Assembly (NCBI GenBank): GCA_951406725.2
Contig: OX597833.1
Location: forward strand, 11,408,001-11,472,000
Origin: Octopus vulgaris
Taxonomy: Eukaryota
Reading direction: 5' to 3'
Length of the DNA stretch: 64,000 nucleotides
Both the position numbers and the translations under genes were made by a program. The notes under the pieces are model-generated. The model was not told the origin of the DNA and made no database searches. It worked only from the letters and a program-made list of their open reading frames with translations. Below are positions 1-64,000 of the stretch, in pieces; the first letter of the stretch is position 1; each line of letters begins with the position of its first letter.

Positions 1-551
1 GGACCCGCACACGGCACAACACCTGCCGCGACCATCACACACAGAGCCGGAACCTCGGATTCAGCGACATCCGCCCCAGACCTCACCAGCTCTTCGTCCT
101 GAGCTCCGAGAGACAGGGGTCGAGACGCCAAGGGCTCCAGACACGGAACAACAGCATCAGCCATAACACCTTCAACAGGCCTTTTGGTTTCCTTAACATC
201 GGGCTCAGCAACATACGCTTTAGTTTCCGCAAACACTACCGGTCCAGCATCACAAATTTCGGCGACCAACCCAGGTTCCGAAACACTTCCTTCACTATCT
301 GTTTCTCTCGATGCCTCGTTCGACGGTCAATTTCTGCCCACAGGACCGTCGCTATCCCCGGTCCAACACCGATCCTTCAAAGCTGACCCATCCGCAACAT
401 CAAACTCCTGCTGATCTGCACACCGGCCCTGTCGCCTCTCGTCCATTGTCTCCATGAACGCGTCTGTCTGCGCCATCTGGCCCCTCAACATCTCCACAAT
501 CAGGGCAAGCGAAATCTCCCCGTCTCCGGTCCGACAACCAGACAAATCCAT
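1..551 (-). pseudogene. gag-like ORF N-terminus with an in-frame stop at 327-329
   Basis: ATG at 551 (MDLSGCRTG...LIVEMLRGQMAQTDAFMETMDERRQ) lies just after the PBS, and the same frame stays open past the TGA to the window edge. No diagnostic gag motif is visible. Confidence 0.5.
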
Positions 552-588
552 AGCGAAAAAAACCGATCGAAACGCAGCAATCAGGACA

Positions 589-606
589 ATCCCACTTCTG
601 ACACCA
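589..606 (-). promoter_or_regulatory. Primer-binding site complementary to the 3' end of tRNA-Leu
   Basis: Minus strand TGGTGTCAGAAGTGGGAT directly inside the LTR; a recognised tRNA-Leu PBS of gypsy-type elements. Confidence 0.8.
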
Positions 607-608
607 GT

Positions 609-1820
609 TGTTACGACACACGGGTGGGACCTCCTCCGATTCGAACTGTTACGGAAATCCTCATACACACAGGCCCGTTCGATGCAGCGATCAAGCTACG
701 GAAACTCGTCGGAGAGAGGAGAGAGGAGAGATACAACCGCAGCAAGGCAACAGAGACACAGAGAGGCAACCGAGAGAGACACCAAAAGAGGCAAGGCAAC
801 AGAGGCAACACTGGCTTACATTTAACAACTAGTTTATACGACAATCAATGGTTACAACATCAAAGCATTTAAGGCAAACATTTAAAGGAGGACATGCACG
901 TGACTACTCAATATAACAGTCCGGTAACGACACAACAAGTCATATATATCAGCAACAGATCAAAGCATTTAAACATGCAAGTAACAATATAACAGTATTT
1001 CATAGACAAACAAGTTCAGATCAAATAATGTTCACGATACATCACAGTCCAATCAGAACACTTCGATACATTATACAATGTTCGCATCACAACAATTCAC
1101 GTTACAATTCAAAGTTCATTATCGTCTACATCAGAGTCCTTCTTTTTCTCTCTTCTTTCTCTTCTTTTCTTTTACATCGTAACACGTATCAATACAAGTC
1201 AAATACCTTAATTCCTAATTAGAATCGCCAGTGTCCCATATTGCACTCATCTCTCTCTCAATACCGCCAACTCCAGCTTGCCAAACCGCTTGCTCCTAAG
1301 ACTGCACCGCTTGCTCCCAAGATTCCACCTACTCGCTCTGACTTCCAGAATCCGACTGTACCCTTCGACGACCGACTGCCAACTGCCAAAACCTCACCTC
1401 CTTGTCCTGACTTCCACTGTCCTCATCTCCCTCTGTCTCTACCCCTCATACCCTCTCATGACAGCTCTGCCATACTCTCTGCCTGTCCTTCCTTGCCCCC
1501 TCATCCTCTCTCACTGCTAATATCCTCTCTATCTGCTCTTAGATTCCTTACTCTATCTCTCTCACCACTTTCCTTCCTCTTCTTCAAGGGGTGTTTAGAA
1601 CGACCTCTAATCGACCGCACAAGTCCAGAAAGGTCCATCCAAAACTCATTAATCTCCCAGTAAACAAAGGACTGTCTCTTTTCTTCCAGACGTGCCGGCG
1701 CCACCATTCCAAAGTGGGTCACCAAGAAATGCACTAGCTAAACTCACTGCATCGAACGGTGTGTGAGGATTTCCGTAACAGTTCGATTCGCGGAGGTCCC
1801 ACCCTGTGTGTGTCATAACA
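609..1820 (-). repeat. Long terminal repeat with ~80-bp imperfect terminal inverted repeats
   Basis: 609-690 (tgttacgacacacgggtgggacctcc...gaactgttacggaaatcctca...cgttcgatgcag) is the reverse complement of ~1745-1820. Ends read TGTTA...TAACA. Confidence 0.8.
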
Positions 1821-1866
<46 letters not shown>

Positions 1867-1874
<8 letters not shown>

Positions 1875-2168
1875 AGGGCTTAGTAAAATAAATTACTTTG
1901 CCACATACTGAACTCATTAGTATACTTTTGTGAGTTAGTTTAGGCAAACACTATCTGAGAGAGATCTTCTTTAAGTATTAGAAATAGCTGAAGAAATTTC
2001 TTTAGCTGCTATTTCTAATGAGTTCAGTATGTGGCAAAGTAATTTATTTTACTAAGCCCTTATATATAATGTAATATTTTGAATTCGCCTATAATGGTCC
2101 CTTTACATACTGAATACTTGGTGAAATTGATTAATAATTAATTAATTTTACCCTCAATTGTTGAAATT

Positions 2169-2170
<2 letters not shown>
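1867..2170. repeat. Foldback repeat (~54-bp inverted arms plus AT-rich tail) inserted in (TA)n
   Basis: 1867-1920 is the reverse complement of 2015-2069. Same architecture as 50988-51265. Confidence 0.75.
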
Positions 2171-2212
<42 letters not shown>

Positions 2213-2894
2213 CAATATATACGTATGCACGTACGCTGAAGCATACACACCATAAATATCACAAATATACGTATCTACTTATACGCATACACACACACAA
2301 ACGCACACATATATGTGAGTGGACATACACTGTATAGTGTGATTGTTCGTGTACAATTGAGCACGTGTGTCTGTGTGCGTGCGTATGTGTGTGTGTGTTT
2401 GTGTTTATTTGTGCGTGTGTTTGTCCGTGTGTCTGTGTGTATGTATTTACATTCGTTCTTACATATTGTCATATATAAAAACCAACGTGAATTACAGTCA
2501 AACATTACGAAATTCACCGATCTACATTGGCACTCGCACGTTTTATTTTCAGTTGGAAAGAAAAGATTCAAAAAAACTCGCCTCACTTCCGTTCCTGATG
2601 GAGAGAAATAGATAAATGTGTGTAAATATGTACGTATTCCTATGTGTGTGTGTGTGTGTATGTTTGCATGTGTCTGTTTCTGTGCGTGTGTGTAAGTGTA
2701 CATCTAGATATAATACTTAACACTAATATTAATAGGGCTAAACGTTGCAGCGACAGGGCATGGCCATGCTAGAACCCCACCATTACATTATATCTGGTGG
2801 AAGAGCGATCGGACAGGAGTACAATTCCACCCTCTTTGTGTTTAATTGGGATGTGTGTATATGTATGTATATATATATATATATATATACATCC

Positions 2895-2937
<43 letters not shown>

Positions 2938-2938
2938 T

Positions 2939-3005
<67 letters not shown>

Positions 3006-3189
3006 CATAGATAGATAGATAGATATGTAGATAAATAGATTGATAGATAGATATGTATGTACATACATACGTAACTATATATGTGTGTATGTATATATGA
3101 TATGTATATATATATATATATATAGATGTATGTGTGTGTGTGTGTGTGTATAGCACACATAGTGTGTATGTATCTATGTTTTATATATG

Positions 3190-3385
3190 TGTCTGTTATT
3201 GTCGCACCACTATCGATTCTCAACTGATGTCGGTGTGTTTACGTCCCCGTAACATAGCGGTTCGGCTAGAAATAACCGATAGAATGAGCAATAGGCTTAC
3301 AAAGAATAATTCCTGAAGTCGATTTGTCCTACTAAACGCAGTGCTCTAGCATGGCCGCAGTCAAATGACTGAAACGGGTAAAAGA
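3190..3385 (+). mobile_element. 3' half of an octopus-type tRNA-derived SINE
   Basis: ggtgtgtttacgtccccgtaac...gcttacaaagaataa...ctagcatggccgcagtcaaatgactgaaac matches the 3' half of the SINE at 30357-30780. Confidence 0.65.
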
Positions 3386-3401
3386 ATATATTTATATACA
3401 A

Positions 3402-3464
<63 letters not shown>

Positions 3465-3886
3465 GATAAATAGAGAGAGAGAGAGAGATAGACAGAGAGA
3501 TACAGTGATAGATACACACACGCATATATTTGTTTGTATATATATATCTATATATGTTCACGCGCTAATATATTCATATATATGTATATTTATATATACA
3601 TATATATGTATATTATATATACAAATATACGTATATGTATATATATGTATGTTTAGGTGTGTGCGCCTGTGTGTTCGTGTGTGATTACGTGTGTGATCTT
3701 ATGTGTGTGTGTGTGCTCCATAGGAACATATGTAAGTGATTCATGCATACATCCTTACATCCATCCATCCATCCGTACGTACATACATCCACATATTAAT
3801 ACATACATACGTAAATGCATACATACATACATGCATATATAAATACATAAAGACATACATATATTAACACAAAATCCATGACTTAC

Positions 3887-4030
3887 CGTTTTTGATTTCT
3901 CTTCCATTTTTCCTATTCTTGAATCTTGATGAAGAATCACGATCGTCAGAACGAGAAGAACCCCAAAAGCTATGAGAGAAGAAATGGAATAACGCTGCGA
4001 AATATTCCTGGACAGTTGTGCGAAATCCAT
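3887..4030 (-). CDS. Exon 1 (cytoplasmic tail and signal-anchor) of C4-like gene copy A; downstream exons would lie left of the window
   Basis: 48 codons MDFAQLSRNISQRYSISSLIAFGVLLVLTIVILHQDSRIGKMEEKSKT ending at a GTAAGT donor (phase 0); three near-identical copies in the window. Confidence 0.75.
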
Positions 4031-4440
4031 TCTGGTGACAGTTGTCGGTCGTACGTGATACTTCGTGTGGCTTCAACAAAAGATCGAGATGCGAGGTTTA
4101 AGCTGAAGACCTGTAACTGAATTCCACGTATTTATTGAGCGCACAACAACCCAGCTCTGGCATAGATCTTATCGTAAATTTATGAACCAATGCGATTGGT
4201 GGAACTGTAAAAGCGGGTGTGAACTTGTCTGACAGGTTTAATTATTGGAAAGAGATGGTTTGATATTGTCACACAATAATTAGCAAAATATTTTGATGAA
4301 TGAGAGACACGTGTAAAGTGAAATGATTCCTGTTTCTGGATATATTATGATATATTTATTTACTAATGTTGTTATTTAATTTTATTTGTTTATTCTTGGG
4401 AAACTGTTTTAATATTCAGTGTGGGAAGTATTTCGTTCAA
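4031..4440 (-). promoter_or_regulatory. Conserved 5'UTR/promoter block of the C4-like genes, with opposed CCAAT boxes (CCAATgcgATTGG, 4187-4199)
   Basis: Non-coding block nearly identical upstream of all three exon-1 copies. The CCAAT pair and an AT-rich TATA-like tract near 4130 are seen directly; function is inferred. Confidence 0.45.
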
Positions 4441-4447
4441 CCAACAA

Positions 4448-8919
<4,472 letters not shown>

Positions 8920-10145
8920 CACTCTCGGTTTGGCCCTCGAAATAAGGTTAATTTGAAATAAGCTACAAAATAAATCTTACAGCCATGTCAGATTTCAACA
9001 AAGTCCCATAATTTTTCCTATTGTAATGGCGGGTTGCATATGCAGCTGCGCATGCTCTGTACAGCTTAAACACCTGGCGGTCGTTTTAACTGTCTAATTA
9101 TGCCGCTGAATCAAAAGATGAATTTGAAGATCTACCAGCGTCCGTATTCTCTGTAATTGTTCACGATTTACAACCAAGAATATATTTGTAATCTAGAGAA
9201 GCGAATGCAGATTTACCCATCAGACTAATAATAGTGGGATAGTAAACATTAATAATCTTTAATCTTTATTGCAGCTTGATGTTGTTAACCGAACCCTTCG
9301 TTTATCTGACAAATATTGGACACACTCCAACATACTGTCATGAATCCTATTGGATATAACGTGACGGTCACAACATCTCAGCCTTTTTACACACAGCATC
9401 CGTGCTTGCCCTGACTATATTTGCTCTCTTTACTCTCACTTTTATGGGTGTTGTATTCGTTTCGCATGAAATGTATTCAGCTTCTAGGATCCATCCTTTC
9501 TTCGAGTCTGGTATGTTTACGTAGATGAGTGAAAGAAATCGTCGTATTTGATGATCTCTGCTGCTGAAATGAGGCAATTTTTCTGGTTGATTTCATTTCT
9601 TATTCTTGTATATCAGCGTTTAGTATATGATGTGTATGTTGTGTGCATCGAGTTTCATTTTGTCATAATTTGTGGAAAGGTGGGAAGGTTGTGATTTAGA
9701 TTTAGGTTGGGAGGACCAATACTTATTTCGACTGTCTTTTGAAGGATTGATTGTGTAGTTTCCACATTCTCAGAAGTCTTTAAACGAACAATTTGCGTTA
9801 TTTCTAAAAGAGATGATAAATAGGTTTTATAAGTTATGAGGTAAGAATGGAACGGAAATCTTCCCTGATTAATAACAGCAAATAAAATGGTTTGTGTAGA
9901 AGTAACTGGTCGTTGTTGTTGTTGAAGCGATCGTGTGTTTTCTGTGCTAAATAATGTGGTGGTTCATGGTCCTTTTTTAGAATCTGAGTTGTAATTTCAA
10001 AAGCAAGATGTCTGAGATAGTAGCGTCAAGTATTAGATTTTCTAAGGCTGTGAAAAACAAGCTGATATATGTCTATGCTGGTACTATATTTAGGTTTTTC
10101 TGAATAATGAGGCAGAAGACAAAATACTGTTAACCGAAATAGCAT

Positions 10146-10151
10146 TTTATT
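10146..10151 (-). terminator. Candidate polyadenylation signal AATAAA of gene copy B
   Basis: About 250 nt past the stop codon; an equivalent site lies at 54975-54980 in copy D. Confidence 0.45.
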
Positions 10152-10399
10152 TTAACATTAATTTGACAAATTGAAATCTTACAAAATGTTTTTCTAGAAT
10201 TGTTCCGACAGATTTAGATTTTTTTCTCAGGATATTTCTGGCTTTCTACTTCGCCTCTTTTGTATGGTTTTCAATATCATCTGATATACCAGTTTCTTTT
10301 AACGATAGACATACTTGAAAGAAAATATTAGGTAAAAATTCATATCATTTCTTGTAATTCACAGACATATTTTCCTATGGAACCGAATTTAATTTCTAT

Positions 10400-10899
10400 T
10401 CAATATTTACTGCACACAACGCAGGTTAATTCTTGACCATTGACATACGGTGGACATGGCAATGAACCACAAGCAGCCTGAACGAAATATAATACAGCTC
10501 CATTTTCGTCTCTGTAACCTGCTGGATCAGCCTCTGGCGCATAATCCACACACACATATTCTAGTCTGCCCTTTTCTGCATGAAGACTGGCCATCAAATA
10601 TCCTGAATACTCAGCTGTCCAACCAGGGTAACACTTTGTCCTGGCTGGTAACATCATAACAACAGCAGGTTGTCGTGTCAAACAGACAGCGCACGGAACG
10701 TTGTGATTATGAAGTGATTTAGCATTAGCATAGGAAAAGAGTTGATTAGTTGGGTAATGACCTAATTCATATTCACTGCCATGAATGTAACCACATTTTT
10801 CAACTTCTGTCGTATAATTGGCCCAAATGGGATCGTTGGGTAGACACAAGAGATTACTTCCGCCACCAGTATGGGTAAAATGTTGTCCACCAACCACAC
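10400..10899 (-). CDS. Exon 4 (last) of short-chain collagen C4-like gene copy B
   Basis: GGGSNLLCLP, GSEYE, HNVPCAVC, MMLPARTKCYPGWTAEYSGYLM, EYVCVD and CGSLPCPPY..ELTCVVCSK are motifs of the spongin/short-chain collagen C4 C-terminal domain. AG acceptor at 10901-10900, phase 1. Confidence 0.9.
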
Positions 10900-12482
10900 C
10901 TAGGATTCGTAAGAATAAATCAAGTAAGTAAGATGTTAAGCAAAATTAAATATGAAATAACGGAAACATTCATTACAGTTTGACCCTTAAAAGGAGTCAT
11001 GTTTAATCACGTGTGAACGAATTGTGGTGTATGTTTTAGTGTTTATATGAGTGTATGCTGTGTTATATATTTGTGTCTTTGTGTTTGTGTTTGTGTCTGT
11101 GGGTGTGTGCGGGTAAGTATTTGTGGTTGTGATGTGTATTGCATGGGATACATGTTCGTGTGGGGATGTTAATAAACGGAGAAAGGAAAGGGATTTTGTA
11201 ACGCATGTGGTTGTGATTTCCCGAAATGGAAAAGATGTCGTCCACGTTCGAACGGGAAAATTGTTGGTGATGGAAATTGCATGTGGTTTGAGTAGAACAA
11301 TACGAGAGAAGGTGAGATGCAGAGACCTGGTGGGTAAGAGGGGATGAAATACTGTTTAGCCGACCATACGGGTGTGACTGGCTACATCCAACGGTTTGTC
11401 TCGTACGAGTCAGGCCTACCACGAGACGGGCCTACCACATACTATAATATTATGATCACACAGATTTTATTTCATGCAAAGCATGAACTGAGGTGGAGTG
11501 AATTTTGAAGCTCATTGATGGCGTAGTATTTAAGAAGAATGGACAGCGATGTCGGCGACCGATAAAGGACATGTGTAGGGTTTATAGGGAGCAGATTCAC
11601 AAAGGATGCGAGGTTGGTTGGAGAAGATGTGGGAAGCAGTATCTTTGAATTGGATGTGCCGGCGTTACCTTACAAAGATATACTGGACAATTAATGAGGG
11701 GAGGTAACGCATGGAAACAGAAAGGTTTGAGGGATAGGACGATTTCGGTGAGGTGGAGAAGAATAGAAGTGCAATATGTACTCACTTGGGTTCTCTCAGT
11801 GGTACTTGGTCCCTCCATATTTTGCATAATACATACGGCCCTTAGTTAGCTTTGTCCATTAGTTACAGTGTGGGGTTTGTCCATTCCACGTTGTACATTC
11901 AGCGTGCATGTCATTAACCATATACATTCATTCATCAATTCTAAGAGACCTTGTTTAATTTAGTCTATAACGACAATCAATAGACACTCTAGCTAATGAT
12001 AGTCAAGTAGCCACTTTTCAGCTCTGGTCACTCACGTACAATACCACCATCCGTAGCCAGTACACTTGATCATCAGTCAGCAGCCTCGGTATTTGATATC
12101 TACATCCATACAAATCAGCCAGGAGTCCTTGATCGCTATACTGGATTCCCGTCTAGTCCCTATCTATAATTTAACGTAGAGATATCTATATTCTGTAGTT
12201 AGACAACCGCCTTTTCACTTGGTCCGTAGTAGACAACATTTAAAATTCTGATTTGACCAAATACCTACAAAGGAGTAAGCAGTCTTGTGCAGACTCTATA
12301 GGGTCTATAGGTATCGTTTCAAACGTGATATGTCATCAAATGATTTGCTTGAGTGTGTGGGTGTGTGTGTGAGAGAGAGGGGGAGGGAGAGGGACGACAC
12401 AAAGAGAAAATGAGAGGAATAAAAAGAGAAGAAGAGAAAGATAAAATGAGAAAGAGAGGATAGAAGTATAGTTTATACTAAC

Positions 12483-12557
12483 CGTCATATACAAGGCTTG
12501 AATTAGTAGGACAAGTAGTTCTGCCCCACCGGGTATACAATGATCCGGGACCAGGTT
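12483..12557 (-). CDS. Exon 3 of C4-like gene copy B
   Basis: 75 bp with CAG acceptor and GTTAGT donor, phase 1-1. Encodes PGPGSLYTRWGRTTCPTNSSLVYD(G), the YxRWGRxxCP start of the domain, in frame with exon 4. Confidence 0.9.
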
Positions 12558-12949
12558 CTGTGAAATTAAAATGAAACAATGTAGTTTAAAAGAAAGAATT
12601 CTTGAATCCTATACAAAGGAAGTTGTTGGCTTGGAAGGAATTGATAGAGAGGAGAGAAATTTAGAATTTAAGAGAAAAAGAATGAGTGAATGAATGAAAA
12701 TCAGAATGAAAGAAGTAAATGATTCGCTAAGAATAAATTTTAAACGAAGAAAATAAGTCATTTGTCTATTGAGCCTGTTGTTGACGTTGATGTCAACGAA
12801 TTGAGAGATTAATCTCAGAATATCAGAATGTGTATTTGGCTCCTTTAAGAACGGATGTTTGTTTTGTTGTTGAACTTGGATGTGAGTATATATATATATA
12901 TTTGTGACCGTAATAATGATAAAGTCTTTTATAGATATGTAGGCCATAT

Positions 12950-14780
12950 TATCAATTCTTGGTACTGGATTGGTCAATTACAAATATCAGGTTGGTGCTT
13001 GGCGTGAATCAGGCCATCATAGCTACAATATGCAAAGGGCTCGAAGGAATAGCCATAACGCGTCATTCATGGAGAGGGATAACAGCATTTGCGTCCGGAT
13101 CTTGGATGAAGGAGTCCATTTGGGAAATATTTTTCAGTCTCCACCCAACTCAAATTGGGATGCATGGGAAGGGAAAACAAAATATGTGTGTTCCATGTCA
13201 CCGAAGCCGGTCCAGAAGGGATCATCCGTTCATAATTGAGAATTAGACTGTCAAAACCGGACGAGACAAAACGTTGCCTGTTATATATAATCAGTCTCCT
13301 CAAGAAAGCTTCATTGCTTCGGAGGCGCACACTTGGAATTAGGTTGGAAACTCCACCGTGCAGGTGTGGTGCCAACTATGTCTGCACAGTCGGAAGTGGG
13401 ATGCTCACGATCCCTGGTTTTCAGATTGGATTATGGAGTGAATCCCACTAGGTATTAAGGGATACCTCCTGAAGCTCAAGCAGAATGAAGGAGTGGTGTA
13501 GCTGCTGGAAGTAAATGCACCCAATAGCGAGGGCAAATACAAATGCTTCCTTAACAAAGTCACTGCAGCTTTGGATATATTTGGGGTAAAGTCATTTGTC
13601 TTACAAGGAGACTCCCGTGCACACTTTGACGCTGATAACCGCAAGAAATACTGATTGGGTGGAATGGCGTCACAAACCTTAATGTGGTGGCCATACTAGT
13701 CTTCTGGACTCTCTATGATATAGATATCGTTTTAAGACATGGTTGTTTATAAAGGTACTTGGAAAAGAAATGCTTAGTGACAGAGGTTCTTGATAGATGT
13801 TGTTGTCGTCTCAGTCATCTTTGAGTCTGTGCTGGACGTTCGGGTAAAAGGAGTGGAGAGAGTTGTCAACTGATCACTACCAAGATGTCTGAAACCGGAA
13901 GATGCCTACAGTTGGGAGAACCTAGTAACTTGGTAAGTCCAGTGCGACCTACAGAATAAAGTTGAAAGCAGTAGTGGATGATGGAATAAGAAAGAAAATT
14001 GTGGATAATATTGCATCCAAATTGAGAGAGACCCACATGAATAAACTTGGGCATCGAAATCGATTAGTGATTGTATTATTTTTTTCGAACTAAAGTCACT
14101 GAAAAGTGATAAAGCTGCTGGAGAGAAATACGTTCGTCTTGATAATTTAAAACCCTTAAATACTCAGGGTATTCTCTGAGTGACCCATGTATGCTAGGTG
14201 GAATGGGGCATCAGGGAAAACACGAGGGCAATGTCAATCCGGGGTAATAATCACAGATTTTTTTAAGACAAAGTCTACACTACACGTCTAGAAATGTTAC
14301 GTAGGGAAAAGGTCGCGCCCAAGATTACTGTCCTGGATAGGGTACACCCGACCAGATATTCGTTCAAAGGCAGATCTTCGAGAAAACGTTGAAATATATC
14401 CAAGGGGAATACGCTGTAGACCACGTGCCGTGGGGCATGTTGCGGATGGTTTACCAGGAAGGTGAGATTATTGGGCAAATACCTTTTACCGTAAAATACT
14501 CGTACGGATGTCCAAATGTTTGTATTTGTGCAAAAGCCGAATGTTTTCAACATGGAGTTTGGACTTCAATAGAAGAACGCATTGTTAGTGCTTCTTCTCG
14601 CATTTCTTATGATCTGGTTGAGCAAGGCTCAGCCATTTTAGAAGAAGTATCTCATTTCGTCTGTATGGGGTTGGTCGACTGCTATTTGCAGACGACATGC
14701 AGCTATCTGACTCAAGTCATGATCACTTACGACATGTATTGAATAAGTTGGCTGCCGAGTGCTCCAAGGCAGTGATGAAC
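12950..14780 (+). pseudogene. Highly degenerate RTE-clade LINE in intron 2
   Basis: Fragments (..DHVPWGMLRMV.., ..LFADD-like.., ..LNKLAAECSKA) follow RTE RT domain order; many stops; older paralogue of 58450-60370. Confidence 0.6.
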
Positions 14781-15265
14781 ACACACTCTGTAGGAAAGTG
14801 GAACATCGTTACTTTGGGAATCTATTCACGAGTGATTGGAAGCACAAGACTGAGCAAATTGCTAAATTGTAGATATAAACGCTACGTACGGCATTCGATT
14901 CTCAGACGAATAATAGTTGGTACACTTATCGACATAGCGCTGCACACACACACATACACACTCATATACACACAATTAATGTCATAGTATAACAGAGTAA
15001 AATTTTATTAAAGAAATTATTGTAAAGAAAAATGTATTTTAAAAGAAATTTAGACTAGTGTCTTAGTATATATTACTGAAGAAATATGGATAATAATGTA
15101 GAGACAATTCAACTTTGGTGAAATTATAAATCGTTAAAGAGACACGGGTGAATGACTTTAGCTAAACACTGTAGAACTGGAAGCTGGATACTTTATAATA
15201 TTTAATCTCATTCCTGAACATTTCTTCAAAGTTATTGTCTTATACAATATAAAATTAGTTCTTAC

Positions 15266-15317
15266 TTGGGGTGTCATCAGGTTTATCGTCACAAGATTTC
15301 TTGGAGATGACACGGTT
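15266..15317 (-). CDS. Exon 2 of C4-like gene copy B (stalk)
   Basis: 52 bp with TTTTCCACAG acceptor and GTAAG donor, phase 0-1, exactly bridging exon 1 and exon 3. Encodes NRVISKKSCDDKPDDTP. Confidence 0.8.
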
Positions 15318-16124
15318 CTGTGGAAAAAGAGAGAGTATTTATTATCGTTTAGAACTGAAAAGAATGCAATATATGACAACATTTTCGGACAGCATTTTAT
15401 GAAGATGTGGGTGACGTCGACATTGTCCATTCCACCAAATCTATTATATCGTGTTACATCTTGGAGGTTTGCTGGAACTGCATGCCTTTCTGTGAATCTG
15501 GTATTTCATTATTTCATGCTTGTATATGGCAAAGCATACACATTACATAAACAGCTAATATCCCTGTTCATTGTCAAGAGTAGACTAATTTTGCTATCTA
15601 AAATCGCTGGTAGTTTGAAGATTACTATAAACGTAGACTTGCGCATTCTGCTGACGCACAAGAAAGCCCGACGCCAACCTTTCATGTACGGCGTCCTAAT
15701 ACGCTGTAGGACTTTTCCACTGCGACCTTAGGAGAATCTGTCAAGGCAATAGGATGCAATATTTAAAAGTAGTTTGAATTGATGCAAAAGCTCTATTGCC
15801 TTGATTTTGTTTAGTATAGTTATCCATCATGATCACTAAAGAGTCAGGCATTTCTAGCACTGGTGAATAATATTCCGGATTGAAGCTCGAATGTCAATAT
15901 ATCATTTGAGGTTCAATGGAATATCACAAAAGTTTGTAATAAAAATGTTTGGGAACATATATAGTAGGTTATAAATTGACTGCATACGAAAGGGATGAGA
16001 ATTAGATATTTTGTACACGGGTGCTATATAAACTGGTTATTCACTCCTTAAATATAGTGTGTATATGTAGATGTATATATGTAAGTGTATAAAAATTTAT
16101 ATATATATATATATGTGTGTGTGT

Positions 16125-16161
<37 letters not shown>

Positions 16162-16198
16162 TATACATATATATAACATATGTTTGTGTGTATGTGTT

Positions 16199-16229
<31 letters not shown>

Positions 16230-16270
16230 ACATATATACATATATACATATATATATATATGTATTTATA

Positions 16271-16837
16271 TTGGGTTGCCTGGAAAGTTCGTGCCGATTT
16301 TTAAAGGAAAATAAAGGGCCAATAAATACTTGCCATTGCATTTTTAAACAACCAAATATGAACCATTTTGTAAAACTATGCTTCTCCATCTTTCCTTTAA
16401 CTTGAATATACCCTCTTTTCAGGGTTGAGGTGGTTTCATGGCAAAGAATTCATCGAGGTATCTTTTGACGTCATTCAAGCAATTAAAATTTTTACCATTA
16501 AGACTATTCTGCAGAGGCCTGAATAAGTGGAAATCCGAAGGTGCAATATCTGGTGAATATGGAGGGATGGAGTAACACATACCAGCCGAGCTGCAGCAAT
16601 TTTTGTCTTGTTCCCAAAGCATCAAGTGCCGAAAATGAACTTTCTTATCTTGCATTTTAAAGTGTTACAAAATTAACACCTGTTATAGGAACATAAACCT
16701 TCTTACACGAAAAGATAGCTTAAACTGCGCTCTAAATGGAGGTGGAGTTAAATTCTATTTTATGAACTCAACCATGTTCTAAAATAAGTCGAAATTAAAG
16801 CTACCATATATCAGCAATAAATTTCTGGACAACCGAA
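16271..16837 (-). mobile_element. Internally deleted mariner transposon
   Basis: PPYSPDIAPSDFHLF motif fused to an N-terminal MQDKKVHFRH segment. Imperfect ~27-bp TIRs (ttgggttgcctggaaa / tttctggacaaccgaa) flanked by TA. Confidence 0.85.
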
Positions 16838-16887
16838 TAGATTGACAGGTATTTCTATATCAATCAATCTATCTATCTATCTATCTT

Positions 16888-16971
<84 letters not shown>

Positions 16972-17023
16972 CCAATCTATCTATCTATCTATCCATATCG
17001 CTATCCATCTATCTATCTATCTT

Positions 17024-17054
<31 letters not shown>

Positions 17055-17182
17055 TTCTATCCGCAAATCTACCAATCCATACTCACACATATTTACACAC
17101 AAGCACACATACATACCTAAATAAATACATGCATACAGACATACATATGTTAACACAAAATCCATGACTTACCGTTTTTGAT

Positions 17183-18790
17183 GGGAGCACAATATTGACG
17201 GTCTCAGGACAACAAAGCAGATCAAGAAGGGAACCTTTAATAATTGAGAATTAAAACGTCAAAATTGTTAGATATAATCTGCCTGTAAGATATAATCGGT
17301 GTCTCCTCTACAAAATTTCCTTTCTCCGATAGCGTACACATGGATATAGGCTTTGAACTCCACTAAGCAACTCTGGTGCCAACAATGTCTGCACAGGTGG
17401 GATTAGGACACTCTCAATCCCCTGCTTTCCGATTGTATTATGGAGTGAAACCTACTAAGTGAGGGTTCACCTCTTGAAGCTAAGGCTGAATATGAAGGAC
17501 CACTGTGGCTGCTGAAAGTATATGCAGCAAACAGCTGGGTCAAATACAAATCCTTCCTAAGCAAATTCACCTCATCTTTAGATATATTTGGGGTAAAGTC
17601 ATTTGTCCCGCAAGGAGTCTGCAGTGCACACCTTGGCACTGAAAACCGTGAGAAGGATTGATTGGAAGTAATGTCGTCAGTGAACTTAATGGAGAGGTCA
17701 TAGCAGCCTTCTGTGCAGGATACACACTTTCCACTCCATGTTATAGATATTATTTTAAGACAGGGAAATTTATAAGGGTGCCTAGTATAGAAATACTTGG
17801 TGACAGAGGTTTCTGATAGATTTCGGTCATCTTTCACTCTTTGCTGAACGTTCGGGTAAAAGGAAGGGGTGGAGTTGTCAACTCGTCACTAATTAAATGT
17901 CTGAAAACCTGAAAATTCCTACAGTCAGCCGAACACTGGAAATTGGTAAGTCCAGTGCGACCTACAGAATACATTTGGAAGACGCAGTGGATGCTGGGAT
18001 CAGAAACAAAAATGTGGAGATATTTGCATCCAAATTGAGAGTGACTCGCCTGAATGAAGTTGGACATCGAAATGGATTCGTGAATGTATTATATTTTTCG
18101 GCAGGTTCTTCTTCGGTTGAACGCTTATTTGAGCTAAATTCACTTAAAAGTGGTAAAGCTGCTGGTGAAAAGCACGTTCGGCTTGATATTTTAGAAACAT
18201 TAAATACAGATGGTATTCTCTAAGTGACCCATGTATGGTAGGTGGATGGGACCTCTGGAAAACACACCAAGGCAATGGTAATAAGAGGCGACAATCCCAT
18301 TTTTTCTTCAAACAGAGACCAATGGGTGTGTTCTAATTATAGAAAAGTCTACACTAGATGTCAGGAAAAGTTATGTAGGGAAATTGTCGTGTCCGGGACG
18401 CAGTACATCCGACAAGAGAGTCGTTCAAAGACAGATCTTCCAGCAAACGTTGAAGCATTTCCAAGAGGAATACGCTGTAAACCACGAAAAGGCACACGAT
18501 CACGTGCCCTGGGGCATGTTGTGGATGGTTTACCAGGAAGGTGAGTTTAATGGGCAAATACTGGTTGCCATAAAGTACATATATGGATGTTCAAATGTTT
18601 GTATTTATTTAAAAGTCGAAAGTTTTCAACGTGAAGGTTTTACTTAGTTGAAGTGCGCTGCGCATTGTTAGTGCCCCTTCTCACATTCTTTTTTGTGATC
18701 TGGTTGAATATGCTCAGCCATTGTGGTAGAGGTATCCCAATTCATTTCTGCCTAATCGGTCGACTGTTATTTGTAGACGACATGCTTCTT
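17183..18790 (+). pseudogene. Degenerate RTE-clade LINE, duplicated with the gene unit
   Basis: CPGRSTSD..RQIFQQTL..EKAHDHVPW and RLLFVDDMLL remnants; near-identical to 58665-60280. Confidence 0.7.
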
Positions 18791-19046
18791 GGTACAATTC
18801 TAGACATAGTACTGCATATATACTCATATACACACAATAAATAGCATTGTATATTAAAGTAACATTTTATTCAGGAACTTATTGTAAAGTAGAACATATT
18901 TTAAAATAAATTCAGGCAAGTGTCTTAGTATATATTATTGCGGACATATGGATAGTAATGTGGAACTAATTCAAAGTGGGTAAAATTATAAATCATTGGT
19001 TAAGGAGACACGGGTAAAAGACTTTAGCCGTAAAATTAGTTCTTAC

Positions 19047-19098
19047 TTGGTGGGTCATCTGGTTTATCGTCGAATGATTTCTTGGAGATGAAACGGTT
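19047..19098 (-). CDS. Second copy of exon 2 inside gene B
   Basis: 52 bp with intact AG/GT; encodes NRFISKKSFDDKPDDPP. Confidence 0.65.
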
Positions 19099-19198
19099 CT
19101 GTGAAAAAATAGAAATAGCATCATATAAATAGAACTTCAGGGTATTTATTATCGTTTAGAACTTAAAACAATGCAATAGATGACAACATATTCGGACA

Positions 19199-19460
19199 GG
19201 TATCATTGCCAACACTACCATCTCAACCCCTTAGGAATCTTCTAGAAGGCGCTTCAATCCAGTCAAAGGATTTTCTGAACAATATCAGACAATACAACTC
19301 TGCATTTCAAATGACATCGTTTGGTGAATCTAAGAAGATAGAATAACATGAATTTACGCCGACGTCAAAGTTCAAGGGCAAGTCTATCCCATCATTGGTT
19401 CTCTGGTACCCGCGAATGAACAACCACAGTTCCTCCAAATTTACTCTATGAGTGATGTAG
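19199..19460 (+). pseudogene. Helitron Rep/helicase N-terminal fragment
   Basis: LPSQPLRNLL..SKDFLNNIRQYNSAFQMTSFG..TFKVQGQVY-like motif; copies at 47878-48140 and 60817-61080. Confidence 0.7.
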
Positions 19461-19715
19461 GACAAGAAACCCGACGTGAGGTGTCAAAATTTCCGATGAT
19501 GGGTCGTGTTAGACACAGCGCACACTGCAGCAAAGGAGAGTATATCCACTGACAGATTTTCGGTGCGTTCAAAAAAACACACAAACCCCACATTCAATTT
19601 TGCATGACAGGTTAGGGCCTGAAACACTCCAAACGGACGCATAGCATGTTGCTTAGTCGAATTAGCCCTGCATTTACTCTACAAATGTTTTGTTGTCAAT
19701 GTTGCACTTTCCCAT

Positions 19716-20259
19716 ATCACCTGTTTCAAAGATGGAACGTCTTAGAGATTGACATCTGCAAATGTAGAAAGGTCGGTACACTAACACGTATTCTTTCCAA
19801 CTGTTCATTAGCATTGAACAGGTACACATGGAGGCACAACTTGGTCCTTAAGGTTATCTTCAATGCTATAAAGAACCAAATTCATCTCAACAACACTGAG
19901 GAAAAACCGTTAAAAGTACCATCAAGAGATTTCATTACCATCGTGCGACCAGGTCAGCGGATCCGTTTCAAGAAAAAGATCAAGAAACATCCTGAGAGAA
20001 ATGAAAAGTGGAACGGCTATTGAGAGGTAACTGCAGATTTACCTGGGTGCCAGGTTTTCTTTCCCATCCCAGTATCGAAAAACACAGATATTTTGATGTG
20101 GTTTGAAAGAAAGAAAGTTGTAAATATAGTCGAGCTAACAGTTCCTCATGAAGATAATATGGACGCCGCTCGGTCTCGAAAATTGAACCGTTATGAAAAC
20201 CTTGAGGAATGTGAAGACGCAGGCTGGAAAGTGGAACATTTTCCTATCGAAGTCGGATG
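19716..20259 (+). mobile_element. 5'-truncated HERO-like RLE non-LTR retrotransposon, first part (zinc knuckle and restriction-like endonuclease)
   Basis: C..C..GTL.RILSNC..RYTWRHNLVL, then DI.MW...VELTVPHE...RKLNRY..FPIEVG; interrupted at EVG by the Tx1-like element. Confidence 0.8.
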
Positions 20260-20449
20260 GAGACGCAGGTTTCTTAATAATGTCGCTTATTATGCAGTGT
20301 ACAATGTTAAAATTTTGTGTCTGTTACAGTTAAATTCGATTATTATAATTTGAAAAAAGGGACTATTTATTGCTTGTTTTGAAGCAAAATTTGTTTGAAT
20401 TCCCCCTTGCGGGGAAACGTTTTACTTTCTTTATTAGTGTTTTTACACA

Positions 20450-21529
20450 ATGGAAGGTACTGTCGCGCGTAGGGAGAGTGTATCTCCAGTGCCAAGTACC
20501 AGTAAGGATTCTGTAGTGAGCAGAAGGATATTAGAAGAGCCAATAAGGAGCTTTGCGGCTGCCGCCGGAGGAAACTCAAGGAAAATTGATACAACCAATT
20601 TGAAGGCAAACCGAGAGCTGTTAACAAAAGAAGGGACCGAAATAAAGGTGGTCCCTCCTCATAGCATCATTAAAGATGCACTCGAAAGGACTGTAATTTT
20701 CAAAACATATAATGTTGAACAGAAAAAAATTAACTATGTCAATGACAGAAGTGTAGAAAAATATTTAAGGCCAATTTGGAAGAACATCACATATTTGGCC
20801 AGAGGAAAAAGATATGCAGCTGTTGAAGTGAGGATGTCAACAGTGGAACAGGCGCAAAAGTATTCTGTGGAGCCTCTTCGAACGGATGAGGTAGTACTGT
20901 TGCCATTTTATATGGGGAGGAGAACCTCCCGAATAAAAATAAGCTGTGTACCACCGGAGGCGGACGCCGAATGGCTAGTAGCGGCAGTACTGTATGACCT
21001 AGAGGAAGAAATCACACTGCATTCTGCGGAAGTAACAGAAGACAAAGTCAGGCTTGGCCAAACAATAAAAATGCTGATCCAAGCAGAGCCTATGACCCTA
21101 GAAAAAATTCCAGAGGTCATAGATATAATGGGTACGAAGTTAGTAGTCATGGTGGAAGGTAGAAAACCCAGATGTTTTAAATGTGGAAAGAAGGGCCATG
21201 TTAGGTCCGAATGCAAGAGTGGTGAAGAAAAAGAAAAAGAGGAGAACAACATTGAAGAAGACTCGGAAGATGAAACTACAGAGAATGGGAAAACAGAAGA
21301 AGAAAGCACAGAAGAAGAAAATGAGAGCGGAAATAAAGAAGAGACGGAATGGAAGAGAACTGGTAGCAAAAGGAAATTAAAGGAAATGTTAAATCATTGG
21401 CAAAAATGCAAACTCAAAGAAGGCATGAAAAAGCCAAAAAATCAAAAACAAAAGAAATACGAGAAAAGAAGTTCTATATATGGCGGTTCGAACCTCAAAC
21501 TCGAGATTAATGAGCCAAATACAAATTAA
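20450..21529 (+). CDS. ORF1 gag-like nucleic-acid-binding protein of the Tx1-like LINE
   Basis: 359-aa ORF with CCHC knuckle CFKCGKKGHVRSEC and an acidic tract. The original end was probably near 21722 after a frameshift. Confidence 0.8.
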   Translation: MEGTVARRESVSPVPSTSKDSVVSRRILEEPIRSFAAAAGGNSRKIDTTNLKANRELLTKEGTEIKVVPPHSIIKDALERTVIFKTYNVEQKKINYVNDRSVEKYLRPIWKNITYLARGKRYAAVEVRMSTVEQAQKYSVEPLRTDEVVLLPFYMGRRTSRIKISCVPPEADAEWLVAAVLYDLEEEITLHSAEVTEDKVRLGQTIKMLIQAEPMTLEKIPEVIDIMGTKLVVMVEGRKPRCFKCGKKGHVRSECKSGEEKEKEENNIEEDSEDETTENGKTEEESTEEENESGNKEETEWKRTGSKRKLKEMLNHWQKCKLKEGMKKPKNQKQKKYEKRSSIYGGSNLKLEINEPNTN

Positions 21530-21732
21530 AAAACTAAAAAGAACTGGATGCAAAAACGTTAAAGACGGTTTCGAAGTCTACCACGTAGACAGAACGTCTT
21601 ACAACGTTCTAGCAAATGACCATCGGAGTGATGTTGGCTTAATTAAAACGACTCCACGAGCCCGAGAAAGAGAAAAAGAGGCGGACCCACCTCCGCCTTT
21701 TAGCGAAGACACAAGAAATTGAGGTAAGACTT

Positions 21733-24700
21733 ATGGCAGTTCACGTTGGATGTTTAAATGTGCGTGGCCTGACGGCGGGATGGAAGCGAGGCCGCTTCTT
21801 AAACGACGTCATGTCACATAATTTGGATGTCATTGTTGCTACTGAAACCCGGTTAAAGGGATCAAGAGGACTGCTCCCACTCCTGGACGGATACGAGAAA
21901 TTTATTTCTCCAGTCCACCGGCGGGTGGGTGTGGGGGTGTTGGTCCTACTAAAAAGAAACCGGGTTTCAGAGAAGAAGTTAATTTTTTGTGACCCAGAGG
22001 GTAGGCTGGTCGTCTTCGACCTGACTTTAAGTTGCGGTAAGAAAATCAGACTGGTGGCAATTTACGCCCCCTACAATGGTCAGTCTGAGTATTTCCGAGA
22101 CCTAGAGAAGTTTCTTGGTACGGCGTACCCATTAGTTTTGTTAGGGGACTTTAATGTTATTCAAGATGCGCGCGTGGATAATGTTGGCTCGAACCCAAAT
22201 AGAATACCTAATGCCGGTTTCCGGGATCTACTAAGTCGCTTTCAGCTAGTAGATCCATACAGACTTGAATTCCCGAACACCCCAATGTGGACATGGTTAA
22301 GTGGTGACGGGTCTTTTAAGTCCTATTAAAATAGGATTCTAATTAGAGAAACAGATAGATCCATAGCTAAGTGTCCACAGTTCCACTTGGTCAGCTACAG
22401 TGATCATAAATTGGTCACTTGTTAGCTGAACCTAGATAAGTTACAGAGTAGAGGATCCGGTTACTAGAAACTCAATAAGTCCCATTTGGCGAACGAAGAG
22501 TACAGAAGCCGGATTAAGTTACTGATACAGAGTGCTTTAACTGGTACCATCATTAATAATAAATGGTGGTACGCCCTCAAAAGAGCCATTAAATTTGAAT
22601 CTATTAGATATAGCATAGGTTTAGTGGCAAGAGAGCGTAAGAGGGAACTAGAACTGGTTAAGGAATTAGAGGAAGCAGTGTTGACTGGTAGTGCTGCTGA
22701 GGCGAAGGCTAAGAGACTGGAATTAAACCAGCACCTCGAGGCCAAACACAGGGGATGCATTATCAGGGGTAGACTTCGTGCAATGGGGAGTGAGGGGCTC
22801 AATGCCGCTGGATGGGCTCGGGTGATGGAAACCCAACGTGGAAATGATTCCACAATTCGATCTGTGGAGAACCTACAAGGCGAGATTGTGAACGAACCCG
22901 ATGAGATGTGTCAGGCTTTTCAGGAGCACTTTGCACAGCTTTTCGGGAGGGGCGATGGATCGGATGGTAGGTTGGACCTTTCGGACTTCCTTGCCGGGCT
23001 GCCGCGTCTCTCGGGGCAGGATGCTGAGTGCTGTGAGGGTCCGATAACACCTCAGGAGGTGAGAGAGGCTATAACGAACTGTAAAGCTGGTAGGGCGCCG
23101 TGACTTGATGGTTTGCCTTATGAAATTGTACAAATGTATGCCAGACTTGTATGGGCAAATTCTGGCCGGGGTTTACGCTAACTGGCAGCAGAATGGGTCG
23201 ATTCCCAGATCTGTACGCAGGGGAGTGGTGACTCTGGTCAGGAAGGACCTAAACAAGGGAGATAAGATAGACAATTATACGACAACATCGATTCGATCGT
23301 TCGGGTGAACGGATTTCTTTCTAGGCCGTTCTCTGTTAAGCGCTCGGTTCGCCAAGGATGTCCGCTTTCGCCACTTTTGTATGTGATGGCTCTAGAGCCG
23401 TAACTGCGAAAGTTGAGCGGCATCCCGAGGGGCCGGCTGTTGGAGAGTCGGTTTCAGCATATGCGGATGACATCACCATTATTGTAACCAAGATGGAACA
23501 CCTACAGAGGGTACGTGAAACAATTAAGGTTTACGAGACGGTGGCAGGAGCAAAGATTAACCGGGAAAAGTCAGTCGGCTTGCAACTCGGCACCTGGAGG
23601 AGAAAGTCGATGCCTTTGGATAGCGTCGTGGGACGTTGGACGGAGGGCCCGGTTAAGCTGCTAGGGGTATGGTTTAGACCAGACCTCCAGGTAGAAAAGA
23701 ACTGGGCAGAGGTATTGAGCAAGGTGACCTGCATAGTCAAGACCTGGTCTTGGCGGTGGCTATCCTTGAAAGGGAGGGCGGAGGTGGCCAATGTGTTTAT
23801 CGCATCGGTCATCATTTACCGCCTAACCGTCGTGCCCTGTCCCGGTTCGTGGTTGAGCAAGCTGGAGAAGCAGATCTTCCGCTTTTTGTGGAAGGGCACC
23901 ACTCCTCTAGTGAGGCGTTCTATCTGCTGCCAGAAGCCGTTGAATGGAGGACTGGGGATGCCTTGGCTGTTGATGTGCAAACATGCGCTGAGGTTCAAGT
24001 ATCTCTGGCTACTCCTGAATGGTTAACAGGTGTGGTCTCCGCTCGCGAAACGGATGTTTCCCAGGTTCACAAGTTTTAGTGGACAAGAAAGCTGGTTCCT
24101 TCGTAGAACGAGGTTGGGTACATGGTTTACGGAGTGCCGTAAAGCACTCCTACAGTTCCATCGCTCGGGTAATGCTAGCGGTTTTGGTACCACCACATTT
24201 TTCTATAGCAGGTTGGTAGAGGCTGGGAACGACGATACCCTAGAGGAAACCCTAAGTCTCGGAGATAACTAGTTAGACAGTCTGTTCCGAAGGACGTTTG
24301 GGCCGGGGTGTTTGGATAATTTCCAAAAATCCCTGGCCTGGCAATGTTACCGAGGAGCCTTACCCGTTCGGGATAAGCTCGCAGGACACGGTCGAACCAC
24401 CACTGCCGACTGTCCAAGATGCGGACGGGATAGGGAAACTGGCCTGCACGCTATTGTTCAGTGTTCGGGAGTGTCTGAAGTGTGGGTTTATGCAGAACGT
24501 CTGCTGTCAGGTTCGGGAAGAGTACAGCTGTCGTCTGAGTAAATCGTAAAAATTGACCCGCCGGATTTCCTCACGAAAGAAGATAAGCAATGTTTTCTCG
24601 CAGTAGTAGCAATAGCGAAAGAGGTGGTATGGAAGTCGCGAATGAAAGGTTTGGCGACAGGCAACCTCATCTCCGGTCTCGGGTTGGTGAGATATTTTAT

Positions 24701-24812
24701 CTTCCTCCTTAAAAGGAAGGTGAGGCTGGAAAGAAGATGCCTGTCAAAGAAAATGTTCAAAGAAAGATGGTTGCATGTTGCGAGGGTGCTGGGAATGAAA
24801 GATTCCTCATGA
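21733..24812 (+). pseudogene. ORF2 (AP endonuclease, reverse transcriptase, C-terminal zinc finger), disrupted
   Basis: CLNVRGL, TETR, AIYAP, LGDFN, SDH; RQGCPLSPLLY, AYADDITI; CPRC..ET..H...C. Several stops and frameshifts and an internal deletion near 23278. Confidence 0.9.
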
Positions 24813-25055
24813 ACATGTCATAAGTCTGCATACAAATGTTTCAGTAGGAGAATGGGGCTCGTGGGTTCGGAGCGTAAGCCATCTCTCTGCTTCATCTCAT
24901 GTGTGTATTTCGTCCTTTTTGTATCTCATTCGATTTCATTCGATTTCATTATATTTTGTAAAATTTTAAAAGTCATATAATCATTGAGTGTCTGACCCCA
25001 ATCAGGCTGTATTGTCCCCCTCTATGTTTGGGCCCATGTGGCTAATAAAGAAATT

Positions 25056-25400
25056 GGATGTAGAGGGTTTGTTGGACACAGCGTGAGACGACTGTTGTTA
25101 TCGCTAGGCCTAACTCATCGTAAAGTCAATACCATCATGACTGATATCCAATCTACAGTGGAGAAGGCTAGCCACTGGATTTGGTTAAAAAGAGACGATG
25201 AGTGATGGCTAGAAGTATATTGAGTTCTTCATAACCAGCTGATCTAGCAAGCGGAGCCTCATATCAGTGCGCATTGATGCCGTCGAGAGGTAGGCCCCGA
25301 AACGGCGCGCAATCTCTCCTGATGACCCCATACACTTGCTAGCTTCCGGTATACGGAGCTTTTAACTGGTAGCACTTGCATGTGCAAGTTGTTTGCAAGA
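25056..25400 (+). mobile_element. HERO-like element, resumed 3' end (C-terminus and 3'UTR)
   Basis: Reads (G)CRGFVGHSVRRLLLSLGL...VEKASHWIWLKRDD, continuing EVG from 20259. Confidence 0.8.
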
Positions 25401-27080
25401 CATCTAAGACCTTGTGGTAGGGAACCACTGACAAACCGGAAAGACGGTTAGGCATCTTGGAAAGACAAGAGGACTGCTCGGAAAGACGAGCGGACAATAG
25501 GAAAGACTATCGACACCAGGAAAGACTGGTGGAGGCTGCGGACTTACGATCCTCGCCTTTGTAATATATTGTAACAGATATGAATGGATATGACAGCCCC
25601 ACGATCGACCGAGAGGGGAGAATCGAGAATCAATCAAACCGAGTCAGCACGGGAATGACCTTGGAAACGAGTGCGGTTATTCATTCGAACAGCGAACGAA
25701 ATGCAAACAACTTTGGATGCAAGCTGTGCTGTAGAACCTTTGCAACTGTGAGAGGCTTGAAGATACATCAGGGAAAGACTTGTGAGAAGAGGACAGAGCA
25801 GTGTGGATCGTCAGATCGTAAAACACGTGGCAAATCATCCCCGGACTCAAACCACAGCGGATCGATAAATGCTACAGCAGAGACCTCTTCGCGTGATGAA
25901 ACTACAAGTCATGAAACTGGTGCATCGGATAATACTCAGAGGAAACCGAGGGTTTTGTGGCCTGCTGCTAATGAGAAAGTGAAATATAAAGAGTTTGAAA
26001 ACAAGGTTTGTCGGGCTCTTTATAAAATGACAGGCTCTACAGTGGAGAAACTGGGCAAATTATCAAGCTCAGTATACGATATAGGAAAAGATTTATTTGG
26101 AATAAAAGGGAATATCCGGCTAGAGAAAGGAAAGTGTGGACCAAGCAGGAGGATCAGAAAAATGCAGCAGTTGAGGAAGGAAAAGTCCGACTTAAGAAAG
26201 CGATGGAGATGTGCTGCACTAGATGAGAAACCTGGCCTTGCGCTGCTGTATAACGATTTGAAGAGGAAATGTCGTTATGTGCAACGACATATCCGCCGAT
26301 ATGAGCGTCGAAAAGAAAGTAAAAGGACTCGGGGGCAGTTTCTGAAGGACCCGTACGGGTTTACTAAGAAGCTATTCACTGAACCGAAGAGTGGCACTTT
26401 ATCGTGCACTAAAGAAGAATTGGATGCTCATATCAAGGATACCTACAAGGCAAGATCTTTATGGGAATTCTGTCGAGGAGAACAGTGGCATATTTACACA
26501 AATTACTAATAACAGCCATGGACCACTTCCACATTCCTGACAAAGTGATCAAAATAATGAGGATGTACTATGACAGTTTCGAAATGAGGTTTACGACTGG
26601 AAATTTTACAACAAATTGGCACCGATTGGAAGTTGGCATTGCTGCTGGCTGTACGATATCTGTCACGTGGTTTATCTTAGTCATGGAGTTGATTTTGGAA
26701 GGTGTAGATTTTTCGGAACAAATCGCCCAGGTACAATCGCCTAAGAAAGCCTTCATGGATGACGTGACACTTCTAGCTACAGATGAAAAAAATCATGCAG
26801 AATGCCCTCTTGTGATTAGACGAACTTGTAAGGTGGTCAAGGATGCGATTTAGAGCAAAAAAGTCGCGTAGTCTGACATTTGTTAAGGGAGTGCAGAAAG
26901 AATTTAAGTTTCGAATATCTGAAGAAAGCATTCCAACAGTCAAGGAAGAGCCCGTCAAGAGCTTGGGTCGAGTATACGCTGGAACATTGTCAGACAGAAG
27001 TCGTGGGATTGAAATTATGAAACAGGCCGAGGCTGGGTTATCAGCGATTGATAATTCGAAGTTACCAGGTAAATATAAAA
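25400..27080 (+). mobile_element. Second HERO-like element: 5'UTR, N-terminal zinc finger and partial RT; internally deleted and 3'-truncated
   Basis: CKLCCRTFATVRGLKIHQGKTC, WPAAN, FLKDPYGF, GIAAGCTIS, KAFMDDVTL, EEPVKSLG, SKLPGKYK. RT domains 1-3 are missing near 26450. Confidence 0.8.
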
Positions 27081-27084
27081 TTGA

Positions 27085-28860
27085 TGTTTGTGACAGCACA
27101 TAAGATCTCCTCAGCAGGATCAATGACTGTAACAACACTTATGACCTGACAGGATGTATGGTGGGTAGCATGGATGTGGTATCCCTATACCCATCGATCG
27201 ACGTAGATTTTGCGGTGGAGAAGTGCGTGGAGATGATCAACGAGAGCCAGGTGGAGTTCCGTAATGTCAACACAGAAGAACTGGGCCTCCTACTTAGACT
27301 GACATGTAATAATGAATACTTAGATAAGCATAATCTTAGTAGTTTCTGCCCCAGTAGATGTTTAAGAGGTAGACCGCCCACAATTACGTCTATGGCTAGG
27401 AAGACACATATAGAAAGATGGCGCGGATGGACCAGAGCCATACGGAGCCCCGCAAATGTCCAACAGGTAAAGAAAATGATCGCACATGCACTAGGAGCTA
27501 GTATAAGAGTTACCCTAAAAGGCCACACGTTTAAGTTTAATAATAAAATATATGCCTAGGACGAGGGGGCAGCTATCGGCGTTAGTATCGCTGGTGATGT
27601 GGCTAACCTTTCCATGGTATGGTGGGACAGAAGGCTTAAAGAACGCCTAACACAGAACTCCATACTCGTAAACATGTACTCTCGCTATGTTGATGATATC
27701 AACATAGTGGTAAAGGCACCTCCACAAGAGAGTACTCTTGAAAGAGAAATAGAAACTAATACTATGGAGAGTATCCAGCAAATAGATAACTCCATCCTCC
27801 AGAGTATTAAGGTTACAATAGACTACCCCAACCATAGACTACCAGTGCTAGACACTGAACTCTGGCTAGAAATTGTGAATAATAAAACCCAAATCCTTCA
27901 TTCATACTATGCCAAACCTATGGCCTCAAAATACTTGATCCACCGGAACTCAGCCATTGCGGACAATGCCAAATTCAATATTTTGATGGCAGACCTCTTC
28001 AGAATAATGAGAAATGTGTCACGCATGTGCGAGCCCACAGAGTTAAAGAAACACATACGATATTTCATTCACCGCATGCAGTTCTCAGGTTACATCCATA
28101 AAGAAAGGATCAGAGTATACAAAGGAGCCATGAAGAAATTTGATAATATATTATGTAATGATAGGAATGGGATTTGCCCACTCTATAGGAACAAGTCATG
28201 GAACACTATAGAAAGGACAAAAAAGAAAATAGGGAAGGCCAACTTATGGTATGATAACCATAAATACCAGAGTGTCATGTTCGTTGACACCACCCCTGGA
28301 GGTGAACTGGCGTACCGCTTTAGAAGGACCCTAGACAAACTGAAGCTAAGAATTAACGTTGTTGAAAAGCCAGGCAACCCTATCAAATCTATAATTGGTA
28401 GAACCTATCCTTTTAGTAGAACCCCCAGTACGGATAAGTACTGTACTGTATGTAGATTTAGCCCACAAACAAACTGTAAAGCCAGGAATGTAGTCTATAG
28501 TATAAGATGTATAGAGGGACGATGCAGTAACAAGACAATGACATACGTAGGGGAAACGGCAAGAAGCATAGGAGAGCGGGTAAATGGACATTGGAGACAA
28601 CTCAAGGAAGGTAAAAGCTCATCGATTCTGTACCAACACGCCGAACAGAAACACGGGGGATCAATCAATAACATACAAATTAAAATATTGTCCACACATA
28701 GAACAGATGCAACAATTAGACAAATTACAGAAGCTACACACATAATAGAAAATAAACGTAGCCTGAATAGAAAACTAGAATGGAGCACTAACACACCACA
28801 ACATGTGACGATAGAGGATCCAGAAAACATAATAAATACACAGATAAATAAACAAATAGA
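27085..28860 (+). mobile_element. Penelope-like element (RT and GIY-YIG endonuclease), 5'-truncated, with an in-frame stop at 27557-27559
   Basis: GSMDVVSLYPSI, G.AIG..IAG.VANL, YSRYVDDINI, LPVLD, YYAKPMAS; NVVYSIRC...YVGETARSIGERVNGH. Ends in (TA)n. Confidence 0.88.
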
Positions 28861-28866
28861 AATAAA

Positions 28867-28931
<65 letters not shown>

Positions 28932-29496
28932 GTGTGTGTATATATATGTATATATATATATTTTTTTTTTCAATTCGATTTATTATTGTTATTACTAGTA
29001 TTGTTGTTATACATACATACATACATACAAGCATATGTAATGATAATAATAAGTAGATGTAAACACATGAACAAAATAAGAATAAACAAAAACAACAACA
29101 ACAGAAACAAAATACAAATTACATGAACGTATATAAACAGAAGATAGAAATATTACAGGCATCCCCCCACATACACACACTATATAAACATAGACGCACA
29201 TAGAGATATAAGCATGCGCAAATGAAGACATACAATAGAAATACAAAAAGGCTTACGGTTAGTAAGGAGAGACACAAATAAGAAAGAAGAAATCAAAGGA
29301 CCACTGATGCGGTCACAGGAGTGTGACGAAAGAACTCTGGCCGAAATAAGATTAAGATTAATGTAAAAAATAAATAACACTGAAGCAAAATAACACCAAA
29401 TATGTCAATATGACCATTCCGAAATATAACAATATCTGTTTCAACACAGGACTTCACATAAAAAATCTTGCACAACAAATATTTAAACGTACTATA

Positions 29497-29569
<73 letters not shown>

Positions 29570-29827
29570 GTATGTTTAGGTGTGTGCGCCTGTGTTATTT
29601 TATGTGTATACGTGTGTGATGGATCGTACGTGTGTGTGTGCTGTATTGGAACATATGTACATGGTTCATGCATACATCCTTACATCCATCCATCCATCCA
29701 TCCATCGGTATGTACATACATCCATATATTCATACATGCACGCATACACACATGCATACGTGAACGCATACATACATATATAAATACATAAAGACATACA
29801 TATATTAACACAAAATCCATGACTTAC

Positions 29828-29971
29828 CGTTTTCGATTTCTCTTCCATTTTTCCTATTCTTGAATCTTGATGAAGAATCACGATCGTCAGAACGAGAAGA
29901 ACCCCAAAAGCAATGAGAGAAGAAATGGAATAACGCTGCGAAATATTCCTGAACTGTTGTGCGAAATCCAT
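29828..29971 (-). CDS. Exon 1 of C4-like gene copy B (signal-anchor)
   Basis: MDFAQQFRNISQRYSISSLIAFGVLLVLTIVILHQDSRIGKMEEKSKT with GTAAGT donor; the nearest intact exon 1 upstream of exons 2-4. Confidence 0.75.
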
Positions 29972-30356
29972 TCTGGTGACAGTTGTCGGTCGTACGTGAT
30001 ACTTCGTGTGGCTTCAACAAAAGATCGAGATGCGAGGTTTAAGCTGAAGACCTGTAACTGAATTCCACGTATTTATTGAGCGCACAACAACCCAGCTCTG
30101 GCATAGATCTTATCGTAAATTTAAGAACCAATGCGATTGGTGGAACTGTAAAAGTGGGTGTGAACTTGTCTGACAGGTTTAATTATTGGAAAGAGAAGGT
30201 TTGATATTGTCACACAATAATTAGCAAAATATTTTGATGAATGAGAGACACGTGTAAAGTGAAATGATTCCTGTTTCTGGATATATTATGATATATTTAT
30301 TTACTAATGTTGTTATTTAATTTTCTTTGTTATTCTTGGGAAGCTGTTTTAATATT

Positions 30357-30780
30357 CAGGAGTGGCTGTGTGGTAAGTAGCTTGCTTACCAACCACATGG
30401 TTCCGGGTTCTGTCCCACTGCTCGGCATCTTGGGCATGTGTCTTCTGCTGTAGCCTCGGGCCGACCAATGACTTTTGAGTGGAGTTGGTAGACGGTAAGT
30501 GAAAGAAGCCTGTCGAATATATGTATATATGTATATATATATATGTATGTGTGGGTATATGTTTGTGTGTCAGTGTTTGTCCCCCCACCATCGCTTGACA
30601 ATTGATGCTGGTGTGTTTACGTCCCCGTCACTTAGACGTTCGGCAAAAAGAGATCGATAGAATAAGTACTGGGCTTACAAAGAATAAGTCCCGGGGTCGA
30701 TATGCTCGACTAAAGGCGGTGCTCTAGCATGGCCGCTGTCAAATGACTGAAACAAGTAAAAGAGTAAAGAGTAAAAGAGT
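30357..30780 (+). mobile_element. Full-length octopus-type tRNA-derived SINE
   Basis: A-box tggctgtgtgg, B-box-like gggttctgtccc, internal microsatellite, (gtaaaaga)n tail. Absent at the homologous position in the 4.4-kb and 52.8-kb copies. Confidence 0.8.
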
Positions 30781-30859
30781 GAGAATATTTCGTTCAACCA
30801 ACAAATACACAGACGCACACACACTCACACACACACACACACACACATACACACACACA

Positions 30860-30898
<39 letters not shown>

Positions 30899-31462
30899 GC
30901 ACACATACACAGTAATCGCAAGACTTAATCTAATGAAGTCTAATGTTCGGTTTGGATTCTTCACAAGAAGCGTTAATCTGATTAGAAAAGTTTTATGTGA
31001 ATATGAAAATCAAAACCTACGAATTCCCACCCACCCACACATATATACACACACACATATATACGTTCATACATACACACACATATACATATATACACAT
31101 ATACATATACACATACTTACATATATACGTACATATATACCCCCATACATACATATATACATACATACATATATACTTACATACATACATACATATGTAC
31201 AAACGTACATACGTGCAAGCATATGTTTGTGTGAGTGTATCTTTACATGTATGAATGTATAAATGTAGGTATGCATGTATATATGTATATGTGTGTGTGT
31301 GTGTATTAAGAGATAGATGAATACTTGCATATATACATATATACACGCACATGTATGTATGTGTATCTTCGTATGTATGAATGTATGAATATATATATTT
31401 ATGTATGCATGGATGCATGCATGTGTGTGTTTATATATATATATGTATTGATAGATAGATGA

Positions 31463-31493
<31 letters not shown>

Positions 31494-31722
31494 CATACAT
31501 ACATACATAGGCAGACAGATTTCTTTTTGTCTGTTTCATTCATTAGACTGCCGCCTGGACCAGTTTTTTAGGGGAACTAAACTCCCTGAAGGTCTATTTT
31601 CGTTGTAAGCCTGGTATTTACTGTATCATTTTCTTACGCAGGGCCACTAAGTTACGGGGATGTAAACATAACAACACCGATGGTGAAACGGTGCTGGAGG
31701 AAACACCGATACGCCCGTACCC

Positions 31723-31791
<69 letters not shown>

Positions 31792-31912
31792 TATATACTC
31801 TTTATTTTACTCTTTTACTTGTTTCAGGCATTTGACTGCGGCCATGCTGGAGCACCGCCTTTAGTCGAACAACGCTAGAGGGACAAACACAGACAAACAA
31901 ACATATACATAC

Positions 31913-31968
<56 letters not shown>

Positions 31969-31970
<2 letters not shown>

Positions 31971-32831
31971 CTACAAAATTAGAGAATGGAGAAACATACT
32001 TAAATCAATAAAACATCAACTATCCGATGATACCCAATCAATACTTTAATACACCATTACATATGAGTAAAGGCAATATATAAAATGAGATATACAGTAA
32101 TAGTAAAAAGATAAAGAGATATAAGTAAATAATTTCAAATATAATATGCAATTAAATCAAAACTTCCCCTTCTATTTTTTAATGCCTAAACTGGTATATT
32201 ATGGCATTAAATTTATTAAGTAAATAAGAGATTTATTTATAATATATAAATTAATATATATTTTATATTTTATAATTTAGCGTACTTGGAATCATAACAA
32301 ACTTACGATAAATCTAACAACCGTATGTTTACTATGCAACAAACCGGTGTTATAAATTTTAAGTTACCCATGAAATAATTATCTGACTTAGTAACATACT
32401 GATATTTAAAAATATATTTATATCTAAATTAAATATTTTATGAAATGCATGCGTGGTTCTTTTTCGTTATTTGAGGCACAGTTATAATTTTGAAGGACTA
32501 AATGGTAGCATAGTTGCTTCCCTTTTTGTTTATCTATGTGCTAGTTGTTGCTTGTGATTATGTATGTGTATAAGTGTATGTATATACATATAACTATGTG
32601 TGTATGTGCGATTGATCTGTAGATGCGTGTGTGAATATTGGCGTTCCTTGACTAACCAACCGTATAATTTTCTTTTGTGATTTAAATTTCAAACCAATAG
32701 CCAATCGAATTAATCTAAATTTTCTTTACCTAGTGGTCAGCATTTCTAAACTCATAGTTATTTCGATCTTGAAAGGATGGACTTGGTGCAAACTTAACTG
32801 TATCTATTATTATTATTATTATTATTATTTA

Positions 32832-32869
<38 letters not shown>

Positions 32870-33561
32870 ATTAATAGTAATTTTTATTAACTTTCATAGC
32901 TTTAGAATTTTATGAACTGAACCATGGTTTTAATTATTATTTTTCATCTCCCTATGTAATGAGTATTATATTATATAAGTGTAGCATTATGATGTATAAG
33001 TTTTTATATTTTACATTTTTATATTTTTATATTTATATGTATATGGTTATATAATATTTTTCACAATTATAACAAATTTAATTTAATTCTCTGAAGAGGC
33101 CGTGGGGCATCCTTGTTAATGCCTCATTTATACCTGCCTTTATGGCTTAGAGGTTAAATGAGGTATGACTGCCCTCACTGCCGAAACAGCTGTCAGTTTT
33201 GATTTAATTGCATATTATATTTGAAATTTTTTACTTATATCTCTTTATCTTTTTACTATTACTGTATATCTCATTTTGTATAATGCCTTTACTCATATGT
33301 AATGGTGTATTAAAGTATTGATTGGGTATCATCGGATAGTTGATGTTTTATTGATTTAAGTATGTTTCTCCATTCTCTAATTTTGTAGTATTAATTTACG
33401 GTAATATTATTACCTTTACCCATATAATACAATAGATGAACTGATTGTTTGACAATTTTTAACATCTATGTATTAATCTTGTTGGGTACCTATCTGGCAG
33501 TATATTGGATATATATTATCCCATGGTGGGTTGAATTTTCAACCCCTATCTCATTTTATAA

Positions 33562-33570
<9 letters not shown>
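31969..33570. mobile_element. Penelope-type pseudo-LTR relic with ~195-bp inverted repeat and hammerhead motif, inserted in (TA)n
   Basis: 31969-32164 is the reverse complement of 33195-33389; hammerhead core at 33091-33194. Confidence 0.65.
33085..33200 (+). ncRNA. Type I hammerhead ribozyme motif with extended stem II
   Basis: CUGAAGA (33091-33097), long hairpin closed by GGC/GCC, GAAA (33183-33186), palindromic ACAGCUGU stem III, GUC site (33192-33194). Stem I is weak. Confidence 0.65.
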
Positions 33571-33591
<21 letters not shown>

Positions 33592-33594
<3 letters not shown>

Positions 33595-33732
33595 GACAGG
33601 CTTCTTTCAGTTTCCGTCTACCAAATCCACTCACAAGGCTTTGGTCGGCCCAGAAGACACTTGCCCCAGATGCCACGCAGTGGGGACTGAACCCGGAACC
33701 ATGCTACTTACCACACAGCCACTCCTGCGCCT
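33592..33732 (-). mobile_element. 5' half of the octopus-type SINE
   Basis: Reverse complement of the SINE head (aggcgcaggagtggctgtgtggtaag...gggttcagtccc) with small deletions. Confidence 0.75.
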
Positions 33733-33762
33733 ATATAATATGTATATGCATATGGATATATT

Positions 33763-33874
<112 letters not shown>

Positions 33875-34204
33875 TTCGTACCGATATCTTACAGTCATTT
33901 ATCTGAGAAATACTCCACACGCACCAACATGCATGAATGATTACCTACAGGTAGTTAGTTGGGTGGTGTACATTTTGTGATATTTCTGAAGCAGATAATT
34001 AATACCTTTTATAAGACGAGAACTGAATCTAGATAGGAAACTGTTGATGCGCATTCAGGGCCAACGCAATGGTGCATATAGAAGTTATTTTTGTTGTTGC
34101 TGTTGTTGTTGTCGGTAAAGCCCTCATGCACTTTCTGTCCTTTTATGAATCCGAATTGTGAGATTAAAACCGCATAAATTATTACATTGATCTCGATTTG
34201 TCAG

Positions 34205-34711
34205 CTTCCGAGATCGCGAGCGACGCGGCCGCCCGCGCGCCGCGACCGCGCTAATCCCTCGCAAGGGGGCGACGCGCGTTGCGGTCGAGGGACACCTCGC
34301 CCGAAAATCCGCCCGCTGCCGCCGGTCAGCGACGAGCATCGGCAACCTACCCGACCCGTCTTGAAACACGGACCAAGGAGTCCCAGTCGACTGCGAGTCG
34401 TTGGAGCCTTTCAATTCGCAAACTCCGACGGCACAGCGAAAGCGAGAACGTGACACGACGTCGCCGTCTCGCTTCGGCGTGACGGCGCTTCGAAGCATTG
34501 TTCCCGGGTCGGGTCCGCGCGTTCGCCGCGACGTTCGCGTCCGGCGTTCCCGCTCCGACTCAGGTGTAGCAGGCGGCCGGGGACCCGAAAGATGGCGATC
34601 CATGTCCGGTCGGGACGAAGCCAGAGGAAACTCTGGTGGAAGTCCGACGCGCCTCTGACGTGCAAATCGATCGTCGGAACCGGGTGTAGGGGCGAAAGAC
34701 CAATCGAGCCG

Positions 34712-34751
<40 letters not shown>

Positions 34752-36620
34752 CGGCGCCAGCGGGAGAACGACACGCAATTCCGTCCGGTAAGGCGAACGA
34801 CTGGAGGCCCCGGGGACGTTGACGGCCTCGATCTACTCTCGAACTCGGAACGGGCGAAACGGGCCGCTCCTCTCTCGATCGGAGGCGGCCGCCGTTATGC
34901 GACAACGAATGCAAGGTGCCAAGTGGGCCACTTTTGGTAAGCAGAACTGGTGATGTGAGATGAACCGAACGTCCGGCTAAGGTGCCCTACGCTTCGCCCA
35001 TTAGATCCCCGAAAGAGTGTCGGTCGATATAGACAGCAGGACGGTGGCCGCGGAAGTCGGAATCCGCTCAGGAGTGTGTAACAACTTACCTGCCGAATCG
35101 ACCGGCCCCGAAAATGGATGGCGCTGGAGCGAGCGACCGATGCCGGACCGGCCGGGCGATAGGTTGCGCGATCGCCGGCGAGGCGACTTTCCGATGCCCG
35201 GTCGAGTAGGAGGGCGCCGCTGCGCACGTGGAAGCCGCGGGCGCGAGCCCGGGTGAAGCCGACCGCGGGTGTAGATCTCGGTGGTAGTAGCAAATATTCG
35301 AACGAGACCTTCGAAGACCGAAGTGGAGAAGGGTTCCGTGCCAACGGCGGTCGAGCACGGGTCAGTCGGTCCTAAGAAGCGGGCGAAAGCTTCCACGAAA
35401 GGCGCCGGATCCGTCGTTGTAAACAAAGAACTTCCAGTTCATCGTAGTACGCGGCGGGCCTCGCATCGAAAGGGAATCGGGTTAATATTCCCGAACCCGA
35501 ACTCAGAGAGTGCCCGTCCGTCGGCGGGAACGCGGCGTGCTCTTCCTAGCAGCGCGTCCGTCGTCGAAGCCGGCGGCTGGGCGAAGCAGCGGCAACGCAA
35601 GCGAGCCCGGAGACGTTTCCGGGAGCCCCGGGAAGAGTTCTTTCTTCTTCGCAAAGGACCGCGTCCGTGGAATCGGCTCATCCGGAGATAGGGATATGGT
35701 ACTGGTAGAGCGCCGTCTCGGGCGGCGTTCGGTGCGCTCTCGGCGGCCCTGGAAAATCCGGATCCGTAACGAATCGCAGCTCTCGAGTCGGTCCGTACCC
35801 ACCATCCGCAGCAGTTCTCCAAGGTGTACAGCCTCTCGTCGATAGCGCCAATGTCAGTAAGGGAAGTCGGCAAAATGGATCCGTACCTTCGGAAGAGGGA
35901 TTGGCTCCGAGGACCGGGTCGGTCGGGCCGTGTGTGCCGCCTCGCTCCCGCGCGGTCGCGTCGCCGTGCGCTCGGTCGCGTCGCCGTGCGCTCGGCGTCG
36001 CGCCGCCGGGCGCTGGAGCACGTCTTCACGCGAAGCGGCGGACCGGTAAGGGGCTGTAGCGTTGGCGTCGGACTCGGCATCCCGGTGCGCCCCATTTTTC
36101 CGACAGTTGTCGCTGCGCCGGCGGGCAACCCGCTTCGCGCAGGTGCGCGGTCGCGCCTACGGCCAACGCGGGTCGGCTTCTACGCGCGCGTACTCTCCCT
36201 CCGCTGCGCTGCGTTCCGTCGCGCCGCCACCTAGGGACCTCCCGGTCCGGAAAGCCCGCGCGTGGCTGGAGCGTTGCCGCGGCTGCCGGAACCGCGCGCG
36301 GGGCCCTCTCGTGCGTCGGCGCGTGCGCGGGCCGTCCTTCGGCGGTGGATCGGTTTTATACGGGGTGCCCGGGCGTAGTGGGCGCGAACAAAACAGCTCC
36401 ACACCCGGGACGCCGTGGAGCGACACGGCTTCGGGCTCGCCATCGCGTCGGTGCGCGCGCGGCTCGGCTCCGTCAGGCGTCGGTCGTCGTCGCGCATCGC
36501 GACGCGCGGCAGGCGTTCGGCCGGCGGCGAACGGTCGACTCGGAACTGGTACGGACCGGGGGAATCCGACTGTCTAATTAAAACAGAGCATCGCGTAGCC
36601 GGCCGAGCCGCACAGACGCG

Positions 36621-36652
<32 letters not shown>

Positions 36653-36670
36653 AGTGAAGAAATTCAACCT

Positions 36671-36708
<38 letters not shown>
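34205..36708 (+). rRNA. 28S rRNA gene fragment (end of D2 to the R2 target site), orphon/pseudogene
   Basis: Conserved cores ACCCGTCTTGAAACACGGACCAAGG, CTGGTTCCCTCCGAAGTTTCCCTCAGGATAGC, GTAAGGGAAGTCGGCAAA, GGGAATCCGACTGTCTAATTAAAAC and GTAAACGGCGGGAGTAACTATGACTCTCTTA, with GC-rich expansion segments. Confidence 0.95.
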
Positions 36709-38390
36709 CGTGGGGCTTGATGGTTATGACCCACGAACCTTGCAAATGGTTGTTGTTCCTACTGCTCATTCACTTGGGGTGAACTTGCTTGGGTACGATT
36801 TGATGCGATTTGTCCCCACCCCACCGAGTTTCGTTGGGGGCAGAAAAGATCCAGTCGGTTGAGGGCACCTGCGGTGTCCTATAGGAACACCGGTGTGGGT
36901 GGTGTAGAGGGGGATACACACCTGCGGTGTCCGATCGGAACGTTGGCAGCGAGGCGAGAGGGTGGATGCACCATCAAGTTTGTCTGGTATGTTATGATCT
37001 GCAGGGTTTTATCCAGGAGATTGATTCACTGCCAGGCTTCACCCACTGGGACACTACCTTGTCGTGGTGTAAGAGCTTACGTCTGCGGGGGGGGGGGGAT
37101 GCAAGCCATTATTGGCTTTTGCTGGTACCAACCCTTCCGTGGACAAACTAAAAGTGTCCTTTCCCCATAGCGGTGCCAATCATTTGGTGGGGACCAAGCA
37201 GTGTGGAGGTTTTCGTTTACAGAGTGAGATGATGCCCTGTTGGTTGGTCGTGGCTGCGCTTGTCGGCCTTCTGTTCATCCGGATCGGCCATTACTCGGCT
37301 TCGGTGTTGTGTAAAGGCCCCCCATTTCTCAGGAGAATTTCACGGGGCGGCGCCCTCGGATGGTTAAGGTCGGAACGGCTGCTCTTATAGGCCGGTTTGG
37401 GCTGCTAACAAGAAGAGGTGGGGATGGGGTGTTTGCATCCTGCCTCTGATCTCGCCTATAAGTTAGCGCCTCGTAAAGGCTACTGTCCCTGGGTGGCTCT
37501 GGATTGATGTCTCCTGACGCCAGATTGTTGTGGCCCGCAATATTTATAGCGCGGGTGGACTCACTTTCTGGACTCACAAGTGGAGCCAACCCACTGACAG
37601 GTAAACTGTCAGTATGGAGCCCTTCGCGGGCTGTTGCCGGGTGTTTGGCATGGTGTATGGATTTCGGTTGGCAAGGAAGGATGTTGGCATACGGTCTACA
37701 GGGCTTGACTCCTTACTCTTGTATTCTTGATTATCGTCCACGTACTCTTGGAAAATGCCGCGAAGTTTGAATCCATTATAAGGTAGAAAACATACGGTTG
37801 CCAGGGGCCGTATAAGCTGGTGGCTTGCAGGTTAAGAGCGGGGCCTCCAAGCCTGGCCGAGCGTGTTGCCCAATCACGTTGGGCCAATATTAACGTTCTT
37901 TGCAGTAGTAAAGAGTCAGCTACACTACAGGCATTTCCAGTGGCTCAACCACCAAATTTGACCCTGTGTGTTCCTATCGGATCCTGCACATAAAACCCCC
38001 TCGATGATGTCCTCGCAACTTTTTCTTTTCTTTGAGGACTGAGAGGCTGGTGTGCAGGATGCCCCTCAAGTTTTTTTTTTTTTTTTTTTTGAGGAGGTGG
38101 CAAGGTTTGGGGGCCGTGCCTCGATAGGAACTGAAAAAAAAAAAAAAATATACCCGGATTTGACTTCTTTTTTTCTGTTTATGAAAAAAGTACCCGCCTT
38201 GCTGATGTTTTTAGATCCCTCTCTACTATGGATTGAATTCCTGGAAGAATTTTAACATTTTAGATTGGCATGTAAGGTTGTCGCAAGATAGGGAATTGGC
38301 CTTGAGAATGTGGGACCGCCCACAATAAAAACAGGGAATAAACTCTATAGAGTTTCAGTACATAAGGGGAGGTGGACGGATCGAAGGCGA
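36709..38390 (-). mobile_element. 1.7-kb foreign insertion in 28S; probable decayed 5' part of a site-specific non-LTR element, orientation tentatively antisense
   Basis: Abrupt loss of rRNA similarity after CTCTCTTA and return at GAGATTCCCACTGTCCC. The minus strand shows broken Cys/His/Trp and Pro-rich segments but no RT motif. Confidence 0.45.
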
Positions 38391-38428
38391 GGAGATTCCC
38401 ACTGTCCCTATCTACTGTCTAGCGAAAG
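38391..38428 (+). rRNA. Short resumed 28S segment (contains the R1 target sequence)
   Basis: GAGATTCCCACTGTCCCTATCTACTGTCTAGCGAAA matches conserved 28S about 50 nt downstream of the R2 site. Confidence 0.85.
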
Positions 38429-38434
38429 CAGAGC

Positions 38435-38781
38435 TGAGTACGGCGAAGACCACGAGTGTGTGTGTCCGTGTGTTATCGACGAGGCACGAAGCGGCGATTT
38501 TACTTTCAAGAGTTCTCGGTCGAGTGCACGAGTGCGCCGAGGTATGCGGCCGGTTGATTGCCGGGGAGTAAGTCTGAGTACGACGAAGACCACGAGTGTG
38601 TGTGTCCGTGTGTTATCGACGAGGCACGAAGCGGCGATTTTACTTTCAAGAGTTCTCGGTCAAGTGCACGAGTGCGCCAAGTTATGCGGTCGGTTGATTG
38701 CCGGGGAGTAAGTCTGAGTACGACGAAGACCATGAGTGTGTGTGTCCGTGTGTTATCGACGAGGCACGAAGCGGCGATTTT
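38435..38781. repeat. 140-bp tandem subrepeat (2.5 copies), rDNA spacer-like
   Basis: ctgagtacg(g/a)cgaagacc... recurs at 38435, 38575 and 38715. Confidence 0.9.
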
Positions 38782-38782
38782 A

Positions 38783-40850
38783 TGTGCCCGATATCGAAAG
38801 AACGCACCTAAGCTCACAGTGTCACCCACGTACACGTGGACGTAGTTGCGACCGATGCCGGAAGGATGTCACGAGATACACGCGGTCGATAGGGCAACGT
38901 GGTCCTTCCCGTAAGTTCCCGAAAGATGACAAACAGCGGCCAGTGCAGGTATTGGCGGGCCTGCACCAGTCGCGCGGAGCTCCGCCGCTCTGCCGTGCCC
39001 GATCTAGTGAGGCTGAAGCGAACCTCGCGCTCTCGCCCACGTGAACGTGGACGTAGGCGCGATCAATGCCGCCAGCCGCCTGGAGTGTGTGGCGATGTGA
39101 AACGGGTGAATATGGCGACGTGGTCCGACCCGTAAGTTAAAGGAATCAGACCCGTAAGCTGACGGGTCGGCCCCGGCTGGATAGTCACGCTCTAGGTGAC
39201 CGTCGCACCCCAAGGGGGTCAAGACTATATTGAGGGCTTGCAGTCGGCAGGTGGATGTCTCCGGGATCGTTCGGCAGGATGCCCGAGACGTCAGCCTAAG
39301 ACGCCGTCAGCCCGGCGAGTGGCCGCCGCCTTCACGCCATCTTGCTTTCCCCGTTCGTCCACGCGCTGCGGGGCCGTTAGCGTCAGGCTTGCGCCTGTCG
39401 CCCGTTCCTCCGCCGCGCTACCGTGCCCGAAATAGAAAGAACGAACCTAAGCTCGCGGTATGGCCCACGTACGCGTGGACGTAGCCGCCACCGATGCCGG
39501 AAGGCGTTCACGAGACGCACGCGGTCGATACGGCGACGTGGTCCGTCCCGTAAAATCCCGAAAGATGACAACTGCGGCTAGCACGAGGTAGCGGCGGCAG
39601 GCCTGCGCCGGTCGCCCGTTGCTCCGCCGCGCTACCGAGCCCGAAATCGGAAGACCGAAACTAAGCGCGCGGCATCGCCCACGTACACGTGGATGTAGCC
39701 GCGACCGATGTCAAGAGATGCACGCGCTGGATACGGCGACGTGGTCCGTCCCGTAAATTCGCGAAAGATGACAAACTGCGGCCAGTGTAAGCAGGGGCTG
39801 CCTACGCCAGGCATGCTCCCTCCTTCGCCCGCAGCTCCGCCGCGCTACCGTGCCCGAAATCGAATGAACGAACCTAAGCGCGCGGTATGGCCCACGTACA
39901 CGTGGACGTAGGCGCGATCGATGCCGTCAGTCTCCGGAAGTGTGTGGCGATACGAACCGGGTAGACAGAGCGACGTGGTCCGACCCGTAAGGTTAAAGAA
40001 TTCGATCCGTAAGCTTACGAGTCGGCCCCGGCTGGATAGTCACGCTCTAGGTGACCGTCGCACCCCAAGGGGGTCAAGATTATATTGAGGGCTTGCAGTC
40101 GGCAGGTGGATGTCTCCGGGACCGTTCGGCAGGAAGCCCGAGACGTCAGCCTGCGACGCCGTCGGCCCGGCGGGTGGCCGCCGCCTTCACGCCACCTTGC
40201 TTTTCCCGTTCGTCCACGCGCCGCGGGGCCGTAAGCGCCAGGCATGCGCCGGTCGCCCGTTGCTCCGCCGCGCAACCGTGCCCGAAATCGAAAGAACGAA
40301 CCTATGCTCGCGGTGTGGCCCACTTACGCGTGGACGTAGCCGCGACCGATGTCGCGAGATGCACGCAATCGATACGGCGACGTGGTCCCTCTCGTAAATT
40401 CCCGGAAGATGACAAACTGCGGCCAGTATAAGTAGGGGCTGCCTTCGCCAGCAGCTCCGCCACGCGACCGTGCCCGAAATAGAAAGAACGAACCTAAGCT
40501 GGCGGTATGGCCCGCGTACGTGTGGACGTAGCCGCGACCGATGCCGGAAGGACTTCACGAGATACACGCGGTGTATACGGCGACGTGGTCCGTCCCGTGA
40601 AATCCCGAAAGATGACAACTGCGGCTAGCACCAGGTGGCGGCAGGCCTGCGCCGGTCGCCCGCGTCTCCGCCGCCCTACCGTGCGTGAAATCGAAAGCAC
40701 GAATCTAAGCGCGCGGTGTCGCCCACGTACGCGTGGACGTAGCCGCGACCGATGTTGCGAGGTACAGGCGTTCGATACGGCGACGTGGTCCGTCTCGTAA
40801 ATTCCCGAAAGATGACAAACTGCGGCCAGTGCAGGTATCGGCCGATAGCG
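38783..40850. repeat. GC-rich ~200-bp subrepeat array with 855-bp higher-order repeat, probable rDNA intergenic spacer
   Basis: gtgcccgaaatcgaaagaacgaacctaag...cgtggacgtagccgcgaccgatg...gatgacaaactgcggcc recurs about 8 times; 39030-39480 repeats at +855. Confidence 0.8.
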
Positions 40851-40894
40851 GCGGGCCTGCGCCCGCCTTCTCCCGCCTTCTCCCGCCTTCGCCC

Positions 40895-41052
40895 GAGTGG
40901 ACGGGGGATCACTCGGCTCGTCCGTCGATGAATAGCACGGCTATCCGCGTGAACTGATGCGAATTGCAGGACTCAGTGAACATCGACACCTCGAACGCAC
41001 ATTGCGGCCCCGGGATCCTATTGTCCCGGGACCCCGTCTGGTCGAGAGGCGG
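40895..41052 (+). rRNA. 5.8S rRNA gene (divergent; 5' end uncertain)
   Basis: GGATCACTCGGCTCG..GTCGATGAA, GAATTGCAGGAC..TGAACATCGA, GAACGCACATTGCGGCC. Confidence 0.9.
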
Positions 41053-41574
41053 TCACGACACGAAAACGCCGTCCGCCGCGGCCGTTGGCTGCGACGGGTT
41101 TTCGGGAGTCGCAGGAAAGGGCGGCGCTTACCGCGAGGCCCGCATTATCTCGCGCGCGAGCCGCCGACGCTCGATCGTCCGTCTCTCGTAATGCTAGACC
41201 GTCATCGTTGCGAAGCGCTGTTGCGACGGCCGCGCCGCCCCGAATCGCGCGGCCGATGACGACAAATCGCGGAGGGAACCCGCCGACGAGCGGAAGCAGA
41301 GGAGTAGGAGCAGTAGTAGGAACAACGACGACACGGCGAGGCCCCTCGTCCCGTCAACGTCCTCTACGTCCCTCCGAGCAACCGCCGCCCTTCGTCGTCG
41401 CTGCCACCGCCCTTCGTCGTCGCTGCCACCGCCACCGCCGTCTCGTCCTTCGGCGTTCGCTCTGTGGGAATATCTCCTTCGTGCGAGCGTTTGTGCCGAT
41501 CGACAGCGGTGCGCCGGTTGCAGCACGAGCAGCAGCCGTCTCTTCGCAGCGGGGAACTCTTTATTTTTTCACGC
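41053..41574 (+). other. ITS2
   Basis: GC-rich spacer between 5.8S and the 28S 5' end. Confidence 0.8.
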
Positions 41575-41879
41575 TGCCCTCGACTCAGACCCGATTACCC
41601 GCCGAACTTAAGCATATCGCTAAGCGGAGGAAAAGAAACCAACCGGGATTCTCTAAGTAACGGCGAGTGAACCGGGAGAAGCCCAACGCCGAATCTCGTC
41701 GGCCGCGCCGGTCGTCGAGAGCTGTGGCGCAAGGGTCGTACACGGTCGATCGATTCGCCCGGCTAGGTTCAGAGTCCCCTCGATCGGGGCTGCCCAGAGC
41801 GGGTGCCAGGCCCATTCGGAGCCGGCGGCGATCGACGGTGTTCATCGGCCCGAGAGTCGGGTTGCACGAACGACGCAGC
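41575..41879 (+). rRNA. 28S rRNA 5' fragment (start through D1), truncated
   Basis: ACCCGCCGAACTTAAGCATATC..AAGCGGAGGAAAAGAAAC..AGTAACGGCGAGTGAA, ending after GAGTCGGGTTGC. Confidence 0.92.
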
Positions 41880-42549
41880 ATTTTGTCAGTTACGTGTGGG
41901 TTCCGGCGGTAAGCCATATACCAGCTTTAAACACACACAACCATAATCATCTTTCCCCTCCAGTCACACTACCACCGAGCACTTCTCAGGACGCACACCA
42001 CATACCTTTATCCGCATACACTCACACAATCTTTAATAGCAGCTCCACACATGCCACTATACAGGCAGTCACGCACATTGTTTCACCCAGTACACACGCC
42101 ATAATGCACACTACTGCACCCAGACAGGCGCATAACACATGAATACAGACAATGCATATACACAAACACGCAACGCACATAACCACACGCAGTATGCATA
42201 CGCACCGACAAATTTCGCCCTCAATACATAATCAATACACATGCACACTATTTGGTCATTGGCACATACATACACAAGTACAGGCTCCACCTGAACAAGG
42301 ACACATCACATTCTACACACAACACGCACACGTTAATCCCACACATACACACACGTCCATATGCATACTAACACAGATACACATTTCCATACGAACACAC
42401 ACACATATATACACCCAGACTCGCTCATACATATCTACCCACACGCTGCCATTCACATATACACCCTCACACACACCATTCACACATGCTTGGGCACCTT
42501 AGTTCGTTTGGATTACAGTTACACTTGTTATTTTCATACACCCTCAACA

Positions 42550-43900
42550 AATTAGACTGCTGGAAAAGAAATAATCTTAGCATCGATTTACAACAAGCAA
42601 TCTCAGATGCAAAGAGGCCTCCAAAGTAGGTCCCTAAGCTGTATCTAATGAAACTGTTTTCTAGAGCCGTACGAATCTGGGTTTTATACCCATTTCCTCT
42701 CTCCATCTCTTCACATCTTTCAGGATAGTTCCCAATACACCTCTAAGTACTCCAATACATTTTCCTCTCAAATAGAGACAACAGAAAGGCTAGGTCCTCG
42801 TACTTTACTCTTCTTTCTACACTTCTCCTATTAATGTTTTCATTATTTGGGACTGAAAAGTCAATTGTCAGGACACTTTCTATTCTCTTTATCTACTACT
42901 ACCAAATCAGGCCTTCAAGCTTCTGTTACTGTGTCAGTCTGAATGTTAAAGACCCACACCATTTTATATCTCTTACATTATACTAATTTACTAGGTTCAT
43001 GTTCATACCAGTTATCACCATGTTCAAATAGTAGCTTTCTACATAGCTTCCAGTGGATTATCTCCCTAGATTATCATGTCTTTTCTACTATTCCTTCTGT
43101 TCCAGCATGCTACATTCACTAACCAAAGGATTAACGGTTTCCTCTTTTGATTTCCATAATATTCATTGGTAATCTACTTTGTTTTTGTCTATTTTGGCCA
43201 TTATCAAATTAGTCCTCCATACTTGATCTTATGCCGCTACTAACAAACTTTGTCTTCCGCTCCAGCTTCCCTTTCTGCAAACATGAGCTTCTCCCAGTAC
43301 CACAATTTGATGCTACTATCTTTGGAAATCTACCATGCATAGGAGTCTATATCTAATCAAGGTAACTCCAAAAAGTCTCCTATTGATATTAACCCTCTTC
43401 CGCCTTTCTTTCTGTGTTGATATAATCTTACTACTCCTGCCTTTGTGTGGAGTCATCCATCTGTCTAAATTTGCAAATACAGTTTTTGTCTAATCTACAA
43501 AAGCTGCTGAGTATCTAAGTAATGAGACTGCCTAAGTAAACACGGCCTTCACTACATTTGGACTATTTACCTTTGCCTTCATTAGCTTCCTCACCCTCCG
43601 ATGTACCCCTTCTCCATTTTCGTTTACATTTCTGTATTTAGTACCCAGATTCTAATACTCCTCGATACTTACTGCTCTCTCCTCCTTCCAATCATTTAAA
43701 GGTCTGGCCATCTGTTAATTGGACGTCTTCACTGTTGACTATCTGCCCCTTCTCATAACTAATATCTATGCCAAATTCCATGCCTATATCGTTGTTGAAG
43801 TGTCTTACAGTCTGTATTATAAATGTAACGTTTTTTCACTCTTACTAAGTACCAAAAGATCTTCCATGTGGAGCAATTGGTTAATTTGTCGCTTTTTAAT
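42550..43900 (-). pseudogene. Degenerate R4/Dong-like RLE non-LTR retrotransposon, 3' portion
   Basis: Minus-strand remnants KY.GVLE, AVSLLRYSAA, KGGRGLISI, RHDNLGR, FNIQTDTVTEA.RPDLVV and DFSVP, in the expected order. Confidence 0.7.
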
Positions 43901-44070
43901 TCTGAACTGACAGCCTGCCCTTGTCTTATATTATTACTATTATTATATATTTCCTACCTTTCATTGGGGCTCTTTTCCAGTTTTGGGGCTATTTTTCCCA
44001 AGCATTAAACTAATACATCTGCCCGTTTTTCCTACGCCTGTCTTCGTCATTTGCTCTGTGTAAATTTTAA

Positions 44071-44189
<119 letters not shown>

Positions 44190-44190
44190 C

Positions 44191-44222
<32 letters not shown>

Positions 44223-44330
44223 ATGTATGTATGTATGTATGTATGAATGTATGGAAAAAGTCAAGGTAGGAGATGCTAAACTAATTTTACAAAAAACATT
44301 TCTGTACCGCTTTCAGAAGAAGAAGAAGAA

Positions 44331-44535
44331 GAATGCGGGAGTGCCATGATAGTAGTATGTTAAATGGTCAAGTGCCCTGAAAGTGACCCGTTGTGGATGG
44401 TAGTAGTGTTTGGGACTGTTTTTGAAAAAACAGTTTTTTCAAAAGTCCCAATTGCTGCTATAATCCATAACGAGGCACATTTAGGTCAATTGACCATTTA
44501 ACACGCTACTACTATCACACTACCTGCATTCCTTC
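44331..44535. repeat. ~200-bp imperfect palindrome (MITE-like foldback)
   Basis: tgatagtagt..tgttaaatggtcaa / ttgaccatttaaca..actactatca, centred on ttttgaaaaaacagttttttcaaaa. Confidence 0.75.
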
Positions 44536-45479
44536 TCATTCTCCCTTATCTTTCTCCTTCTTCTTCTTCGTCTTCTTCCTCTCCACCAACTCCTTCCTAA
44601 CTTTACTACTATTGCTGTTTAGAGTAACACCTAGGCAAACTTTATAAACTAAACATTCAAAAGAGATGTCTCAAGAATTCAGTCACTAAAAACTGCATGG
44701 CTGCAGTTTAATGACTGAAAATATGTACAGGTGTGGTTTCATTTATTATTCTAGTTGAAGAGCATTTAGGACGTATCTGAGTGGTATGAGATCCGAATAT
44801 AAGGTGTGGGAAGTTTATGTAAATATAGGTTAAAAATTGTCACTGAGAGGACAAGTAGTCATATTCCAGTCGAATTTTCAAGACTATTTTCCGTGTAAAG
44901 TCCATAGACATAACAGCCTTATATGTATTTAGCTAAGCAGCATTCTGCGGTGTTTCGTAAGTGGATGTGAAAAGTTATTCATGGGATGGTAACGGAGAAT
45001 TGAGCGGAAAGATCTGCGGATGTTGATTTTTGTTAGAGTTGTACATGTGGGAGTAATTCTTTTGTTGTTGTAGCCATTATATATTTCATGATAAGTTTGT
45101 AAAGTAGTGTGGTGCTTCAGTGAGTTTGTCTTAGTTTGTATTATGAATCCGAGTGATTCTTTGAAAAGCCATACGTCTGAGATGGTGGCGCCAGTACGAG
45201 ACTTGCTTGAATTTTTAAAGTTGTGCGTGAACAGTTGATATCTTTCTGTGATGGTACTTCATTCTAAGGTTTGGTGTATTTGAGACAGTAAAGAAATTCC
45301 TGTTAAACTAAATATCATTTTACTTTAAGATTTAAATGTTATGCACAGAACCTTACACCATGATTCTTGGACTATTCGCCCAGGTTTACATTGTTATGCT
45401 TTCATATTTCTCACAGTCTATCATGTGTTTTTGTTTTTTCATTTCTTTTCAACATTTTCTGAAGGCAAGTATAACAAAT

Positions 45480-45715
45480 TATGACTGTGGCAATGGCTCA
45501 CCAATTAAGCTGAATACTTTGTTGTCCAACCAGTGTAACTTCATAGCAACAGCAGGTTCTCGTATAAAACAGACATCGCACAGAATATTATGGTCATGAT
45601 GGGATTTGGCGTTAATGAAAGAAATGATTGTATTTGTCGTGTATAAGTTTAATTGATATTTACTACGATATATAGTTGCGGCTTTTTCTAGCTCCGTTGT
45701 AAAAGAATAGGCACG
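45480..45715 (-). pseudogene. Decayed exon 4 of a C4-like paralogue (copy C)
   Basis: AYSFTTELEKAATIYRSKYQL..SFINAKSHHDHNILCDVCFIREPAVAM aligns with ANYTTEVEKCGYIHGSEYEL..SYANAKSLHNHNVPCAVCLTRQPAVVM, then deletion and frameshift. Downstream flank 45160-45330 resembles 9990-10155. Confidence 0.8.
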
Positions 45716-45842
45716 AATATATATGAAGTAAGACAAGCTGAATATGAAATAAGATAAGCATTGTTTCAAAGCAGGCCCTGAAAAGGAACTTTCAACATTC
45801 AGATTGCGATGGTAAAGGACAATGATGAGCTTACGCATGATT

Positions 45843-45912
<70 letters not shown>

Positions 45913-46419
45913 TGTGTGTGTGTGTTTGTGTGTGTGTGTATGTTTAGTGTGTGCGGCTTTAACGACAAAATCTCATTAAAAGCCGAACAGTATAAAATCT
46001 ATTGATGTATTGTACACAAGAGATTTGGGGTTTAGATATTCTTTGTTCTGGTGACGTAAATAAAGGTCGCATGTTCCGTATTACCGTCTCTGGGATAAGA
46101 AATATTTTATTGCCTTTCTAAATAAACAGAGGTTTCCTTATACGATATCGGAATGGAGAGGAATAGACAACAGGATGACGCAGACAAAATTTGAAGGGCC
46201 TATGGATCCCCCTAATTTTACTGTCCAATGGAAACCTTTATCATGGTCCAAACCAATCAGTATATGACCTGAGAAGATATCCAAGCCGAGACTATTTGTA
46301 TAAAAATGTAATTTGTAACTTTGGCTTGTAATACTAGAATGACCAGTTTGTTAATTTGGTGTCACGGTTTCTATCCGAGACAAATACAATTCGGATTTCG
46401 TTACTTACATATAAGCCTA

Positions 46420-46537
46420 CATCCATCCATTCATCCATCCATCCATCCATCCAGCCAGCCAGCCAGCCAGCAAGCCACCCATCCATCCATACATACATAC
46501 ATGCATGCATATATACATACATACATACATACATACA

Positions 46538-46573
<36 letters not shown>

Positions 46574-46957
46574 TATACATACATACATACATACATACGT
46601 ACATACGTACATATATACGTACATACATACATACATACATACGTTCATACATACATACATACATACATAATACATACATACTTACATACATACATACATA
46701 CATACATAATAAATACATACATACATATATACATACATACATCCATCCATCCATACATACATACATACATCCATCCATACATGCATCCATCGATCCATAC
46801 ATATATACGTGCATACGTACATACATACATACATACAACATACATACATAATACATACATACATACTTACATACATACATACATACATGCATACATACAT
46901 ACATACATACATACACATATACATACATATATATACACACATACATACATGCATACA

Positions 46958-46991
<34 letters not shown>

Positions 46992-47058
46992 CACATACAT
47001 ACATACATACATACATACATACATACATACATACATACATACATACATACATACATAC
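46420..47058. repeat. (TCCA)n/(TACA)n microsatellite
   Basis: Direct. Confidence 0.95.
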
Positions 47059-47059
47059 A

Positions 47060-47600
47060 AAAATATTATCGAAAAGTCTACACTAGATGTCAAGAAAAGA
47101 TATGTAGGGAAATTGTCGCGCCCAAGATTACTGTCCGGGACGCAGTACACCCAACCAGAGAGTCGTTCAAAGACAGATCTTCCAGCAAACATTGAAATAT
47201 TTCTAAGGTTTATACGCTGTAAACCACGGAATAACGTGCCCTGGGGCATGTTGCGGATGGTTTACCAGGAAGGTGAGTTTAATGGGCAAAAACTGGTTGC
47301 CATAATGTACTTATATGGATGTTCAAATGATTGTATTTATGTAAAAGTCGAAAGTTTTCAACGTGAAGGTTTCACTTAGTTGAAGTGTGCATTGTTAGTG
47401 CCCCTTCTCACATTCTTTTTTGTGATCTGGTTGAATATGCGCAGCCATTGTGGTAGAGGTATCCCAATTCATCTCTACGTGATCGGTCGACTGTTATTTG
47501 TAGACGACATGCTGCTACCTGATTCGTCTGATGGTCACTAACAACGTGCATTGAATGGGTTGGCTGCCGAGTACCCCAAGGCAGGATTGACAAATACGCA
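47060..47600 (+). pseudogene. Partial copy of the degenerate RTE LINE
   Basis: Matches 18340-18790 and 59820-60370. Confidence 0.7.
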
Positions 47601-47727
47601 CTGTGTAGGAAAGTGGAACATCATTATTGCGGGTCTCTATTCACGAATGATTCAAAGTTGGTGAAATTATAAATCATTAGTTAAGGAGACACGGGTAAAA
47701 GACTTTAGCCATAAAAATAGTTCTTAC

Positions 47728-47779
47728 TTGGTGTGTCATCAGGTTTATCGTCGAGAGATTTCTTGGAGATGAAACGGTT
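47728..47779 (-). CDS. Exon 2 of C4-like copy C
   Basis: 52 bp with intact AG/GT; encodes NRFISKKSLDDKPDDTP. No exon 3 is found downstream. Confidence 0.6.
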
Positions 47780-47877
47780 CTGTGAAAAAATAGAAATAGC
47801 ATCATATAAAGAGAACTTCAGGGTATTTATAATCGTTTAGAACTTAAAACAATGCAATAGATGACAACATATTCGGA

Positions 47878-48140
47878 CAGGTATCATTGCCAACACTACC
47901 ATCTCAACCCCTTAGAAATCTTCTAGAAGGCGCTTCAATCCAGTCAAAGGATTTTCTGAACAATATCAGACAATACAACTCTGCATTTCAAATGACATCG
48001 TTTGGTGAATCTAAGAAGATAGATAAACATGAATTTACGCCGACGTCAAAGTTCAAGGGCAAGTCTATCCCATCATTGGTTCCCTGGTACTCTCGAATGA
48101 ACAACCACAGTTCCTCCAAATTTACTCTATGAGTGATGTA
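47878..48140 (+). pseudogene. Helitron fragment (duplicated)
   Basis: FLNNIRQYNSAFQMTSFG motif. Confidence 0.7.
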
Positions 48141-48229
48141 GGACAAGAAACCCGACGTGAGGTGTCAAAATTTCCGATGATGGGTCGTGTTAGACACAGC
48201 GCACACTGCTGCAAAGGAGAGTATATCCC

Positions 48230-48315
48230 CAGCAATGCCGGGTATGTCTGCTAGTACACACACACACATACACACACACACACACATATGTATATACACA
48301 TAGATATTTCTACAT

Positions 48316-48347
<32 letters not shown>

Positions 48348-49870
48348 ATATATAGTTAAATTTAATCCAAACAAAAAAGCACAAAGAAACACATCAACGC
48401 GTGGACGTGGAACAAACATAGTATTATTGGACGCCCAGGAAAGAAAGAAAGAAGGAGGGTTTAACGTTTCGGGTGGAGCTCTTCGTCGGAAACATACGAG
48501 ATGGAATGATCCAGAGGAGGGAATACAGGGGAAAAAATCGCCAAAGGTACACACGCACACACATTTTGAATGACCGGAAGGAAATGGGTGAAGAAAAGTT
48601 CTTTCAAAGACAGGAGAGTGGTAGAGGAGGAGGAATGTGTGTGTAAGTGTGGATAAGAGCGTGTGCGGAGGTCTGCGTGTGCGTGTGTGTGTCTGTGTGT
48701 ATGTGTGCAATAATGACACGTGTGTGTGTATGTGTGTGTGTGTGTGTGTGGTTGTGGCTGTTAAACTTTGCGTGTTGTAGGGTTAGTAGTGTTAAGGTCA
48801 AGGAAGAAGGAATTGGGCGTGGCTCCTTTTGTCTCTACCACAGGTCAAGTAGTAGGTACTGCTAGTTTGAAGTATGTGTGTGTGTGCGTGTATGTATATG
48901 TATCGTGTGTGTGTTTTGTTTGTAGTGTGTGTGTGTGCATGTGTGTGTGTTCGTGTGTGTAGGCGTAGAGTTAGGGTGTTTGGCGAATAACTGTGCTTTA
49001 CATAGTGTATGTGTGCGTGTGTGTATATGTGTGTACCGTGTGTATGGGACGTATGTGTGGGTTCATTTGTGTGTGTGTGTATGTATGTGCGTGCGTCTCG
49101 TATGTGCGTGTGTGCATGTACGTGTACGTTTGTATGTGTGTGTGTAAGCGTATATGGGTGTATATGCGTGTATCCGTGGGGTTGTGAGTTTTCGGTGTGT
49201 GCATTAATGTGCGTGTGTACGTGCGTATGTGTGCGCATGTTTTTGCGTGCGTGTGTGTGTGTGTCTGTGTCTATATGTGTATACGGATGTGTATGTGTGT
49301 GCGTGTAGGCATATATTGTGTGTATGTATATGTATCGGTGTGTATGTGAATTTGTACATGCGTGTGTGTTTTGGGTTTTTCTGGAGTTGTGTGGGAGTAA
49401 TGTGCGTGCGTGTGTGCGCTTAAGTACGTGTATGTGCGTGTGTGTCTCTGCCCATGTGTGTATAAGTGTGTGCGTATCTGTATGAGTATTGTTCGTTAAA
49501 GGTATATGTGGACATCTGTGCTGGTGTGTGTGTATGTACGTGTGTATGTATGTGTGTGTGTATTGTGTGCGTATGATGCATATATCTCCGTGATCACCGT
49601 CACAGACCAGTTGTTGCTACATATCGCTGGTCACAATGCGCTTCGCGTTGTTTTAGCCTTCAAATGACGCCACCCCGCTGGTTAAGCGAGCAGGCCAACA
49701 GAAGAAAGGGAGAAAGTTGTAGCGAAAGAGTACAGCAGAGATCAACACAACCCAACTCCCTGAGCCTCGTGGAGCATTAAACACTCACAACGCCCAGTCT
49801 GGGAATCGAAACCGCGATCCGACAACCATGAGTCCGCTGCCCGAACCACTGGGCCACTGCGCCTCCACCC
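48230..49870. repeat. Duplicated intronic block (TG-rich Penelope-type relic and SINE)
   Basis: Aligns with ~61390-63145. Confidence 0.85.
49590..49866 (-). mobile_element. tRNA-derived SINE, second family
   Basis: Minus strand ggaggcgcagtggcccagtgg (A box)...ggtttcgattccc (B box); second copy at 62870-63145. Confidence 0.7.
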
Positions 49871-50631
49871 CCACACACACACACACATCACACATATATA
49901 AATACATATCGATATATACGTATGCACGTATACTTAGGCATACACACCATAAATATCACAAATATACGTATCTACTTATACGCATACACACACACAAACG
50001 CACACATATATGTGAGTGGACATACACTGTATAGTGTGATTGTTCGTGTACAATTGAGCACGTGTGTCTGTGTGCGTGCGTATGTGTGTGTGTTTGTGTT
50101 TATTTGTGCGTGTGTTTGTCCGTGTGTCTGTGTGTATGTATTTACATTCGTTCTTACATATTGTCATATATAAAAACCAACGTGAATTACAGTCAAACAT
50201 TACGAAATTCACCGATCTACATTGGCACTCGCACGTTTTATTTTCAGTTGGAAAGAAAAGATTAAAAAAAACTCGCCTCACTTCCGTTCCTGATGGAGAG
50301 AAATAGATAAATGTGTGTAAATATGTACGTATTCCTATGTGTGCGTGTGTGTGTGTTTGTATGTGTCTGTTTCTGTGCGTGTGTGTAAGTGTACATCTAG
50401 ATATAATACTTAACACTAATATTAATAGGGCTAAACGTTGCAGCGACAGGGCATGGCCATGCTAGAACCCCACCATTAGATTTTTTTTCATTACGCACTT
50501 ATTTCCCTCTCCAGGATTATGTCTGGTGAAAGAGCGATCGGACAGGAGTACAATTCCACTCTTCTCTGTGTTTCCTTGGGATGTGTGTATATGTATATAC
50601 ATACATATATACATATATATACATATACATA

Positions 50632-50675
<44 letters not shown>

Positions 50676-50686
50676 TAGATAGTTAG

Positions 50687-50717
<31 letters not shown>

Positions 50718-50807
50718 GATAGATAGATAGATAGTTAGATAGATAGATTGATAGATAGATATGTATGTATATACATTCGTAAGTATATATGTGTGTATGT
50801 ATATATG

Positions 50808-50858
<51 letters not shown>

Positions 50859-50917
50859 GAGGTACAATGGCCCAGTGGTCGTAGGATCGCGCTTTCGATT
50901 CCCAGACCGAGCGGTGA

Positions 50918-50986
<69 letters not shown>

Positions 50987-50987
50987 T

Positions 50988-51265
50988 ATAATAAGGGTTT
51001 TTGGCAATAAGTTGCTTAAACCACATACCGAAAATGTTAGAAAAGAAGTCAAAGGCCTACCATTTCTATTACAGCAATGGTAGAAATGGTAGCCCTTTGA
51101 CTGCTATTTCTAATATTTTCGGTATGTTGTTTAAGCAAATTGTTGCAAAAAACCCTCATTATAATTGTTTAAATTTTTACCGTATATGGTCCTTTTCCAT
51201 ACCTAAATACTACTAGGTGAAATTTATTGATTTTATTAAATTAATTATATTTCCCCCTTTATCTG
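50988..51265. repeat. ~175-bp imperfect palindrome plus tail inserted in (TA)n
   Basis: agggttttt..gcttaaac.acataccgaaaat.ttagaaa / tttctaatattttcggtatgt.gtttaagc..aaaaaccct. Absent from the 3.1-kb paralogous position. Confidence 0.75.
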
Positions 51266-51289
51266 TATATATGTATATATATATATATT

Positions 51290-51444
51290 ACAGTGTCTGT
51301 GTGGTAAGACACTTGCTTCTTAACCACAAGGTATTCTGTTCATTCCCACTGCGTAGAAAATTTGACGAATGCCTACCACTATAACCTCGAGTTGACCAGA
51401 GCCATGTCAGTAGATTTGGTAGATTGAGACTGAAAGAAGGGTGC

Positions 51445-51509
<65 letters not shown>

Positions 51510-51742
51510 GGATGTGTATGTATGTATGTATATACGTATTATGTATGTGTCTGTGATTGTCGCACCACTATCGCTTCTCAACTGATATCGGTGTGTTTAC
51601 GTCCACGTTACATAGCGGTTCGGCTAGAGATATCGATAGAATGAGCACTAGGCTTACAAAGAATAATTGCCAAAGTCGATTCGTCCTACAAAACGCAGTG
51701 CTCTAGCATGGCCGCAGTCAAATTACTGAAACGGGTAAAAGA
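51290..51742 (+). mobile_element. Decayed octopus-type SINE
   Basis: Head ctgtgtggtaagacacttgctt..., core and gcatggccgcagtcaa tail. Confidence 0.65.
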
Positions 51743-51755
51743 ATATATTTATATA

Positions 51756-51811
<56 letters not shown>

Positions 51812-52281
51812 AATAGAGAGAGAGAGAGAGAGATAGACAGAGAGATACAGTGATAGATACACACACGCATATATTTGTTTGTATATATATATCTATATAT
51901 GTTCACGCACTAATATATTCATATATATGTATATTTATATATACATATATATGTATATTATATATACAAATATATGTATATGTATATATATGTATGTTTA
52001 GGTGTGTGCGCCTGTGTGTTCGTGTGTGATTACGTGTGTGATCTTATGTGTGTGCGCGCTCTATAGAAACATATGTACGTGATTCAGGCATACATCCTTA
52101 CATCCATCTATCCATCCGTACGTACATACATCCATATATTCATACATACATACGTTGATGCATACATACATACATACATGCATCCACATATTAATACATA
52201 CATACGTAAATGCATACATACATACATGCATATATAAATACATAAAGACATACATATATTAACACAAAATCCATGACTTAC

Positions 52282-52425
52282 CGTTTTCGATTTCTCTTCC
52301 ATTTTTCCTATTCTTGAATCTTGATGAAGAATCACGATCGTCAGAACGAGAAGAACCCCAAAAGCTATGAGAGAAGAAATGGAATAACGCTGCGAAATAT
52401 TCCTGGACAGTTGTGCGAAATCCAT
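52282..52425 (-). CDS. Exon 1 of C4-like copy C
   Basis: Same 48 codons as copy A; GTAAGT donor. Confidence 0.7.
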
Positions 52426-52845
52426 TCTGGTGACAGTTGTCGGCCGTAAGTGATACTTCGTGTGGCTTCAACAAAAGATCGAGATGCGAGGTTTAAGCTG
52501 AAGACCTGTAACTGAATTCCACGTATTTATTGAGCGCACAACAACCCAGCTCTGGCATAGATCTTATCGTAAATTTATGAACCAATGCGATTGGTGGAAC
52601 TGTAAAAGCGGGTGTGAACTTGTCTGACAGGTTTAATTATTGGAAAGAGATGGTTTGATATTGTCACACAATAATTAGCAAAATATTTTGATGAATGAGA
52701 GACACGTGTAAAGTGAAATGATTCCTGTTTCTGGATATATTATGATATATTTATTTACTAATGTTGTTATTTAATTTTATTTGTTATTCTTGGGAAACTG
52801 TTTTAATATTCAGTGTGGGAAGTATTTCGTTCAACAGACGAATAC

Positions 52846-52848
52846 ACA

Positions 52849-52919
<71 letters not shown>

Positions 52920-52957
52920 ACAAAACATACACACACACAAACACACACACACACACT

Positions 52958-53007
<50 letters not shown>

Positions 53008-53119
53008 TACACACGCACACACTGACATACATACACACACACACACTGACACACACACACCGACACACACACAAATACAAACACACATACACACTGACAC
53101 ACACACACACACACACACT

Positions 53120-53180
<61 letters not shown>

Positions 53181-53199
53181 ACATACACACACACACACT

Positions 53200-53262
<63 letters not shown>

Positions 53263-53279
53263 ACATACACACACACACT

Positions 53280-53314
<35 letters not shown>

Positions 53315-53505
53315 ACATACTCATACACACACACACACATTAACACACACACACACATTCACACACACACATTCACACACACACACATACACTGACGCAC
53401 ACACACACACACATACACACACACACACACACACACTGACACACACACACAGACACACACTGACCCACACACCGTGACTCACACACACTGACACACACAC
53501 ACGCT

Positions 53506-53541
<36 letters not shown>

Positions 53542-53545
53542 CACA

Positions 53546-53580
<35 letters not shown>

Positions 53581-53585
53581 ACAAA
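52846..53585. repeat. (CA)n microsatellite
   Basis: Direct. Confidence 0.95.
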
Positions 53586-55264
53586 TATGCGGGAAAATGC
53601 GGGCTCGTACGAGCGACCGCAGTTACTGTTGGGGCACAAGGTTGAAGTCAACTCCTCTAGCGAAGTATTTATCAAAGAGAAATACCGAAGGGAGGTAACT
53701 CACGACAGACTCCAGCCTGGCGCTCTAATGGCGTCACTTACTCGTTGTTGTTGACTATGTTTAAGTTAAAGCTATGGCTTTAAGTTTGTCCAGATATTCC
53801 CCTCTTCGGTATTTTCTTTTGATAACGGCTGAACTGGAACCCGATAGGGAGCAGCACTGGACTGATATGCTGTTTTTGCCGCTTTCTGCACTGAATTTGC
53901 CTTTAGAGTTTGAAATATGCCATTAGCACATTTTAACGAACCCAAAAATTGCTTATGCCTAATACTGAGCGCTAATACTGTTCACTGGAAACGCCATGTT
54001 GAATGTTTCCATATATTCATTTGTCAATTTGCATTTCGTGCTTTCATATTACTTAATTATTATTCTTTTTCTCTAGCTTTTTCACAATCGAGCATTCTTA
54101 TGGCACGCAATTAATCGGACAAAAAACGTGCTGCCACCCACAGATCCCTCTTTCCACGGATACCTTCGTTTATCTGGCAGCCATTCTACAAACTCCCACA
54201 TACAAGGAGCAATCATGCTGGGTAGAGTGTGAAAGACTCAACATGTTGCACTGATTCCACCTAATGTATATTTTATAAGTCGTCTTCCTTTCCTTACTAA
54301 GTCGTTTATGTGTGTTACAGTTATTGTATGCATGTATCTCGAAGCAAGTTCCTCTTCTGCGAGTTTGATAGTTTTATGTTACAGATCGCGATAATTTGTT
54401 GAATTCGATGTTTTGTGGTGTTACTGTAGATTCGGTTGATGCTGTTCTTGAAGTGTACTCATATTTCTTGGTGGTTTCATATTTTATTTTGGCACATCAG
54501 TGTTCAGGGAGCGATAAGAGGCTGCGTGTGTAATGTGACGCGAGGCTGTGTGTGTGTGATTTTTATAGAAAAGCGGGAATATGTGAATGTAGGTTGAAAA
54601 TATTTCATCGTGGGACGTGTACTTGTACCCTTGTCGAAAGAGTTTTGTGAAAACTTCAATGTGTTCGTAACCTGACAAGTAGTTAGGTAGTCAACATTTT
54701 TTGGTATTTCTTCAGTGGATATCAAATATCCTTTATTAGGAAATATCCGCCATTGGATTGCAGAGATTTCTTCGCATTGATTGTAGTTACAATGATACGT
54801 ATGGGAGTATTTTTTTTATTAAACCATCATGATTTAGTGATGTTAGTTATAAGCTTTTATCGTGTTTTCTGAAGATTGATCATGAAAGGGTGATATATTT
54901 GTACGGAGGTGTTTCATTTGGGGATTGTTTTCATTTTAAGACGGAATACAACACACATTTAAACGAATCATCATTTTATTTCAACATTTAAATTTGATAA
55001 ACTGAACCTCATACAATGTATTCTAGAATCATTCCCTGAGGATTACATCGTTCTGTTAAGCTATTTGTCACATTCTATGACGTCTCTGTTGTTTCGTTTT
55101 GAATATTTTCTGAAAACTTGTAGCAGCAATTTATTTAACGACATATATTAGTTGGATAAAATACTGCGAAACACAATTACAAGAAACGTATATGTTGCTT
55201 TATTATATTATATTTTATGATTCGCCGACATAAATTTTCATATAGAAACGAATGTAAATTCGAT

Positions 55265-55763
55265 TCAGTATTTACTGCACACAACGCAGGTTAATTCTCG
55301 ACCATCGACATACGGTGGACATGGCAATGAACCACAAGCAGCCTGAACGAAATATAAAACAGCTCCATTTTCATTTCTGTAACCTGCTGGATCAGCTTCT
55401 GGTGCATAATCTACACACACATATTCTTGCCTGCCCTTTTCTGCGTGATGACTAGCCATCAAATATCCTGAATACTCAGCTGTCCAACCAGGGTAACACT
55501 TTGTCCTGGCTGGTAACATCATAACGACAGCAGGTTGTCGTGTCAAACAGACAGCGCACGGAACGTTGTGCTCATGAATTGATTCAGCGTTAGCAAAAGA
55601 AAAGAGTTTATTAGTTGGGTAAATTCCAGTTGATATTCACTGCCATAAATGTAACCACCTTTTTCAACTTCTGTCGTATAATTGGCCCAAATGGGGTCGT
55701 TAGGTAGACACAAGAGATTACTTCCGCCACCTGTGTGGTCGTACCATTGTCCACCAGCCACAC
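55265..55763 (-). pseudogene. Exon 4 of C4-like copy D with a single 1-bp frameshift near 55620 (pseudogene or assembly error)
   Basis: 499 bp against 500 bp in copy B. Two overlapping ORFs (55543-55761, 55265-55546) together give the full domain. Confidence 0.8.
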
Positions 55764-55958
55764 CTTGAATTAGTAAGAATAAATCAATTAAAAAAGATAT
55801 AAAGCAAAATTATATATGAAATAACGGAAACATTCATTACAATTTTTCACTTAAAAGAAGTCATGTTTAATCACGTGTGAACGAATTGTGGTGTATATAT
55901 GTTAGTGTTTATATGAGTGTAAACTGTGTGTTGCTGAATCGTAACTGTACATATACCT

Positions 55959-56003
<45 letters not shown>

Positions 56004-56005
56004 GA

Positions 56006-56311
56006 TAAAATAAAACATGATGCCAAGGATTCAGCGGTACATATTTTTCGGGCCTTTATTAGACAGATTTATAACAATGCATAATGTATGTCTGTGGCCT
56101 TCTTCAGCCGCGCACAACAACTTCTTCCACAAGGACATGTGTTACATCAATAATTCTTGGTTGATGATGCAAATCCTCTCATTCGCGTACGACTTAATGC
56201 GGCAACAGCATAGAAGTGAAGCGTCCATCTCGTTCTTCTCTCAATGTAGAATGTCTAATAAAGGCCCGAAACATATGTATCGCTGAATCCTTGGCATCAT
56301 GTTTTTATTTT
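56006..56311. mobile_element. Penelope-type pseudo-LTR relic: ~60-bp inverted arms with hammerhead motif
   Basis: 56006-56065 is the reverse complement of 56252-56311. Flanked by (TA)n and absent from the same intron of copy B. Confidence 0.65.
56034..56111 (-). ncRNA. Type I hammerhead ribozyme motif
   Basis: Minus strand GCGG-CUGAAGA-aGGCC...GGCCc-GAAA-aAUAUG-UA-CCGC: perfect 4-bp stem I, GUA site. The inverted arm keeps the palindromic ACAUAUGU. Confidence 0.65.
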
Positions 56312-56399
56312 GATGAATTTATTCCACCACCTACACCACCTAACTGTATATACAGGTGCTTACATTTATCAAGTACTCACCCCAAATTTCTGTACTCAA

Positions 56400-56464
<65 letters not shown>

Positions 56465-57974
56465 ATGTATGTATATATATCGTAGTAAGCAACGAGGATA
56501 TCCAGAGATAATGCGGCACGATTGTTTCATGCAACTCCATTTATATATATATATGTTTTGTGTATGCGGGTAAGTATTTGTGGTTACGACGTGGATTATT
56601 ATGTATGTTTGCATGGGGTAGGTGTTTCTCGGTTGATGTGAATAGATGGAGGAAAAGAACGATATTTTATAACGCATGCACTCGTGTTTATCGGAAATGG
56701 AAAAGATGTTCACGTGTGAACGGGGATATTTTGGGTGGTGGAAAGTGTAGGAGGTTTGAGTAGGACAATACGGGAGACGACGAGATGCAGAGATGTGGTG
56801 GGTAACCGTCGATGAAATGTTGTTTAGTTGATCAAACGAGAGTCTGGCTAAACCTCTCGTTTAGACTCGGACGAATCAGGCTTACAAAGACGTTATGATC
56901 ACACAGACTTTTTTTCATGCAATACACAGAAACGAGGTGGGAGGAAAAATTGTGAGGTTCAGTGATGGCGTAGTGCTTAAGATGAATGGACGGCGGAGTG
57001 GGCGACCGATAAAGGATACGTGTAGGGTTTATAGAGAGAAGATTCGGAGCACTTTTAGGGATTGTGAGGTTGATTGGGGAAGAGGTTTGTAGCAGCAGTT
57101 TTGAATTGGAAGTTTCGGAATTACCTTACAAAGATATACTGGATAATTAATGAGGTGATGTGGTGCATGAAAAGAGCAAGGTTTTAGCGATAGGACGATT
57201 TCGGTGAGGCGGAGAAGAATAGAAGTGCATTCTGTACTCTGTTGTGTTCTCTCACTAATATTTAGTCTCTCTCTATTTTACTTAATGAATTAAGTCCTTC
57301 GCTTTTTCCATCAGTTACAGTATGTGGCTTGTCCAGTCCTCATTCTACATTGTGCGTTCATTCCATTAATATTTTACAGTCACTGTCGTCAATTCTAATA
57401 GACTCAATTCAATTTAGCCCACACCTACGATCACCGGGCACTCTAGTTAATGATAGTCACGTGGCCACTATTCAGCTCTGGTCACTCACGTACAATACCA
57501 CCATCCGTAGCCTGTACAATTGATCACCAGTTAGCAGCCTCGGTATTTGATATCTACAATCCAAAGCTGGTCAGTCTGAAATTCTTGATCGCCATGGTGG
57601 TTTTCAGTTCAGCCCTGTCTGTAATTTAACGTAGAGATATCTATATTCTGTAGTTAGACAACATCCTTTTCACTTGGTCCGTAGTAGACAACATATAATA
57701 TTCTGATTTGACCAAATACCTACAAAGGAGTAAGCAGTCTTGTGTAGTGTCTGTATAGTCTACAGGTATAGACGTTTGAAACGTGACATATCATAAAAGG
57801 ATTTGAGAATGTTTATGTCAGACAACCCGACAAAGGGTGAGTGTGTGTGCATGTGCGTGAGAGAGAGGGTGAGAGAGAAAGAGAGGCAACAAAAAGAGAG
57901 AATGAGAGGTATAAAAAGAGAACAAGAGAAAGACAAAAAGAGAATGAGAGGTCAGAAATATAAAGTATACTAAC

Positions 57975-58049
57975 CGTCATATACAAGGTTTGAATAAGGA
58001 GGACAAGTTGTTCTGCCCCACCGGGTATACAATGATCCGAGACCGGGTT
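57975..58049 (-). CDS. Exon 3 of C4-like copy D
   Basis: 75 bp with AG/GT; encodes PGLGSLYTRWGRTTCPPYSNLVYD(G). Confidence 0.85.
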
Positions 58050-58449
58050 CTGTGAAATTAAAATGAAATAATGTAGTTTAAAAGAAAGAATTGGGGGATC
58101 ATTTACAAAGTAGGTTTTTGGATGGGAAGGAATTGATGGAGAAGAGAGAAATATAGAATTTAAGAAAGAACGAGTGAATGAATGAAAGTCAGAACGAAAG
58201 ATGTAAATAATAAGAATAAATTGTAAAGAAAGAAAAAAGACATTTGTCTGTTGAGCCTGTTGGTGACGTTGATGTCAAAGATTTGAGAGATTAATCTCAG
58301 AATATCAGAATGTGTATCGGTCTCCGCTATGAACGGATGTATGTATGATACGTAAACTTGGGTATGAGTATATATACTTCTCAATAGAATAATGATAAAA
58401 CTCAATAGAATAATGATAAAATATTCGCCAGGTGCGAATATTCATCGGT

Positions 58450-60370
58450 CAATTACAAATATCAGTTTGGAGCTCGGCGCAAATAAGGCCATCATAACTA
58501 CAATATGAAAATAACAACCATACCGCATCATTTGTCGATTTAGTTAAAAGACATCGCATCCGGATCTCGAGTAGAGGAGTCCGTTCGATAAATGTATAGC
58601 ACAACCCACCCAATACCGGTGCAACCAGCAAGAAGCCTGCAAATTAATCTGGGGTGCTTGGGGTGGGAGCACAAAATTGACGGTCTCAGGAAACCAAAGC
58701 AGATCAAGAAGGGAACAACCTTTAATAATTGAGAATTAAAACGTCAAAATTGTTAGATATAATCTGCCTGTAAGATATAATCGGTGTCTCCTCTACAAAA
58801 TTTCCTTTCTCCGATAGCGTACACCTGGATAAATGCTTGAAACTCCACTACGCAACTCTGGTGCCAACAATGTCTGCACAGGTGGGATTAGGATACTCTC
58901 AATCCCCAGCTTCTGGACTGTATTATGGAGTGCAACCTACTAGGTGTGAGGGTTCACCTCTTGAAGCTAAGGCTGAATATGAAGGACCACTGTGGCTGCT
59001 GTAAGTATATGCAGCAAACAGCGGGGTCAAATACAAATCCTTCCTAAGCAAATTCACCTCAGCTTTAGATATATTTGGGGTAAAGTCATTTGTCGTGCAT
59101 GGTGACTTCAGTGCACACCTTGGCACTGATAACCGTGAGAAGGATTGATTGGAAGGAATGTCGTCAGTGAACTTAATGGAGAGGTCATAGCAGCCTTCTG
59201 TGCAGGATACACACTCTCCTCTCTATGGTATAGATATTATTTTAAGACAGGGATATTTATAAGGGTGCCTGGTATAGAAATACTTGGTGACAGAGGTTTT
59301 GATAGATTTCGGTCATCTTTCACTCTTTGCTGAACGTTCGGGTAAAAGGAAGGGGTGGAGTTGTCAACTCGTCACTACCTAAATGTCTGAAAACCTGAAA
59401 ATTCCTACAGTCTGCCGAACACTGGAAATTGGTAAGTCCAGTGCGACCTACAGAATACAGTTGGAAGCCGCAGTGGATGCTGGGATCAGAAACAAAATGT
59501 GGAGACTTTTGCACCCAAATTGTGAGTGACCCGCCTGAATTAAGTTGGACATCGAAATGGATTCGTGGTTGTATTATTATTTTCGGCAGGTTCTTCTTCG
59601 GTTGAATGCTTATTTGAGCTGAACTCACTTAAAAGTGTTGAAGCTGCTGGTGAAAAGCACGTTCGGCTTGATATTTTAGAAACCTTAAATACAGATGGTA
59701 TTCTCTGAGTGACCCATGTATGCTAGGTGGATGGGACCTCTGGAAAAAACACCAAGGCAATGGTAATATGGGGAGACAATCACAATTTTTTCAAACAGAG
59801 ACCAAAGATTGTGTTCTAATTATAGAAAAGTCTACACTAGATGTCAGGAAACGATATGTAGGGAAATTGTCGTCCCAAGATTACTGTCCAGGACGCAGTA
59901 CACCCGACCAGATAGTCATTCAAAGACAAATCTTGCAGCAAACATTGAAATATTTCCAAGGTTTATACGCTGTAAACCACGAAAATGCACACGATCACGT
60001 GCCCTGGGACATGTTGCGGATTTGTTTACGAGGAAGGTGATTTTAATGGGCAAATACTGGTTGCCATAAAGTACTTATATGGATGTTCAAATGATTGTAT
60101 TTATGTAAAAGTCGAAAGTTTTCAACGTGAAGGTTTCACTTAGTTGAAGTGTGCATTGTTAGTGTCCCTTCTCACATTCTTTTTTGTGAACTGGTTGAAT
60201 AAGCGTGGCCATTGTGGTAGAGGTATCCCGATTCATCTCCACTTGATCGGTCGTCTGTTATTTGTAGACGACATCCTGCTACCTGATTCGTCTGATGGTC
60301 ACCAACAACATGCACTGAATGGGTTGGCTGCCGAGTACCCCAAGGCAGGATTGACAAATACCGACTTTGT
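58450..60370 (+). pseudogene. Degenerate RTE-clade LINE in intron 2 of copy D
   Basis: CPGRSTPDQI..RQILQQ..ENAHDHVPW; RLLFVDDILLPDSSDGHQQHALNGLAAE. Confidence 0.75.
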
Positions 60371-60665
60371 AGGAAAGTGGAACATCATTATTTCGGGTCT
60401 CTATTCACGAATGATTGGAAGCACAAGAGTGGACAGAATGCAGAATTGTAGATATAAACGCAGTGAAGCGCCAGCTCGGGCATTTGATTCTCAGATGAAG
60501 AGGGCTTGGTACAATTATCGAGGTAGCACTGGATATATACTCATATACACACAATATTGTGGACATATGGATAGTAATTTGGAACTAATTTAAAGTTGGT
60601 GAAATTATAAATCATTAGTTAATGAGACACGGGTAAAAGACTTTAGCCATAAAATTAGTTCTTAC

Positions 60666-60717
60666 TTGGTGTGTCATCAGGTTTATCGTCGAGAGATTTC
60701 TTGGAGATGAAACGGTT
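60666..60717 (-). CDS. Exon 2 of C4-like copy D (exon 1 expected just beyond 64000)
   Basis: 52 bp with AG/GT; NRFISKKSLDDKPDDTP. 63350-64000 matches the sequence that precedes exon 1 in the other copies. Confidence 0.8.
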
Positions 60718-60816
60718 CTGTGAAAAAATAGAAATAGCATCATATAAATAGAACTTCAGGGTATTTATTATCGTTTAGAACTTAAAACAATACAATGGAT
60801 GACAACATATTCGGGC

Positions 60817-61080
60817 AGGTATCATTGCCAACAATACCATCTCAACCCCTTAGGAATCTTCTAGAAGGCGCTTCAATCCAGTCAAAGGATTTTCTGAACA
60901 ATATCAGACAATACAATTCTGCATTTCAAATGACATCGTTTGGTGAATCTAAGAAGATAGATAAACATGAATTTACGCCGACGTCAAAGTTCAAGGGCAA
61001 GTCTATCCCCTCATTGGTTCCCTGGTACCCGCGAATGAACAACCACAGTTCCTCCAAATTTGCTCTATGAGTGATGTAGG
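60817..61080 (+). pseudogene. Helitron fragment (duplicated)
   Basis: FLNNIRQYNSAFQMTSFG motif. Confidence 0.7.
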
Positions 61081-61424
61081 ACAACAAACCCGACGTGAGG
61101 TGTCAAAATTTCCGATGATGGGTCGTGTTAGACACAGCGCACACTGCTGCAAAGGAGAGTATATCCACTGACAGCATTTCGGTGCCTTCAAAAATCACAC
61201 AAACCCCACCTCCAATTTAGCATGACAGGTTAGGGCCTGAATCACTCCAAATGGAGGCATAGCATGTTGCTTAGTCGAATTATCCCAGCATTTACTCTAC
61301 AAATGTTTTGTTGTCAATGTTGCACTTTCCCATATCAACTGATTCAAAACGACTGGAATATATTATATACCAGATTTGCCATGTTAATCCCCAGCAATAC
61401 CGGGTATGTCTGCTAGTACACACA

Positions 61425-61468
<44 letters not shown>

Positions 61469-62869
61469 GACATATACACACACATATTTCTACATATAAT
61501 ATATATATATATTTATATATATATATACACACACACATGTATATATATAGTTAAATTTAATCCAAATAAGAAAGCACAAAAAACACAACAACGCAAGGAC
61601 GTGGAACAAAGATAGTATTATTGGACGCTCAGGAAAGAAGGAAAGAAGGAGGGTTTAACGTTTCGGGTGGAGCTCTTCGTCGGAAACATACGAGATGGAA
61701 AGATCCAGAGGAGGGAAGACAGAGGAAAAAAATCGCCAACGGTACACACGCGTCACATTTTGAATAACCGGAAGGAAATGGGTGAAGAAAAGTTCTTTCA
61801 AAGACAGGAGAGTGGTAGAGGAGGAGAAATGTGTGTGTAAGTGTGAATAAGAGCGTGAGCGGTGGTCTGCGTGTGTATGTCTGTGTGTAGGTGTGCAATA
61901 ATAACACGTGTGTGTGTATGTGTGTGTGTTTGTGGTTGTGGCTGTTAAACTTTGCGTGTTGTAGGGTTAGTAGTGTTAAGGTCAAGGAAGAAGGAATTGG
62001 GCGTGGCTCCTTTTGTCTCTACCACAGGTCAAGTAGTAGGTACTGCTAGTTTGAAGTATGTGTGTGTGTGTGTGTGTATGTATATGTATCGTGTGTGTGC
62101 ATTGTTTGTAGTGTGTGTGTGTGCATGTGTGTGTGTTCGTGTGTGTAGGCGTAGAGTTAGGGTGTTTGGCGAATAACAGTGCTTTACAGAGTGTATGTGT
62201 GCGTGTGTGTGTATGTGTATATGTGTGCAATGATGACACGTGTGCGTGTGTGTGTAGAGTTTGGGTGTGTGGCGAATAACTGTGCGTATGTGTGTATACA
62301 TGTATGTATAATTGTGCGCGTGTATGTATTATTGTGTACCGTGTGTATGGGACGTATGTGTGGGTTCATTTGTGTGTGTGTGTATGTATGTGCGTGTGTC
62401 TCGTATGTGCGTGAGTGCATGTACGTGTAGGTTTGTATGTGTGTGTGTAAGCGTATATGGGTGTATATACGTGTATCCGTGGGGTTGTGAGTTTTCTGTG
62501 TGTGCATTAATGTGCGTGTGTACGTGCGTATGTGTGCGCATGTTTTTGCGTGCGTGTGTGTGTGTGTCTGTGTCTATATGTGTATACGGATGTGTATGTG
62601 TGTATGTATATGTATCGGTGTGTATGTGAATTTGTACATGCGTGTGTGTTTTGGGTTTTTCTGGAGTTGTGTGGGAGTAATGTGCGTGCGTGTGTGCGCT
62701 TAAGTACGTGTATGTGCGTGTGTGTCTGTGCCCATGTGTGTATAAGTGTGTGCGTATCTGTATGAGTATTGTTCGTTAAAGGTATATGTGGACATCTGTG
62801 CTGGTGTGTGTGTATGTACGTGTGGATGCGTGTGTGCGTGTATTGTGTGCGTATGATGCATATATCTCC

Positions 62870-63145
62870 GTGATCACCGTTACAGACCAGTTGTTGCTAC
62901 ATATCGCTGGTCACAATGCGCTTCGCGTTGTTTTAGCCTTCAAATGACGCCACCCCGCGGGCTAAGCGAGCAGGCCAACAGAAGAAAGGGAGAAAGTTGT
63001 AGCGAAAGAGTACAGCAGAGATCAACACAACCCACTCCCTGAGCCTCGTGGAGCATTAAACACTCACAACGCCCAGTCTGGGAATCGAAACCGCGATCCT
63101 ACAAACGTGACTCCGCTGCACTAATCACTGGGCCACTGCGCTTCA
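62870..63145 (-). mobile_element. tRNA-derived SINE, second family (duplicate of 49590-49866)
   Basis: A/B boxes on the minus strand. Confidence 0.7.
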
Positions 63146-63215
63146 CACACACACACACACACACCAGAGCCATGTCAGTAAATTTGGTAGATTGAGACTG
63201 AAAGAAGGGTGCTAT

Positions 63216-63248
<33 letters not shown>

Positions 63249-63249
63249 A

Positions 63250-63296
<47 letters not shown>

Positions 63297-63319
63297 TATA
63301 CAAACACACACACACACAA

Positions 63320-63358
<39 letters not shown>

Positions 63359-64000
63359 CACATCAATATATACGTATCTACTTATACGCATACACACACA
63401 CAAACGCACACATATATGTGAGTGGACATTCACTGTATAGTGTGGTTGTTCGTGTACAATTGAGCACGTGTGTCTGTGTGCGTGCGTATGTGTGTGTGTT
63501 TGTGTTTATTTGTGCGTGTGTTTGTCCGTGTGTCTGTGTGTATGTATTTACATTCGTTCTTACATATTGTCATATATAAAAACCAACGTGAATTACAGTC
63601 AAACATTACGAAATTCACCGATCTACATTGGCACTCGCACGTTTTATTTTCAGTTGGAAAGAAAAGATTCAAAAAAACTCGCCTCACTTCCGTTCCTGAT
63701 GGAGAGAAATAGATAAATGTGTGTAAATATGTACGTATTCCTATGTGTGCGTGTGTGTGTGTTTGTATGTGTCTGTTTCTGTGCGTGTGTGTAAGTGTAC
63801 ATCTAGATATAATACTTAACACTAATATTAATAGGGCTAAACGTTGCAGCGACAGGGCATGGCCATGCTAGAACCCCACCATTAGATTTTTTTCATTACG
63901 CACTTATTTCCCTCTCCAGGATTATGTCTGGTGAAAGAGCGATCGGACAGGAGTACAATTCCACCCTTCTTTGTGTTTACTTGGGATGTGTGTATATGTA

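Follow-up and report, generated by a model that had tools for sequence, protein, structure and literature searches.

A permuted, internally deleted rDNA unit with an 8-nt direct repeat at its ends, lying between ordinary genes of Octopus vulgaris

The entry of rDNA into new loci is often proposed and little studied in detail, integration of rDNA circles being one proposed path of its spread (PMC10257491). Several described systems are close to the locus analyzed in the current study. Human cSDPs, formed via circular DNA intermediates, have a B-then-A donor order, an unrelated acceptor site and no long homology at the ends (PMC7450558). Tailless rRNA retropseudogenes (PMC5322556) and SINE28 are rRNA-derived sense inserts with a short flanking duplication. 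The third group consists of R2 elements and R2-R1 SIDEs; R2 5' junctions are variable, SIDEs are non-coding, and in some fish the R2 stands in place of 110-130 bp of 28S (PMC3414825, PMC3774820, PMC5035012). The words Octopus and cephalopod are absent from the main text of two R2 surveys, and a literature search, in which subscription journals were thinly covered and supplements excluded, found no description of the cephalopod rDNA unit, its ITS1, its IGS or the present locus.

The window, i.e., the whole 64-kb stretch of DNA that we analyzed, contains a permuted, deleted rDNA unit with an 8-nt direct repeat at its ends. This block of ~7.7 kb is intergenic, among ordinary genes, and it is the only rDNA in the window, with ~34 kb of host DNA on one side and ~22 kb on the other; no other copy of it was found there. 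It is rRNA gene sequence outside the tandem array, i.e., a putative orphan rDNA pseudogene. Between 34205 and 41881, the block starts with 28S from late D2 on, which is interrupted by an insert of 1,683 nt and then resumes for 36 nt; sub-repeats amounting to 2.5 kb follow, and the block closes with 5.8S, ITS2 and the 28S 5' end, all parts having the same sense orientation (Table 1). This permuted order, proposed in an earlier note on the sequence, was confirmed by Rfam LSU and 5.8S matches and by repeat mapping; the LSU matches cover 34372-35840 (model 665-1888) and then run from 35859 onward. The note had counted 38 nt of 28S after the insert, which is about right (36 nt, or about 43 nt with mismatches), and a partial likeness extends from there into the first 140-nt repeat. 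A full rRNA set is impossible from the block, where SSU and LSU model positions 2365-3401 and 287-~500 are absent; Rfam gave no SSU match to the 64 kb at the gathering threshold, and none within 33500-42500 even when E values up to 5 were allowed. Therefore, of the parts described earlier as lacking (the 28S 3' end and ETS-18S-ITS1), the 28S 3' end and 18S are indeed absent by Rfam; within ETS-18S-ITS1 the absence is shown for 18S only, as the spacer may be either IGS or ITS1.

Table 1. Features of the rDNA block and its flanks (positions in the window).
Feature	Position	Strand	Basis and remarks
Left flank, ~63% match to region downstream of last coding exon in paralogous gene units	33956..34169	+	alignment
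Left copy of 8-nt direct repeat (putative target-site duplication)	34197..34204	+	8-mer search, GC profile, chance estimate
28S piece, late D2 to 3 nt before R2 site (LSU model ~500 to 2276)	34205..36708	+	Rfam; CpG o/e 1.43
Non-coding insert, 1,683 nt, replaces 52 nt of 28S	36709..38391	.	GC 0.50, CpG o/e 0.66; T20, A15, G12 runs inside; unclassified
28S piece, 36 nt (model 2329-2364)	38392..38427	+	Rfam alignment
140-nt tandem repeat, 2.5 copies, 96-97% identical	38434..38782	+	repeat search
~200-nt repeat array, 7 core motifs found	38783..40895	+	repeat/motif search; IGS-like, may be ITS1
5.8S rRNA gene	40893..41051	+	Rfam; matches begin at model position 6-10
ITS2	41052..41575	+	by position between 5.8S and 28S
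28S 5' end to model ~286 (start approximate)	41576..41879	+	Rfam match starts 41598 at model 24
Right copy of 8-nt direct repeat	41882..41889	+	8-mer search
Right flank, non-LTR element, decayed, 5'-truncated, RT + restriction-like endonuclease; outside insertion	42600..43894	-	homology search

Our main reading, to which we give a probability of about 0.45, is that a unit that was already disrupted gave rise to an rDNA circle, which was opened in 28S, lost at least 200 nt and was end-joined into a staggered chromosome break. An rDNA circle entering a chromosome break, the likely origin of the block, is a kind of event already known. The block shares with cSDPs the donor order, the unrelated acceptor site and the lack of long end homology; its donor, however, is rDNA with internal deletions and its duplication is a clean 8 nt (PMC7450558). 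As in ecc-rDNA integration or ectopic recombination, rDNA is found outside the array, but in those cases whole clusters spread through satellite homology, whereas here one defective unit lies in non-homologous intergenic DNA (PMC10257491). The block is also sense and tailless with a short duplication, like rRNA retropseudogenes and SINE28; these derive from one RNA, whereas the block is 7.7 kb long, composite and permuted, with spacer-like repeats (PMC5322556).

The first 28S piece ends 3 nt before what we take to be the R2 site on the LSU model, and 28S resumes 49-50 nt downstream of that site, without the precise 3' junction of R2 type. The insert gave no Pfam match above cut-off in any of six frames, no PDB match below E 0.3 in the three forward frames, and nothing below E 1 in tblastn against two RT-RLE proteins; no transposase-like ORF was found in it. 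An HDV-like ribozyme descriptor, home-made and run without a positive control, gave 0 matches at the insert 5' end, none of 11 Rfam matches to E 10 belonged to a ribozyme family, and the fold of the 5' end had a z-score of -0.43. The ends of the insert share no 6-mer and its 3' junction lies at +50, so that the 3' junction of R1 or of an R2/R1 SIDE (+60, with a 14-bp duplication) was not seen, and its best terminal inverted repeat had 8/20 matches. Judged from its sequence, the insert is not a canonical R2, because it has no ORF homology and 28S resumes downstream of the site. A group I intron was ruled out, as 28S fails to resume at the insertion point. The left junction close to the R2 site resembles variable R2 5' junctions, and the non-coding content resembles SIDEs; in fish R2s, however, the 5' junction is shifted upstream, whereas here the 3' junction is shifted downstream (PMC3414825, PMC3774820, PMC5035012). 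The insert differs from R2 elements and from R2 or R2-R1 SIDEs in that its 3' end matches neither the site of R2 nor the junction of R1, with no duplication, RT homology or detected ribozyme.

The 8-mer TTTGTCAG is found six times in the window when both strands are counted, against 2.44 expected; on the + strand it occurs only at the two block ends. The direct repeat is exactly 8 nt, and its copies sit at both GC transitions (GC rises from 0.30 to 0.80 at 34200 and falls from 0.72 to 0.44 over 41800-41950). Among 50000 random pairs of host positions, a shared 8-mer was found in 52, 126, 409 and 1413 pairs at +-3, 5, 10 and 20 nt, respectively; a match as near both ends is seen in 0.1-0.8% of random host pairs. 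The 8-bp repeat reported earlier at both GC/AT transitions is thus upheld. An exact repeat at both composition breaks fits the single integration with target-site duplication that had also been proposed, although the paralogues in the window gave no empty site. The earlier note placed the right end just before D2; it stops instead at LSU model ~286, and the variable region begins only ~140 positions further on, near model 430. The two ends are separated in 28S by at least ~200-210 nt in Rfam numbering (the native length may differ), in agreement with the claim that the block ends a few hundred nt upstream of its start. An 11/14 likeness between the two ends was set aside, since 119 of about 5000 random pairs show the same and the right end keeps an rRNA stem.

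Neither a poly(A) tail nor an A-rich priming site was found at the block ends (A makes up 0.27 of the last 30 nt, and T makes up 0.10 of the first 30 nt), and terminal inverted repeats are absent, the best of 36 offset pairs having 9/20 matches. These ends bear on a very improbable explanation, namely that the block is a non-autonomous transposon (hAT-like, with an 8-bp duplication) or another mobile unit made of rDNA. A duplication of 8 bp is typical of hAT, and the observed length agrees with it; in addition, Pokey elements carry IGS-derived 200-bp repeats (PMC10946416). Against a transposon are the missing terminal inverted repeat, the insert devoid of a transposase-like ORF and the single copy in the window.

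Both flanks are rich in microsatellites, and the junctions are sharp and lie outside them. Homology of the left flank to paralogues ends at 34169, ~30 nt short of the block, and is not taken up again beyond it; the right flank had no match in three paralogous stretches (scores 20-24), and the two flanks belong to different sequence families. No empty site was found in the paralogous units of the window, and none of 756 near-matches of the 8-mer resembles both flanks. An assembly or read chimera, in which collapsed rDNA contigs were joined to an unrelated locus, would account for the paralogue homology that stops without resuming, rDNA being hard to assemble and the flanks being rich in microsatellites; however, we consider it improbable, as a mis-join would not be expected to leave exact copies of an 8-nt repeat at the two ends, and the junctions are sharp and not in microsatellites. 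The best site among the 8-mer near-matches, where an L1-like element resembles the right flank at its 3' end over 32 nt (75%), was dropped when 2 of 60 shuffles reached the same. The non-LTR element in this flank is probably an old bystander. It is heavily decayed: stops and frameshifts are numerous, its identity to intact relatives is 29-53%, and its ORF ends ~700 nt from the block, all of which rule it out as the insertion agent; a homolog search with a 49-aa piece was empty, as was Pfam for all four pieces.

The rDNA copy looks young, because its CpG is undecayed: CpG o/e is 1.25-1.65 in the rDNA parts versus 0.54-0.95 in the host. Between the first and the second copy of the 140-nt repeat, 5 sites differ. 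Of the sampled 31-mers, 52-58% are present in three DNA runs from three studies (3 of 24 listed runs; the top run may be the assembly source), which, provided that all of the stretch is present, puts divergence at no more than about 2%. This share, pooled over the stretch and not by position, exceeds the 42% made up by rRNA genes and ITS2; therefore, spacer, insert or flank is shared with the three runs. In RNA runs, the share was 0.07-0.09 (X15-X20) and 0.01-0.02 (X22-X24), with no weight either way. Scans of metagenomes for the native unit gave 0 matches of the 5.8S motif, and all 14 matches of the 28S motif were only 20-29 nt long, i.e., chance.

The same excess of 31-mers could be expected of a native, multicopy rDNA unit type that lacks 18S and has its 5.8S-ITS2-28S driven by spacer-promoter repeats. 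The only two TATATT motifs of the block, a putative promoter, lie in a higher-order duplication of 855 nt (87% over 433 nt) within the ~200-nt array, and the repeats of this array lead straight into 5.8S. We find this the least probable of the explanations: the present copy, which has no 28S 3' end, is dead, the promoter role of TATATT is putative, and such a unit would go against the co-transcription of 18S, 5.8S and 28S, which is to our knowledge near universal.

Repeat homology ends at 40895, and at most ~13 nt separate the sub-repeats from 5.8S. It follows that either ITS1 itself is the repeat array, or there is a join at the 5.8S 5' end, as an RT template jump would give; folding z-scores for ITS1 versus IGS were uninformative, the ITS2 control not being negative (mean +0.8). 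The 5.8S 5' end is the 5' end of 32S pre-rRNA. It is possible, if unlikely, that a non-LTR RT, priming from a nick, worked right to left along Pol I transcripts with template jumps, copying first a 5.8S-ITS2-28S fragment and then, from its 5' end, spacer RNA and RNA of 28S plus insert; the result would be a 7.7-kb chimera, with the 8-nt repeat as a TPRT duplication. The putative join at about the 5.8S 5' end (repeat homology to 40895, 5.8S from model 6-10), the second join 3 nt from the R2 site and the sense orientation of every part agree with such copying. There are also precedents: R2 co-transcripts self-cleave in the region of the R2 site in some species (PMC3774820), R2 RT jumps in vivo from an RNA 5' end to other RNAs (PMC3414825), and tailless rRNA retrocopies are known with duplications of 8-35 nt, a range with 8 nt at its lower edge (PMC5322556). 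However, this would take a spacer transcript and as many as three or four jumps within 7.7 kb, nucleolar rRNA retrocopies are rare (ten of 28S and two of 18S in human; PMC5322556), there is no tail, no ribozyme was found at the insert 5' end, and the nearby LINE is too decayed as an agent. The coincidence at 5.8S is gone if the repeats are native ITS1.

Entry of a circle would have proceeded as follows. A 28S gene of the array would have carried a non-coding insertion at the R2 site; the sequence just past the insert would then have been joined to the sub-repeats upstream of 5.8S, either because a deletion spanned the boundary between units or when the circle was ligated shut. The ~8-kb circle would have been broken between model ~286 and late D2, losing at least 200 nt, and ligated into an intergenic break, where fill-in duplicated 8 nt, leaving a dead orphan copy from which no full 28S or 18S is possible. 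A circle fits because the two ends of the block are near-complementary, a few hundred nt apart in one gene and in B-then-A order, the arrangement by which circular intermediates were recognized in cSDPs (PMC7450558). It is favored by the 2.5 kb of IGS-like repeats together with the lack of a tail, by the exact 8-nt repeat at both composition breaks and by the young age of the copy. Two further points are post hoc and weak: the partial shared sequence at the 28S-to-repeat join (38428-38448, compared to the Rfam consensus only, from which the native unit may differ), and a perfect 7-nt inverted repeat across the left junction, which is seen in 202/20000 random host-rDNA pairs. Snap-back end-joining would leave such an inverted repeat at a junction. 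Conversely, the opening loss of at least ~210 nt exceeds the short scars of 1-27 bp in cSDPs (PMC7450558), a second deletion would have to end within ~13 nt of 5.8S by chance if the repeats are IGS, and the flanks are of different families, so that their contiguity is putative. The earlier note had named an extrachromosomal circle or capture by a retroelement; the near-complementary ends fit the former, the adjacent LINE falls away as the agent of the latter, and other retroelement capture persists as a rival. A circle is dispensable if what was captured at the break was a linear stretch of the tandem array that crossed a single unit boundary and carried internal deletions. The parts follow one another as they would along two adjacent rDNA units and the opening gap is large, as such a piece would allow, but the near-matching ends would be coincidental; by a rough estimate, only some 5-10% of random fragments would have a right end within a few hundred nt upstream of the left, which makes this origin quite unlikely.

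If confirmed, the block would be a young, clean, base-resolved germline record of a piece of rDNA entering a new locus. It likewise keeps a spacer array and, at the R2 site, an unclassified non-coding insertion, both from a lineage whose SINE motif and repeat content look cephalopod. Its biological weight is modest, as it lies between genes with no evident function, unless the join at 5.8S reflects an RNA end or a native arrangement. If a unit without 18S were true, large- and small-subunit rRNA genes would be transcribed apart in an animal lineage.

The earlier note had described a permuted rDNA order, and this order is borne out by the Rfam matches for 28S, 5.8S and the 28S 5' part, together with the repeats. 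The 18S was said to be missing, and the Rfam search indeed gave no SSU match. In the left 28S piece, 167 nt precede position 665 of the model (Rfam consensus numbering), and the right end lies at ~286; thus, at least ~210 nt are absent between the block ends in this numbering, in agreement with the claim that the block ends a few hundred nucleotides upstream of its 28S start. The proposed 8-bp repeat at the GC/AT transitions holds as well: the terminal direct repeat is exactly 8 nt long, and the two plus-strand copies of TTTGTCAG, at 34197 and 41882, both lie on GC breaks (six occurrences in the window, compared to 2.44 expected). Random pairs of sites in the host DNA surrounding the rDNA had a common 8-mer in 52, 126 and 409 of 50,000 trials for ±3, 5 and 10 nt, respectively. 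The block with its terminal repeat is real in the assembly and beyond chance; misassembly of the locus is improbable.

Features of the rDNA block, its flank and the host gene cluster (window positions)
Feature	Position	Strand	Details
28S (LSU) match	34372-35840		Rfam, model 665-1888
Further LSU match	from 35859		Rfam; last nt of the first 28S piece is 36708 (model 2276)
Second 28S piece	from 38392, 36 nt		starts at model 2329
140-nt repeat, 2.5 copies, then ~200-nt repeats	up to 40895		
5.8S	40893-41051		Rfam
LSU 5' part	from 41598 to 41879		Rfam, ends at model ~286
Decayed 5'-truncated LINE	43894 to ~42600	minus	RT and restriction-like endonuclease
Cluster first exons	3716-4072, 29678-30013, 52111-52467	minus	
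Cluster last exons	10403-10945, 55268-55809	minus	
Decayed cluster last exon	45536-45706	minus	

We assign a probability of roughly 0.45 to DNA capture of an extrachromosomal rDNA circle, because the duplication is two-ended, inverted termini and a tail are lacking, spacer-like DNA lies inside, and the ends nearly meet in one gene. A fragment of a linear array is distinctly unlikely, and a transposon very improbable. Reversed order is a mark of circular intermediates, whose insertions carry scars of 1-27 bp; the block shares this order, although its loss is well above such scars (PMC7450558, in part). Circle integration is one named route of rDNA spread (PMC10257491, in part). The review PMC10946416 lists rDNA-derived elements, none of which is built like the block in the parts covered.

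In the spacer, an array of short repeats precedes ~200-nt repeats, which include an 855-nt higher-order duplication (377/433 identical) containing the only two TATATT motifs of the block. This layout resembles that of an intergenic spacer with spacer promoters. However, repeat homology extends to 40895 and the 5.8S matches begin at model position 6-10, so that unique ITS1 amounts to ~13 nt at most. Either the native ITS1 is the repeat array, in which case the whole unit needs only one join, at ~38430, or a second join fell at the 5' end of 5.8S. ITS1 and intergenic spacer could not be told apart by folding, and the literature search found no description of a cephalopod ITS1 or IGS (PMC8241861, in the part available, covers only 18S and 28S). 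Metagenome scans found no relative. A native unit without 18S is the least probable of the readings.

The insert within 28S (36709-38391) replaces 52 nt, with its left junction 3 nt before the R2 site in the alignment. Its GC content of 0.50 and CpG o/e of 0.66 are unlike those of its rDNA neighbours. There was no Pfam match above the cut-off in any frame, no PDB match below E 0.3 in forward frames, and neither of two RT-endonuclease proteins matched. The insert has no inverted or direct repeats at its termini and no second copy within the window. No ribozyme was found in Rfam up to E 10 or with a custom descriptor, which had no positive control. It should be noted that T20 and A15 runs, 43 nt apart within 38071-38148, could pair, and that a perfect 16-nt palindrome (38340-38355) lies near the right end. 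The left junction resembles the variable 5' junctions of R2 (PMC3774820, in part). The right junction, at +50, corresponds neither to the R2 site nor to the R1 junction, which lies at +60 with a 14-bp duplication (PMC3414825, in part); where fish R2s take the place of 28S sequence, the replaced part lies upstream, unlike in the insert (PMC5035012, in part). The insert is likely to be the remnant of an R2-site element, its 3' end deleted along with 49 nt of 28S; we do not class it as R2. Serial template jumps by a non-LTR reverse transcriptase would account for joins at both the R2 site and the 5' end of 5.8S, and template jumping is known for the R2 RT; however, several jumps are required and rRNA retrocopies are rare (PMC5322556, in part), making this RNA route unlikely compared to capture of a circle.

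On the left, 33956-34169 matches (~63%) the sequence that follows paralogous last exons, and the match stops ~30 nt before the block. For this extra copy, no neighbouring last exon was found, whether left or right of the block, which may reflect an earlier deletion within the cluster. There is a 7-nt inverted repeat across the left junction (chance 202/20,000; weak and post hoc). The right flank comprises ~700 nt of CA-rich DNA and then the decayed minus-strand LINE, which matches a 1114-aa RT protein (E 3e-11; tblastn E 1e-19 to 1e-25) whose best PDB matches are R2 proteins. From its motifs, we presume it to be R4/Dong-like; it is probably a bystander, since it is decayed, compared to the young block. 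The right-flank segment 41896-41927 shows a 75% match over 32 nt to an L1-like 3' end at 24861-24892; 2 of 60 shuffles reached this level, and the match was discarded. No empty insertion site was found within the window.

AT-rich animal DNA with many microsatellites makes up the window; going by a SINE motif, it may be of cephalopod origin. It contains a tandem cluster of minus-strand genes whose first exon is hydrophobic and whose last exon is rich in Cys; 17086-17184 is a partial copy of the first exon. The cluster protein has no Pfam match, and its Atlas look-alikes (0.94-0.98) are eukaryotic clusters without a name, one of which has C4 in 11% of its members. Judged by these exons, the block is intergenic: the decayed last exon lies on one side of it and the following first exon on the other. 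Nested retroelements occupy 19616-29056: an L1/Tx1-like element (~20438-25060; zinc knuckle, endonuclease, RT), apparently within an RLE-type element, and then a long ORF (27560-29056) without a Pfam match, presumably Penelope-like by its motifs. At a distance of 800 nt to the left of the block, a 195-nt inverted repeat (31970-32164/33195-33389, 98.5% identity, ~1 kb enclosed) resembles a foldback or MITE element of young age. An imperfect ~220-nt palindrome (76%; 44321-44542) lies in the stretch from the LINE remnant to the decayed exon. A 579-nt segment, to us reminiscent of a Helitron coding motif, recurs in three units at 95-97% identity (18969-19547, 47650-48228, 60588-61166).

The rDNA parts have a CpG o/e of 1.25-1.65, versus 0.54-0.95 in three host segments, and copies 1 and 2 of the 140-nt repeat differ at five sites. 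In the first part of the alignment to the Rfam consensus, most base pairs of the 28S core are conserved; compensatory changes are numerous, and some pairs are broken. Among 24 listed runs, three (from three studies, with two organism labels) contained 52-58% of 885 sampled words, these shares being pooled over all parts of the sampled stretch and the best run possibly being the assembly's own source. Provided that every part is present, this corresponds to a divergence of no more than ~2%; the share exceeds the 42% made up by the rRNA genes and ITS2, assuming even sampling. The block is most probably a young orphan insertion of rDNA that belongs to a known kind, and two unexplained details are worth a look: the non-coding insert at the R2 site and the repeats abutting 5.8S.
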